In this document: positions 1-64,000 of the stretch, in pieces | Layout: every line of letters starts with the position of its first letter | Position numbering within the stretch: position 1 is the stretch's first letter | From: a virus | Taxonomy: Duplodnaviria > Caudoviricetes | DNA length: 64,000 bases | Reading direction: 5' to 3' (one strand) | IMG/VR virus record: IMGVR_UViG_3300035499_000517 | Span: 96,001 to 160,000 of that record | Translations under genes and position numbers: made by a program | Notes under the pieces: generated by a model | What the model was told of the DNA's origin: nothing | The model's database searches: none | The model's input: the letters and a program-made list of their open reading frames with translations, nothing else

Positions 1-179
1 GACTATTGTATTATGGGTTTTTCGAATCTTCTACGTACTTCTTGTAGCATCGATTTCCATTGTCGTTATTCAAAAAATATATGATTATTCCTATTATAGA
101 ATGATGCTGAAATTGCTGGAAGAGAGTACAGGGCCAGCATCAGAACTTCTATGTTTAGGATTTTTATGGAGGTAACTTT

Positions 180-2036
180 ATGACACACATGGAGAAGAAG
201 AAAGCGATTCAAAATGCAATTACGATTTTTGATAAGATTGTGATTGGAGATTATAATGGAACGCGTACTGGGCTTAGAAAAATATTGCTTGAAATGAAAG
301 CAAATGATACGGAGGAGTTCGCTGCGTCACAATATGTGATGCGGCGGCTCCTTTTTTACTTCGATTTATATCCAAGGTCAACATATGTTGGAAATACTTA
401 TCTTAAGTATGCACCACCTACTCGGGTTGCTATAAATCTTTGGAAGACTCATCTAGCAGCTCTTGATTATTTGGGTGTAACCGAGGATGGTCGAATACTT
501 GAAAATAAAGAGATAAAGAGTTTCAAAGAGATGGGAAAATCCATGGTTAGTGGAAATGTAACCGCTAATAGGACTTCACAATTCCTTCATAAAGTAGAAA
601 GAGTAAAATGGGTACATCTTATGACTGAACTCGTGGATTGTTTACAGGCAATCGGTGATGGAACGTATTATGAAAAAGTCAGAGAAATGATCTATGAAAG
701 GAATGCAATCTTAGACATCTGGATGCATAAAGAACTTCGTGGTTATACATCTTATGTATTCCGTGATTCCAATAATAAGAGGATTACAGAATTCTATGCT
801 TTTTGTATTTATGTCAGAAAAATGTTGAGAAAAACTCGTGTACTTGATGAAAACGGTGTGAATATAACACCGAATTCTGATATACTTTATCTCGATATTG
901 ACGTGAAGATGCCTGAGAGTACAGTGTCTGATTCTGGAACCTATTATGGAACTACTAAAAATATGAATTTCTACTACAAAAGAAATGACCGAATGGATGA
1001 TACCAAAAGAGATGAAGATGATGAGAGAGAAAGGAAGAAGTTACAAGCTAAGAAAGTAAAGGAAGATCAAGAAGATAAAGGTTTCACACAGGAGAAGCTC
1101 GATGAGTGGGCGGATGAGTATAACAAAGAGCATCACCTCGGTGAGTATCAAGAGCCGATTAATAATGGTTGCTATGTGATTTATGCCTCCATGATATCAG
1201 GACAACTTCTCCGTAATTTAAAGAAATTTGCATTCATCACCACGAATACTTATAAAGAGAATTTCATGATTGTTGGAAATTGTGCATGTGATCATTTTAA
1301 TTTAAGAGCCCGCAAGTTATCAGAACCTTGGAAATGCTACGAGCATACATTTGGTGAATATGATGTAATCAATTATATTCTAAGTGTGAGACCACGTCAT
1401 ATTTACATCGAAGTAAGAGAAGGGGTGAAGCTAAATCTCACGAAAGATATGCTTAAAGGAATCTCACCAGTAGAATCTGAAAAGTCGAAATTCCTTCCTG
1501 TTACAGTGGATTTAAGTGGTGGAAATTTCTTCCAGGGGTTTAATGATGGGTTGTTTGAGTTATTCCTTGATGACGTGCATAATTGGAATGTGAGAGAACC
1601 TATTACAAAGGAAGAAGAATCAAAAGAGAGTAGAAAGGAGATTATAGATAATATGAGAACGACAGAGTATGCTCCGTATGTGGAGCCATGGAAAAAGATG
1701 ACACTGGATGAGTTGATGGAATGTGAGATATTTTATCGACTGCACAACGAAGCCGGATTAAACTTTGCAGCAAAGAGTGGTGTGACTGCAGCATATGCAA
1801 AGGTCTTAATTGATGGAGTATCGGACAGGAATGCAAACAAAGAAGAGTTTGTAAAACTCATCAATGTAATGACAAGAAAATCTGATCTTACATTTACTGA
1901 AGCAGCGGCAGGTCTTTACATCAGTGACAGTATGCTCAGTCTCTATGTAGATTACTGCATTGATAGTACAAGGGAGAGAATCGACAACATGATAACGATG
2001 TTAAGACTTGTAGATTTGAACCCTAGTGAGGAGTGA
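180..2036 (+). CDS. Hypothetical phage protein (618 aa)
   Basis: Long ORF with GGAGG RBS upstream; no recognisable motif. Confidence 0.75.
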   Translation: MTHMEKKKAIQNAITIFDKIVIGDYNGTRTGLRKILLEMKANDTEEFAASQYVMRRLLFYFDLYPRSTYVGNTYLKYAPPTRVAINLWKTHLAALDYLGVTEDGRILENKEIKSFKEMGKSMVSGNVTANRTSQFLHKVERVKWVHLMTELVDCLQAIGDGTYYEKVREMIYERNAILDIWMHKELRGYTSYVFRDSNNKRITEFYAFCIYVRKMLRKTRVLDENGVNITPNSDILYLDIDVKMPESTVSDSGTYYGTTKNMNFYYKRNDRMDDTKRDEDDERERKKLQAKKVKEDQEDKGFTQEKLDEWADEYNKEHHLGEYQEPINNGCYVIYASMISGQLLRNLKKFAFITTNTYKENFMIVGNCACDHFNLRARKLSEPWKCYEHTFGEYDVINYILSVRPRHIYIEVREGVKLNLTKDMLKGISPVESEKSKFLPVTVDLSGGNFFQGFNDGLFELFLDDVHNWNVREPITKEEESKESRKEIIDNMRTTEYAPYVEPWKKMTLDELMECEIFYRLHNEAGLNFAAKSGVTAAYAKVLIDGVSDRNANKEEFVKLINVMTRKSDLTFTEAAAGLYISDSMLSLYVDYCIDSTRERIDNMITMLRLVDLNPSEE

Positions 2037-2042
2037 TGATTT

Positions 2043-2363
2043 ATGTGGGATGCGTGGAATACTGGATTGGATATACTTCAGGAGCTGTATTCTCATGGTG
2101 GAAAAGTCTTTATAATCATAGGTCTTCTGGTAATTTTATGGGGATACGTAACTTATCGTATCCTCATATATGGATTTGAGATGCGATTCCTTAGACCAAG
2201 TAGGAGGTTGGTTGTTTACTGGAGGAATAACTCAAGAGGAATTGGAAAGATGATCTTCCGATTCTTCTACTATATTATTCGTGGGATTCCAGTGATCATT
2301 TATACGACTTACACATTTGCACTCATGATATTAATTGTTGGAGCACTCCATACAACTTTCTAA
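2043..2363 (+). CDS. Small membrane protein, two predicted TM segments
   Basis: GAGGAG RBS; two hydrophobic stretches (VFIIIGLLVILWGYV; GIPVIIY...LILIVGAL). Confidence 0.7.
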   Translation: MWDAWNTGLDILQELYSHGGKVFIIIGLLVILWGYVTYRILIYGFEMRFLRPSRRLVVYWRNNSRGIGKMIFRFFYYIIRGIPVIIYTTYTFALMILIVGALHTTF

Positions 2364-2385
2364 GAAAGAAAGGAGTGTTTTAAGA

Positions 2386-2613
2386 ATGGAGATTGCATGT
2401 GAAAGTGAAGAAGAAGCAAGCATCATCTTAAGATTATCAGATGAACTCGAAAAGACTTATAAAGAATACGATTTAGAAAAAGCCATGATGATCAATAAAA
2501 ACAAAATCATGAAGTGGTGTGTGTTTGGAATGGTAAACAGAATCCAAGCAAACAAACTCGTGATTGTAAACATGGCTTACATGTTACAAGCAAAAGAGAA
2601 CCCGCCGACTTAG
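2386..2613 (+). CDS. Hypothetical protein
   Basis: ORF 2335-2613; ATG at 2386 follows AAGGAG; followed by terminator. Confidence 0.65.
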   Translation: MEIACESEEEASIILRLSDELEKTYKEYDLEKAMMINKNKIMKWCVFGMVNRIQANKLVIVNMAYMLQAKENPPT

Positions 2614-2630
2614 GTAGGTTCTCTTTTTTT
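2592..2630 (+). terminator. Intrinsic terminator
   Basis: AAAGAGAACC...GGTTCTCTTT hairpin with T-tract. Confidence 0.8.
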
Positions 2631-2777
2631 ATCCCTTTATCTCATCTTTGTATAGAAATCTATTCAAGTATAGACCTCTAATGTGTCATAAAATAAAATT
2701 TCATACACTTCAATCCCAAGCCTGTTACTGGGCTTAGAGCTTGTACTTGAAAGTGTCGTAAAGAGTACAACCAACTT

Positions 2778-3014
2778 GTGCAAGAGACGAACCACATTTC
2801 GTTTGAAGATGATGGAAGTATAGTAACAACTTCAGATAGTACAACGAAAACAACGACGTTTCTTGATAATGGAGATATAGAAACGGTCCTTAAAATCAAT
2901 CTTCCTGATGGAAGCATCGAGACGATTACACAAAGGACTGTATTTAATGACGACGGAAGTATTGATAATGTCGTAACCGATGTTATTTCAGAAAGTGGAG
3001 AGGACGGTGAATAA
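2778..3014 (+). CDS. Small acidic beta-rich hypothetical protein (F.DDGSI-like repeats)
   Basis: Repeated FEDDGSI/FLDNGDI/LPDGSI/FNDDGSI motifs; start uncertain, no clear RBS. Confidence 0.55.
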   Translation: MQETNHISFEDDGSIVTTSDSTTKTTTFLDNGDIETVLKINLPDGSIETITQRTVFNDDGSIDNVVTDVISESGEDGE

Positions 3015-3016
3015 GA

Positions 3017-5980
3017 ATGGGATTTGAAGAATTGAAGTTCTTGAATACCAAATGGAAGGAGGAACCGCTCAATTATTTAACATATATTAATTCGATTGAA
3101 AACTCCGGAACGAAGAGTTATATTATGCAGGAGGGAAACGAAGATGCTTGGAGAGAGTTGATTTCAAAGTCAACGATGTTCTGGGCAAATGAAGGAATAC
3201 GAGATGCTGTTTATGAAAGGCTTACAGAAGATGACGCGCTGTATGTTATGAAGAATCACAAACATCTCGGAAAAGCATTGAATGGATTCGCTGGAAAGAC
3301 GGTATTCTCAACTGGGAATTTCGATAATATCTGTGAATATATGAATATGGATGCAATTCATACAATGCCAGATAAGATTCTGAAGGGATTTGGGAATTAT
3401 GTCGGAGAGAAAATGACTGGAGACGATTCTCTTACATGGATAAGAGATCGTTTCAATGTTGATTTAACGGACTTTAAGGATTTGAACGAAGCGATAGAAA
3501 GCGATGACGCTTGGAAACTCATGGTTATGTCGAGTCCGATGATGAGTTCAGTTTGCTGTTCTGACTGGTTCGTAAATACCGTAATAGAGAAAGCTGGAAT
3601 GACAATATACCGTGATTCCAGTGGAAATTATTATGATGAAGAAGGCAATCATTATTTAGCATCAACTGGAGAGAAAGATGGAAATACAATAAGCACGGAA
3701 ATGCTCGAATCTATGCTTTCCGCCGGTCTTCTTGTAAAAGGGGTTTTGCAGAGAAATGAGAAAATTCAAGAAAAATTCGATGACGCAATGGAATATCTGT
3801 GTCAAAAGAATGCTTTGACTATCATCGAAGAAAATGATAATCTGATAACTGTTGCACTGGAAAGTGATACTTGTTGTGAGTATTTGAGAGATAATCCAGA
3901 TGATCTCCAGTATTTATTGGAGACAAATAAGTTCACTGAGCAGTTATTTAAATCTGAACACGCTCTTACAACGCTTTCCGGAAATCAGGATGCATTAAAG
4001 GTCATTGTAAACTTTATCGGTGATATTCAGGAGTCTTATGATACCTTAAGTGAACTTACAACAGAATTAGAGAAGATTCATAGTTATGGAGATAAAATTT
4101 ATAATTATGAACCACTGAAGTACAGTGTACAAAATACATTGACCACATTAAAGAATCAAGCAGAAGCATTGGATTCTGTTCAGGAATATAGCACGTTTGT
4201 GCAGACGATGTTTAATGGGTTATGGGAGAATGATGACTTTTTCGAAGTCTTATTTAATAATGAAAAACTTGTAATAGCAATGGTGGATGATGAAAGATGT
4301 ATGGTACAAATACTGACAAGAGAAACCGTTGGTGAAACATTAGCGAGTAACAGAAGGATGTACCCAATTGCATTAACAAGTGAAGCATTTGTAAATGGAA
4401 TGCTTACAAACGATAAGTATTTCGAGAAGGTGTTTATTTCGGATCGGTACCGGATGGGAGATATTTATGATAGTGAAACGGCATTAAGTGTTATAGGGGA
4501 AAGTGAAGAATACACAAGAAGATTTTTAAATGCTGCAATGGGATATAATGACAATGAGTATTCAGATTTAAAAACGAATATCTCAAATTCAGAATGGGCA
4601 GCAAGTATTGCAGCAGATGAATTCTTGGTGAAGTTCTCTAGTGATTCGAATGCTTATCTGGAATATTTAGTAGATAGTGTCGTGGGAATGAATGCACTTT
4701 TATCGAATACCTATCGAAGTTATTTTGATACCGAACGGGCATATGCAAAAATTCGTGAGCACGGTGGTGTTGCAATGTGTAAATGGGCATTGCAAAAAAC
4801 GAATGACATATGGAATTATAGTTATGATATTACGAAGTATTTATCTTTTGATTATTTAAAATATGGATATGATGTGAGTACTTCAAAATACACTGCAACT
4901 GATGGTTGCTCATATTCGGCATTGCTTAGAAATTGTATTCTTGCAAATCCTGATGTAATGTGTGATATGTTTATAAAAGATGATTCTACATATCTTATCA
5001 AGCAATTATTTAATGGTGGTAATAATTATAGTCCTTCAACAGTACCCTTCGTAAGTCAAGTAAATGATTCATTGATTCTTTATCCATTTGAAACTATAAA
5101 GGATAGATGTATGGAGAACTCGTATTTTCTTGGAAATTTTTTAAAATTTTTTACAAAATTTTATACCACCAGAGTATACGGAAGTAACACCAGCTCAACT
5201 ATTACAATAGATCTTCGATCTGCTACAGATTATCAGCCAACAAATACAGATATAAAAGATTATAATTCAGATGATTTCAAGCATTTTAATAATTTGATGA
5301 GTGCATATAAAGATAGCTATGTAAAATCTTCTACTCAATTAAAAGATTGGATATACAATTCCTCTATTTTCATTATCCCATATATGATTTATCTTTTTAG
5401 AGGTACTAATTTTCATGTTCATGATGGAGATATTGAAGGATTTTTTAATGATTCTGTATGTATTAACGGCTGTATCAATGTTGAAAATATTTGTCAAATG
5501 CTCTGTGCATCTACAAAATTGATGACATATGCAGCAAATAATAAAGATGCACTCATGGTTTTATATAATCAAGCATCTGCTATTGAAACTGCTTTCGCTT
5601 CAACTGCAAATAAAGATTATATGAATTGCCAGACTTTATCATACAATGCATTTTTAAATTCACCATATCTTGTAGTACATACTTTTTATGATAAATCGTC
5701 TAATCAAAAATATCTTTTAAGTACAGCTGGTGAAGTTACAGTTTATGATGGTCCGGCACTTATACTTTCTATCACATTTGGAACTGATTCTAGTACGCTG
5801 GTTGGACAATTTACAACATTAACAACAACTACAAAGACAAAAACTTACAGTGCAACAACAGAGAAGATACTTTTATTTGTTGATAAGTTGACATTACAGA
5901 ATAAAGGGTCTGGAACAGTTGAATCAATCACATATATCCCACTTGGTGATCAACCAGAAAGTACAGTTCTGAATACTTGA
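3017..5980 (+). CDS. Large hypothetical protein (987 aa), possibly virion/tail-associated
   Basis: GAGGA RBS; degenerate helical repeats; more AT-rich 3' third ending in a beta-rich domain. Function is inference. Confidence 0.6.
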   Translation: MGFEELKFLNTKWKEEPLNYLTYINSIENSGTKSYIMQEGNEDAWRELISKSTMFWANEGIRDAVYERLTEDDALYVMKNHKHLGKALNGFAGKTVFSTGNFDNICEYMNMDAIHTMPDKILKGFGNYVGEKMTGDDSLTWIRDRFNVDLTDFKDLNEAIESDDAWKLMVMSSPMMSSVCCSDWFVNTVIEKAGMTIYRDSSGNYYDEEGNHYLASTGEKDGNTISTEMLESMLSAGLLVKGVLQRNEKIQEKFDDAMEYLCQKNALTIIEENDNLITVALESDTCCEYLRDNPDDLQYLLETNKFTEQLFKSEHALTTLSGNQDALKVIVNFIGDIQESYDTLSELTTELEKIHSYGDKIYNYEPLKYSVQNTLTTLKNQAEALDSVQEYSTFVQTMFNGLWENDDFFEVLFNNEKLVIAMVDDERCMVQILTRETVGETLASNRRMYPIALTSEAFVNGMLTNDKYFEKVFISDRYRMGDIYDSETALSVIGESEEYTRRFLNAAMGYNDNEYSDLKTNISNSEWAASIAADEFLVKFSSDSNAYLEYLVDSVVGMNALLSNTYRSYFDTERAYAKIREHGGVAMCKWALQKTNDIWNYSYDITKYLSFDYLKYGYDVSTSKYTATDGCSYSALLRNCILANPDVMCDMFIKDDSTYLIKQLFNGGNNYSPSTVPFVSQVNDSLILYPFETIKDRCMENSYFLGNFLKFFTKFYTTRVYGSNTSSTITIDLRSATDYQPTNTDIKDYNSDDFKHFNNLMSAYKDSYVKSSTQLKDWIYNSSIFIIPYMIYLFRGTNFHVHDGDIEGFFNDSVCINGCINVENICQMLCASTKLMTYAANNKDALMVLYNQASAIETAFASTANKDYMNCQTLSYNAFLNSPYLVVHTFYDKSSNQKYLLSTAGEVTVYDGPALILSITFGTDSSTLVGQFTTLTTTTKTKTYSATTEKILLFVDKLTLQNKGSGTVESITYIPLGDQPESTVLNT

Positions 5981-6029
5981 TTGATTTCAGACACGATTAA
6001 ATATTTATCATATAACCTTCCTAATTTAA

Positions 6030-6068
6030 AGAAGACAAGAGCATTATTTCGTTCTTGTCTTCTTTTTT
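6030..6068 (+). terminator. Intrinsic terminator
   Basis: AGAAGACAAGAGC...GTTCTTGTCTTCT plus T-tract. Confidence 0.8.
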
Positions 6069-6090
6069 CTCATTTTTTTAAATCCCAGGA

Positions 6091-6107
6091 TTTCATTTAT
6101 ATATCAT
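6091..6107 (+). promoter_or_regulatory. Early-type phage promoter motif TTTCATTTATATATCAT
   Basis: One of 10 copies of TTTYAYTTATATAWTAT, all at the head of transcription units. Confidence 0.7.
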
Positions 6108-6196
6108 TTATTTAGTGAATGAAAAGGATTCATTCATTAAAATCCAGCTCAGTAGGAATAGCTGAAGTACAAAACCTACCAATGAGAAAGGCTCTT

Positions 6197-6757
6197 ATGG
6201 GCAAGTTCAACAACGTAACTACAAACCAGGCAAATTCAGGACGTACCGAGCAGTTATCTGTTTGGCTCCGTTCTCATGGATGCTTTTACTTTAAGTATCC
6301 GGAGTTTACCAACTGGCTCAAGGCTCAGGATAACTCTGAGTTCGTCAACAAGACCATCTACGATTCAACAGCTGTTGATGACTTTCATCATTACGCAGAA
6401 GAAGCCATCTTCGATGATGGAATCATGAAGTCTCACTTCGGATGGTTTGAAGACCTTGCAGCAACGGTACTTTCCTATGTCAATAAGATGTGGGATAAGT
6501 ACATGCAGGAAAACGCTGGGAAGAACAAAGAGTGCGTAACTCCGAAGTCTTCTCACAAGTCAGGCACTGATATTTACGAGATCGCAAAAGATCCGCTCTA
6601 TCAGAACGCTGACTATTACGACAATCATACTGGTTACATTTATCAGACCGCTGCGTACAATCGTGCAAAGCGGTTTGGTTTACCAACACCTGGTATCTCA
6701 GTCATTGATGGAACCACCGGTGAGTTACTCGGCTATGCGAAGCCATTTAGTGAGTAA
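6197..6757 (+). CDS. Hypothetical early protein
   Basis: ORF 6119-6757; ATG 6197 after GAAAGG; flanked by early promoter and terminator (6779-6806). Confidence 0.7.
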   Translation: MGKFNNVTTNQANSGRTEQLSVWLRSHGCFYFKYPEFTNWLKAQDNSEFVNKTIYDSTAVDDFHHYAEEAIFDDGIMKSHFGWFEDLAATVLSYVNKMWDKYMQENAGKNKECVTPKSSHKSGTDIYEIAKDPLYQNADYYDNHTGYIYQTAAYNRAKRFGLPTPGISVIDGTTGELLGYAKPFSE

Positions 6758-6830
6758 CCAAAAAGTAACACAAAGATTGAGAGGGTTTTTAAACCCTCTC
6801 TTTTTTATTAAGAGATTAAGGGAGGATGAA

Positions 6831-7520
6831 ATGAAAAACATTGAATATTTGAAGTATACGTACAATCACCGAAAGGCATTCCGGTTTGTTCTTGATGAAT
6901 TTGTCCGGAAGGATCTTCTTACAGAAGATGAAACTCAGACCATGTACGAACGAGCTGCAATTCATGATTTAGACAAAGCGTTTCTTTACACACTGATTGA
7001 GAAACCGCTTGCTTCTGAATATCACAAGCTTACAGCACCTCATCATATAAGAAGAGAGAATCCAACACACGGGCTTACTTATGATTACCTCGAAGCAATT
7101 ATCGATTATGAATGCGCCCATTATACAAAGGATGATAAGCCGAAGAATGCATTCGATACGATCAACATGGTTAGCTGGATGACAGATATGGATCGCAAGT
7201 ATATGTTAAAGCTCTGCGATAGATTTGGTATCATGTATTCTTACACAAGAAGTCCAGAGGAACCAGACTGGGTTGCTTATCAGAAATCCTATATGGAAGT
7301 AGCCCCTGATACAGAGGAGAACATCATGTGTGAGATTTACAAGTATTTGACAAATGTAGATCTCTATCAACCACCTGGTCAGCACAGAATCGAATTTGGC
7401 CATGGTACGATTATGCACGATCTCCGCTTAGATTGCAGAGGATATACAATCACACCGGGACTCGTTGAGTACATGGTGAAAAAGAAAATTGATGAGATAA
7501 AATCAGAATCGACGAAATAA
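6831..7520 (+). CDS. HD-type metal-dependent hydrolase-like protein (DUF5662-like)
   Basis: H...HDLDK...H.....HH...D metal-ligand pattern; GGAGG RBS at 6821. Confidence 0.55.
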   Translation: MKNIEYLKYTYNHRKAFRFVLDEFVRKDLLTEDETQTMYERAAIHDLDKAFLYTLIEKPLASEYHKLTAPHHIRRENPTHGLTYDYLEAIIDYECAHYTKDDKPKNAFDTINMVSWMTDMDRKYMLKLCDRFGIMYSYTRSPEEPDWVAYQKSYMEVAPDTEENIMCEIYKYLTNVDLYQPPGQHRIEFGHGTIMHDLRLDCRGYTITPGLVEYMVKKKIDEIKSESTK

Positions 7521-7561
7521 GAAGAAAGGCACTTGGATTATTCCTTGTGCCTTTCTTTTTT
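7520..7561. terminator. Bidirectional terminator between convergent genes
   Basis: AAGAAAGGCAC...GTGCCTTTCTT with A/T tracts. Confidence 0.8.
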
Positions 7562-7566
7562 CCCTT

Positions 7567-9969
7567 TTAGGTGTATTTTTGGATGCTCATTGCAATGTAT
7601 AAAAAGATTGCCTTCTTATAATTGATACGGCTTCCTTCCGCTTTGAATGCTTTGTAGATTCCAGTCTCTTCACCCCACATATTTAATATCCGGTTAATTC
7701 TTCCAATATTCGGATCAGTTGAGTTCGTCTTCTTAAACATCGTAGCTGACCAGTATAAGAAATACTGACTCTTAATATCCTTGATTTGTTTGTGATAGGT
7801 GTGAACGTATAAGAAGATCATTGCTTCAATCAAATTTGTCAATTCTTCTAATCGTTCTGTCACCAGAATCTTTCCCAGATAAATGCGTAAATTCGTAATC
7901 GAAATAGAAGCCATCCTGGAAGCTGCTTCTGCCAGCGTAATATCAACTCCATTTGTGATAATTGGAGCAGATACTTTATCTACTTCATTTTGAATCTCTG
8001 TTGAGATGCTTGGTGATGCTTCTATTACTGGACTATCGGGATCGTATTCATCGTTTCTTGTTGCAATTGCATTTCCTTTTTTATGGTTTTCCATATAAAG
8101 ATTTGCGATCGTTCGAAGCATTGAGTTCTGGTCATTTCTGATTCGCTGTAAGAACGCAACACATAAATCATCAGTACCTTTCTTGATATTTTCCTTATGC
8201 ATTTTATACGACCGCTGACCCGATTCACTTAATGCTCCAAAGATCGTTCCTGCTTTCTTTATAATGAACTTATCACTCAAGCTATCAATTGTATAATTCA
8301 TAACTGGAGCGATTACTCCATATGGGAAATACTTGGTAAACATTGACCAGTATACATCGATCTCAAATATTCCAATTGTTGCGTTCACACTCTGCACATC
8401 GTTATGAATTGTGAAGTATCGGAGAATATAGTATAAGAGTGCTAAGAATGGATTTCCATGCAGATATTTAAAATCAGATGAAGATCCACTTGACTTTGTT
8501 ACCTTCGTCATACACTCTGTAATTTCTTCCGGTGTAATCCCAAATAAGGAGTAATAATTTGCTTTGTCTTTCTGCCCAAAGATAATTAAATACTCCGGCC
8601 CGGGAGTTGTTAACTTATCCATGTTTCTTTCGAAAAAGTCCGAAATTAACTTCTTGTAAACCTTGATATTATCCTTATTCGCGAAGCAAGTTTCGACAAT
8701 CGGATAGATTTTATTAAGAAGCACTTTATCTGCTTTAATTGCTGCTTCCATATAAGCAACCATTTCATTTGTCCCATATTTTCCAAAGAAGTCCTTCATT
8801 GGATCTCCTTCTTCAGTAATCGGTTTATCATTTCCATGTAAATACATACGATAATTATTCGTTCTCCCTTCTGCAACTTCTTTTATAGATTCTTTGGATT
8901 TTTTAAACCCATAAGATTCATAAATGTGAATTGCAATTTCATTATCTTTTGCAACGCCAAGAGCGGTTGCACCTTTCTTGACACAATAATCAAGAAGCTG
9001 TCTTGCAAGTCCAGCTCCTCTATATTCAGGAAGGATCTCAAGTGCAGTAATCCAGATGAGTCCATCTTTTTCTTTATTACAACAAACGTAAGCAACAAGT
9101 TTTGTCATATCAAAGAATCCATCACAAATATCACTGGATGCTTCTACGTGACGTAATAATTTCACTTGATCTTTGTAACGATTGATAGATGCTTCGTCAA
9201 GATGTTTTACAGAAAAACTGCTAAGATTTAATCGTTTCTTTTTCTCAAAATCTTTCTCCATGGCACTTGCCATGGGAGTCTCTTCAAACTCTTTTGCTGA
9301 TCCGTCCTCCTCAACTGGTTCATCACCATAGGCTTCCTTCATTGCTTTATACAAATCATCTATCTGCGAATTCGTACTAAAGTACCACTGTAAAAAGAAG
9401 GGGAGATCTTTTACAGATGCTCCATTCCGCTTCATTGCTCTATAAATAGATTTAAGAGCAGAAGTTCCTTTTAATATCGTAGGCTCTGATGTATAAGGTG
9501 GTTTCTCACCTTTCTTCACAGTCTCGTACAATTGAATTCCTTCAATTACAAACTTCGCAGGTTTTCTCTTTTTACACCAATTGATTATATATGAGATGAA
9601 TTCTCGATAAGCATTTAAGAAGTCTTCTCCCCTTGGTTTCTCTTCCATGTTTTTATACTTCGGATGAGACTGTAAAAAGTCATAACAAGCTGGAACATGC
9701 TCGCGAAGATTTTCTTCTTCAATCCTCTTATCAAAATACCATTCCAAAATATCTAACTCAATATAATCTTCACACTTGTATTTGGAAGCTAATTGCTTTG
9801 CAAGTGTTGTTTTTCCACTTCCAGAGAATCCGGTAATTAGGATAATATTACTTTTACCAGATTCGAATTTATCCATATTTATATAAAGATCTTTTCGATC
9901 AATTATCACGTTCTCTTCAAATAATTCAACCGAATCAAACGGATCATCATAAAGAGGTCCTGTATTCAT
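7567..9969 (-). CDS. Multidomain late protein: P-loop kinase/ATPase + GNAT acetyltransferase + ~410-aa helical C-terminal domain
   Basis: GFSGSGKT Walker A; GNAT motifs LEILPEYRGAGLARQLL and NEIAIHIYESYGF; late promoter at 9996-10007. Confidence 0.7.
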   Translation of the reverse strand: MNTGPLYDDPFDSVELFEENVIIDRKDLYINMDKFESGKSNIILITGFSGSGKTTLAKQLASKYKCEDYIELDILEWYFDKRIEEENLREHVPACYDFLQSHPKYKNMEEKPRGEDFLNAYREFISYIINWCKKRKPAKFVIEGIQLYETVKKGEKPPYTSEPTILKGTSALKSIYRAMKRNGASVKDLPFFLQWYFSTNSQIDDLYKAMKEAYGDEPVEEDGSAKEFEETPMASAMEKDFEKKKRLNLSSFSVKHLDEASINRYKDQVKLLRHVEASSDICDGFFDMTKLVAYVCCNKEKDGLIWITALEILPEYRGAGLARQLLDYCVKKGATALGVAKDNEIAIHIYESYGFKKSKESIKEVAEGRTNNYRMYLHGNDKPITEEGDPMKDFFGKYGTNEMVAYMEAAIKADKVLLNKIYPIVETCFANKDNIKVYKKLISDFFERNMDKLTTPGPEYLIIFGQKDKANYYSLFGITPEEITECMTKVTKSSGSSSDFKYLHGNPFLALLYYILRYFTIHNDVQSVNATIGIFEIDVYWSMFTKYFPYGVIAPVMNYTIDSLSDKFIIKKAGTIFGALSESGQRSYKMHKENIKKGTDDLCVAFLQRIRNDQNSMLRTIANLYMENHKKGNAIATRNDEYDPDSPVIEASPSISTEIQNEVDKVSAPIITNGVDITLAEAASRMASISITNLRIYLGKILVTERLEELTNLIEAMIFLYVHTYHKQIKDIKSQYFLYWSATMFKKTNSTDPNIGRINRILNMWGEETGIYKAFKAEGSRINYKKAIFLYIAMSIQKYT

Positions 9970-9995
9970 ATTATTTCCCTCATTTCTTTAGACTT

Positions 9996-10007
9996 TAAAA
10001 ATCTGTT
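9996..10007 (-). promoter_or_regulatory. Late-type promoter AACA-GATTTT-TA
   Basis: Matches the AACA-N6-TA motif repeated upstream of many structural genes. Confidence 0.65.
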
Positions 10008-10017
10008 TTTAAGGGGT

Positions 10018-10048
10018 AAAAAGAAGAGATGCCGAAGCATCTCTTCTT
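10018..10048 (-). terminator. Intrinsic terminator after tail tube gene
   Basis: AAGAGATGC-TTCG-GCATCTCTT-CTTTTT on minus strand. Confidence 0.85.
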
Positions 10049-10064
10049 AAATAAACGCAATGTA

Positions 10065-11018
10065 TTATGAATTATTACGAGCACCAATCTGTGTGTAAGA
10101 CGGAGTAACCTTCTCAAGGGTCTCTTTATCGAGTGTCTGTGATGTTGCACTTGCATCAGAGTTGCTGATCTTTGTACGATATGTAAGATCACCCTGACTG
10201 ACAATCTGACCATTGGCAGGATTGTAACCTGTGCTAGTTGCGAAACGGCCGCTCTTTGAATCGAGACCTGTGTAGAACTCAAGAGAGTTAACCATAATCT
10301 GATTCTGCTTCAGAAGAAGCGCTGCCTTCTCGTTGACATCGATACCATGATACGGTGTGCAGGTAAACTCAAGATCAAGCTCGACCTTATCGTGTTCTCC
10401 AGCACTTGAATCAAAATGCTGAATCGGTACGGCCTTCGGGATACAGTTTGCAAACATAACAGCGTACTCAACCTTCATACCGGTTCTGTCTGTTACCACA
10501 TAGATAAACTCTGCGGTCTCGTTTGCCTGTGAGTAAGCAAGGTCACCAGATGCGATCAGTCCATTGTAATGAGCTAATCCACCATTCTCATCTGCGATAC
10601 CATTGATCCAAGTACTATGAATCTCACGGATTGGAGATCCGGAGAACTCAAATACCTTAATGGTAAAGCTGTTCATACCATTCTTCGATACAGTCGGAAT
10701 GGTAAAGGTTTTTCCTGAATAACCACCGGTGATATCGGTTGTATCCAACTCAAGGTTAGATAATCCAGAAACACCCATATTACCATACTCAAGAATATGT
10801 CTGTAAGCATCGAACCTTGAGGTTCCTTTGCTTACTTCGTAATATTTCTTTACGAATGCCGGCTCTCTTACCATGAATAAACGGTAGAAGCCAGTTACGA
10901 GTGGATCATAACTTGCCAGCACGTCATGTGTGACATTAAGACCACCCATCATCAAGGAGTATTTTGTGATATCAGTTGCGTTAAACTGATTTGCACCGCT
11001 CTGAATTGATATAGGCAT
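10065..11018 (-). CDS. Probable tail tube protein
   Basis: Directly downstream of sheath; tube-like beta pattern (FTIKVFEFSGSPIREIHSTWINGI; ANCIPKAV; VELDLEFTC). Confidence 0.65.
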   Translation of the reverse strand: MPISIQSGANQFNATDITKYSLMMGGLNVTHDVLASYDPLVTGFYRLFMVREPAFVKKYYEVSKGTSRFDAYRHILEYGNMGVSGLSNLELDTTDITGGYSGKTFTIPTVSKNGMNSFTIKVFEFSGSPIREIHSTWINGIADENGGLAHYNGLIASGDLAYSQANETAEFIYVVTDRTGMKVEYAVMFANCIPKAVPIQHFDSSAGEHDKVELDLEFTCTPYHGIDVNEKAALLLKQNQIMVNSLEFYTGLDSKSGRFATSTGYNPANGQIVSQGDLTYRTKISNSDASATSQTLDKETLEKVTPSYTQIGARNNS

Positions 11019-11037
11019 TTATCTCATCTCCTTTCTT

Positions 11038-13095
11038 TTATTCTTCATCATCGTCGTCTGCCTGATACTCGCGCTCATTCACATCGATCTCGATAAGTGT
11101 AATCTTTGATCTCTGTGCGAATGTAACTGCCGCATAAACATGCGTAATGTTACGACGCTGCTCATAAGCGTTAGACTTGTACTGGATATCCAAAGTTTCA
11201 AAGTACGTACCAACCATGTAGCTGTACTTGTCAACCAGATAATCACGGAACTCGGAACGAAGTTTCGGAGTTGTGATCTTGTTTCTGTTTACGCGAACCT
11301 CATCCTCAAGAATTCTCTTAAGTCTGAAGATTGCGATAACGTTCGGCTCCTCAAGGAGCTCGCTGTCGCTATGAACATACATGGACTGAGTTGCACGGAT
11401 GAACGTATCATCTCCGACATCCTCGAAGTAGTTGATACGAGCATCGTAAAGCTCCTGCTTAAGATCAGTCTCGTTCTCAGCGATTGCCGGATGCAGGGAA
11501 TTCTTAACATGACCAGAAAGAGTCATTACATCACCAGTTCTATCTGCAATCTCTCCATAGTTTGCACGGATGCTTGCATCTGTACCAGCCAAGAAGTAGG
11601 TCGAAGTTACGGCGATTCTCTTTCCAGTTGCTGCCTCTTTGATGTAATACCAATGGGTATTTACAGATACCGGCCAAGTGTCTGAGAAGTTCTCAAACTC
11701 ATCGATCAGGTCATCCAGAGGAGCGAAATCTGCTTCCATTGTATTAATATCGATGCTACCGAGTTCCTCGGTAAGTCCAGTATCCAGATAGACCGGACCA
11801 GATGCACGATACATTCCAAGTCTTGCCAACTGAACTTTTACATCCATGCTGTAATTCGCATCAAAGAGAGCCAGAGACTCTACACGACGCGGTGCAAGAA
11901 TCATCTTGTCAAATTTGCCGGTAAATGCTTTAATATAAGCAGCATCAACAGCAGCCTGAACGGTTGCAGTATCACTGCCAGCAAAAGCACCATCGCTACC
12001 ACCAGCAAGGCTATTTCCAGCGATGTCATCTACAACAGCAAGTGATGTTGCTGTGTAAGCGGCTGCATCATAGTCATCAGCTTCGGTATCTACATCGCCA
12101 TCAAGTGGCTGTGTAAATGTGATGTATGGCTCACTCGGAGTCACACGAACGCGCTGCTGCTTTACAGCCAGACCGTAGAACGGATCGAACTCGTCAACAT
12201 CCGGAACGGTTACAGCTTCTGTCGGATTATTCTCAAGGATCTTAGCGCAGAATGCTGAATAAGCAGCATAGAGCTTCTCGAAGTTTGCTTCATATGCATG
12301 AATGTCAGCATAGAGCGTTGCTTCGCTTGCATCCTCGATCACATCGTTGATGAAAATGGTATCTGATACCTTTCCAGAACTTACCATTGAGCCGATCTTT
12401 GTGTTAACTACAGTAGCACCATCAGTAACATCGATGATCTCGAAGCGGTATACCTTAATACCATACTCCTTCTCATAATCATCATCAGCAACGATTCTCC
12501 AGCGGAGATTCTTGCCATAGTCACCACGGCCAATTGCCGTAAATAAAACGAGAGGAATTTGAGTGTATCCCTCATCGTCCTGGTAAACGCCATCGACTGC
12601 AGCACCATCGGTGTTTTCTGCATACTCGATAAGGAGATCACGGTCACCAAGAATCTTTGTCATTCCTGCTACACCGGTTGTCTCGTCAGAATCTACAGTA
12701 ATATTCTTTGTTGTAAATTTGATGCGGAAAGCTTTGTTTTCAACATCTTCTTTGTACCATAAGGAAAGAACACTGTTTGCATACAGGGCATCATCTGCCG
12801 TTACACGCATACTCCAAACTACAGTATTAGACTGTGAAAGGATAACGCCAGGCATTAAGTGTGCCTGACCATACTTGCGGTAATTTGTTTTACCAAACAT
12901 GGCTGTCCAGTTCTTGGATGATGTGATTTTTACGAACTTACGGTCAATTCCACGCTCTGCTGCAAATACAGACAGATACGGATATACGACAGTGCTCGAG
13001 CTTACATCCGATAACGCCCCTGAGGTATTGTCATTTATATAAGTTTCCTCATGAGGAAATGTGTTCTTTGGAACAATCTGAACTAAAGACGGCAT
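11038..13095 (-). CDS. Contractile tail sheath protein
   Basis: 685 aa; N-terminal P...TYIND, FGK..YRKYGQ; LAGGSDG; C-terminal LYDARINYF...QS...S.LLEE.NV sheath pattern. Confidence 0.8.
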   Translation of the reverse strand: MPSLVQIVPKNTFPHEETYINDNTSGALSDVSSSTVVYPYLSVFAAERGIDRKFVKITSSKNWTAMFGKTNYRKYGQAHLMPGVILSQSNTVVWSMRVTADDALYANSVLSLWYKEDVENKAFRIKFTTKNITVDSDETTGVAGMTKILGDRDLLIEYAENTDGAAVDGVYQDDEGYTQIPLVLFTAIGRGDYGKNLRWRIVADDDYEKEYGIKVYRFEIIDVTDGATVVNTKIGSMVSSGKVSDTIFINDVIEDASEATLYADIHAYEANFEKLYAAYSAFCAKILENNPTEAVTVPDVDEFDPFYGLAVKQQRVRVTPSEPYITFTQPLDGDVDTEADDYDAAAYTATSLAVVDDIAGNSLAGGSDGAFAGSDTATVQAAVDAAYIKAFTGKFDKMILAPRRVESLALFDANYSMDVKVQLARLGMYRASGPVYLDTGLTEELGSIDINTMEADFAPLDDLIDEFENFSDTWPVSVNTHWYYIKEAATGKRIAVTSTYFLAGTDASIRANYGEIADRTGDVMTLSGHVKNSLHPAIAENETDLKQELYDARINYFEDVGDDTFIRATQSMYVHSDSELLEEPNVIAIFRLKRILEDEVRVNRNKITTPKLRSEFRDYLVDKYSYMVGTYFETLDIQYKSNAYEQRRNITHVYAAVTFAQRSKITLIEIDVNEREYQADDDDEE

Positions 13096-13195
13096 ATATC
13101 TCTACCTCCTTTTTAAAGTCTTTAATTTTCTTAATATATTTGTTTCAATGAAGAAATCACGAAAGCCTGAAATTACCCTGTGATTTAAACTTAAG

Positions 13196-13212
13196 TTTCA
13201 CTTATATATTAT
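13196..13212 (+). promoter_or_regulatory. Early-type promoter TTTCACTTATATATTAT
   Basis: Consensus copy at head of the 13.3-20.1 kb operon. Confidence 0.75.
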
Positions 13213-13264
13213 TTATTTAGGTATATGAGATAAACGTGTACCAAACGAGAAAGGAGAAAGAGAC

Positions 13265-14377
13265 ATGATAAAAAGAAAACTTTTTAGCTCACCAGGTCTG
13301 TTTGAAGAAATGACAAAACCTGATGACAAGTACCGACCTTCCACTATCATAAAAATCCGATTGGACGATACACCCATTATGGAGAGTAAAGATGTTGATG
13401 CTAGTGATAGTGATGAGTATAAAAATCTTATAAAGCGAGCAGCATTGCTTCGGCTACTCTCTATCAGTAGGTCTGTCACAATGGCAGTGCTTGAAAAGTA
13501 TGCAATTATTGAGATGGATATCCATAATAGCGAGTTGGTTAAAGATTATGCTACAGCTGCTGAAAAGAGATCTGTACTTCATTGCATTCAGGAATCGTCT
13601 AATGGGAATATCCTAGTGCAATTCTTCCAGCATAAATATGAAGGAGATGATTTAGTAACTCGATTTATCGGGCATGACAAACCAAAGATTTTCTTTAAAA
13701 ATAAGACATTGAAGTTTAGTGAGGTTTTAGATTATGATGTAACTGGATACTTCTTCCCATTTAAGAATCCAAATCATAGAGGATTGACAGTGTATGATGA
13801 GTTTGGAATCCAGAATCCATTCACAAATAAGAAAAAGGAAGATACTTATGAAGGTGATGATGACTTGATTATGCTTTTGCCTTTTGCAATGCAATTTATT
13901 CATGACTATCGCAGATGTAGATTCAGCCCTATATCACAGATGAATTACGTGCATATTTGTTATATTGACATTGAAAGGTCTTTGTATGCATTGATCAAAG
14001 ATAAGTGTCAGCAGGAGGCATATTATGAAGTAGCAGGAATGAATTTTCCAAAATATTGTGATCCTTATGATGAAAACCCAAGTCCTCGCAATCTTACACC
14101 ACATCAAGAATGTATAAACCTCATGAATATCGTGAACGAAACACCAGAAGTTTTAACGATATACTTCAATCGTGTAGCTGATCTTATTCAAAAGGTGAAG
14201 TCTGGAGATAGATATTTACCATATCCTCTTAAGGATGTTAATCCTGCAGAACTTATGGAGGATTTGAGTGATCTCTTTAATAAATATTTCCCAGAATCCA
14301 TGGTAATTTGGGAAGTTGCAGCAACTATTGCAGATAGAGTTTCAAAAGAAAAGAATTGGAAAGGAGACAACGAATGA
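13265..14377 (+). CDS. Hypothetical protein, paralog of 14374-15405
   Basis: Shared LIKRAALLRLLSIS and FSEVLDYDVTGYFFPFKN motifs. Confidence 0.75.
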   Translation: MIKRKLFSSPGLFEEMTKPDDKYRPSTIIKIRLDDTPIMESKDVDASDSDEYKNLIKRAALLRLLSISRSVTMAVLEKYAIIEMDIHNSELVKDYATAAEKRSVLHCIQESSNGNILVQFFQHKYEGDDLVTRFIGHDKPKIFFKNKTLKFSEVLDYDVTGYFFPFKNPNHRGLTVYDEFGIQNPFTNKKKEDTYEGDDDLIMLLPFAMQFIHDYRRCRFSPISQMNYVHICYIDIERSLYALIKDKCQQEAYYEVAGMNFPKYCDPYDENPSPRNLTPHQECINLMNIVNETPEVLTIYFNRVADLIQKVKSGDRYLPYPLKDVNPAELMEDLSDLFNKYFPESMVIWEVAATIADRVSKEKNWKGDNE

Positions 14378-15405
14378 AAGACACAAGAAAAGAGTACGTG
14401 CTAATCTTTGCAAGATTATGTACAAAAACACCAGCTAGAACAGGGAATCCACTTCTTGCAACAATTGAGAATATCTCAGTGGAAGATGAAGATGAGCACA
14501 TGATGCTAGTAAAGAGGGCAGCATTTCTTCGGTTATTATCAGTAAGCAGCGATGTATCAATTATTGCAGATACAGACAATGCTGTTTTCATGTTTGATAG
14601 AAATGACTGGAAGGTATCGGATACTAGAGGGGAATATTCACCTCTTACAAATTCCGTTCAGTTTTCATCCATGCTTGAGTTTATTACCTCTGGTATAAAT
14701 GCTAATTATAAGATTAACGCAACTTTAAGTGACTTTGAGGAAGCGAAAGCAAAAATCGGTGGAGATACCATTACCGAATTTGAACACCGGGATTTACAGT
14801 TTTCAGAAGTTATCGATTCTGATGTTACGGGATTTATTTATCCATTTAAGAACAACACGCACAGGAGCCTTGCAATATACAAGGAATTCAATCTCCATGT
14901 ATCACACGTATATCCAAGATTTTCTAAGAAGCATCCGGCTGGCTATGAAGTTTCAGCAGAGTGTGCTCTGGCATTTATGATTGATTACAGGAGAATGACG
15001 AATGATGATATCACAAATCGATTTTATTGTGAGAAGTTAAAGGTATATGCTATTCTCTATGGTATTTTTGATGATTGCTCAGATTTATTTGAATTTGAAG
15101 GACCGAGATCACTCTGGAATTCAGAAGAGGAGAAAGCAGAGTCAATCCTTTCAATCAAGAAGGATTATCTGGAGTTCATGGGATTCGTATCAGAGGAACC
15201 GATTATATTATATGATTTCTTCAATCGTCTGAAAAAGGTCATGGATAACTATGAAAAATTTGGAAGATCAGTGGTTCCGGAGAATGTAAAAGCCAACATG
15301 GATCTCATCGTTCGTTTCTTCCGCACTGTTTTTAATGATTCCATGAGCATTCAGGAGATCATTACAAAGGCAGAGAATCACATTCCGAGGAGTCACATCA
15401 ATTAA
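14374..15405 (+). CDS. Hypothetical protein, paralog of 13265-14377
   Basis: LVKRAAFLRLLSVS and FSEVIDSDVTGFIYPFKN; ATGA overlap with AGGAG RBS. Confidence 0.75.
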   Translation: MKDTRKEYVLIFARLCTKTPARTGNPLLATIENISVEDEDEHMMLVKRAAFLRLLSVSSDVSIIADTDNAVFMFDRNDWKVSDTRGEYSPLTNSVQFSSMLEFITSGINANYKINATLSDFEEAKAKIGGDTITEFEHRDLQFSEVIDSDVTGFIYPFKNNTHRSLAIYKEFNLHVSHVYPRFSKKHPAGYEVSAECALAFMIDYRRMTNDDITNRFYCEKLKVYAILYGIFDDCSDLFEFEGPRSLWNSEEEKAESILSIKKDYLEFMGFVSEEPIILYDFFNRLKKVMDNYEKFGRSVVPENVKANMDLIVRFFRTVFNDSMSIQEIITKAENHIPRSHIN

Positions 15406-15422
15406 TAAAAGGAGGGATTTTT

Positions 15423-16265
15423 ATGTCAAATGAAACCAATGAAGCAGGAGATATAAAGTGTTTTAATGTAGAAAGTCTCTTGCATGTAAAACGAATCCGA
15501 TACATATCGGAATCAGATGTTCCTTGTAGAAAAGGAACGAAATCAGTAGTAGATGCTTTCAAGAACGACGATTACACAAGTACTTGGTGCATCGTGGAGT
15601 ACGATGATTATAATCAGATGCAGATTGTACTGGTTACCGATTGTCGAGAAAGGGACCTGATTTCTTTATTGAATTTTAAGGTAAAGAATGTAGTCGGTGG
15701 TGAATCCCGTTACATCGTGATTCCAGAAGGTGGATATCATTTCAATTATGAGGAAATGGTTGCTTATGAAATAAAGGAAAACGAAGCCTCTGATATGTCA
15801 AATAGAAAGTATGATGCCTATATCGGGAAAGATCGTAGTGGTTATGAAATGATCGATAAGATTGACTATGATAAGCTTTCCATGGAGGAATCTATTATCG
15901 CATATTACACAACCGATAAACAGGTTACGTTTGATGGAAATGCAGCCGATGCATATAAATTGGCAGAGAGTGTCGAAGATGAAAGGAGGCTTGCAAAACG
16001 CGTCGTTGATAGCTGGAATCATTTAATCTGCGTAGCTGCACATGATGGAAAACGTGCTGTTAGAGTTTTAAATGGTTCAAGGGATTTACCATCTGACTTT
16101 GTCGTAGAATACTTCACGAAGAAAGGATATGATGTAATTGCTGAATTTACACATCCTTACGGTGAAGAGAGTTTACGAGAGGGATGGGTTGTTACAGTTT
16201 CCTGGGAGAGAGGAAAACATCGCGATGGTGTTTTCACAAAGATTGGGATGAAGGAGGCACTATGA
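15423..16265 (+). CDS. Hypothetical protein, shared C-terminal G[YF]D..SW domain family
   Basis: AGGAGG RBS; YFTKKGYDV...VTVSW. Confidence 0.75.
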   Translation: MSNETNEAGDIKCFNVESLLHVKRIRYISESDVPCRKGTKSVVDAFKNDDYTSTWCIVEYDDYNQMQIVLVTDCRERDLISLLNFKVKNVVGGESRYIVIPEGGYHFNYEEMVAYEIKENEASDMSNRKYDAYIGKDRSGYEMIDKIDYDKLSMEESIIAYYTTDKQVTFDGNAADAYKLAESVEDERRLAKRVVDSWNHLICVAAHDGKRAVRVLNGSRDLPSDFVVEYFTKKGYDVIAEFTHPYGEESLREGWVVTVSWERGKHRDGVFTKIGMKEAL

Positions 16266-17068
16266 GTGATACGAAAATTGGGAAATTTCACCCAAAGAGT
16301 TTCAAGAATGTAGAGCGAATCATCTTTACAGCCGAGTCTCATATTTACATGGATAAAGAATCTATCTTTGTATTAGAACCAGCTTGTTTAGGTGAGTGGA
16401 TGTTGTCAGAATATATCGAGAATGAAAATACGATGGTTAATCTGGATGTAACATATTCACCGACTTCGGATTTGGAAGCCTTATCAGATATGCTAAATAA
16501 AATATTGAAAGAAGATCCGGAGAAAGAATATGATTATGTGATCGAACTGGAAAGTGCTGCAGATTCTATAAACATGGTCTTTGATCGTGAATGGATGGAA
16601 TGCAGATTCCGCTGTGATGTACGTATGGAGGCCTATCATTACCCATGTTCATTTATGGTTCCTGAGTCTTTCTATAAGAAGGTCTATACGACAATGCTGG
16701 AATCAATCTATCTGAAGTTATTGGGTGATAAAGGTGGAGTGAAAGGAGCTGTAAAACCTATTCCACCAGTAAAAGAATCTAACCAGATTGCTCATGAAAT
16801 GCGTAAAGGTAGATCAGGGCTTAATCTAAAATTGATGAATCAGATGATCAATGCAATTGAGGACGCAAGAGATGCAGGATTTTATACAATCGGGATTATA
16901 CTGGCGTATAATCCTGGTGTAAATTCAAGGTCTACATTGAATTATTTCGTGAAGGCTGGTTATGATATCATGATAAACATACATGAGAAGAATTATAAGC
17001 TGATAATCTCTTGGGAAGATGGAGAGAGAAAAGTCGGCAGATATTATGACAATACAGGAGGGCTTTAG
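16262..17068 (+). CDS. Hypothetical protein, same family
   Basis: AGGAGG RBS, ATGA overlap; YFVKAGYDI...IISW. Confidence 0.75.
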   Translation: MSDTKIGKFHPKSFKNVERIIFTAESHIYMDKESIFVLEPACLGEWMLSEYIENENTMVNLDVTYSPTSDLEALSDMLNKILKEDPEKEYDYVIELESAADSINMVFDREWMECRFRCDVRMEAYHYPCSFMVPESFYKKVYTTMLESIYLKLLGDKGGVKGAVKPIPPVKESNQIAHEMRKGRSGLNLKLMNQMINAIEDARDAGFYTIGIILAYNPGVNSRSTLNYFVKAGYDIMINIHEKNYKLIISWEDGERKVGRYYDNTGGL

Positions 17069-17071
17069 AAT

Positions 17072-18058
17072 ATGGCAAAAGAAAAAGTTGAAAGACTGAC
17101 TGTTGAAAATTATTACTTTCAATCAAATATTCCATTCACAAAGTTTGAACTGAGCAGTTTAGCAAATGTGATATACATGGAATTTCGGCATAGTAGTAAA
17201 TTTGTATTGGGGAGAGAAACTGTATGGGTTGCAACACATACCGATGTTCGGAAAATCCATAAGATTTTAGAGTCTGGAGAAGATATGAAGATGCCTAAAG
17301 GAACCAATCTAGCTGATAAATACGAAGACAAGAGTCATTGGTTTATTGCAGAATATGATTTTAAACAGCATTATTATATTGCAATTGATGAATATGCACT
17401 CACCGATGATGAATTCCTGGAGTTGTTAAATCTTGATCTTGTGGAGCATTATACTGCAGTAACCGATAGTGATTATATCTATGATTATTCATCAAAGTTA
17501 GCTATTTCACGAACGATAGCTACAAAGAATCAACAAGTCGTTTCGCGTCAAATGATGGAGAAACACCATAATCAGATTGCTAAGGTCAATCTTTGGGGAA
17601 TATTCAATATAACGGAATCCACCTACAAAGAAAAAGTATTTAACAATTCTGAACGGTGGATGGATTCAATGAATTTCGATGCAGTTATCTGTAGAAAGCT
17701 TAGCATGGGCTTTCTTGAGGAGAAGTCCATGGAATCTATGTTTGGAACCATGAAGAACTCTGAAATCAAGATGATTCGTAAATGGAGAAAGAAGGTCCTC
17801 AATGCAGTCATTAAAGGAAGAGGTAGTTGCAAGTTTAAAGAAACCAATGGTGAAAAGATCACTATTGCTGTGTTAAACCCTTTCCTCGATAATGGTTTTA
17901 GCATCATGCTTATAAAGAGCACACCTCTCAAATACTACGTTCACATCTTATGGAATGATCAAAAGAAGAAAGGTGATAAATTACATGGAAAGTTCGTATA
18001 CGTAGATAATGAATCAAATGCGGAAAAATCTAATGTGGAAGGAGAAGACAAAAAATGA
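17072..18058 (+). CDS. Hypothetical protein, same family
   Basis: PFLDNGFSI...VHILW. Confidence 0.75.
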   Translation: MAKEKVERLTVENYYFQSNIPFTKFELSSLANVIYMEFRHSSKFVLGRETVWVATHTDVRKIHKILESGEDMKMPKGTNLADKYEDKSHWFIAEYDFKQHYYIAIDEYALTDDEFLELLNLDLVEHYTAVTDSDYIYDYSSKLAISRTIATKNQQVVSRQMMEKHHNQIAKVNLWGIFNITESTYKEKVFNNSERWMDSMNFDAVICRKLSMGFLEEKSMESMFGTMKNSEIKMIRKWRKKVLNAVIKGRGSCKFKETNGEKITIAVLNPFLDNGFSIMLIKSTPLKYYVHILWNDQKKKGDKLHGKFVYVDNESNAEKSNVEGEDKK

Positions 18059-18570
18059 TATTCGACAAGAAATATTTAACTGTAGCTTGTAATGTTACAC
18101 TGGAAGGTCTGATCAAACAATTATCAGACCTTCCTTGTGTTGATGCAATCATTCATGTAAATGGGAATGATCTATTTTCTATAACACTTCCCGATCACAT
18201 CAGTAATCGTGAACTTAAAATCATTTCTAGCAATGAGGTTAAAGGTGACTATTTGACATGGAATGTAAAGAATGTAAATCTGTGGAATTTTGTTGATCAT
18301 TTAAGCTTGTTTGGAGGTTTTAAAGATGCAAGAATCAAGCTGAATGGAAAATCAATTTTCTACATTCATGTTGCAATGGATAGGTCTATTGTAGAAATCA
18401 GTGATAACCCACTTGAATATGATTATCCTAATGATGATATCCACATTCAGATCAATGGTTCTATCATGTCAACAAAAGAAAGGTCAATTATTGAGTTCTC
18501 TGATAAGAGGTCTTATAAATTAGAGTCTCAGGATGGTTGTGTTTCAGCTGATAATGGAGAACCTGTTTAA
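18055..18570 (+). CDS. Hypothetical protein with two copies of a domain shared with the N-terminus of 18586-19158
   Basis: TLEGLIKQLSDLP..DAIIHVNGNDLFSI and DARIKLNGKSIFYIHV. Confidence 0.7.
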   Translation: MIFDKKYLTVACNVTLEGLIKQLSDLPCVDAIIHVNGNDLFSITLPDHISNRELKIISSNEVKGDYLTWNVKNVNLWNFVDHLSLFGGFKDARIKLNGKSIFYIHVAMDRSIVEISDNPLEYDYPNDDIHIQINGSIMSTKERSIIEFSDKRSYKLESQDGCVSADNGEPV

Positions 18571-18585
18571 AAGGAGGAAGTAAGT

Positions 18586-19158
18586 ATGTTTGATCCAAAG
18601 TATTTTGCAATGGTAACTGGAGCCACCGTAAAGGGGCTCCGCGATTATTTAGCATCTCTGCCGAATCAGAATGCAGAGATCAATGTCGAAGGAGACAATC
18701 TCTTTTACATCCATGTAGAAGAGGATGGATCTCTCGTCAATTTTGACGACAATATGATGCTCGAGCAGTATAAGGATGATGTAGACAACGCTCTCATAAA
18801 GCTTACTGGAGGAACCGGAGGGATAAATGCAAGGACAGCTCGTTTAGACGCAATCATATCAAAGAGGAGATTCTTCTGGAATATTATTGACACGAAGATT
18901 GATGCTGGTGAAACTGAATGTCAGATCGATTTTAATACAGTTAGTGCTATCGACATTGAGTTCCTGGAAGACCTGATACATTCTGGGTTTGATCTTTATA
19001 TCCCGAAAATAACAATGCTCAGTCAGCGGTGTCCGGTCATTGTTGATTGGTTTGAAGGGAAGCCCAAGGATGGTGAATTTGTTGATTTGAATGACAAGAT
19101 CTATCTTGAGAATGGGCATCTCGTAGTAAGAGAAGATGTAAACAAAGGAGTTGATTAG
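18586..19158 (+). CDS. Hypothetical protein, hybrid of the two local domain families
   Basis: N-term TVKGLRDYLASLP..NAEINVEGDNLFYIHV; C-term LIHSGFDL...IVDW. Confidence 0.75.
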   Translation: MFDPKYFAMVTGATVKGLRDYLASLPNQNAEINVEGDNLFYIHVEEDGSLVNFDDNMMLEQYKDDVDNALIKLTGGTGGINARTARLDAIISKRRFFWNIIDTKIDAGETECQIDFNTVSAIDIEFLEDLIHSGFDLYIPKITMLSQRCPVIVDWFEGKPKDGEFVDLNDKIYLENGHLVVREDVNKGVD

Positions 19159-19163
19159 TAAAG

Positions 19164-20069
19164 ATGATTAGTGAACTTATTAAGGTAACTGCAAAAGATG
19201 CTGAAGAACTTGATAAAATAAAGACTGAACTTAAGAAAGCTACAAACAAGCTTTACGGAGAACAAAAGAAATCCGAAGATGTTTATAATCCTTGGTTCCG
19301 GAGTGAGGCTTTAATTAATGGAAGTATTCATGACGTTGTATTTTATGGAATGATATCAAAAGATGATCAATCTTTTGGTACATATTTCTTCCATTATGTG
19401 AAGCATAACACTTGGAGATTATTTCAATACCAACCGGAAATGCTTACACTGGTAAGAGATTTGGAGATGGAATTTGAGACAGATGGTTTGATTTCATTCC
19501 TTAGCAGTCGGTTTGATGCAGAGATCATTGCTGTTCATGACGTACTTTATATCATGAAAGGAATGGACTTAAACATGCTCGACTTATATAAGGAAAATAT
19601 CCGGAAAGTTGTCGAGGATTTGTATATTGAAGAGCTTGGTTCACTTTGTATACCTGCAGTGAAGAAATCAGAAGAGAACGAGCTCTCCGAGGATAATTCC
19701 TATAGAACATTTTGCATTAAATCTGCAGAAGAGATGTGTACTGCCTCTCGTGAAGCAAATCTTAGAGAGATTGAACTTGATAATCTGCGGAGAAAATGGA
19801 TGCATGAAATCGAGAATGTTGCAAGTAAAGGTCCTTGTGAAGTGGAAAGTATTGCCTTAAAGGATGAAATCACAGTACAGGTAATTCGGGAATTCCAGGA
19901 TCAGGGATATGATATTCATGTCTCACCGATTAAAAGAGCAACGATTCCGGGCACTCCGGAAGAAGTCCTTGTTGTTTTATCATGGATAAAGGGACTGAAA
20001 AAGGACGGAACTTTAATCATTATTAACAACTGTCTGGAGGACGTTGGTCTTTCTGCACCTACTTTATAA
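19164..20069 (+). CDS. Hypothetical protein, G[YF]D..SW family
   Basis: EFQDQGYDI...VVLSW; followed by terminator 20073-20103. Confidence 0.75.
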   Translation: MISELIKVTAKDAEELDKIKTELKKATNKLYGEQKKSEDVYNPWFRSEALINGSIHDVVFYGMISKDDQSFGTYFFHYVKHNTWRLFQYQPEMLTLVRDLEMEFETDGLISFLSSRFDAEIIAVHDVLYIMKGMDLNMLDLYKENIRKVVEDLYIEELGSLCIPAVKKSEENELSEDNSYRTFCIKSAEEMCTASREANLREIELDNLRRKWMHEIENVASKGPCEVESIALKDEITVQVIREFQDQGYDIHVSPIKRATIPGTPEEVLVVLSWIKGLKKDGTLIIINNCLEDVGLSAPTL

Positions 20070-20124
20070 GAATAAAAAGAAGGGAGTTAATCCCTTCTTT
20101 TTTATCCATTTAGATTTTCTTCAT

Positions 20125-20141
20125 TTTCATTTATATAATAT
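20125..20141 (+). promoter_or_regulatory. Early-type promoter TTTCATTTATATAATAT
   Basis: Consensus copy after terminator. Confidence 0.75.
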
Positions 20142-20241
20142 TTTGGTGATGTAAGAGAAGAAAAAGAATCTTATGTCAAGAAACTAAGGGCCAAAATTAC
20201 TATGGTCCGAAAATAAATTTATTCCAAAAGGAGGAAATATT

Positions 20242-21006
20242 ATGTTTAATGAGAGTCTTTTAAAACATGCGAAAGAGGTAGCGTTTATCGGCAAAGGTAT
20301 TATCAATGAGGGCAAGGAGGTCGTTTACGTACTGAGGAAGAGATCAGCTGGTGATACCTTCACGCTGATGGAGTATATTGGTGGTAAAGACATACTCGTA
20401 ATGCTCGAGTACAATATCACACCGGATCGCGGCGTCATCATCTTCGAGAACTTATCGGTTTCTGAAAGATACATCTACATGAAGGGTGAAACCATGAAGT
20501 TTGATCTTCCGTCTGAGGAAATCAAAGACAGAGTTTATATGGATTACAAACACATGATGTATGGTTTGAAAGGAATCAACCGGGTGCTTTCAAGAGACGA
20601 TTATGTTATCGAGTGCATCAACAATGCTGAGGATCCAGCGGTAGTAGATAACGAAGCCGATGACAAGGAAACGGTTACATTAGAGCTTCCGACTGCTGCA
20701 AAATCTTTCGAGGATGGTGGTGCACGTGAGATTGAGAATTACATCAAATATATCAACAAAGCCGTTGCTAATGGGAAACGTGAAACGTATTTAACGGATG
20801 GTACAAGTTGGCTTCCAAGAAGGGAGCACATTGAGTATCTTGTAAATGCTGGCTACGACATCAATGTTGAGAAAATCTCTGGCAACTATCACGTTGTTGC
20901 AAACTGGGACTCCGCAAAGGAATCCGGAGGCAAAATCATGTATTCAGTATTTGGTGGAGCTGATGAACCGAAAGAGGTGTCGTTAGACTTCTTCGAAAAG
21001 AAGTAA
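20242..21006 (+). CDS. Hypothetical protein, G[YF]D..SW family
   Basis: AGGAGG RBS; YLVNAGYDI...VVANW. Confidence 0.75.
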   Translation: MFNESLLKHAKEVAFIGKGIINEGKEVVYVLRKRSAGDTFTLMEYIGGKDILVMLEYNITPDRGVIIFENLSVSERYIYMKGETMKFDLPSEEIKDRVYMDYKHMMYGLKGINRVLSRDDYVIECINNAEDPAVVDNEADDKETVTLELPTAAKSFEDGGAREIENYIKYINKAVANGKRETYLTDGTSWLPRREHIEYLVNAGYDINVEKISGNYHVVANWDSAKESGGKIMYSVFGGADEPKEVSLDFFEKK

Positions 21007-21018
21007 GAAGTGAGAAAA

Positions 21019-21059
21019 GAAAAAGAGAGACTACCGGATTTGGTGTCTCTCTTTTTTTT
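21019..21059. terminator. Bidirectional terminator
   Basis: AAAAAGAGAGAC...GTCTCTCTTTTT between convergent genes. Confidence 0.8.
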
Positions 21060-21063
21060 GTAT

Positions 21064-22207
21064 TTATAATTTGAGTAAGTCTTCCAGTGGAGATTCTGCT
21101 TCATGCGTTCCTTTTCGACTTCGGTTAATTGCGGTTGATACCATATCATCAAAAGACTCAAAGGTCATTCCAGTAAAGGTTGAAGTAACCTGACAAATCC
21201 TTCGAATAGAAGCCATCTCATAATCGAACTGGTTCCAATCAGGATTCTTACCAATTACCTTTGCAAACTTATATGCCGGATTTCTCTTCCATCGATATGC
21301 CGTACTTAATACGACTTCCTGAATTACAGAAGGAACTCCAAAGTTTACTTTATTCATCTTCTGATTCTTTCTCCATAACCAAATCGATTCTTTGTATGGA
21401 ACTGTTGAAGGAATCTTTCCATAGTTTACAAATCGCAGCATTAACTGTGCATTTGTTGAATCTTCTAAGACTTCTCCAACACAGAATTTATGCCCTTTCG
21501 AATAACTGTAGACAGTACAGCCTGTCTTTCCAATACCTGGTAAGTTAATTACCTTATGCTCGTATTCATACGTATAATACGTATTCCAGCTTGGTACTTT
21601 TAAAGTATCAAAGTGATCAAATTCACCATTCTTATAAATACCAACTGTTGTAATACCAAACAAACGTAACTGTCCAGGTGCTGTTTCTGCCATCAAACTA
21701 TTCTTGAAATAGCTATCCGGAACGTATAACTCAAAGTAAGGAACATCAATCGCAATATCCGTTCCATCAGCTTTAAAAATATTCTGACGACTAAGTAACA
21801 TATCATTCATATCAAGCTTTTGGAATCGAAGTGTACTATCATGAAACTTCTTCATATTCAAGTTGGTAAGTGTAGTAGCAATCTTATTACTATCCAAACC
21901 AACAAATTTTGAATCTAATATTCCAGCACATTTCGAACAAATCTTTCCACTCTTTGTACCTTTACAGCACATCGGAGAATACATATGGATGAGTCTTCCA
22001 TTGTAAGTGGAAGCATTATCTTTTGTAAGTAAAACGGTTTCCCCGTTATCATTAATATATCTTCTTGCAAAGTCATTGATGTCATTTGCATCAAAGATGA
22101 AATCAAGTGTAGTTTCTGTTCCACAATCAGTTCCATCTTCATCAACAACTTCTGTTTGGTTACCTGCCATAAGCTGTTTCGCTAAGTATCCTGAATCTGA
22201 AGTACCT
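21064..22207 (-). CDS. rpoC: Phage RNA polymerase beta' subunit, exon 3
   Basis: Bridge helix GTSDSGYLAKQL, DCGT, SPMCC...CSKCAG zinc site, trigger-loop-like MKKFH; in frame after splicing at 22208. Confidence 0.85.
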
Positions 22208-22687
22208 CATTATGAATTGCCTAATTTCATAACAGACTATATCTTCATCTCAAATATTCTATTACCAAATATTTGAGAGCTCTCCATTTGGGATTTTTGA
22301 TATCATTAGATATCTCACCTACATTTCGCTCTATTATTGAGCCTACTCGCTTCGTGTAGATATTTCAATCTACCTTATTTTCAAACCAGCTACTACTATT
22401 ATAGTATTTAGAGATTTCTCTCAATCTGGTTGTCTAGCTTTCCCTAGTCGTTGAACGTTACAGTATCTTGTACTGTCTTCGCAGCGGATTTTCCATTCAC
22501 ATGAATCTTGTTACTGTACCTAAGGCATTACCCTTCGCCCTTAGAATATCACTACTCTAAGTTAGTAATTCATATGTTAATTGGTACAACTGGCTACTAG
22601 TTGCATGTAACGACAAAGTTACATCTTTCCCGCGTAAAGAGAGGTTTATATAACGACTCACGCCGTTATGCGGCATATATTAAAAAG
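22208..22687 (-). ncRNA. Group I intron (480 nt, no homing endonuclease ORF) in beta' bridge helix
   Basis: P1 GCGGU/GCCGC with U.G pair; P7 elements UCAACGACUA and AAGAUAUAGUC; terminal G; splicing restores KAV-GTSDSGYL. Confidence 0.85.
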
Positions 22688-23657
22688 ACCGCCTTGGGGT
22701 ATGCCCCCTGTACTACAGAATTGGATGCCGGGGTGAAATCTTCTTTACGAAGTCCATCGTTGAAAGAAGTTTTCATAATATCATACTTTCCAGTATTAGG
22801 ATTTATAACAGCACCACGCATCAAGAAGATATTTTTCATATGGTTGTTGATATCACCACGAGCTCCAGAATTGTAAAGGTCAAATCCCGGATCATCTTTA
22901 ATAATATCAACCATCGCATCAATAAGTTGCTTCTCGATTTTATTAGCCGTCAGAATATCTCCCTCAGCTAATTCCTTTTCGTATTTCTTGAAAAGTTCAT
23001 CACGAAGCTTCTTTACTGATACTGGGGTTTTTACAGTTTTCTCCGTAAGAGATACTGTAATGAGACCATGTAACTGGAGCCCTAACCAATCGCGATGGTC
23101 AATGTATTTACGGAAATCAGTCGTTGTAATTTTATCAGAGATAAGAAGTTGTGTTACTTCTTCCTCATAGTTGACTGCTTTCTTTTTTACTAATACTTCA
23201 TTGTTGTATGGGAAAAATCTACGGAAACCTAAACGATCAATCATGATCTTATTCCAACAAATTCTACCAACAGTCGTTTCACAAGCACGTGGATTATGAT
23301 ACTCATTTGCTTTTAATGAAACGATATCAGTGCATTCATATTTAGACTTCTTAATTGTAGATTTTCCATTCTTGTCTGTAACTTTCCTATCGGCGAATAA
23401 ATCAGAAAGGAAAGCAAAATCGAAATCTTTTGGATCCCTTTCGAGTAATTCACGTTTGAATTCTTCTGGAACATGACGGCTATCTGTGTAAGGTTCACGA
23501 GTCATATCATAAAATGTCTGATACACCTCGTATTTAATCTTTCTTACATTTTCTCCACTTGAAGAGATGAAGAAGGATTTCGATTTCATGACCTTATCAC
23601 ATTCAGCATTTGCCTCTTGTGTCCAGAGGAATTTAATTGTAACCTGATCACCATCAT
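22688..23657 (-). CDS. rpoC: Phage RNA polymerase beta' subunit, exon 2
   Basis: Begins (Y)DGDQ; TTVGR, SGARG, GL motifs of beta'. Confidence 0.85.
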
Positions 23658-23986
23658 CAATCTGGTTTCTCATACTCTCGTATGAAGTTTAGACTATATC
23701 TTCGTTAATATAATTAACACTCTCCGTTTCGGATTGTTTCACCTACATTTCGCCCTATGATTGAGCCTACTCGGTTCAGATATTGCTATCTGCCTTTCCC
23801 TAGCCGTTGAGCCCATATCTCGATGAGATACTTCGCTGCGTCGATCATCTCTATTCTTAACCTTGATTACCATATCTCCGGAGTTACCCTTTGCCCTTGG
23901 ACTGTCGCCATTCCAAGTTGGTAGTTAGACTTAACGAGACTTCCCCGCGATTAGAAGAGTTTAAGGTGACCTATAGTGATGGGTTA
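23658..23986 (-). ncRNA. Group I intron (329 nt) inside the catalytic GGDYDGD motif
   Basis: P1 GGUGACU/GGUCACC; P10 CCAUCA with exon UGAUGG; UCAACGGCUA and AAGAUAUAGUC; terminal G. Confidence 0.88.
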
Positions 23987-25418
23987 AGTCACCCCCGAGT
24001 CCTGCAAGATATGAATTGGAAAACTGCAGTGTATCTATGAACTGCGTTGCGTTCTTCTCTCGTGGACACAGGAAATTTTGCTTTGGAAAATGCTTGTAAA
24101 TCATTCCATTGATTTGAACGACTTCTGTTTGGAGTGTTGCAATTGGATTGATTTCAGAGACAAAGATTCCATAAGCATCAGATACAGGGTAACGTGTAAT
24201 GATCGCATGTTGATTCTTTGTGCAATCATACGCTGCCATGTAAAGAATGTCATTTACAGTCATCGGACGGTTTGAAATTGTGGAAAGTTCATGTGTTCCA
24301 CTTGGGTCCATTCGCTTTCCTGTAAATAACACATCATTGTATTCATCTTTTGCAATTGGTGCTTTAATGGGGTCAAACCTTGATTCAGGATCATGCATGT
24401 AAAGAGTCATCATATCTTCAATATACTGATCGGAGAAATAAAGCTCCGGTTTGTATAAAGCAATATAATCAATCTTCTGCTCCCCTGTTTTCTTATCGGT
24501 TTTAATGATTGGAACCTGCTCTTTGTTTGTGATAAAATTTCTCTGGAAGAAAGATTTTAACCAATTAACCATAAAAGGAGCATCCAAGTCACAAATCTGT
24601 GAAACGGGAACTCCAGTAATACCGAATCGGCTTCCAGTCTCTTCCGGACTATTATCATGATACAAAGGGCAAGAAATAACAGAACGTACACAGTTGTCTA
24701 CGTTCTTTCCCATTAAGTACTTTCGTATGATACCATTCTTTTTCTCCAGCTTCCGCTTAAAGGTATCATAAATTTCACAAAGTAATTTCTGAATCATATA
24801 ATGAGTTCCATGAAGGGTAAAGTCATACATGTCTTTATCTCTTATCACTTTGCTCAAACGAATCAGCTTTGTGTACATATTATTCAGTGGATCTGTTTCT
24901 CCACCTCCATCACTTCCCGGCATAATGTCGCGGTAAAAGACAGGAATGATGATCATCTTATCTACAAAGATTTGATTTTTTGGGGTCTTTGTCAAAAGGT
25001 CAACACGTTCATCACGCATTGCAGAAGACGCTTCATCTATCTTCAATTTCCAATTGATTTTCTCCCAATTCTCATAGATAAATTCGATGCCTGTTTGCCC
25101 GTTCTCATCATCTTGTACGAGTTCGCCTTTTGGAGTAATGGAATAATACTCAGCTCCATTTACAATGCGCTCGATGTTTCTATATAATCGCCTTAATGAT
25201 TTATAGACATGAGGATGAAAAAAGTGCCCATAGAGGGTCACATACGCATATCTATTTTTTCTGGAACGAGTATCGATACCAAATATTTCGTTGGATAATA
25301 AACCACCGGGATCTGCGACTCCTCCTCTTGCAAATACAATTGGAGAAGTGACTTCTTTTAAGTGATTCAATCCGACGAAGTCATCAAAATTAAATAATTC
25401 GACTTTAATTGTTATCAC
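23987..25418 (-). CDS. rpoC: Phage RNA polymerase beta' subunit, exon 1 (probably virion RNAP)
   Basis: GGLLSNEIFG, IIPVFYRD, KNGIIRKYLMGKNVD..RSVI, TRYP, LGGD; spliced product about 1180 aa; late promoter 25430-25441. Confidence 0.85.
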
Positions 25419-25429
25419 CTCATTTCTCT

Positions 25430-25470
25430 TATGAGATTGTCCAAAAATGCAAATTTTACTTATATATTAT
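25430..25470. promoter_or_regulatory. Divergent promoters: late GACA-ATCTCA-TA (minus, 25430-25441) and early TTTTACTTATATATTAT (plus, 25454-25470)
   Basis: Match to both window-wide motifs. Confidence 0.7.
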
Positions 25471-25519
25471 CTTTATGAAGTCTATAGAAAAGCTTTCTTA
25501 AGAAAAGGAGAAATGAGAC

Positions 25520-26587
25520 ATGAGTGAATTGACAAAGAACGAGATGTTAGAAGCAATGGCAAAGATTCAGATGCGTTCGTATGGGACACATGGAATTTTC
25601 AATCGTTACACAACTCCAGAGATCATCAATAAGAACTGGGTTGAACAGATCTTTTTGGATGGTGAATTCCACTGTAATTACTGCTTTGCGTTTTTCCGGG
25701 AGTTAATAAAGAAGGATGCTGTCCTTCTTAACAAAAAGGGAAAGACCTTAGATGTAAAGGAGCGTATTTCACTGGATTACACAACAACCTGGAATGAGCT
25801 TGCCCAAGTAGTATCAGACATCATAGCTGCAACAAATGGCGATATCGTTGCAAGTATGACAGATTTAAAGAAAGCGTTACTGAAGGCATGTGTTGACTTT
25901 TACATGACAACACATTTTGTGATTCCGGCAGAGCTTGCTGAACATGGATACAACACGTTTACATCAGAAAACTTGTACGAGGATTGTCAGATTGAGTGTG
26001 TAGTTCCAGATATTTCTTTTGGTTATAAGCTTCATGGTTTGGATAACGTTGATACGGTGAAGTTACAAGAGATCACTGCTTCAAGTGGAGATATCGCAGC
26101 AAATATCACATCTGGTGATATTAATTTATGGAATGATGCAGCGCATAAGGTCGGTGTTATCATTAACTCATTGATGGACGCGTATGAATTTGTAATGGAC
26201 GATTTCCGGTTACGCATGTACAACTTCGTCGATTATCTATATCATAATGCAATGCTTGAAGATGATGATTATGAATACGGTGAAGCTCTACTATATTCTG
26301 TTAGTGAGATTGAGCGGATTCAGTATTCACCTATCATCCGGCTTCTTGAAGAGAACCCAAATCTCAGACGTGTAATGGAAGTAATGGCGGCTAGTTACGG
26401 GGATTATGTAAATCAAGTGTTCGCTGATAAACTTGCAGAAGCTATGTTTAGCATGTTTCAGATTGAACTTATGCGCGGTGGCGATACTGATAAGACGATC
26501 CCAGCTCTTTCTGAGAAAGTTCGGATTGAGCATTCAGTGAACTATACTCGTCCAGTTATCAAACACATGGGGAAACAGGATGATTAA
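25520..26587 (+). CDS. Hypothetical early protein (355 aa)
   Basis: AAGGAG RBS, early promoter upstream. Confidence 0.75.
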   Translation: MSELTKNEMLEAMAKIQMRSYGTHGIFNRYTTPEIINKNWVEQIFLDGEFHCNYCFAFFRELIKKDAVLLNKKGKTLDVKERISLDYTTTWNELAQVVSDIIAATNGDIVASMTDLKKALLKACVDFYMTTHFVIPAELAEHGYNTFTSENLYEDCQIECVVPDISFGYKLHGLDNVDTVKLQEITASSGDIAANITSGDINLWNDAAHKVGVIINSLMDAYEFVMDDFRLRMYNFVDYLYHNAMLEDDDYEYGEALLYSVSEIERIQYSPIIRLLEENPNLRRVMEVMAASYGDYVNQVFADKLAEAMFSMFQIELMRGGDTDKTIPALSEKVRIEHSVNYTRPVIKHMGKQDD

Positions 26588-26602
26588 AAAAATCAACTTA
26601 AT

Positions 26603-26619
26603 TTTCATTTATATAATAT
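26603..26619 (+). promoter_or_regulatory. Early-type promoter TTTCATTTATATAATAT
   Basis: Consensus copy heading the 26.6-30.1 kb unit. Confidence 0.75.
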
Positions 26620-27116
26620 CTATATAGATACATGAGAAAGGATATGTACTGAAAGGAGGGCATTTTGATATTCTCGTATCAACCACGTCCGGTTGTGGCT
26701 GAATTCTACATGAAATAATTCCATGTATTGTGGCTAGTATATGGATAGTTTTGTGAATGGATTCATTTGTTACTCGTGAACCTGATTGATAGTATTATAA
26801 TTACCTTGATTTTTATATACTTGATTTTGATGATTTGTGAATGTAAAAACAAAGTGTTTTGGCAATGGGCACTTTATGACAATCGTGACATTCTAAAGCG
26901 TGGCAGCAACGTCGTTAAAATGGTATATGAAAAGCATGAGAAATTTATAATAATATCAATTCAGAGACATTTAATTAAGGAGGTTTAAGATTTCCTCTCT
27001 AACCTTCTCGTATTCTTTTAGTTTAGATAAAATTTAAATGGTGAAGACTGGCCTATGTAATTGATCGGAAAATGGTTGGTCTTCACCATTTACTGTCACT
27101 TTAGGAGGAAAAAAAT

Positions 27117-28067
27117 ATGAGTTTATTTGAGACAGAGGCAGAAAGAGGTTGGCAATTAAGTTTTCGAATTAATAGTGAATTACTTAGTAAAATGGCACCA
27201 AGTGAACAGACTGAAGAAGTTTGTATCATGGCAGTAGAAAGAGATGCAGATAATTTAAAGTATGTAGTAGATCAAACAAGAACGGTTTGCTATGAAGCAA
27301 TTAGAAGAAACCCAGATACATTGCAGTATGTCTGGGATCAAACGGATGACATCTGCTTGCTTGCAGTTATGACAGATGGGTTGGTCCTTCGTTATGTACA
27401 AAATCAAACCGAAGAAATTTGTCTTGCTGCAGTGAAACAAAATCCGGAAGCAATCATCTATGTAAAATCTCAAACGTATCGTATCAAAGAAGCAGCGATA
27501 AAAAGAGATGGCATGATGCTTCGATATATAACCCTTCCAACGGAGTACTTCTATGAGCTGGCATTGAAGCAGAATCCGAATGCAATCATTTTCATCAAAG
27601 ATCCAACGGATGAACAAGTTGATTATGTATTAGAGCAGAATCCGGGATTAATCTCTGTTGTGGAGCAGACTGAAGAAAGGAGGTCAAAAGTTTTAGAGAA
27701 TTGCCCAGCATGTATTCAATATATTCATGAACCATCAACAAACGAATGCATTCATGTCGTTTCAACGGATGGGTTATGCTTACCAAATATCACACAGAAA
27801 TATCGGACAAAATCAATATACTTTTATGCTGTAAAAGAAAATCCAGAAGCATTGGATTATGTCGTAGCAGATCATCCAGACGACGATATCATTTTTACTT
27901 GTGGAGTAGAGGCTTGTGAAATCGGAGGACTGAAATATTTATTCCGTCTTAAGAATAACAAGTTTCGAGTATTCAGGGAGATAATGAGAAATCGTAGACA
28001 TCGTCTTTTTAGAAGGGTTGAAGATAAGGTCGATGATTTCTTCAATTGGTTTTTCGGACCTCGCTAA
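27117..28067 (+). CDS. DUF4116-type helical repeat protein
   Basis: About 22-aa repeats QTEEICLAAVKQNPEAIIYVK; AGGAGG RBS. Confidence 0.75.
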   Translation: MSLFETEAERGWQLSFRINSELLSKMAPSEQTEEVCIMAVERDADNLKYVVDQTRTVCYEAIRRNPDTLQYVWDQTDDICLLAVMTDGLVLRYVQNQTEEICLAAVKQNPEAIIYVKSQTYRIKEAAIKRDGMMLRYITLPTEYFYELALKQNPNAIIFIKDPTDEQVDYVLEQNPGLISVVEQTEERRSKVLENCPACIQYIHEPSTNECIHVVSTDGLCLPNITQKYRTKSIYFYAVKENPEALDYVVADHPDDDIIFTCGVEACEIGGLKYLFRLKNNKFRVFREIMRNRRHRLFRRVEDKVDDFFNWFFGPR

Positions 28068-28074
28068 GGATAAG

Positions 28075-28630
28075 TTGAGTCTGTCGAGGTGATGTAGTGG
28101 TATAGACTGGTAATGCTTAGTGACGTGATGTTTTGTTGCGTGGCGTAATGGTATAGTGCATTGACGTAATGGTATAGTGAAGATGGTACAGTGCTGTGAT
28201 GTATTGGCGTAGTTGATCTATGTGGCGTGCAGTGAAGTATTGGTGTTGTTTAGTGAGGAATGCTCAGATATGCAATTGGTAGTCTGATGCTCAGTTCAGT
28301 GTTGCCAGGTGAAGTGTTGGTATCGTTTAGTGATGAGGGTTGTGCTCTGGAGAGGTATAGAAAAGTAGAGTTATCTTAAGTAATGGTGTAGTTTGGTGAC
28401 GCTAGTTTTGTAACGTAAAGGTAGGGTAGAGTAGAACACTGTTCTGTTCCGTGTCGGTGAAGTGAAGTTTCGTACTGTGGAGCAACGTTTCGCATAGGTA
28501 AGGTAAAGTATCTCATATTTGTGTTCAGCATAGGTGAAGTAAAGTGGTGAAAGGAATGTGTAGTATGGGTATTGTTTAGTGACGCAAATTGTCGATATGT
28601 TTTGTTTTGGCAGAGTATTAAGAGATATCT
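28075..28630 (+). repeat. Non-coding 5-nt periodic array 1 (TNNNG units with periodic extra G) closed by AGTATTAAGAGATATCT
   Basis: e.g. tgacg-tgatg-ttttg-ttgcg-tggcg-taatg-G-tatag; G/T skew; no ORF >=60 aa in any frame. Confidence 0.85.
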
Positions 28631-28674
28631 AATTTTGGAGCTTATTGATTTTATTGTGAAGAAAGGAGTGTGAA

Positions 28675-28896
28675 ATGGAAGTAAAGATTACATCAGAAAA
28701 AGATATTGTATTTAACACCGAGGAATTACCAAAAGTCAAAGAAGAGCTAAATGAAATAGCAAATAAACTTGACGCTTTACAAGAACGTGATTTCTTCCAA
28801 GATAATGAAAATACCTTCATGAAAATCTTGGGAGATGCAATCACGTCCATTGATGATTTACTCGATGATATCGAAACCCTGGAATCTCAGATCTAA
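28675..28896 (+). CDS. Small acidic helical protein between arrays
   Basis: AAGGAG RBS; DAITSIDDLLDDIETL resembles the motif in 29769-30050. Confidence 0.7.
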   Translation: MEVKITSEKDIVFNTEELPKVKEELNEIANKLDALQERDFFQDNENTFMKILGDAITSIDDLLDDIETLESQI

Positions 28897-29203
28897 GCAA
28901 AGGTTTTCCATAGTGTAGTCCGCTTTTGTACTGGTATGGTCCAGTAAAGAGGGAAATGTGACGTTCAGTACGGGCGTGGTCACGTGAGGTACTGTATGGC
29001 TTTGTGCCGTAAAGGTGAGGTAAAGCAAGTCATTGTATAGTTAAGGAGATGTAAGGCTTGGAACAGTAGCGATTGGTTGGGTATCGTAATGGTATTGTCA
29101 GGTAGTGTGGTGGCATAGCCGAGTGGCGTAGTGTTTTGTGTTGATATGGTTATCTGGCGTGCTGTATGGTTGTGTGACGATTGTTGAGTATTTTAGAAAA
29201 TCT
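28897..29203 (+). repeat. 5-nt periodic array 2 closed by AGTATTTTAGAAAATCT
   Basis: e.g. tcacg-tgagg-tactg-tatgg-ctttg-tgccg-taaag-G-tgagg. Confidence 0.85.
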
Positions 29204-29726
29204 TTAGTTGGTGTTGTAATGATAACGCCAGACATCGGATGGTAAAGTTTCGTGATGGTATATTATAGTGGGGTCCTGCGTGGTATAGGAATAGCTTGGA
29301 ATAGTAGGGTTGGGTCTAGTAGAGTAACGGTGTGACTAGGATATGAACAGTGATGTATCGTTACGGAGAGGCTAGGTTAAGAACCGTGATGTACCAGAAT
29401 AGTTTAGTCTAGTAGAGCATGGTGTAGTTATGGTGCAGTTACGCTCCGAAATGTGAGGTAACGGTACAGTGAGGAAATGCTACGCATGGGTGTAGTGCTA
29501 TTACGTAGCGTATTGGTATAGTTGCATATAGATATGTGCTGTGATGGTATGGACCAGTGTCGTTAGTAAAGTATTGCAATGGTATATTGAGGAAGGGTTA
29601 AGTATAGGTAGGGTTACGAACAGTTAAGAATAGTTGTGGTGAGGACTGGTTAACCATAGTAACGAACCGGTTTGGTTGCGTGGGTTAAAGTATACTCAGG
29701 TAATGGTAAAGTATTTTAAAATTTCT
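29204..29726 (+). repeat. 5-nt periodic array 3 closed by AGTATTTTAAAATTTCT
   Basis: e.g. G-tgtag-tgcta-ttacg-tagcg-tattg-G-tatag-ttgca-tatag-atatg-tgctg-tgatg-G-tatgg. Confidence 0.85.
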
Positions 29727-29768
29727 AATATTGGTGAAAGTAATTAAAGACACGAAAGGAAGTATTAA

Positions 29769-30050
29769 ATGGAAGAGAAATTAAGAAACAACACAAATTC
29801 CCTCTATGAAGTAACAGAGACGATAACTGGAGTGGATTCTCTGCTGAGTTATCTGAGGAGTATCTCAGACACAGAGACACTGAATGCAAGTACAAAGATT
29901 TCTCATTATACAGCAAATGCAATTACTGATCTTGAGAATTTGAAATCTGAGCTGGAGTCTCTTAGAAGATATAAGATTGTAGAGCGAAGGGAAGCAGCAA
30001 TCGGGATTTATCCATCAGATGCTCTTGCTAAAAGTTCTAACGTAGTGTGA
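29769..30050 (+). CDS. Small helical protein, probable paralog of 28675-28896
   Basis: AAAGGA RBS; NAITDLENLKSELESL. Confidence 0.7.
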   Translation: MEEKLRNNTNSLYEVTETITGVDSLLSYLRSISDTETLNASTKISHYTANAITDLENLKSELESLRRYKIVERREAAIGIYPSDALAKSSNVV

Positions 30051-30061
30051 ACGAGAAAATA

Positions 30062-30099
30062 AGGAGAGGATGAACACAACCATTCATCCTCTCTTTTTT
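30062..30099. terminator. Bidirectional terminator
   Basis: GAGAGGATGAA...TTCATCCTCTC-TTTTTT. Confidence 0.8.
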
Positions 30100-40042: not shown

Positions 40043-40129
40043 AAAAGAGACCTGATTCAATCTCAGGTCTCTCCAACACAGCCACATCATACCAAGGATA
40101 ATCGAGGCGATTCTTTATCGTCTACCCTT
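40043..40129 (-). ncRNA. Candidate small RNA (~85 nt) with own late promoter and terminator
   Basis: AACA-GATGAT-TA at 40129-40140; 5' stem AAGGGUAG/UUAUCCUU; terminator GAGACCUGA...UCAGGUCUC-UUUU. Confidence 0.5.
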
Positions 40130-40155
40130 AATCATCTGTTACAATCTGCATATAT

Positions 40156-40401
40156 TTAAATATAAGCCTTTATGTCATTTATGAATGCAGTTACTTCGTC
40201 ATCGTCTCCAATAATTCTTAAATACATTCTCTTTGCAGATGAAATTGCACAACACGCAAGAGATTTCCCATCCATCAATTGATTTTTGTCTATACCTATG
40301 TCGAAGTTTAAGTTCTCATATCTAGGAAGTCTCATTTTTCTGTTTAACTTAAAGATGTCGTCAGCGCTGTCTAAGTTTACTTTAATCAGCATCGTCATCA
40401 C
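40156..40401 (-). CDS. HPr-like protein
   Basis: About 80 aa; MDGKSL resembles HPr VDAKS (Ser46); G.DD...F..DI C-terminus. Confidence 0.55.
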   Translation of the reverse strand: MMTMLIKVNLDSADDIFKLNRKMRLPRYENLNFDIGIDKNQLMDGKSLACCAISSAKRMYLRIIGDDDEVTAFINDIKAYI

Positions 40402-40535
40402 TTCCTTTCATAAAATGACAAGAAAAAAAGAGCAGGTCGGTTTAATGACGCTGCCCTCTTTTTCTGCTCTATAATTCTTTAGGAGGCTACACAATACTTA
40501 TGGCAAAGTACAATGCAACAAAGCCATCATGCGGC

Positions 40536-42965
40536 TTAACTATTTGTTACAATTTCCTCGGAATCTGGAGAGGTCTCGTCAGATTCCTCCAAGAGCTCTG
40601 CTTCTTTTTCAGCTTGCTCTTCTTCTAAAATACGTTGCCTTTCTGCTTCCTCCTCACGTTTCATCTGTTCACGCTTCTTAAGAGAGATATATCCAGTATC
40701 AACTTCTTCTGGTAATTCCATCTTACCATAAGCATTCAATTCAGTCCTTGGACCCATGATGAATGACTTACCATGTTTCATCTCTTCTTCTACTTGACGT
40801 TCCAGATTATTCCCTTGCATGACCACATTCTGATTGAGAATTTCGGTCCGAATTTCATCTTTCAATTTCATTTGATAGAATTCATAATCGGTCATCATAT
40901 ATGATTTCCCGTTATACGTATGCATCCGGATGGCTTCGTTATCCATTCCGGTAATCTGCTTATTCTTATCATTGAATTGAAGCTCCAAACCAAGATGCTT
41001 ATAAAATACAGAGAAGATCTCTGCTGATCTTGATTTATAGAAGCGCTTCATATTCTTAAGACCATGCTCCATAAATTGTGATTTGGTTAAATCACTGGTA
41101 GCTTCCGGTGAGGATCTGTAACATCCATGAAGTACTGCCAACTCATCTGGTTCCAAACCAATTAAGAAGTTGAGTGACTCATATTCACCGAAACGAATAG
41201 CCGTATCAGAGAACGGAGCTTCATTTCTCTTATTCTTATAAGAACGCTCCGGTAATCCCTTCATATTAATTGCACCAGTATTTCTTGCAGAGAATCCTCG
41301 AGAGTCTGTCTGTTTGAGTGGCATGAAATACATCTTGCCTGGACGATAAGACTGACAAATACGATAGAGGTGTCCCCACTTGCGAATGTATAACGTAACC
41401 GATTTCGCAAAATCATACTTCTGTGCAATATCGAGTAATTTATAGAAGATTGAACGATCTTCGTTGATTGAATCCTGATGGACATTGATTCCACCGGTAT
41501 CAATCACAGATTTCATGAATTCTTTCTTCTCTTTTGTAGTAAGTCTCTTATAGATAGAATGGAACTTCGCTGCCTGTTTTTCATTAAATGCTCCGAGAAT
41601 TTCAAAGTAGAATTTTTCCTGTTCTCGAAGTGTCTTCATCTTTGCCAATTCACCTACTGCACATTCTGTAATCCAGTTGATTTCCATCTCATGTGGAACG
41701 AATGCTGTGGTACGGTTTGTAATAGATGGAAGATGAAGAAGCACGTCGACACGTTTTCCATCAGAGCTAAACGGCATGTCTTCATTCTTTAAGACTCTTG
41801 ATACAACGGACTTATTTCCATATCGTGCAGTAAACTTACCACCCTCGGACAGTGGAGAAATCTCCATAATATGAGCGTGAATCTTCAAGTTACCAAATAC
41901 AGAATTTCCGTCATTCCATTTTAAGTTCGGATTCCGGTCAATGAAATCTCTTGCTCTCTTAAAGAGCGAATCGATCTTTCTTGTATAAGGTTTTCCAGAA
42001 TCCATAATCTCTTTACAAGTCTGATAAATCTTCTTCCAGTATTTATCCTGTTCATGGAGTAAATCAATAATCTGATGATTGAATGAATTATCCGGAATAT
42101 CAGGATCATTACAGAAGATATCATAATCGACAACCATAGCGGTGCCGTTATAAAGGATGGTACAATCACCATCACGAATCATCCGTAAATTACGATGTGT
42201 AAAGTCGTAAAGGACCTGCTCGTTGATAAGAGGTCTGGATGATGCTAAGTATCCTTCAACAGTCTGTCCAATATTTGGAAGAGGCTGATAATGATCATCG
42301 TCTCCAAATAAGTTCAGTGGGATATCGTTGTTATTCCAACCCCACGCAATCTTTTGTGGATGTACTGTACTTAAGGCTACAGATGCATACTCACTGATCT
42401 CTGCTGCGTCTTCTGCTGTAAATGGATCAAAGGTATACATCGTATTTAGGTTTACACCAAATCGATAGTTCATATAAGGATCATATGATGTAGAACGATA
42501 AAGAACCGTTCCATCTTTTACTTCATCTCCCTCTTCTAAGCTATCAATAAAATCGTTGTTATACATATAGCCATAATTCTGACCGAGTTCCTCTGTCGGC
42601 TTTCTTTTGACCATATCATAACGCTTCTTTTTCTTATCCCAGAAAAACAGGACATAAACAAACGGGTGCTCCAGAATGTCCTCGAACTTTACTACCTTTC
42701 GGTAGACTTTCATATCATGGACTTTCTTGTATCCTGATGAGTTACGTCCGACAACATTTTCCGCTCCAGACATAACGAATGGAACTTCTGGTGACACGGA
42801 ATTTACGACCTGATTTAAGTGTGAGGTGAACATCTGCGTTCGTGTACTATTATTGTATCGGAAATGTGTCATCGAGCTCATTCCGGCTACAGCAGGATCA
42901 CCTCTGTATCGTTCATCTGCTTCAAGTAATTTTTCTTTTAGGTTATACTTTTGGATTTCGGGCAT
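40536..42965 (-). CDS. rpoB: Phage RNA polymerase beta subunit, C-terminal half (probably non-virion RNAP)
   Basis: NNSTRTQMFTSHLNQ, EDA, GGKFTARYGNKSVV, DMP, SARNTG, RFGEYE; early promoter at 43014-43030. Confidence 0.85.
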   Translation of the reverse strand: MPEIQKYNLKEKLLEADERYRGDPAVAGMSSMTHFRYNNSTRTQMFTSHLNQVVNSVSPEVPFVMSGAENVVGRNSSGYKKVHDMKVYRKVVKFEDILEHPFVYVLFFWDKKKKRYDMVKRKPTEELGQNYGYMYNNDFIDSLEEGDEVKDGTVLYRSTSYDPYMNYRFGVNLNTMYTFDPFTAEDAAEISEYASVALSTVHPQKIAWGWNNNDIPLNLFGDDDHYQPLPNIGQTVEGYLASSRPLINEQVLYDFTHRNLRMIRDGDCTILYNGTAMVVDYDIFCNDPDIPDNSFNHQIIDLLHEQDKYWKKIYQTCKEIMDSGKPYTRKIDSLFKRARDFIDRNPNLKWNDGNSVFGNLKIHAHIMEISPLSEGGKFTARYGNKSVVSRVLKNEDMPFSSDGKRVDVLLHLPSITNRTTAFVPHEMEINWITECAVGELAKMKTLREQEKFYFEILGAFNEKQAAKFHSIYKRLTTKEKKEFMKSVIDTGGINVHQDSINEDRSIFYKLLDIAQKYDFAKSVTLYIRKWGHLYRICQSYRPGKMYFMPLKQTDSRGFSARNTGAINMKGLPERSYKNKRNEAPFSDTAIRFGEYESLNFLIGLEPDELAVLHGCYRSSPEATSDLTKSQFMEHGLKNMKRFYKSRSAEIFSVFYKHLGLELQFNDKNKQITGMDNEAIRMHTYNGKSYMMTDYEFYQMKLKDEIRTEILNQNVVMQGNNLERQVEEEMKHGKSFIMGPRTELNAYGKMELPEEVDTGYISLKKREQMKREEEAERQRILEEEQAEKEAELLEESDETSPDSEEIVTNS

Positions 42966-43013
42966 CCTTAATTCCCCCTTTTTAAAAATCTCATTTATGG
43001 TACTTCTAAATAG

Positions 43014-43030
43014 ATAATATATAAACAAAT
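43014..43030 (-). promoter_or_regulatory. Early-type promoter ATTTGTTTATATATTAT
   Basis: Variant of the consensus upstream of the beta gene. Confidence 0.65.
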
Positions 43031-43123
43031 CTCATGTTGAGATTTGGTACCCGTCGTTAACATGATGTGAATAAGAAAATGAGAAAGAAAAAGGCATGGA
43101 CTTATCATCCATGCCTATAATCT

Positions 43124-43453
43124 TTACTCTTCATACTTGATTTTGAGTTTCACTTTCTTTCCCGTGATCTTTGATGTAATCGTATAACCTGCCTTTTCCA
43201 TCTTCGCAATCAAGTCTTTCTTGTTGTCTAAGGATACGGACTTTGTAAAAGTCACAGTTGCCGATAATTCGGTTTTATCGCTAAACTCGTATTCCATTGA
43301 TTTAATGGAATCCGTTTGATCCTTTAAGATTTCATAAAAGCGGATAAATTTACGATACTTTGTACCGACTATCTCCTCCAGGAGTTCGATATTAGATCCG
43401 GAAAGTTTTGCAGCGTAATCTGTTAAACTTTTCTTCATTTCCATATCCACCAT
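43124..43453 (-). CDS. Hypothetical protein
   Basis: 109-aa ORF in minus-strand operon. Confidence 0.65.
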   Translation of the reverse strand: MVDMEMKKSLTDYAAKLSGSNIELLEEIVGTKYRKFIRFYEILKDQTDSIKSMEYEFSDKTELSATVTFTKSVSLDNKKDLIAKMEKAGYTITSKITGKKVKLKIKYEE

Positions 43454-43471
43454 TCTTTATGATTTATATGG

Positions 43472-43723
43472 TCATAACAGAATTTGATCGCGTATATTCT
43501 TCCGTTCCGCGTCTTTCATTGCTTTCTCATTTGCCTCTTGTTCATCTTTGAGCTGCTGAATTCTAGCATCTCGTAATTCAAACAAGCGCTTCTTAGGAAG
43601 ACCCCACAAAATATCATTTATACTCAATTCGGATTTGAATAAACCCAACATGTCGTTTATTAGTATCGGAAATTGTCGAACGAAATCTCGGTACTGCCGA
43701 GCCGTTGGGTGATCAAGAAAACC
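43472..43723 (-). CDS. Putative -1 frameshift extension of the upstream chaperone (or 59-aa ORF from ATG 43651)
   Basis: -1 frame opens immediately at G-GTT-TTC (43717-43723) and runs to TGA 43472; internal ATG lacks an RBS. Confidence 0.55.
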   Translation of the reverse strand, partial: GFLDHPTARQYRDFVRQFPILINDMLGLFKSELSINDILWGLPKKRLFELRDARIQQLKDEQEANEKAMKDAERKNIRDQILL

Positions 43724-45447
43724 AGTTCATCCGGAGTAATCGGGATGCTCTTGGTCTTGTGATGACATTTCGGACACTCAATATTCTTAAGGCTAAATCC
43801 GATATAGAATTTTGCCTGATATTCACGGAATGCTGCCCATAAGATATCAATGTCTGCCGGCTTCATAGAAAGCAGGGCTTCCATAATATCAGATACTTTC
43901 TTGATTGCATAGTAACTTCCGTCACTCTTCGGAATGAGAATCATTCCGATGCTGTTTAAGATCGGGATTAATGCAACCTTCTTGTTAAGCTCATAAAGAG
44001 CCGGGTCGTCGTCTTCGTACTTATCAACCTCTTCCTGAATCTTGTTGACATAATCGAGAACGCCATACAGATACTCGTAGCAAGAGATTGTACGAAAATC
44101 TACCAGATACTTGCAGTAAGGCATCTGGATACGGCGTACTTTACGTACCGGCGATTCCAGCGCTACCTTCATACGATCTTCCGGAGCACATTCATTCACT
44201 TCACGAATGGCATCCAGATATTTTATATCTGCAGAATCAAAGTCAATAATGGAACGTGGCTGATACTTGTATGGGATCCTGCTCTTACAAGACTCTACGT
44301 TACAGGTAAGAACCAACTCATCCTCTTCCGGCTGTGTTACAATCGTAAGACCGTAAATAGCCAGCGGAACATCGACATATGCAAACTTCTTTAAGAAGTC
44401 CTCATAGTCTTTAAAGCCACCAATTGAGATGTTTACCATGTGATTGTAGATGGTATATAATCTCCGGTTCATCTTATCAAAAGAGATATAATCGGTAGAC
44501 TCGTCACCCGGATCGAGTGCGATATCTGCGAACTCACCAAAGGTAAGTCCGGTCATATCAGCCTTAAATCCAGAAGCCGGGAATGACATCGGGGCTTTCG
44601 ATACTGAAAGCTGATACTTGTCGATTGCCTGTAAGAACGAGATAGTCTGATCCTGACGATCAAATTCTACCATACGAAGATCCTTGTCTTCTACTTCCAC
44701 AAGATGAATCATGTTGGTCGACTGGATTGCTTTCTTTTCCTCATCATCAAATGTGATCTGCGGACCAAGTCCAGTCTTGTCGATTAAGATATGAACAAGA
44801 TTCTGCTTACGCGCATCGTTCATAACCTCAGTAGCATCCAGGTATTCCTGCTGACCTTCTTCCGGCTCGATACCTTCTGCTTTATTCTTCTCAAGTTTCT
44901 CAATCTCTGCCAGAACTTCAGGTGTCTTTGCAATGATGTACTTTGAGTTTGGTACATAAGTTGCTTCACCGGTTTCCGAATCAACCTGAACCTGTGAGAT
45001 GTCATCCATGAGTTCTACATACTCCGGCTTTGTCTGAGGTTTCTTGATAGCGATGACCGCTTTTGATTTCTTTGTAAGATCATCAATCTCAGCAAGCTTG
45101 TGCTCCATGTCATCTCTTCTTCGATCAGAATCAGAGAGTGGACGAAGACGCTCTTCATCCGGATCGTCTTCTTCACCAACAAATCCAGATGCACTTTTCT
45201 TGCTTTTGATTGCTGCCTCAAGCGGAGACAACTCTTCCTCTTTTTTCTCTTCCAGAAATTCTTTTGCCGGAACTGACTCAAATGGTTTTCTCTGCGAACT
45301 AATAAGTGACTGTAAAGTCATAGCCGCTTTATCCTCTTTTTCAGCAGACTGTGATCTAACCTCACCATTTTCTGCTGTTGCGTTTGCATAGATTTCATCT
45401 ACGTTGATATTTGTATCACGAGATACACCTAATTCTTCATCACGCAT
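43660..45447 (-). CDS. Baseplate hub/tail assembly chaperone (T4 gp26-like) with long acidic N-terminal extension
   Basis: C-terminal half with LTC....C and ECPKC zinc pairs; next to gp25-like gene; AGGAGG RBS. Confidence 0.55.
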   Translation of the reverse strand: MRDEELGVSRDTNINVDEIYANATAENGEVRSQSAEKEDKAAMTLQSLISSQRKPFESVPAKEFLEEKKEEELSPLEAAIKSKKSASGFVGEEDDPDEERLRPLSDSDRRRDDMEHKLAEIDDLTKKSKAVIAIKKPQTKPEYVELMDDISQVQVDSETGEATYVPNSKYIIAKTPEVLAEIEKLEKNKAEGIEPEEGQQEYLDATEVMNDARKQNLVHILIDKTGLGPQITFDDEEKKAIQSTNMIHLVEVEDKDLRMVEFDRQDQTISFLQAIDKYQLSVSKAPMSFPASGFKADMTGLTFGEFADIALDPGDESTDYISFDKMNRRLYTIYNHMVNISIGGFKDYEDFLKKFAYVDVPLAIYGLTIVTQPEEDELVLTCNVESCKSRIPYKYQPRSIIDFDSADIKYLDAIREVNECAPEDRMKVALESPVRKVRRIQMPYCKYLVDFRTISCYEYLYGVLDYVNKIQEEVDKYEDDDPALYELNKKVALIPILNSIGMILIPKSDGSYYAIKKVSDIMEALLSMKPADIDILWAAFREYQAKFYIGFSLKNIECPKCHHKTKSIPITPDELVFLITQRLGSTEISFDNFRY

Positions 45448-45475
45448 GATTTTGTTACCTCCTTAAATTAATTCA

Positions 45476-45721
45476 TTAATAATACCGATCAATATTCTTG
45501 ATGGTATTTTCAATAATGGCTTTTCTTTGAATTGACAAAATGTCATCTCTTGATAATTTTACAAGAGCTTTGAATAACTCCTGATCATATGCGAGCATTC
45601 TAAGAATATCATTTAAACCCCAAAGTGTAGATTCAGTTTCTGTAATCTCCTTCGTAGGTTCTACTTTCGTGTGCTCACAAGCTTCTTTATATAAATCATC
45701 AAGTATATAAGGTGCTGCCAT
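45476..45721 (-). CDS. Hypothetical protein
   Basis: AGGAGG RBS. Confidence 0.65.
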   Translation of the reverse strand: MAAPYILDDLYKEACEHTKVEPTKEITETESTLWGLNDILRMLAYDQELFKALVKLSRDDILSIQRKAIIENTIKNIDRYY

Positions 45722-45739
45722 GTTTGCCTCCTTACTCTT

Positions 45740-46183
45740 TTAGAAATCCGAAATTACACTTGCACTCACGAGAGCATAGTTATATGTGATAGCATCGTCA
45801 TTTGCCACAATAGTAATTGCAATTGTATTCTTTTCTTTCTTTCGATAAATCGGCATGGTAATTAAAAGCACTGGAGAATCATCTCCTGCAAGTCTTGTTT
45901 TTACAAACTTAAGATCACCAGAACTAAACAGCGGCGATACGATTGACAGCTGATAAGTAAGCTGTGCCTGTAAAAAATCTGTATCAATGTCTGAGAATTT
46001 TCTATATGTATAATCCTGGATATGCATACCAAGTGCCGGGATAGAAGGGTAGAATCCTTCTTTTCCAAATAATACAATTAAGATGGCTTTTGCGACTGCC
46101 TCCCAATCCTCGTAAACGAGTGGTTTTCGGAATTTATCCAGCCCAAATGCGGGCTCGTAATAAACGCTCATAATTGAATCCAT
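45740..46183 (-). CDS. Baseplate wedge/sheath initiator (gp25-like)
   Basis: ILIVLFGKEGFYPSIPALG pattern; late promoter AACC-AGATAT-TA at 46242-46253. Confidence 0.55.
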   Translation of the reverse strand: MDSIMSVYYEPAFGLDKFRKPLVYEDWEAVAKAILIVLFGKEGFYPSIPALGMHIQDYTYRKFSDIDTDFLQAQLTYQLSIVSPLFSSGDLKFVKTRLAGDDSPVLLITMPIYRKKEKNTIAITIVANDDAITYNYALVSASVISDF

Positions 46184-46325
46184 CCTTTCATGTTCGAATT
46201 ATAAAGATGTCTTCATTGTAAGTGAACCCTTATATTCACCTTAATATCTGGTTGCGTTAATAATTAATAATGACAAGAAATTATTGTATTCACATAAAGA
46301 TAATAGGAAATTGAATAGGCTCAAT

Positions 46326-46342
46326 TTTCATTTATGTAATAT
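46326..46342 (+). promoter_or_regulatory. Early-type promoter TTTCATTTATGTAATAT
   Basis: One-mismatch consensus copy. Confidence 0.7.
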
Positions 46343-46455
46343 CTTTTAGATGGATATAAATGGTAAGGGTTTTTACTTGTCCATCCAAAAACTAATCTAG
46401 GGGCTGCCGTGATCTCCCTAAATACAAAAGGGCAGCAAGAGAAGGAGGAAACATC

Positions 46456-46782
46456 ATGAAACAAATTCAAACCTTGAGCGTCAATGAAAAGATCGATTTC
46501 ACAAGAACGTTCATCACCGAGAAGGACATCGAAGACCAGGACATCCAGCAGGAGTTATACTTAACTGCAATCGAATTTCAATGCTTCAATGACAAACCGA
46601 CACAGTACATGAAACTCTCGTTGATGCTAAACGATACATCAGTGAGATTAACGCAGATCAAGGAAGCACGAGAAACAGCAGAAGTGCTTAGTGGATTGAT
46701 GGAATGTGAAAGGGCGGAGTTTAACAAGAGGTACAACGCTAGTATTATCTCAGGAATACTGGGAGCATTATTCATGGAGTAA
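46456..46782 (+). CDS. Hypothetical early protein
   Basis: AGGAGG RBS; terminator 46795-46826. Confidence 0.7.
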   Translation: MKQIQTLSVNEKIDFTRTFITEKDIEDQDIQQELYLTAIEFQCFNDKPTQYMKLSLMLNDTSVRLTQIKEARETAEVLSGLMECERAEFNKRYNASIISGILGALFME

Positions 46783-46853
46783 TGTAAAAACAAACAAGGG
46801 ACTGTTTCGACAGTCCCTTCTTTTTTCCCTTTGCAGGCTATTTTCATAGGAAA

Positions 46854-46865
46854 AACAAAGGTATA
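46854..46865 (+). promoter_or_regulatory. Late-type promoter AACA-AAGGTA-TA
   Basis: AAAAACAAAGGTATAA is identical to the copy at 61823-61838 (minus). Confidence 0.7.
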
Positions 46866-46895
46866 ACCATAGTAAAAAAGAAATGAGGTGATAAT

Positions 46896-47756
46896 ATGAG
46901 TGAACCTGCAGAGGCTCTATTTTATTTTGCAGAGCAGACGTCACCTGGGGATGAGAAGATCAACTTTGATGTTCAGCATGGTCCTGGTGGCGATTGGTGG
47001 GTAGAATTTGACTCTTGTTTACACGTCTTTGAGTTTATGAATCGTAATACACGTCAGTATCTTGGAGATAACATCATGGATGCTTTACAGCTGGAGAAAA
47101 TCCAGTCTCAACTTGCTCATGATGATTGGTTTGGTGAAATGGATCATCCGTATCCATCGATTGATGGTCAGAAGTTATCTGAAAAGAGGATCCGTACAAT
47201 CGAACTTACTCGTAGATCACATAAGATCCGTAATCCGAGACGTCAGGGGAATAAACTGTATGGACATATCGTATCCGCTGGAAATGATGTTGGAAAGGGA
47301 TTTGCAAACGAGATTATTCGTGGTATGATTCCGGCATTCTCATGCAGATGTTTCGGTCAGATGAAGATCATAAACGGAAGACCGACAATCGTTGTTCGTT
47401 TAGTTGTAACTTACGACTGGGTTCTTTATGCTGGATTCGAAGATGCAAAGATGATTGGAGGAGCAAAGGTAAAGACTGGGAATCTTCCGATTACAGAATC
47501 TGCTGAGGGTGGTGAATTAGGAAGTAGAGATATCGCAATTCCATTCTCTGAATTAGCACTTGATATTTCAGAGAAAGACGGTGGTGTTTCTGCGTTCCTG
47601 GAGTCCATGGATATGGATGCTTCAAATATCCTTGGTCTTACTGATGACTATTCAAAAGCAATCATTTCTCCGGATAAAGATCATTACATCTATGCAAAGA
47701 TGAATCCTACTACTGTAAATCGCGTGCGTGATTTCTACCGTTCTTTCGGTAAGTAG
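46896..47756 (+). CDS. Prohead core protease (T4 gp21-like)
   Basis: NRNTRQY, GEMDHP, SHKI, FSCRCFG, TYDWV motifs. Confidence 0.8.
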   Translation: MSEPAEALFYFAEQTSPGDEKINFDVQHGPGGDWWVEFDSCLHVFEFMNRNTRQYLGDNIMDALQLEKIQSQLAHDDWFGEMDHPYPSIDGQKLSEKRIRTIELTRRSHKIRNPRRQGNKLYGHIVSAGNDVGKGFANEIIRGMIPAFSCRCFGQMKIINGRPTIVVRLVVTYDWVLYAGFEDAKMIGGAKVKTGNLPITESAEGGELGSRDIAIPFSELALDISEKDGGVSAFLESMDMDASNILGLTDDYSKAIISPDKDHYIYAKMNPTTVNRVRDFYRSFGK

Positions 47757-47766
47757 GAGGTGTATC

Positions 47767-48948
47767 ATGGAAAACAACAATCAGGTATTCATGGAAGCTT
47801 ACTACGGTAAGCTCCCTGAATTTGTTAAAATCGAATCTTGTTTTAACGAGATTATTAAAAAAGCTCGGATTGAGAAATACAAATCCAATCCAAATAAGTA
47901 TCCGGAAAATAAGGAAATCCAGAAATTATTCTGTAAGATCTTCGGATTTAAGAAGATGATTCTTTACTGGATACCAAGTGATACATTAAATGCATTTACA
48001 GTAACCGTTTCCAGCTACATGCTTTTTGGTGAGTCAAAAGATTTTATCGAAAAGAGAAGTGATCGTGGATTTTACGATACTTCTGGAAAATCGGTTCTTA
48101 CTGTTTATGCATATACTGGTCTCTTAAATGAGTCTACAAATATGGATGGAAACGAAGTCTTGGCAATCTTATTGCATGAGATTGGGCACAACTTCGATTA
48201 TTCGAGATTCCATATGATTGAGTTCTTAACAGATGCAATCTTAACTCTTGGAACAAGTGTAGTTGATCCTATGACTCATAAGACAATTGGTGATCTTAAC
48301 GATGTTAAGTTAGATTATATGGATGAAGTAAAGAAAGAATACGATGATTTGTATAAGAAACCAAAGGAGCGGAAAAAGAAAGCAGAGGAATACAACAAGG
48401 CTCTTGACAAATATCTCAACAAGGGATTATTTAGAAAGAGCGTTATTTACGCATTAACAACATTGCTTGCTGTTCCGTTCTCTATTCCTATGCAGTTCTT
48501 CGATCTTGGGTATCATAAAGGTGAGCAGTTTGCTGATAGCTTTGCTACATCTTATGGATATGGTAATGAGTTAATCAGTGGACTTGGAAAATTAAGAAAC
48601 TCACCGGTTCCTTTAAAAGAAGGAAAAGTAATCAATGTATTCCGTGATCTGTATACACTCTCTGAAGAGATTTTCCTTGGTATGTATGAGTGTCATGGAA
48701 CAAATCAGGAACGTTGTAAAGAAACGATAAAGAAAATCAAGGCAGACATCAAGTCTGGAGATTATCCTCCGGAGTTACATGATGATCTGGTAGCTCAGCT
48801 TGATAAGATGGAAGCACAGTATCATGAGATGCTGTATGCAACCGAAGATGAGAAATACAAAATTACAAAGTTTTGGAGAAAGATCTGTAATGTGATCTTT
48901 GGTGGAGCACCAAACATTGCAAAATTCTTCAAAGCAAATCGAGTATAA
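47767..48948 (+). CDS. Zincin metallopeptidase-like head protein
   Basis: NAFT, EVLAILLHEIGH, EQFADSFATSYGYG, HG...R; follows the protease gene. Confidence 0.7.
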   Translation: MENNNQVFMEAYYGKLPEFVKIESCFNEIIKKARIEKYKSNPNKYPENKEIQKLFCKIFGFKKMILYWIPSDTLNAFTVTVSSYMLFGESKDFIEKRSDRGFYDTSGKSVLTVYAYTGLLNESTNMDGNEVLAILLHEIGHNFDYSRFHMIEFLTDAILTLGTSVVDPMTHKTIGDLNDVKLDYMDEVKKEYDDLYKKPKERKKKAEEYNKALDKYLNKGLFRKSVIYALTTLLAVPFSIPMQFFDLGYHKGEQFADSFATSYGYGNELISGLGKLRNSPVPLKEGKVINVFRDLYTLSEEIFLGMYECHGTNQERCKETIKKIKADIKSGDYPPELHDDLVAQLDKMEAQYHEMLYATEDEKYKITKFWRKICNVIFGGAPNIAKFFKANRV

Positions 48949-48962
48949 AGGAGGTGTTAAAA

Positions 48963-49901
48963 TTGGGATTCGAGCAGTATGATAAGAAACTTGACCAATT
49001 ATGCACATTCTTGGAATCCGTAGATGATGTAAACAGTGCTACTGCAAGATCTATCGTTCGGAATATGCAGCAAGTAGCAAAAGAGAAACTTGCTTATACC
49101 AAAAAAGAAAAGCAGCGCGTAGAAGCGCTGTATGAATCTGGTGATATCGATCTGGATTATCGAAATGAAGCAATTGCTGCTTTGGAAGATGGAGAAGAGG
49201 AAACCCTTAAGATGGCTTATCCTTGTTATGAGGAAGCTCAGACAGGAAAGGCTTTATCTATCATTGGAAAAGAGTGTAAAGCGCTTGCAAAATATGTACC
49301 AGGTGCAGTTGTTGTTGGAGCTGGATGCAAACTGATTGATGTTGCAGCAAAGAAGTGGATTCTTTCCAGATTGAAGAAATACACATTACTTCATCCGGAT
49401 GCAATCTCTGTTACACAGCTTACTTCAGAACCTTACACAGTTCAGGAAGCAGTTGCAAAATATCACATCAAATTCCGACTTGCTTACGAATGGGCAAAGT
49501 CCCCTGTTGCAACCAGATGTGTTGTATACAAGTACAACAACAAGGTTGTTATGGCAATTGCTTATAGCAAGGATGGAAAAGACATTGACAAGTTTAACGG
49601 TGGTATTTCTGTAGAAACTATTATCTATGGAGCAGAATTCCATAAGCATGAGGATTACTATAATGCTTATATGTGCTCCAGAGTACAGATTTCACATCCT
49701 TCTGTAAAGAGGGTACTTGACAAGATGAAGTCTGAGTGGAAACAGAAAGCTAAGACTGCTGTAAAGAAAGTGGAAGAGTCTGTTGAAGAGTACGGAATTG
49801 AAGGTGAGACTTATCTCATCACAGAATCCGTAAAGGAAAAATTCCTCACAATAGAGGAAGCAGAATACTTCAAGCAGGTAATGAACCACTATTGTGGATA
49901 A
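48963..49901 (+). CDS. Probable internal head protein
   Basis: Operon with the protease; several x-x-E-S/A motifs near both termini; TTG start after AGGAGG. Confidence 0.55.
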   Translation: MGFEQYDKKLDQLCTFLESVDDVNSATARSIVRNMQQVAKEKLAYTKKEKQRVEALYESGDIDLDYRNEAIAALEDGEEETLKMAYPCYEEAQTGKALSIIGKECKALAKYVPGAVVVGAGCKLIDVAAKKWILSRLKKYTLLHPDAISVTQLTSEPYTVQEAVAKYHIKFRLAYEWAKSPVATRCVVYKYNNKVVMAIAYSKDGKDIDKFNGGISVETIIYGAEFHKHEDYYNAYMCSRVQISHPSVKRVLDKMKSEWKQKAKTAVKKVEESVEEYGIEGETYLITESVKEKFLTIEEAEYFKQVMNHYCG

Positions 49902-49945
49902 AAAAGGAAGGAATACGTAACTCACACGTATTCCTTCCACTTTTC
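49900..49945. terminator. Bidirectional terminator
   Basis: GGAAGGAATACGT...ACGTATTCCTTCC. Confidence 0.8.
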
Positions 49946-51274
49946 TTAATTCTCTTCACCGTTGTCGGTGAGTTTCTCTGGGTCGTAAGTATTCTTATTG
50001 GTAACTTTGTACCGAAGCAGTACCGTCTGAAGCGTTGCCGGAGCAATAGGCAATTTCCAAGAAGACAAATCAATCTCTTCTGGAGTTACTGCAAATCGTT
50101 CACAAACTTTTGCTGCGGTCTCATAATCTAAACCTTTCAGTTCAATCTTATAATCGAATCGTCCATCCCTCACAAGCGCTGGGTCCAAACGATCAAAGTA
50201 GTTTGTAGTTGCAATGACGATGAGATTACTATTAGAGAGGACACCATCTAAAACCTGGAATAACAGGCTGGTTCTCTTATTCATATCATCATCAGTTGAT
50301 GCTTCCTCATTCTCCTCTGTCTTCTTAGCTCGGGTTGGCTTCTTCTTGCGTCTGTCAGTAAACATGAAGTCAATGTCTTCAATCAGAAGAATGAACTTGC
50401 GACTAGAATGGTTCTGGACATAATCCATCGCATTCATCAGATTGTCTGATGTGGTAAGGATTAAGACTCTACCGAGAGTAAGTGCAAGATATCTTGCGAT
50501 AGTAGACTTACCAGTTCCATGTGGTCCGTGAAGTAAGATACCAATTGTCTTATTGATACCAAACTCATCCTCAAGATTCTCTGAACGAGACACCATCTCG
50601 ATGATCTCATCCAACTCTTTCTGTACATGGTCTACAATGATTGTATTCGGTACTGTTGAACTTGAAGAGCGAAGCATCCCTCTGGAGTTCTCTGATACTA
50701 CCATGATTTTCCGGAATTTCTCACTCTTTGATTCTACATCAATCCAATGAACGACATCCTCTTTGATCTGGTTGAATTCCCTCTGTACATTGAATGCATT
50801 CGGTCCGACAAAATGGATTGATAAATAGAATGTCCACTCTCTTGTATCCTTCTGTATATAAACATAAAGGAATGCACCCTTGTATGGAATCACAATGGTC
50901 TTTCCACCAGCTTTTGCTGTGTAATCTGGTGTACGATAGAGAATCTTGTAATAGAATGCATCCTCTGGGTCCTTCTTGTAATACTCGATAATCTCATCCA
51001 CCTCACTGTCATTGGTGAACTGAAAAATATCCCTTGTCACTTTCTCCTTACACATAAAGAGAAGCGTCCATAAGTCTTTCTCAAAGTCATCCATTGAAGA
51101 TGCAATCTCCTTTGGAACAAACTTTGATTTGATTGGGTCAATAATCAACCCTCTAATGCTATCCAAGGTATACTCAGATAGACAAATCTGTTTTAATACT
51201 GTAGATGCTACCGATTGTGGTGTTGCAAAAGCATTGATTGCATCTACAAATCCCTTTTTGATACTACTACTCAT
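49946..51274 (-). CDS. AAA+ ATPase (BCS1-like)
   Basis: GPHGTGKS, LLIEDID, LDG, TTN..RLDPALVRDGRFD. Confidence 0.85.
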   Translation of the reverse strand: MSSSIKKGFVDAINAFATPQSVASTVLKQICLSEYTLDSIRGLIIDPIKSKFVPKEIASSMDDFEKDLWTLLFMCKEKVTRDIFQFTNDSEVDEIIEYYKKDPEDAFYYKILYRTPDYTAKAGGKTIVIPYKGAFLYVYIQKDTREWTFYLSIHFVGPNAFNVQREFNQIKEDVVHWIDVESKSEKFRKIMVVSENSRGMLRSSSSTVPNTIIVDHVQKELDEIIEMVSRSENLEDEFGINKTIGILLHGPHGTGKSTIARYLALTLGRVLILTTSDNLMNAMDYVQNHSSRKFILLIEDIDFMFTDRRKKKPTRAKKTEENEEASTDDDMNKRTSLLFQVLDGVLSNSNLIVIATTNYFDRLDPALVRDGRFDYKIELKGLDYETAAKVCERFAVTPEEIDLSSWKLPIAPATLQTVLLRYKVTNKNTYDPEKLTDNGEEN

Positions 51275-51427
51275 GTCTCTAGTTCCTCCTTATTTCTTAT
51301 CGTATAATTTTGGTTTCATCGCTCGAAATCTGTCCCTTCAATGATGCCCCTTTGCACATACCCCATAATATATGTATTCGCCGATGAAGAAGAGGGATGA
51401 ACCGAAATTCATCCCTCCTCATTTTTT

Positions 51428-52151
51428 CTAAATAGCTTTCAAGAACTGAATCAGTTCGTGACAAATCTGGTCTTCAGGTGCAATGATTTCTTTCCCTGTA
51501 AGACTTGGTTCCTCATAGGAAACGTACGTAAACTTTGTGTAGATAAACGTACTGAGTAATGATTTTATACAACCTGGTTTCAATTCCTCTAACTCTCGGT
51601 ACTTCTGAGTCACTAGGTATATGTAATCCGCGTCTTCCTCAATCTTCGATAAGAGCTTTGAATTTCTGACCATACGGTTATTTACTTTTCCAGATATATT
51701 GCCTGTCAATATATAGGGTAGAACTACATCCTTTCTATCCCATTCTCCTGTCTCATTTAAATATCCGGCGTTCAAAATCAATCGTTTCTTCAAAATAAGT
51801 TCCATAATACAAAATTCTTTTAAAGGTACCATGAACTGGTCACGGTAACTCATAAAGTTTTGCGAATAAATCGAACGAATTAAATTAGTCTGAATATCAC
51901 TTGTGTGTTGATTCTTCATGTAGTACTCAATTTCTGAATCTGAGATTGGAACGTCATTCTGTCTCAAAAGACGTCTGATTGTCTCATCTTTATTAATCTC
52001 GGACAAGTCGATAATTCCCTTATCAATCTTTGTCAGATTCATCTCCATCTTATCAGATGCAGAGAGTCCTTCAGAATCTCTCATGTTAGTCATTTCAGTT
52101 AATGTCTTGGAGTATATCTCCTTTAAGAAGAATATCAGCTGATACTTGATA
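51428..52151 (-). CDS. Exon 2 of probable nvRNAP promoter-specificity subunit
   Basis: In frame after splicing (TI-IKYQLIFFLKEIYSKTLTEMTNMR). Confidence 0.7.
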
Positions 52152-52564
52152 CGTCCAACGTGAACTGACTATATCCTTATCATTATACTCTATTACCAAG
52201 TATAATCATACCTCCCGTTTCGGTTTGTTTCAACCTACCTTTCGCCTGCTATCTTAGGCCTACTCGCTTCGTGTAGATATTTCAATCTACCTTATTTTCA
52301 ACCGACCTACAAATGTATTTATGGATTTCTCCAAATGTCGATTTCTAGCTTTCCCTAGTCGATGAAGTCATATCTCATCATTGTGAGATACTTTCTTGCG
52401 CCGATTACCTCTAAATTCAACCTTGGTTACCATATCTCCGGAGTTACCCTTTGCCCCAGAATCATCACTGTTTCTGGTTGGTAGTTGAATGTTAAACGAG
52501 ATGTCCCCGCAATTAGAGAGGTGTTTCCAGAGAACTAAGTTCTCCTTACGCCACTATCTTACTA
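52152..52564 (-). ncRNA. Group I intron (413 nt, ORF-less)
   Basis: P1 CCAU/GUGG with U.G; P10 GAUA/UAUC; UCAUCGACUA and AGGAUAUAGUC; strong similarity to the two beta' introns. Confidence 0.85.
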
Positions 52565-53487
52565 ATGGTTTTGTTGAACCCTATTGGGTTCTCAGCATAT
52601 TTCTTCTTCTTTGGGTCCCAGTTCTTGTTGAACCGGTACTTCACAATATTCTCACTGATGAATTGCTTCTTGATAAATTTCTCAATCAATAACGCTGGGT
52701 CATCACCGAATATCTCACGCTGTCTAAAGATTTTCTCATTGTGGAATGCCGAATCCACAACCTTTCTCTTGACATACACAAACAGTTTGTTGAAAATGTT
52801 GACATTGTCCTGAAACAGCTCCAATGTCGGTGAAAAGAAATCGTATATGATTGATACGTCTCTCTTCGGTTTCAACTCATCTGGCTTGATTTTATTCTTC
52901 GTGAAATAATGAAACATCACCGGTACAATCAGTTTCATTGCAAATGATATCCGAAGCAGAATCTCAATATGAATATTCTTAAATTCCAAAGACTCCAAAT
53001 ATCGTTTGTCTGTATTCTGCTTATAGGTTACATCTGGTGAAACTTTCTCGATGTCATCGAGATAATTGTCATGTACCATGTCACGAATCTTCTGACACAT
53101 TGATGGTGTGAAGATTAGTTCATAAATCAAGTCAATTAATGCTTGTGGATTTTCGCGTGTGAAGGCTCCCACTTTGTCAATCTCATACTTGATCTTTAGG
53201 TATGCAGTCACCAGTTCATTCTCTGGGTCATACCGATTGATGAAGTAGTCGATGTAACTGGAAAAGACTCTTAGATGTTCCTCATAAGAAGACTTCTTCA
53301 CACAAAAGTTGTTGTACTTCTTGAACTCTGGTATTCCAAATACCCGTTCAAAATGTACGATGAAAATGTTGCCGTCGCTTTCTGTTATCACTTCTCCTTT
53401 CTTTGGCTTCCAAGTGTTGATCTCAGCACTTCGGTTTGCGTATCGTAATTCCTCTTCAGTATTCGGTTCCTTTTTCCGTCTACTCAT
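52565..53487 (-). CDS. Exon 1 of probable nvRNAP promoter-specificity subunit (AR9 gp226/phiKZ gp68-like)
   Basis: Spliced ~548 aa; early promoter at 53536-53552; two genes from the chaperonin, as I recall for AR9 gp226/gp228. Identity is inference. Confidence 0.55.
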
Positions 53488-53535
53488 TGACGCAATCACC
53501 TCCCGAGTTTATAGTTACTTATTACTCTCAAAATG

Positions 53536-53552
53536 ATAATATATAAGTAAAA
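53536..53552 (-). promoter_or_regulatory. Early-type promoter TTTTACTTATATATTAT
   Basis: Consensus copy. Confidence 0.7.
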
Positions 53553-53558
53553 TTTATA

Positions 53559-54356
53559 TTAGCGTTTCCTGTCGAGTGTACTGAGCTTTTTACGACCCTT
53601 AGTTGCTCGTGTGACATGAGTTTTGTTTTTCGAATTCGTTACAGTAGAACGTTTCGCTGTATTAATCTTTGTAGCAGGGGTTTTTGATGGAACGCGCTTT
53701 CCTTTAGCACGACTCTCTTTCCTCTGCTTCTTGTTGTTTTCCAATTCCTTGTTGATTTTTCGATCCATAGTACGAATCTCACTCGTCATCTTTATATCCT
53801 GGAAATCACGAATTTCACGGAAGAACTCATCCGGTTTCTTCTTCATAAATCCCTGTACGAATTTGCTGAATGCATTGATCTTCTGGTCAATTAAAAACCG
53901 ACATGCAGAATAAATAGACTTGTCATAACTCATTTTATGAGACTGATTTGTCTGCTCTGGCAACTTATCAGCATATTCCTGGTCCATCTTTTCATAAAGC
54001 ATATCAATAAGGAAGCCGTTCTGTTTATACAGAGCTGCATACTGATAAATGAAAGATGGTGAATTAGAGAAGAACTTCACATAATAGTTACGGAAGGTCC
54101 GTTCTTTCTTAAGTTCTTCATTATCCGTGAAAAATAACAAAACCACATCATACGAATCTTTCAGGTTCGTATCTGAGCCTACAGAAAGGTGAAGGAGATA
54201 ATCATCATCTATCTGTGTATGGGCAACCATTTGAATTCGTTTATTTCTCATAAGATTTTGATACTTATCTTCGTATTCATTACTTTTTACCTCCTCTTTT
54301 CCAAAAGGAGCTGCTAAGAATTGCTCAATTGTTTGAAATGATGTCATATCCTTCAC
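53559..54356 (-). CDS. Hypothetical protein with basic C-terminal tail
   Basis: 265-aa ORF; YDVVLLF...KFFSNSPSFIYQYA. Confidence 0.7.
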   Translation of the reverse strand: MKDMTSFQTIEQFLAAPFGKEEVKSNEYEDKYQNLMRNKRIQMVAHTQIDDDYLLHLSVGSDTNLKDSYDVVLLFFTDNEELKKERTFRNYYVKFFSNSPSFIYQYAALYKQNGFLIDMLYEKMDQEYADKLPEQTNQSHKMSYDKSIYSACRFLIDQKINAFSKFVQGFMKKKPDEFFREIRDFQDIKMTSEIRTMDRKINKELENNKKQRKESRAKGKRVPSKTPATKINTAKRSTVTNSKNKTHVTRATKGRKKLSTLDRKR

Positions 54357-54367
54357 CTACACTTCCC

Positions 54368-56422
54368 TTAATTGTTTCTTACATGTGTGTGGTTCCATGA
54401 AGCAACCAGAACCTGATTTCCTACTACAAGAATAGAAAGAAGGTCTGATGTTGCTTTTAAGATCTCCACATCAGTCTTTACACTGTTAATGACATCATCG
54501 GAGAAGTCCATAATATCAAGATCAAATACCTGACCTTTGATATGGGAAAGCTCTACAAGAAGGAGTGCTCCCGGAATGGAAACTTCTTCACCAATTGTAT
54601 AATTCTTGGAATCAAGACTCTCCACAAATTTTGCAATTAAATCACGGAGAACAGATTCTTCTGTGTTAATCTTCATCTTGTTATACATGAATGTGATTAC
54701 TGCATCGACATCCTCTTTTAAATAGATCATCGGGAAAGAAATTTCTCCAAATGCATTACAAAGGACATCACAGTATACAGACTTAAATGCAGATGCAATG
54801 CAAGAAGCGATGGTACGCTCTAACGGAGTGGAATCCGGGTCTGCAATTAACTCATCTGCACTCTTTGTAATTGTAAAGTTACAACCCGGAACGTAACCAT
54901 AGCGATAAGCGGACTCCGCTGCACGAATCGCATCTTCTGTAGAATCCTTCAGTAAGTCTTTTGACATATCGGATTCACCACCGACATAGATCTTTGCAAT
55001 CTTCATCTTCAACGAGCAAACGCGGTTCTGTGCTTCATAAACATCACGGGTATAAGTACCAAGCTCTGTAAATTTCTTGATGACTTCATCCAGCTTATTC
55101 TCTGCATTACGAAGTGCTGTATTATAAAGCTCATCATCATAATGAGATGCCTTAAATACGGAACTCTTCTTTCCAATTGTTGCAGTATCACAAAAGCCGA
55201 GGTCTAACACGGTATCTTTCAGACGGTCTTCATCATAAACAACCGCCTCAGAACGTACAAGATCTCCACTGTCTTTCTGCTTTGTTACAAGGATTCCCGG
55301 AATCGCACGATCAAAGATGTTAACGATATTAACGATTTCGGATTCTCCTTTTCCTTCCATAGCAGCTTTATCCATCTTATCAACGATGATATCCTCTAAA
55401 TCACGATCAATAACTGTCGTTCCAAGAACGATTGCAAGATCCGCAATCTGCTGCTTTGCAATGTCATTTCCGCTAAAATAAGAGCCGATGATCAGGTTGA
55501 TAGTGTGCTTTTCTTTTAACTCTTTTAAGAGTGATCTCCGGATTTCTCCAGTCAATAACTTGTCATCATACCACGGTGCTAAACAAATCAGTTTACGCCC
55601 GGATACACGACAAACATCGTTAAGTGGTTTGATGATATTCTCATATGTTGATGAAGTTACCTTCTGACCGAAGATCAAAACATCCGCATTCTTGAAAAAT
55701 GCAGTATCGTTGTCATTATTGATATAAACATCATCGCCGAGCTTTACGTTGATGTTATAACCATCGGTAATCTCGTAATAGGTTTCTGATGTGTCTGATG
55801 TTTCGCAGACAATCGCCGGGAAACCAATCTCATCATAAATAGATGTGATGATGTCAACCATCTCAGCATTTCCATTACTTGAAATGTGAACGATCTTTCG
55901 AATACCCTCAGACAAGTTCTCCGGATTCAGATGGATAGCAGAAGCATTGAGTTTCTCTACGATAGAATCCGTAACTTTCTGGAATACTTCCATGAACTCT
56001 TTCGGGCGAACATCTGTAATCTCCGGATTTGTCCGCATTGCATTCATGAATGCCTGAAATACTTTATTAGTTCCGATAATGGCAGATGTTGTTCCATCAC
56101 CAACGGAATAGTTCAAACGACCACAGATATCAGTGATCATGCCACCGATTACCTTATCTACTTCAGAACCCTCGAACTGATCAAATTCGATATTTCTACA
56201 AACGGTAAAACCGTCCTTTGTCACATGCTTGTACGGGTAAGTTGAAATAATTGTCGGCGACCCGTATGCACCGAGCGTCTTCTTTAAAATGTCCTCATAT
56301 GCCTGAAACACAATCGAAGCCCTCTCGAGAAAATCATCCCGCTCCATTACATTAAGCTTCGGTGATTCAGTACACTTAATCGTACCGACACTACCACTGT
56401 CGGAAAAGAAATCTTTCGACAT
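54368..56422 (-). CDS. groEL: Phage GroEL-like chaperonin
   Basis: KTLGAYG, TKDGFTV, VGDGTTS, ISSNG, IYVGG, EDAIRAA...GYVPG. Confidence 0.9.
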   Translation of the reverse strand: MSKDFFSDSGSVGTIKCTESPKLNVMERDDFLERASIVFQAYEDILKKTLGAYGSPTIISTYPYKHVTKDGFTVCRNIEFDQFEGSEVDKVIGGMITDICGRLNYSVGDGTTSAIIGTNKVFQAFMNAMRTNPEITDVRPKEFMEVFQKVTDSIVEKLNASAIHLNPENLSEGIRKIVHISSNGNAEMVDIITSIYDEIGFPAIVCETSDTSETYYEITDGYNINVKLGDDVYINNDNDTAFFKNADVLIFGQKVTSSTYENIIKPLNDVCRVSGRKLICLAPWYDDKLLTGEIRRSLLKELKEKHTINLIIGSYFSGNDIAKQQIADLAIVLGTTVIDRDLEDIIVDKMDKAAMEGKGESEIVNIVNIFDRAIPGILVTKQKDSGDLVRSEAVVYDEDRLKDTVLDLGFCDTATIGKKSSVFKASHYDDELYNTALRNAENKLDEVIKKFTELGTYTRDVYEAQNRVCSLKMKIAKIYVGGESDMSKDLLKDSTEDAIRAAESAYRYGYVPGCNFTITKSADELIADPDSTPLERTIASCIASAFKSVYCDVLCNAFGEISFPMIYLKEDVDAVITFMYNKMKINTEESVLRDLIAKFVESLDSKNYTIGEEVSIPGALLLVELSHIKGQVFDLDIMDFSDDVINSVKTDVEILKATSDLLSILVVGNQVLVASWNHTHVRNN

Positions 56423-56473
56423 AAAAAATCCTCCTTACTAAAAATCTTGTTTAAAAGAGAGTTTCATGGATTA

Positions 56474-57214
56474 TCATAAACTAGCAGATTCTGTTGCAAA
56501 GAATCGATCAAATTTAAATACATGCTTCTCTTTTAACTTCTCTATGTCAACGATAAATTCACCGTCTTCCACATTGTATCCATACTCTTCAGCAACGATA
56601 ATCGAAGAGTAATCGAGTTTTCCTACATCTTCTAATACTCCGACATTTGTAATATCAGAGAATATATAAGTAGAATCATCTGGAACCTCGGCAAGTGCCG
56701 ATTCGATGGGTCCCATCTTTACTTCAACAAACTGAGAAATATCAGAAAATAATTCTCGGATATCTTCTAAAATTGCTTTGTTGTGGTAAGGGTACCAGAT
56801 GATTGCTTTCTTGGAAAGTCCATTGTCTGTACCGAATAAAATCTTGAGAGCTTGCACAACGCTGAGTGGAGTTGCAATCTTTAAAATCTCTGGAACAAGC
56901 TCAATATTCTTATCTAAGATCATCTCTAAATCATTCATTCGAACATTATCCATATCCTCTACTAAAACGAAATTCATGAGAAGATTCTTATAAGGTCTAC
57001 TGACATACCAATCATCTAATTCTTCATCATTCATCCCAATGATCTCTGAAAAATTCAATGTGAAATTTGGGTATTGTTTGATTGGTTCGCCGACCGAAAG
57101 TGTCTTTAATATTGTAATATAAATGGGTCTGACGAGGTCTGCATATTCCACAAAAACCGATTTACTATTTAGGAATACAGAATCAAACGTCATGACTCTA
57201 TCTTTATCAGCCAT
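56474..57214 (-). CDS. Hypothetical protein
   Basis: GAGGAGG RBS; acidic alpha/beta pattern. Confidence 0.7.
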   Translation of the reverse strand: MADKDRVMTFDSVFLNSKSVFVEYADLVRPIYITILKTLSVGEPIKQYPNFTLNFSEIIGMNDEELDDWYVSRPYKNLLMNFVLVEDMDNVRMNDLEMILDKNIELVPEILKIATPLSVVQALKILFGTDNGLSKKAIIWYPYHNKAILEDIRELFSDISQFVEVKMGPIESALAEVPDDSTYIFSDITNVGVLEDVGKLDYSSIIVAEEYGYNVEDGEFIVDIEKLKEKHVFKFDRFFATESASL

Positions 57215-57284
57215 TTCAATCCTCCTCTAAATGATGATAAAAATCTGGGATAAGCCAGAAACTTATCCCAGAAAATATTACTTT

Positions 57285-58046
57285 TTACTGAAACGGAATC
57301 TCATCTACGGAATACTCCGTTGTCTGAAAGTCGCTTCCTGCTGACCAGCCAGAATCTGACTGTCCGCTGGTGTTGTTTGCCTGATTGTTATTGTTGAATC
57401 CACTTCTGTTTCTTACAAACTGTCCATGATAACGGCTCTCATGACTTACCATACCAAGCATCAGGGAGTAGGATGAAAGAATCTTGAAGAAGATATCAAA
57501 ATCATTTACATCCTCAGAAATCATCTGACCACCCTTTGTCGGGTCATAGTCGACGATAACGGATGTCTTTCCAAACTTAAAGGTTACCACCTGTGTCGGA
57601 TCTACACCCATGTCGTTGATATTTCTCACGAGAGAAACTGCGAAAGCTGCACTGCCGTTATCTTCCGGGTATAATGTAATCATAAACATTCCCGGAGTAC
57701 CGTTCTGAACACCACCAACAAGAACACCAATAGATGTTCCGTCTACCGGAATCGGATCACTTCCGTTTAAATACTTTTCAAATTTTGCTTTAAACTTGCT
57801 TACAAGTGCTGCACACTTCTGTATAGAAAGTGCAGTGCCGATACGATGCTGCCAGTCATATCTGTGAATACCATTCGCATCCTGTCCGGATGTCGGTACC
57901 CAAGAGATAGAAACTTTGTCGTTCCAGAGAGCGACGCTGAACTGCATCGAGTTATCACTTGCATAAAACGATTGTAAACTTGTGTTAATACTACTTCTTT
58001 GCTGTCTTGGCAGCTGTGATGCTGCCGGATTTTGTCTGTTGAACAT
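57285..58046 (-). CDS. Possible single-stranded DNA-binding protein
   Basis: Beta-rich core, N/S/Q-rich linker and SSB-like acidic tail DEIPFQ. Confidence 0.4.
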   Translation of the reverse strand: MFNRQNPAASQLPRQQRSSINTSLQSFYASDNSMQFSVALWNDKVSISWVPTSGQDANGIHRYDWQHRIGTALSIQKCAALVSKFKAKFEKYLNGSDPIPVDGTSIGVLVGGVQNGTPGMFMITLYPEDNGSAAFAVSLVRNINDMGVDPTQVVTFKFGKTSVIVDYDPTKGGQMISEDVNDFDIFFKILSSYSLMLGMVSHESRYHGQFVRNRSGFNNNNQANNTSGQSDSGWSAGSDFQTTEYSVDEIPFQ

Positions 58047-58099
58047 TTTAATTTTCCTCCTTAAATATCATTTAATACTAGGTATTATGGTATTTGAAA

Positions 58100-58900
58100 T
58101 TAAATCTCAGAAGTCGGCGTATCCGGAGTTTCCTCAGGTTTTTCAACAGGTTTCTTCTTTCTATACTTTGAAAGTATCTTATTTCTGATCTGAGACTCGA
58201 TTTCGACCTGTGTAATATCATCCAGCATATCAGCATAATGCAGAATGAAGTTTCCGTTAATATTAAAATCATCATATTTTTCATTAATGAAATCATTCTC
58301 CAAGTTTGGTCCATCTCCACGAGAGAGTTCCATGAACTCATCAATTGAAATATCTTTATTGTGAAGAATGTATTCCATACACTTGGTGATACCAGCAACG
58401 ATTGTGATATCATCTTCATCATCAACAACTTCTCTTAAGGAATTCGTTGTGACATCTTTCTTCTTCGGCAGCATCTCTGCCAGTTCTTTTTTATGTTGTA
58501 AAATGTAGTTGTAAGCGAACGTTAAGTAGTTCTGCTTTAAGTTAATGACGAAGAAACGATAGGTATAGTGTATGAGCTCAAGCTGCTCATGTTCTGGCAT
58601 ATCTTCCAGATAAGGAAACCCGATAGAGAGTTTCTCTTTAAAGATATCTCTCATAAAGCTCATGAACTGATCATAGAGCTGTGTGATTTCCTCCTCGTTT
58701 TCTTCATCCATGTTTTCTTTCGTTATCGTATAACGTGTTTCAAAGGTTTGTACAAAGTCGTTCTTTCCATAGGTAATAGGATCACTAAACTGCTGTCTAA
58801 TAGAATCCTTAATCATAGAAAGAGGTAACTCAGAAAGCATGATCTCTTCATCTGCTTCTTCTGAATTATAGTCAAACCCCTTAAAGTGATCTAAGTTCAT
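58100..58900 (-). CDS. Hypothetical acidic protein
   Basis: AAGGAG RBS. Confidence 0.7.
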   Translation of the reverse strand: MNLDHFKGFDYNSEEADEEIMLSELPLSMIKDSIRQQFSDPITYGKNDFVQTFETRYTITKENMDEENEEEITQLYDQFMSFMRDIFKEKLSIGFPYLEDMPEHEQLELIHYTYRFFVINLKQNYLTFAYNYILQHKKELAEMLPKKKDVTTNSLREVVDDEDDITIVAGITKCMEYILHNKDISIDEFMELSRGDGPNLENDFINEKYDDFNINGNFILHYADMLDDITQVEIESQIRNKILSKYRKKKPVEKPEETPDTPTSEI

Positions 58901-58914
58901 ATATTACTCCTTTC

Positions 58915-59628
58915 TTAGATTTTTCCTTCTGAATATTTCCCATTGATAACTGGAATCTCAAAGGAATCTGCTTTTGCTTCCTGCTTACGTACCATATCCT
59001 GTTGTAATTTATTCATATAAGAAGTTGGATTTGGAACGGTATCCGGATGTGGATTTAACCTTTGATCTTTCTCCAATTCTCGTAAAATGGTTTCATGAAG
59101 TTGCGTTTGATCTAATGGTGGTCGATCTGGTAAAATCTGACCGTTGTGTCCAAGAACGCTTCCATCATGTGAAACACCCATAGAAGCAATCAATGATGGA
59201 TTATTCTGGTCTCTTGGAACCCGATGAAGTACTTTATCCGGTGTAATTGGCGGCTTAGGTACTGGTGGTAATCTGTTCGGGTCTTCGTCACGTTTTACAG
59301 TTTCCTGTCGTACGGTTTTCTTCGGTCCTTTTGGAGCCGGTTGTGGACGATAAGGACAATTCCTATCTCTGCAGTGTTTAATCTCTTCCGGATCAACTCC
59401 ACAACTCACATCACAGTTTGATACTGCTCCATTATTCATTCCACACATAGCTTTTGCTGCTCCAACAGTCCATGCAAAATGCTGTATATGGCCGCAATCG
59501 CAACAAAATAAGGCGAATCCAATTTTCTTATTATTAGATCCGATAATGTCAATATTCTTTTTATGCCTAGATCCGCAATCCGGGCATTTCCATTTCGAGA
59601 TTCGGTCTCGATCCATTACTATTGCCAA
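58915..59628 (-). CDS. Zinc-ribbon protein with Pro-rich tail
   Basis: CPDCG, CCDCG, further Cys cluster; late promoter TACA-AAGCTT-TA at 59654-59665. Confidence 0.65.
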   Translation of the reverse strand: MAIVMDRDRISKWKCPDCGSRHKKNIDIIGSNNKKIGFALFCCDCGHIQHFAWTVGAAKAMCGMNNGAVSNCDVSCGVDPEEIKHCRDRNCPYRPQPAPKGPKKTVRQETVKRDEDPNRLPPVPKPPITPDKVLHRVPRDQNNPSLIASMGVSHDGSVLGHNGQILPDRPPLDQTQLHETILRELEKDQRLNPHPDTVPNPTSYMNKLQQDMVRKQEAKADSFEIPVINGKYSEGKI

Positions 59629-59725
59629 AAAAGTTCACTCCTTTCTTAACTATTAAAGCTTTGTAAAAATCCATATGGAAATAAAAAAAGAGGGATATGA
59701 ATATCATATCCCTCTCATAAAATTA

Positions 59726-60529
59726 TTATTTCGTCTTCTTCTGGCAGTATGCTGCGGAAACATATCCTTCATACTTGCCGTAAGCAACGTAATACCAGGT
59801 AGCCTTTGAGCTGTCCGGTGTGTAATATCCATAGCAGGTAATCTCGCTTCCCTTCGGAATTGTCGTGATGATACCCTTGGTCTTTCCAGCACCAAGACGA
59901 AGATTCAAGTTGGAAGTGGTCTTGTAGGTTCCTGCGAAGTCCGAATTCTTCTTTGAAGCTGCTTCAACAAGATTCTTGCTGTAGGTTGTAACCTTAGTAG
60001 AAGTACTAGTTGATGTAGTCTTGCTAGAAGAACTTGAGCTGCTGGAAGATGACTTAGAAGCAGTCTTAGCCCAAGTAGCCTTGAACTTCTCCGGTGTTCC
60101 ATAGGTTGACTTCAACTTCGTAGCGGTAGATCCCCAGTTAGGAAGCTGGAAATGAGGTCTGTCTTTGATAGACGTCCAACTACCACCCCATTCAAGTCCG
60201 AGTTCCTGACCAATCTTACCAACTTTATCGAAAAGTCCGGATGCATTGTTATATGCATCATCTGATGTCTTTCCATCACCATCGACATCCATGATCAGAT
60301 AGAAGTCAAATGCAACTCCCCACTGATGCATAGATGAGTAAGAAGATCCTTTCGCATTTGTTACAATGGATCCTGCCGCAGTACGTCCCTTTGCATAAAG
60401 AGCATCCTGCTCAGCAACGGTTCTTACACACTCGCTAATACCGATTGTGATTCCTTTCTTTTTACAAGCTGCCTGCAATTCAGCAACTTTTGTCTGTAAT
60501 GTAGGATGTAAAGCACTAATGTCTCTCAT
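59726..60529 (-). CDS. Endolysin: M15 L-Ala-D-Glu peptidase (CwlK/Ply500-like) + Ser/Thr linker + SH3b domain
   Basis: RT..EQDALYAKGRT, SMHQWGVAFD, LEWGGSW...DRPHFQL; LNLRLGAG...WYYV...GYVSAAY. Confidence 0.9.
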   Translation of the reverse strand: MRDISALHPTLQTKVAELQAACKKKGITIGISECVRTVAEQDALYAKGRTAAGSIVTNAKGSSYSSMHQWGVAFDFYLIMDVDGDGKTSDDAYNNASGLFDKVGKIGQELGLEWGGSWTSIKDRPHFQLPNWGSTATKLKSTYGTPEKFKATWAKTASKSSSSSSSSSSKTTSTSTSTKVTTYSKNLVEAASKKNSDFAGTYKTTSNLNLRLGAGKTKGIITTIPKGSEITCYGYYTPDSSKATWYYVAYGKYEGYVSAAYCQKKTK

Positions 60530-60571
60530 ACTTTTTCCTCCTTCTATATTATGTCATTTAATAAATGGTTT

Positions 60572-61795
60572 CTACATCGTAAATTCACGATGCAAGTTCT
60601 CTGAGACAATCTCCTTGATAATGAATAAGATAATAGGGACAAAAAAGAAAACTTGGAGATTTGCATCATCTAAATCCATGATTTCATCACAGATTCCGAG
60701 ATCAATATCGTCAATTGTGAGTTCTTCCTTTCTTGCATATCTTTGAATCAGATCGAAAGTCTTATTATCTACAGGACCATTGAGACGAATGGATTCCACC
60801 ATCTCGGGGGTCATGATAGCGTAAGTATTAAGTCCAGACGGATCAAATATCTTTGGGATATCAAGTACTTCAACAGTTCGATCAATCCAGCGATAAAACG
60901 CAGTTTGATTATTATAAGAGCCATTAAAGGTGATATATTTAAACTGGTTAATCTTATCCAGCTTTCTGGTTTCAAAGAATCGATAAATTGATTTTTGATA
61001 TTTGATTTTCCGCTTCGGATCTTCAAATTGCTCGGTTAAGAACAAGGAATCAATCTGTGCTTTCTTATGGAAAAGCTGATGAGATTTGATAAACTCAAGC
61101 TGAAGTGGATCAAATAACTTCTTCTCGTTTTCGAAGTCTGCCAAGAAGCAATTATACCGTTCATTATAAAAGAACGTGATATAAGCATTGCAGATTTCAT
61201 CATACATCGCATCAATTTTCTTTAACTTCTCATTTTCATCGGATTCAATGATACAACGATCTTCGGTTCCGATATTTTCCATAATACAAGTATATTCACC
61301 AACAGTTTGGTTCTGAAGATGCTCAGCTTCTTCATTATCAATATACTCAAGCATATAATTGATTTTATAACAATTCTCCATTACTGCGGTGTCGTATTCA
61401 ACACCCGTAACACGGAAAATGTAAGCATCATGTAAATGCGTAATCATAAAGTAATCATTCTGAAGTGGCTTTAATGTACCAGCCATAATGATTGCTTCAC
61501 CTTCATATTGCGAATCAAGTCCCTGGTCTTCGGTATTGATATTTAATATCAAACTATCAAGCCCATATAAAGGGAGATTATTAATTACCTGAAATCGAAT
61601 CGGGGATTCTTTTCCTAAGATTTCAGCAACATCACCAAACCCAGCATCTGTTGTGGTCTGGTCTGCTTTGATGTGCCAATAACGAACTGGCACAAATGAT
61701 TTATCGGTAAAACGACGAAGGGGAGAATTAAGACGATCTTCAAACTTAAAAATATTCTCCTCTATCATCTTTTGCTCATTCAATAGTGTAGACAC
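60572..61795 (-). CDS. Probable virion structural protein
   Basis: Late promoter AACA-AAGGTA-TA at 61824-61835; beta-barrel-like N-terminal pattern (P..NDYF...FRVTGV). Confidence 0.5.
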   Translation of the reverse strand: MSTLLNEQKMIEENIFKFEDRLNSPLRRFTDKSFVPVRYWHIKADQTTTDAGFGDVAEILGKESPIRFQVINNLPLYGLDSLILNINTEDQGLDSQYEGEAIIMAGTLKPLQNDYFMITHLHDAYIFRVTGVEYDTAVMENCYKINYMLEYIDNEEAEHLQNQTVGEYTCIMENIGTEDRCIIESDENEKLKKIDAMYDEICNAYITFFYNERYNCFLADFENEKKLFDPLQLEFIKSHQLFHKKAQIDSLFLTEQFEDPKRKIKYQKSIYRFFETRKLDKINQFKYITFNGSYNNQTAFYRWIDRTVEVLDIPKIFDPSGLNTYAIMTPEMVESIRLNGPVDNKTFDLIQRYARKEELTIDDIDLGICDEIMDLDDANLQVFFFVPIILFIIKEIVSENLHREFTM

Positions 61796-61845
61796 TTCGT
61801 TCTCACCTCTTTTCTTATCAGCTTATACCTTTGTTTTTGACGGGT

Positions 61846-61987
61846 AAAAACCCGGACGGCCTGCTCATAGCCATCCGGGTTTCACCGCGCAATGCATTCT
61901 TTCCATACACGGAAATTGAGGTTTTTAGGTGAGGGCGTCATCCCTCGACGCAAGGTTTGTTATATGGGCATAGCATATCCTCGCGCT
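61846..61987 (-). ncRNA. Candidate structured small RNA (~140 nt)
   Basis: Late promoter TACA-ATATAT-TA (61987-61998); stems GCGCGAGG/CCUUGCGU, GAGGG/CCCUC, UUUCCG/UGGAAA; terminator AAACCCGGAUGGC...GCCGUCCGGGUUUUU. Confidence 0.6.
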
Positions 61988-62017
61988 AATATATTGTATT
62001 TTGTGATTGAAAATTAA

Positions 62018-63253
62018 TTATTCATCACCATCTTCTGATGCCTGACCAGATTCCTGAGAAGAATCGGTTTCCTCTTTCACTTCAGACTCATCAGTTTTCG
62101 GAGTAGAGATACCTTCTCCCTCAGTTGTTGAAGGAGTTGTTTCTACTGTCCCTTCACCCTGATTATCCGTGGTCTCTGAAGATGTATCATCTTTCTTCTC
62201 GGAATCATCAGAATTGTCATCTGTAGAATCCGTGTTTTCTACCGGAGGTTCTACTCCATTATCACCAGGATCTGTTTTGTAATCAGAGAGTCCGCTCTTA
62301 TCATCTTCAAGATCTCCACTTGGAAGTGAATTATCATCAGAAGAAGTATTATTTGCATCCAGAAGTGCCTGGACAGTATCTGTGTCGTACACATTCACAT
62401 AGTTGTTGAGTGTTGTTGTAACATGGATTGTAATCTGAGTAATATCTTCATCAAAGGAGATATCATCAAAGGTAATACCTTCTGTCTCAGAATCGTAAAT
62501 CGTTACAAACTTCTCATAGAGTGGGTATTCTGCAACTCCATGATGGCGAACCGGAGGCTTCTGCCTCATGAATGTACCAGCCGGATGCTGACCATTACGA
62601 TATGGTATTGGATTCGGATTGTAGTAATCCGGATGAATCATGTCAGAAAATTCTGACTTGTAATAGTTGTCCATTGTATTCGCGGAAACATATCCACTGA
62701 TTGAGTTCGCTTTTGCCTGTAAAATATGAACTCCCTTAATCCGAAGCAGATAAGGAACAAGTCCACGAGCTTTCTGACGAACTCCGATTGGTGTAGATTT
62801 TCGATAGCTACGAACGAACTTCACAACACCGCTGGTAAGAACTGTTCTTACAGAGATCTTATCCTCTGAATCAATGCCATCTGTGTACATCGCCGGAGCC
62901 ATCTCAAACTCCTGCATAAAAGTACCACCATCTTTCATAGATCCATCCCGGAGATCCAAAATCTCAAACTCAATACACATCCGGTAAACATTTGCAAGCT
63001 TCTCAATAGAAGTAAGACCGGAATTTGTGATTCCGTTCTTCATGCTAAATGCAGCGTCACCGTTTGATGTAGAATCTTCTCCAAGATTAGATAATGAGAT
63101 GTTCACTTCCATCTTCTCATCGTTCCAAACTTTCACTGAAGTTGTTGGTTTTGCAGCATCATCAAGAACGATCAACGTATTTGCTTTTAATCTCGGCTCT
63201 TCTATTTCATAAAGATCTTCGCCGAAAATTCCATATAAACCTGGTAAACCCAT
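62018..63253 (-). CDS. Hypothetical, possibly virion, protein with acidic D/E/S/T-rich tail
   Basis: 411-aa ORF; low-complexity C-terminal ~110 aa. Confidence 0.65.
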   Translation of the reverse strand: MGLPGLYGIFGEDLYEIEEPRLKANTLIVLDDAAKPTTSVKVWNDEKMEVNISLSNLGEDSTSNGDAAFSMKNGITNSGLTSIEKLANVYRMCIEFEILDLRDGSMKDGGTFMQEFEMAPAMYTDGIDSEDKISVRTVLTSGVVKFVRSYRKSTPIGVRQKARGLVPYLLRIKGVHILQAKANSISGYVSANTMDNYYKSEFSDMIHPDYYNPNPIPYRNGQHPAGTFMRQKPPVRHHGVAEYPLYEKFVTIYDSETEGITFDDISFDEDITQITIHVTTTLNNYVNVYDTDTVQALLDANNTSSDDNSLPSGDLEDDKSGLSDYKTDPGDNGVEPPVENTDSTDDNSDDSEKKDDTSSETTDNQGEGTVETTPSTTEGEGISTPKTDESEVKEETDSSQESGQASEDGDE

Positions 63254-63258
63254 ATCTT

Positions 63259-63915
63259 TTAATTCCTTTCTCTTTTATTTTGAGCGATTTCTTCCGCCTT
63301 AAGTATTCGTTTCTTATTATACTCAGAATCATATGAGGTCATGTATTTAAACTTGATCTCGATACGTGGCTTACAAGAATACCACTTTCTGGAGATTCCT
63401 TCAATAATAAGAGCATCATCATATAAAAGAACACCTTGTACCATGTCAGAATATGTCTTTGCCAGATTATCAAAGTCTGGTTTCTTAAGTGGTCGTATCA
63501 ACCCCATCTCTGCTAAGACCTGATCAACAAGTCTCATATCAGAAGGGATTGGAAGATACGCATCACAATAGAAAATACAAGGTGTATCAATAATGGGTGT
63601 ATCAAGTGTCTGTTTATAGAAGTTCTTAAAGAACCTCTTATTATCAGCAGCACCACTTACATAGAAATGTCCATTTGCAGATCTCCGTGGTCTTGGAGAT
63701 GCTTTTGGAATTACATAAATGGTGTATGTAACAGTTTTCCACTTGATATTTTTGATTCGATTGATTTCTGGTTTCAATGAATCAAGCGCATGTTTTGATT
63801 TCACATGCGATAAGATGTAGTTTAATCTTCCCTCCTTGTCATTTGGTATTTCTCCGTACTTTTCAAGATATTCTTTTTCCTTTTGTGTCATAATTTTCAG
63901 CCCTTTCTTCTCCAT
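63259..63915 (-). CDS. rusA: RusA-family Holliday junction resolvase
   Basis: PKASPRPR; KPDFDNLAK...D...G.L..DDALI; PRIEI. Confidence 0.85.
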   Translation of the reverse strand: MEKKGLKIMTQKEKEYLEKYGEIPNDKEGRLNYILSHVKSKHALDSLKPEINRIKNIKWKTVTYTIYVIPKASPRPRRSANGHFYVSGAADNKRFFKNFYKQTLDTPIIDTPCIFYCDAYLPIPSDMRLVDQVLAEMGLIRPLKKPDFDNLAKTYSDMVQGVLLYDDALIIEGISRKWYSCKPRIEIKFKYMTSYDSEYNKKRILKAEEIAQNKRERN

Positions 63916-64000
63916 ATTTATAAGCCAAGGAATGAAAAGATTGCTTCATCCATAGCTTCGGTTACTTTTCCAATTACATTACTTGGTGTATCTTTGATAT

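What the first reader, a model, noticed from the sequence alone, without database searches (positions are those of the whole stretch)
28075..29726. ORF-free arrays with 5-nt periodicity: candidate guide-RNA-like repeat system
Seen: about 1.35 kb on the plus strand parses almost continuously into TNNNG pentamers (equivalently N-G-Y-N-N). Every few units an extra G is inserted, giving super-units of 5n+1 nt (21, 26, 31, 36), e.g. Gtgcag-ttacg-ctccg-aaatg-tgagg-taacg / Gtacag-tgagg-aaatg-ctacg-catgg / Gtgtag-tgcta-ttacg-tagcg-tattg. The scaffold positions are conserved while the inner bases vary without repeating, so this is not a simple satellite. There is no ORF >=60 aa in any frame. The arrays lie inside an early transcription unit (promoter 26603, terminator 30062). 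Inference: a fixed scaffold with variable bases suggests an RNA bound by a repeating protein subunit, with the variable positions carrying information. From memory, this resembles the pentameric GGY-NN arrays reported for phage VIPR-type (RAMP/Cas7-like) RNA-guided systems. Here the scaffold is NGY with periodic GG, and no RAMP-like gene is recognisable in the window, so the arrays would be orphan, trans-acting or a different system.
Basis: partly seen in the sequence, partly recalled or inferred. Interest (0 to 1): 0.92.

Follow-up and report, generated by a model that had tools for sequence, protein, structure and literature searches.

The report
Staggered VIPR guide arrays, protein missing
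The five-base rhythm is real and most likely marks about 39 guide RNAs of VIPR, a CRISPR-related phage system described in 2026; the partner protein gene is not beside them or in the half of the genome that could be searched, and no targets were found.

Summary
Periodicity confirmed: lag-5 z = 7.6 and 8.1, with later peaks at 5n+1 lags, and nowhere else in the 115-kb record. Units are H-N-N-N-G, with an extra G about every 7 units, giving about 39 unique segments.

The same grammar was found at 66 viral loci; 46 carry a co-oriented gene folding as a Cas7/Csm3 RAMP. This matches the published 'staggered', YNNNG-type VIPR arrays. Across the family the variable bases mirror codon positions 1-2 (r = 0.91), as the published skip code predicts; this window alone is not significant.

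No vipr gene lies in the held 115 kb (47% of the genome). The closest complete relative has neither gene nor arrays. Six more distant jumbo phages have both, with some arrays 10-22 kb from the gene. So Vipr must act in trans, from the unseen half of the genome or from another phage. Transcription could not be tested. This scan found staggered and orphan VIPR arrays before on other DNA. Verdict: new member of a known kind.

The parts
26603..26620 (+). Phage promoter-like motif (TTTCAYTTATATAWTATC), probable start of the unit
   Evidence: Recurs about 15 times upstream of genes in G000; 'early' and activity are inferred
26625..27116 (+). Structured 0.5-kb leader; no vipr remnant
   Evidence: Folding z = -4.6; no Vipr match by HMM or tblastn; no Rfam hit at gathering score
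27117..28067 (+). DUF4116 repeat protein, 316 aa; occupies the slot where vipr usually lies; not a RAMP
   Evidence: Pfam PF13475 E 1e-18; no match to the Vipr-family HMM
28070..28610 (+). Staggered pentamer array 1, about 15 segments of 4-10 H-N-N-N-G units joined by an extra G
28609..28638 (+). Array-closing motif, shared with the end of array 2 (GGYARAGTATT ... TCTAATWTTGG)
   Evidence: Direct comparison of both array ends; function unknown
28675..28896 (+). 73-aa gene between the arrays, with a ribosome-binding site; no known family
   Evidence: called in strain contigs; 3 variable sites in 7 strains
28899..29706 (+). Staggered pentamer array 2, about 23-24 segments
29705..29734 (+). Array-closing motif, second copy
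29769..30050 (+). 93-aa helical protein with no homologue outside this phage's own cluster
30061..30096 (.). Bidirectional intrinsic-terminator-like hairpin
   Evidence: 14-bp stem with T tails on both strands

Best explanation
Two staggered vrRNA arrays of a VIPR system, acquired as an accessory cassette at a variable site of a jumbo phage. Shown: the grammar, and its tight link to a Cas7-fold RAMP family in other viruses. Inferred mechanism: (1) the unit is transcribed from the promoter at 26603; (2) one Vipr protomer binds each pentamer, holding the G and the following non-G base; (3) the extra G breaks the register and marks guide boundaries, giving about 39 short guides (median 7 units); (4) bases 2-3 of each pentamer pair with DNA, skipping every third target base, usually on codon positions 1-2, to repress transcription in a competing element or the host. 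The protein is not encoded at the locus and must come in trans. I put about even odds on a distant vipr gene in the unsearched half of this genome versus a Vipr borrowed from another phage (orphan array).
For: A blind pattern scan gave 66 array-bearing loci. 46 hold a member of one protein family, all on the array's strand, 44 within 500 nt; no array-less locus of that scan had one. Conversely, 63 of 80 loci fetched by the protein carry a detectable array. The family folds (pLDDT 86) onto Csm3 and type VII Cas7, E about 1e-7, and its G-loop end aligns to SUSP1 Vipr (hhalign 63%, E 7e-5). Segment lengths, base profile and junction bias equal those of vipr-linked arrays; the closest profile is that of vipr-positive jumbo phage G006. 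Family-wide, bases 2-3 match sense codon positions 1-2 (r = 0.91 against a null of 0.64 +/- 0.04) and stop triplets are not depleted (175 seen, 186 expected), which fits a two-base read with base 4 free. SUSP1 D177, which contacts the first G of GGY, is Q in 245 of 255 family members, which would explain the free fourth base (inference). Arrays 10-22 kb from vipr occur in jumbo phages G002, G003, G007 and G008.
Against: No vipr in the 114.8 kb held, which spans 74 kb upstream and 39 kb downstream, further than any distal array seen in relatives. No target above shuffled controls under any rule, and collection scans gave only chance-like hits. The codon signal is not significant for this window alone (p = 0.06 for all units, 0.19 for inner units). 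Strain differences do not spare the scaffold (p1 20, p5 13, p2 12, p3 10, p4 17). The link of the family to SUSP1 Vipr is weak and covers 48 columns.
Confidence: 0.82

Rival explanations
1. Sub-case: true orphan. The phage has no vipr; its guides are loaded onto, redirect or soak up the Vipr of a co-infecting phage or prophage.
For: No vipr within 74 kb upstream or 39 kb downstream. The nearest complete relative lacks the system. A vipr-positive jumbo phage with the most similar array profile (G006) comes from JGI sample 3300035520, which also holds a strain of this phage (L115). Orphan vrRNAs are published for SUSP1-family phages. First-reader notes on other windows of this genome mention no RAMP gene (weak evidence).
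Against: About 53% of the genome is unsearched. All six other array-bearing jumbo records searched that are over half complete had vipr. No guide matches G006 or other vipr loci above chance. A shared host with G006 is unknown.
Confidence: 0.4
2. Decaying relic: once-functional arrays left after loss of vipr, now drifting neutrally.
For: Ten one-base-short units (3.9 per 100, family median 0.55). One of them is a full pentamer in strain L120. Scaffold positions vary as much as the inner ones among strains. Array 2 diverges more than neighbouring genes in some strains (90-94% against 96-99%).
Against: The vipr-positive G006 array has the same short-unit rate (3.2) and G conservation (0.895 against 0.906). 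G at position 1 is nearly absent (1 of 255 units). Both arrays keep their full length in all strains that span them.
Confidence: 0.12
3. Three-base code: bases 2-4 of each unit pair contiguously, so the guides spell 18-24-nt target stretches.
For: Only two of five positions are fixed. Base 4 changes no faster than bases 2-3 among homologous segments of the family (0.063 against 0.066 and 0.068). An earlier scan report proposed it for a GGA-type array (e1-5647516).
Against: Stop triplets are not depleted although bases 2-3 are codon-framed. No three-base matches were found locally or in GTDB genomes for one 21-mer. Exact two-base hits matched base 4 only at chance level.
Confidence: 0.1
4. Not VIPR: a DNA element (origin, packaging site) or a binding track for another repeat protein such as the adjacent DUF4116 protein.
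For: DUF4116 is a repeat protein in the same unit. No RAMP gene is present at the locus.
Against: The closest relative replicates without the arrays and has an unaccompanied gene in this slot. DUF4116 is not among the gene families shared by array loci; the RAMP is.
Confidence: 0.04

Closest known systems
VIPR systems with staggered vrRNA arrays and alternative YNNNG/NNNNG repeats (bioRxiv 10.64898/2026.04.26.720920, Methods and Fig. S18 legend)
   Same: Pentamer period, a single fixed G, successive guides offset by 1 nt; in other viruses the same array type lies beside a lone RAMP gene.
   Different: No vipr or recognisable vap gene at the locus. Arrays are interleaved with small unrelated genes. 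The figure itself could not be viewed, so the type number is not assigned. The preprint's experimental confirmation covers ribozyme-interspersed and single-guide loci, not staggered arrays.
Type II VIPR of Escherichia phage SUSP1 (same preprint; structures in 10.64898/2026.04.26.720927)
   Same: 5-nt unit with a conserved G and a mostly pyrimidine neighbour; family-level codon bias expected from the 1-nt skip rule.
   Different: SUSP1 guides have 9-16 YNNGG units and a pseudoknot tail each. Here position 4 is free (G 0.21), segments are 4-10 units and abut without tails.
Orphan (solo) vrRNAs of SUSP1-family phages and satellites (bioRxiv 10.64898/2026.10.15.759431)
   Same: Guide arrays with no adjacent vipr gene.
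   Different: Those are GGY-type guides in Enterobacteriaceae elements with predicted targets. This is a 39-guide staggered array in a jumbo phage, with orphan status unproven and no targets.
Non-canonical 5-mer VIPR clusters (WGT/NN, TGH/NN; bioRxiv 10.64898/2026.10.21.760802)
   Same: Degenerate fixed trinucleotide next to Vipr-like folds.
   Different: Here the base before G is fully free (N-G-H), and that paper does not mention staggering.

Membership tests
VIPR (vrRNA array) | Tandem pentanucleotide repeats with fixed scaffold and hypervariable inner bases | tested here: met
   the same detector recovers the SUSP1 vrRNAs
VIPR (vrRNA array) | Canonical GGY/NN motif with 9-16 units per guide | tested here: not met
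   Position 4 is G in 0.21 of units; median 7 units. The preprint accepts YNNNG and NNNNG as alternatives
VIPR (staggered subtype) | Successive guides offset by 1 nt, each ending where the next starts | tested here: met
   5n+1 autocorrelation peaks; 27 of 35 junction spacings are 5n+1; compared with the Fig. S18 legend only
VIPR | vipr (RAMP) gene flanking the array | tested here: not met
   No match in the window or in G000
VIPR | vipr gene anywhere in the genome | tested here: inconclusive
   G000 is 47% complete; the 257,734-bp contig could not be reached
VIPR | This array type is served by a RAMP with RRM core, thumb and G-loop | tested here: met
   In other viruses. Not compared with the preprint's seed set, which is not held
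VIPR | Accessory vap gene (DNA-binding, nuclease or helicase) | tested here: inconclusive
   Neighbours are DUF4116 and two small proteins of no known family
VIPR | Arrays expressed and processed into small RNAs that co-purify with Vipr | not testable with these tools
VIPR | Natural DNA targets under the 1-nt skip rule | tested here: inconclusive
   No excess over controls. Only a family-level codon signature. Host and competitors are unknown
VIPR type II | Conserved structured 3' tail on each guide | tested here: not met
   Segments abut directly; only one short shared motif closes each whole array
CRISPR array | Identical direct repeats separated by spacers | tested here: not met
   No such repeats; no Rfam match

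The most novel reading that the evidence does not exclude
A jumbo phage with no vipr gene carries about 39 staggered guides to hijack or jam the Vipr of a co-infecting jumbo phage such as G006. This would extend orphan-guide warfare to staggered arrays and to competition between jumbo phages.
Probability: 0.3. Interest if true: 0.6.

Novelty: new member of a known kind. Interest (0 to 1): 0.38.

Why it matters
Staggered VIPR arrays are described but, as far as the three VIPR preprints read here show, not tested. How such short guides (about 7 units, 14 informative bases) are cut and achieve specificity is open. This locus and its large RAMP family (over 5,000 proteins at E <= 1e-20) offer test material, and the D177-to-Q change gives a testable reason for the relaxed scaffold. 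If the array is a true orphan, it points to guide-level competition between jumbo phages. As a class, however, it is known, and this scan has seen it repeatedly.

Tried and rejected
1. No nucleotide match in GenBank phages.
2. Searches for a RAMP in G000 by G-loop motif, two HMMs, the genome search and tblastn of about 260 proteins were negative.
3. Attempts to reach the missing half of the genome failed: no 257,734-bp contig among the top 120 hits of two profiles; GyrB homologues were from other phages; contig walking ended in the tape-measure gene.
4. Target searches under 2- and 3-base rules with 0-2 skips, in G000, eight other phage genomes and 2.6 Mb of loci, in neighbouring genes, and for tiled pairs of guides, matched the shuffled controls.
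5. Exact scans: 3 metagenome hits for one guide, 24 viral hits for another (redundant, in several unrelated families), none in GTDB. No second guide supported any hit.
6. Rfam, tRNA and tandem-repeat scans were negative.
7. The folding z of array 2 is -2.9 on 20 shuffles with a poorly defined ensemble; not taken as evidence of structure.

Full report
Observation. The interval holds two non-coding, G/T-rich tracts, 28070-28610 and 28899-29706. Each has a strong lag-5 autocorrelation (z 7.6 and 8.1), and the peaks shift to 16, 21, 26, 31, 36 and 41. Nothing comparable occurs elsewhere in the 114,823-bp record. The unit is H-N-N-N-G (position 1: T 0.71, C 0.15, A 0.13, G 0.00; position 5: G 0.90). 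An extra G follows every 4-10 units (median 7), giving about 39 segments with a biased junction close to TAATG-G-TATAG; ten units are one base short. The segments are unique.

Context. The window belongs to a jumbo phage with its own RNA polymerase. The same proteins occur on a 257,734-bp contig, and the held record G000 is 47% complete. The unit runs: promoter-like motif (26603, about 15 copies in the genome), structured leader, DUF4116 gene, array 1, 73-aa gene, array 2, 93-aa gene, terminator. The closest complete relative (G001, RNA polymerase 71% identical) is syntenic on both sides but has a single unrelated long gene in this slot, and neither arrays nor a RAMP anywhere. The cassette is therefore accessory. 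Seven strains differ by point changes and small indels, not by turnover of whole segments.

What the grammar belongs to. A blind scan of IMG/VR for the pattern returned 103 stretches. 66 contain extended arrays, and 46 of those hold a member of one protein family of about 200 aa, always on the array's strand and in 44 cases within 500 nt; none of the array-less loci does. Fetching by the protein gave arrays at 63 of 80 loci. The family ends in a G-loop (GLGQWRNxGYGRF), folds with pLDDT 86 onto Csm3 and type VII Cas7, and aligns weakly to the SUSP1 Vipr G-loop region. The window's arrays match these in segment length, base profile and junction bias. The VIPR preprint 10.64898/2026.04.26.720920 lists YNNNG and NNNNG repeats and staggered arrays with 1-nt offsets. 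Orphan guides are reported in 10.64898/2026.10.15.759431.

How it probably works. From the SUSP1 structures, one protomer binds each pentamer, flips out three scaffold bases and presents two for pairing, skipping one target base. In 4,619 inner units of this family, bases 2-3 follow sense codon positions 1-2 (r 0.91; null 0.64 +/- 0.04), and stop triplets at bases 2-4 are not depleted. That is what a wobble-skipping two-base code predicts. The window alone shows the same trend without significance (r 0.74, p 0.06). The SUSP1 residue D177, which reads the first G of GGY, is Q in 245 of 255 family members, a plausible cause of the free fourth base. Transcription, cutting at the GG junctions, loading and repression are all inferred by analogy; none is shown here.

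Where the protein is. No vipr gene or remnant lies within 74 kb upstream or 39 kb downstream. Six more distant jumbo phages with arrays all have vipr, and four also carry arrays 10-22 kb from it, so a distant gene in the unsearched half remains possible. Equally, vipr-positive G006, whose 4.3-kb array has the closest profile, comes from the same sample as a strain of this phage, so a borrowed Vipr is possible. I could not separate these. Decay is a lesser option: short units are more frequent than the family median but equal to those of G006.

Targets. None were found. All local searches equalled their shuffled controls, and exact collection hits had no support from a second guide. With 12-16 informative bases per guide and an unknown host, this is weak negative evidence.

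Verdict. It works like, and very probably is, a staggered VIPR guide array, but it fails the adjacent-vipr and canonical-GGY features. My reading was fixed before I consulted earlier scan notes. Those notes show the same kind on other jumbo phages, including distal and orphan arrays; they are not independent support. New member of a known kind, interest 0.38.

Noticed in passing
window 26625-27116: The 0.5-kb leader folds far better than shuffles (z -4.6), with a 19-bp stem near its 3' end just before the DUF4116 gene; no Rfam family. Possible regulatory RNA.
   Followed up: partly
window 22666-25418; L121 2378-5647: The RNA polymerase beta gene is in two ORFs here (288-nt gap) but is one 812-aa gene in strain L121, which has a NUMOD4/HTH gene beside it: a mobile intron or endonuclease polymorphism is likely.
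   Followed up: no
G006 53071-57337 (L003, L142, L161): A 4.3-kb staggered array of about 130 segments beside a vipr gene in a 243-kb jumbo phage, far longer than the arrays described in the preprints read.
   Followed up: partly
L129 1213-2004 (G003): A second, divergent RAMP paralogue (E 2e-11) with an altered G-loop, about 28 kb from the main vipr gene.
   Followed up: no
L005 3145-4446 (G002): A gene that looks like a TnpB-type transposon nuclease (judged by eye from its sequence) sits between two distal pentamer arrays.
   Followed up: no
L184-L259: Temperate-size phages with this Vipr family use C- or A-rich first bases, and their segment patterns differ by gain and loss among close relatives: a good set for studying guide acquisition.
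   Followed up: partly
window 34606-34950: GC-rich island between divergent genes, noted by another reader as a possible structured RNA.
   Followed up: no

Follow-up and report, generated by a model that had tools for sequence, protein, structure and literature searches.

An apparently lineage-specific A/T-rich element at the 3' ends of three staggered VIPR-type arrays in a phage genome

VIPR systems, which pair a Cas7-like protein (Vipr) with a vrRNA, were described in 2026, and the variants set out in that preprint include "YNNNG" repeats and "staggered arrays" with a 1-nt overlap (bioRxiv 10.64898/2026.04.26.720920, Fig. S18); WGT/NN repeat variants are given in a second VIPR preprint. In the type II system of the Escherichia phage SUSP1, every guide carries a 3' tail of ~40 nt with a pseudoknot cap (bioRxiv 10.64898/2026.04.26.720927). 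VIPR-null phages and satellites can in addition carry solo (orphan) vrRNAs, which are one or two type II guides that remain after vipr-vap1 has been deleted (bioRxiv 10.64898/2026.10.15.759431). How staggered arrays are delimited and matured is not addressed in the main sections of the 2026 VIPR preprints.

The locus analysed here contains three G/T-rich, C-poor and ORF-free blocks, termed arrays A, B and C (Table 1). It lies in a window of 64,000 nucleotides, by which we mean the whole stretch of phage DNA that was analysed. GT co-occurrence at lag 5 amounts to 42, 23 and 27 in arrays A, B and C, respectively, whereas the remaining lags under 10 give about 0-11 (0-10 in array A). A phase-aware parse divided the three arrays into 46 segments and resolved ~218 N-G-T-N-N pentamers, 88% of which have the G and 77% the T and whose remaining positions are mixed, together with ~40 six-base junctions of the consensus NGTAWT that are nearly always followed by GGTAT. 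Because an NGTAWT hexamer precedes each restart with GGTAT, the units are 5n+1 nt long and the phase shifts by +1 at most junctions. Several units of array A (28232-28256, 28309-28333 and 28558-28582) open with GGTRT YGTTT AGTGA in common, which suggests duplicated or related guides within this array.

Table 1. Coordinates of the array locus and of related loci in other phages. Positions refer to the window unless another sequence is named.
Feature	Position	Strand	Description
Inferred early (virion RNA polymerase type) promoter TTTCATTTATATAATATCT	26596-26630	+	Promoter of the operon
DUF4116 repeat protein gene	27117-28067	+	Pfam PF13475, E 1e-18; first long gene of the operon
Array A	28068-28613	+	~100 N-G-T-N-N pentamers in roughly 15-20 units, mostly of 5n+1 nt; begins at the DUF4116 stop codon
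Motif copy A AGTATTAAGAGATATCT	28614-28630	+	Begins with the 6 nt that close the last array A unit
Extension of copy A, AATTTT + GGAG	28631-28640	+	Second hexamer-like element, then GG restart (from the alignment)
ORF73, small helical protein	28675-28896	+	ATG 44 nt past motif A; Shine-Dalgarno GGAG
Array B	28897-29186	+	~10 units; begins at the ORF73 stop codon
Motif copy B AGTATTTTAGAAAATCT	29187-29203	+	Splits array B from array C
Array C	29204-29709	+	~17 units; opens with TTAGTT + GGTGT
Motif copy C AGTATTTTAAAATTTCT	29710-29726	+	
Extension of copy C, AATATT + GGTG	29727-29736	+	
ORF93, small protein	29769-30050	+	ATG 42 nt past motif C
Intrinsic terminator	30061-30096	+	Closes the operon; conserved in L007
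Predicted Cas7-fold gene, 204-212 aa	L156:2393-3031	-	Upstream of an NGTNN staggered array
Predicted Cas7-fold gene, 204-212 aa	L159:8182-8799	+	Upstream of an NGTNN staggered array
Predicted Cas7-fold gene, 204-212 aa	L160:8480-9112	-	Upstream of an NGTNN staggered array
Predicted Cas7-fold gene, 204-212 aa	L161:1335-1949	-	Upstream of an NGTNN staggered array
Array regions of G002	G002:34926-37727 and 58873-61359		Array-vipr-array locus and two remote arrays, the latter beside a metallophosphatase-like gene

Like the staggered arrays of the VIPR preprint (10.64898/2026.04.26.720920), the three blocks are phage-borne and built from a five-base repeat with a fixed G and a pyrimidine, assembled into 5n+1 units. 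They thus show two of the hallmarks by which VIPR arrays are recognised, a tandem 5-nt repeat with fixed and variable positions, of the consensus GGY or a related one such as YNNNG, and a staggered architecture, in which units are offset by 1 nt; a further hallmark, a lone RAMP/Cas7-like Vipr gene beside the arrays, was not found at this locus. Such a gene is present at related loci. When IMG/VR was searched for the junction-plus-phase pattern, eight stretches were recovered, seven of them with arrays of the same grammar on phage contigs of 84-258 kb. At four of these seven sister loci a homologous gene encoding 204-212 aa (37-46% identity to one another) is located directly upstream of the array. 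The other three sister genomes also carry this gene, and it lies within 1.5 kb of arrays in six of the seven loci. A profile of the protein (A2) matched Cas7 in the PDB (E 3e-5), and its AlphaFold model (pLDDT 67.5, pTM 0.69) was matched by Foldseek to type VII Cas7 and to type III Csm backbone (Cas7-family) subunits with E ~1e-8. The family comprises at least 3,790 metagenome homologues, has no Pfam model and is not annotated in the source data. This protein is probably the Vipr of the N-G-T-N-N array type. Since the grammar matches and sister arrays of like grammar adjoin a Cas7-like gene, we assign arrays A-C, on sequence criteria, to the VIPR family and within it to the staggered guide-RNA (vrRNA) type.

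The present locus departs from the described staggered arrays in that three very long arrays are placed between protein genes in the early operon of an AR9-like giant phage and no vipr was found in the locus or elsewhere in the 115-kb record. Profile A2 detected no Vipr homologue in the six frames of the 114.8-kb record, which represents 47% of the genome, and Pfam searches gave no effector match among 20 locus and accessory proteins. Nine accessory genes on the + strand (13265-21006) have no homologue in the relative G001, and those scanned gave no significant Pfam match. With 47% of the genome in the record, an orphan status of the arrays is unproven. In the sister phage G002 (IMGVR_UViG_2061766007_000342, 258 kb) the vipr gene is found ~23 kb from the arrays that were first detected, while further arrays flank it, so giant phages can keep arrays far from vipr. 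The solo vrRNAs resemble our arrays in being guides without an adjacent vipr that possibly use Vipr made elsewhere; they differ in that here three arrays reside in a giant phage of which 47% of the genome is in the record. VIPR guides match their targets by a 1-nt skip rule; a target search allowing skips of 0-3 revealed no excess over shuffled guides in the phage genomes to which it was applied, namely this record with the arrays masked and G001. Polymorphism by site class inside the pentamers was too sparse for selection to show.

Arrays and genes share one strand between a candidate early promoter and an intrinsic terminator. For phage AR9 the promoter consensuses are AAATATATATTAT-N6-G (early) and AACA-N6-TA/G (late) (PMC5312081). 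The phage studied here has five near-identical copies of a motif, TTTCAYTTATATAATATCT, always on the + strand, at 26612 and at four other sites (also 20118-20150 and 37113-37145), and from its resemblance to the AR9 early consensus we infer a promoter role. The phage is an AR9-like giant gut phage, in which a single early operon would place the arrays and small protein genes on one transcript. Homologues of ORF73 in metagenomes are 97-100% identical, an identical one being encoded on a 257.7-kb contig, and BLASTP gave no alignment between ORF73 and ORF93 as possible paralogues. In the relative L007, the DUF4116 protein is 64% identical and is followed after 26 nt by an orthologue of ORF93 (63% identity), two other small genes and the same terminator, and the locus contains neither array nor motif. 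The DUF4116 gene is therefore not dependent on arrays, and the motif arrived with the arrays and not with the downstream genes.

The first-pass annotation had reported three 17-mers, one per array 3' end, and these are found exactly there, all on the + strand; its description of the middle copy as a divider of an otherwise continuous array also holds, as arrays B and C are indeed parted by copy B. Each copy starts exactly at a closing hexamer on the transcribed strand. The first six nucleotides, AGTATT, are the generic unit-closing hexamer, which has an internal array copy at 28236 as well, and the array-end-specific part is thus confined to WWRRRAWWTCT (11 nt) followed by WWWWTT-GG(T/A)G. At the array ends the usual GGTAT is replaced by 11 A/T-rich bases without G-U in register, after which come WWWWTT and GG(T/A)G, so that the whole array-end element including the 17-mer spans ~27 nt.

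To what extent this similarity exceeds chance depends on the length considered. The consensus AGTATTWWRRRAWWTCT, which was built from the same three copies that were then tested, has four exact matches in the window, whereas 0.01 are expected from shuffles, and still only those four when one mismatch is allowed across all 114.8 kb of the record. When three 100-nt end windows were shuffled and compared at any offset, the 10 invariant columns of the 17-mer were equalled in 21 of 300 shuffles (p~0.07) and the 15 invariant columns of the 27-mer in none of 300 (p<0.003). With free offsets, the 17-mer alone is therefore only marginally beyond chance. A chance resemblance in A/T-rich spacer DNA, helped by the common closing hexamer, would be in line with the 7% of free-offset shuffles that reach the observed 17-mer score and with the fourth exact match, which is unrelated intron sequence. 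We nevertheless consider it highly improbable, given the outcome for the 27-mer, the low number of exact matches expected per window and the position of all three copies, which is the same relative to the array ends.

The fourth match (22403-22419) has no adjoining array and lies inside intron 2 of the minus-strand RNA polymerase beta' gene. Intron 1 of this gene is a clear Rfam group I match, and G001 lacks intron 2, the two exons being separated there by 36 nt. The segment of ~150 nt around the match is a repeated intron core; the array-less G001 has at least six copies of it, and this record has two others. One of the G001 core copies contains the identical 17-mer, and the copy at 52314 differs from it by 2 nt. 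On the intron strand the fourth copy forms a GAGA-GAAA-UCUC hairpin, of which the motif match is the antisense, and under the 27-nt matrix it scores at background level. We therefore treat this copy as unrelated to the arrays, on the basis of its sequence context; the match also shows that the 17-mer can occur away from array ends. The idea that it might be a "solo" array end was ruled out, as it belongs to a group I intron core that recurs in the array-less G001. In this record the core family has three copies (22171-22665, 23669-24023 and 52233-52370), the last of which is placed between the minus-strand ORFs 51428-52093 and 52546-53499 and may split another gene.

Outside this lineage, the element was not recovered. 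None of the array ends in the seven other large phages carries the motif; they consist of assorted A/T-rich sequences, Shine-Dalgarno sites or terminators. The 27-nt weight matrix gave only background scores on the ends of 13 sister arrays, and an IMG/VR-wide search with a strict 25-nt motif pattern returned one match, which is within a coding gene. The expectation that the motif would always abut pentamer arrays stands for three of the four copies in this genome and fails elsewhere, where none of the 114 relaxed-pattern matches in IMG/VR has an upstream GT array. As sister arrays end without it, the motif is dispensable for vrRNA biogenesis in general. We regard it, from these sequence comparisons, as a lineage-specific boundary mark and not as a universal VIPR signal.

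Within the lineage, conservation could be followed at several distances. The complete 255-kb relative G001, which was found via a beta' exon, has no arrays anywhere, and its equivalent interval contains only one gene, of 521 aa. Neither DNA similarity nor queries with the DUF4116 and M48-like proteins turned up relatives in IMG/VR or among GenBank phages. Fourteen metagenomic contigs of 97-100% identity retain every motif copy within their reach, with copy A exact in all 14. In these near relatives, 0 of 51 motif sites are variable compared with 65 of 1342 array sites, 2.5 variable sites being expected in the motif. The motif is thus less variable than the arrays, which is the direction of conservation and weak support for it, as the difference is not significant on its own. 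In the more distant L137 (89% identity), one 21-nt unit of array A is deleted, ~45 nt are inserted and two stretches are replaced (28144-28560), and the array ends and arrays B and C remain 94-96% identical to this phage. Comparison of the two sequences shows that arrays evolve by the exchange of whole units. All relatives whose contigs extend to motif B, L137 among them, have it unchanged, and motif A has a 1-nt deletion in L137. A 10-bp hairpin, UUGGUGUUGU / AUAACGCCAG, is situated at 29208-29231, where array C begins just behind motif B, and is kept in L137 with one change per arm, both of them pair-preserving (U.A to U.G; A-U to G.U).

This pattern of turnover bears on the possibility that the three ends descend by cassette duplication from one ancestral array 3' end and have no function of their own. 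If units are exchanged rapidly in the array bodies and the non-repetitive end evolves slowly, the similarity of the ends would need little or no selection. The whole-unit turnover in L137, the confinement of the motif to one lineage with its absence from sister arrays and the modest significance of the 17-mer all agree with common descent, as does the resemblance between the ends of B and C, which have 34 nt in common at 71% identity (repeat family D12). However, the three copies are otherwise flanked by sequences that do not align, both upstream and downstream. Together with the lack of BLASTP similarity between ORF73 and ORF93, this means that a recent duplication does not account for the similarity of the motifs. 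Any duplication would have to be old, yet 15 of 27 columns are invariant in the three copies, and no variant of the motif exists in the 14 relatives. On balance, we see common descent alone as a somewhat unlikely explanation, although one that deserves to be taken seriously.

The L137 comparison also speaks to the suggestion, made when the motif was first noted, that it is an integration or expansion site for the arrays. A DNA-level site of insertion or extension, resembling a CRISPR leader or a recombination site, would fit arrays that sit between genes of an operon that is array-free in L007, with the motif at one end of each insertion. The CRISPR leader or degenerate terminal repeat is likewise a conserved non-repeat element at one fixed array end. 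The changes in L137 are, however, internal to array A (around 28150, 28238, 28385-28420 and 28500-28560), and none adjoins the motif. The array starts have no matching element, the arrays are not flanked by inverted or direct repeats, the neighbouring genes include no recombinase or nuclease, and the internal palindromes differ between the copies. Unlike a CRISPR leader, the motif is not accompanied by polarised growth or adaptation genes, and it occupies the 3' (distal) end of the transcript instead of the promoter end. The suggestion is thus disfavoured, and we give an insertion site very little credence.

A role in gene expression could be envisaged as well, either in the translation of ORF73 and ORF93, as an A/U-rich enhancer or standby site, or in transcription, as a promoter of an unrecognised phage class, with copy B as the leftover of a lost gene. 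The motif is A/U-rich and unstructured, its distance to the two start codons is nearly constant (44 and 42 nt), and ORF73 and ORF93 have similar Shine-Dalgarno and start contexts (repeat family D15). Against this, no ORF follows copy B, the spacer of 26 nt in front of the ORF93 orthologue of L007 lacks the motif, and the sequence is unlike early or late promoter motifs. Moreover, there are four copies in 115 kb, none of them before other genes, and near-matches are not enriched in intergenic DNA. We therefore rate an expression element as distinctly unlikely.

Several more specific identities were considered for the element and rejected. As a promoter it has no sigma-70-like site and resembles neither the phage's early motif TTTCAYTTATATAATATCT nor the AR9 late motif. 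It is not a terminator, the sole one of the locus being that at the end of the operon. No known RNA family or ribozyme, including self-cleaving ribozymes of the hammerhead type that stand between the guides in ribozyme-interspersed vrRNA arrays, was matched by cmscan between 26000 and 32000 at E<=1. A folded tail was discarded because the copies have no stable or common fold (MFE z-scores of +0.42, -1.14 and +0.57).

The reading we tentatively prefer, with slightly less than even confidence, is that the motif acts at the RNA level as a stop or processing spacer that forms the 3' boundary of staggered VIPR-type arrays, a mechanism deduced from the anatomy of the locus. Arrays, ORF73 and ORF93 would be made as one early transcript running from ~26612 to the terminator. 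In this transcript, an unstructured A/U spacer of ~17-27 nt after the last hexamer would break the five-base register read by a Cas7-like Vipr, for which no gene was found in this record. Where the array ends, this break may stop or delimit its coating by Vipr or the maturation of guides, and the spacer could expose a single-stranded site for cutting the array off from what follows, be it the next array or the ribosome-binding region of either ORF.

Of the options raised by the first-pass annotation, an RNA processing signal or 3' handle is the one that fits best, since the element is strand-specific, begins with the closing hexamer and is present at every array 3' end; a handle of the type II kind is not what it appears to be, as it has no stable or shared fold, is limited to one copy per array and is missing from the sister arrays. 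The tail of SUSP1, which marks the end of the Vipr filament, is comparable in that it, too, is invariable, belongs to the RNA strand and follows the repeat tract immediately on its 3' side, but it is a folded ~40-nt structure, whereas the element described here has 17-27 nt and no stable fold. The alternative of a protein-binding site is possible but so far unsupported, with internal palindromes that are not alike between the copies and a copy A that is shortened by 1 nt in L137. Among the staggered arrays compared, a conserved A/T-rich end element is seen only here, and none is mentioned in the Results and two Methods sections of the preprint (10.64898/2026.04.26.720920).

The VIPR system underlying this locus is known, and what is new is the motif, a lineage-specific variant detail. 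Its array grammar is now tied to the Cas7-like family described above, for whose 3,790 or more members Pfam provides no model. With three arrays that have the same short unstructured closing element, the locus offers a compact setting in which to test where coating or cleavage by Vipr ends. A more far-reaching proposal, which we put forward as speculative and unlikely, is that the ~27-nt element is a modular "array stop/insulator" for long vipr-less guide arrays inside an early mRNA operon. It would end the coating by Vipr, which may come from a rival prophage or from a distant gene, and would provide an entry site for a nuclease. If this is true, a single transcript could yield ~46 guides and two small proteins with ribosome-binding sites kept free of filament, and the element would stand for a new way of processing or punctuating VIPR arrays.
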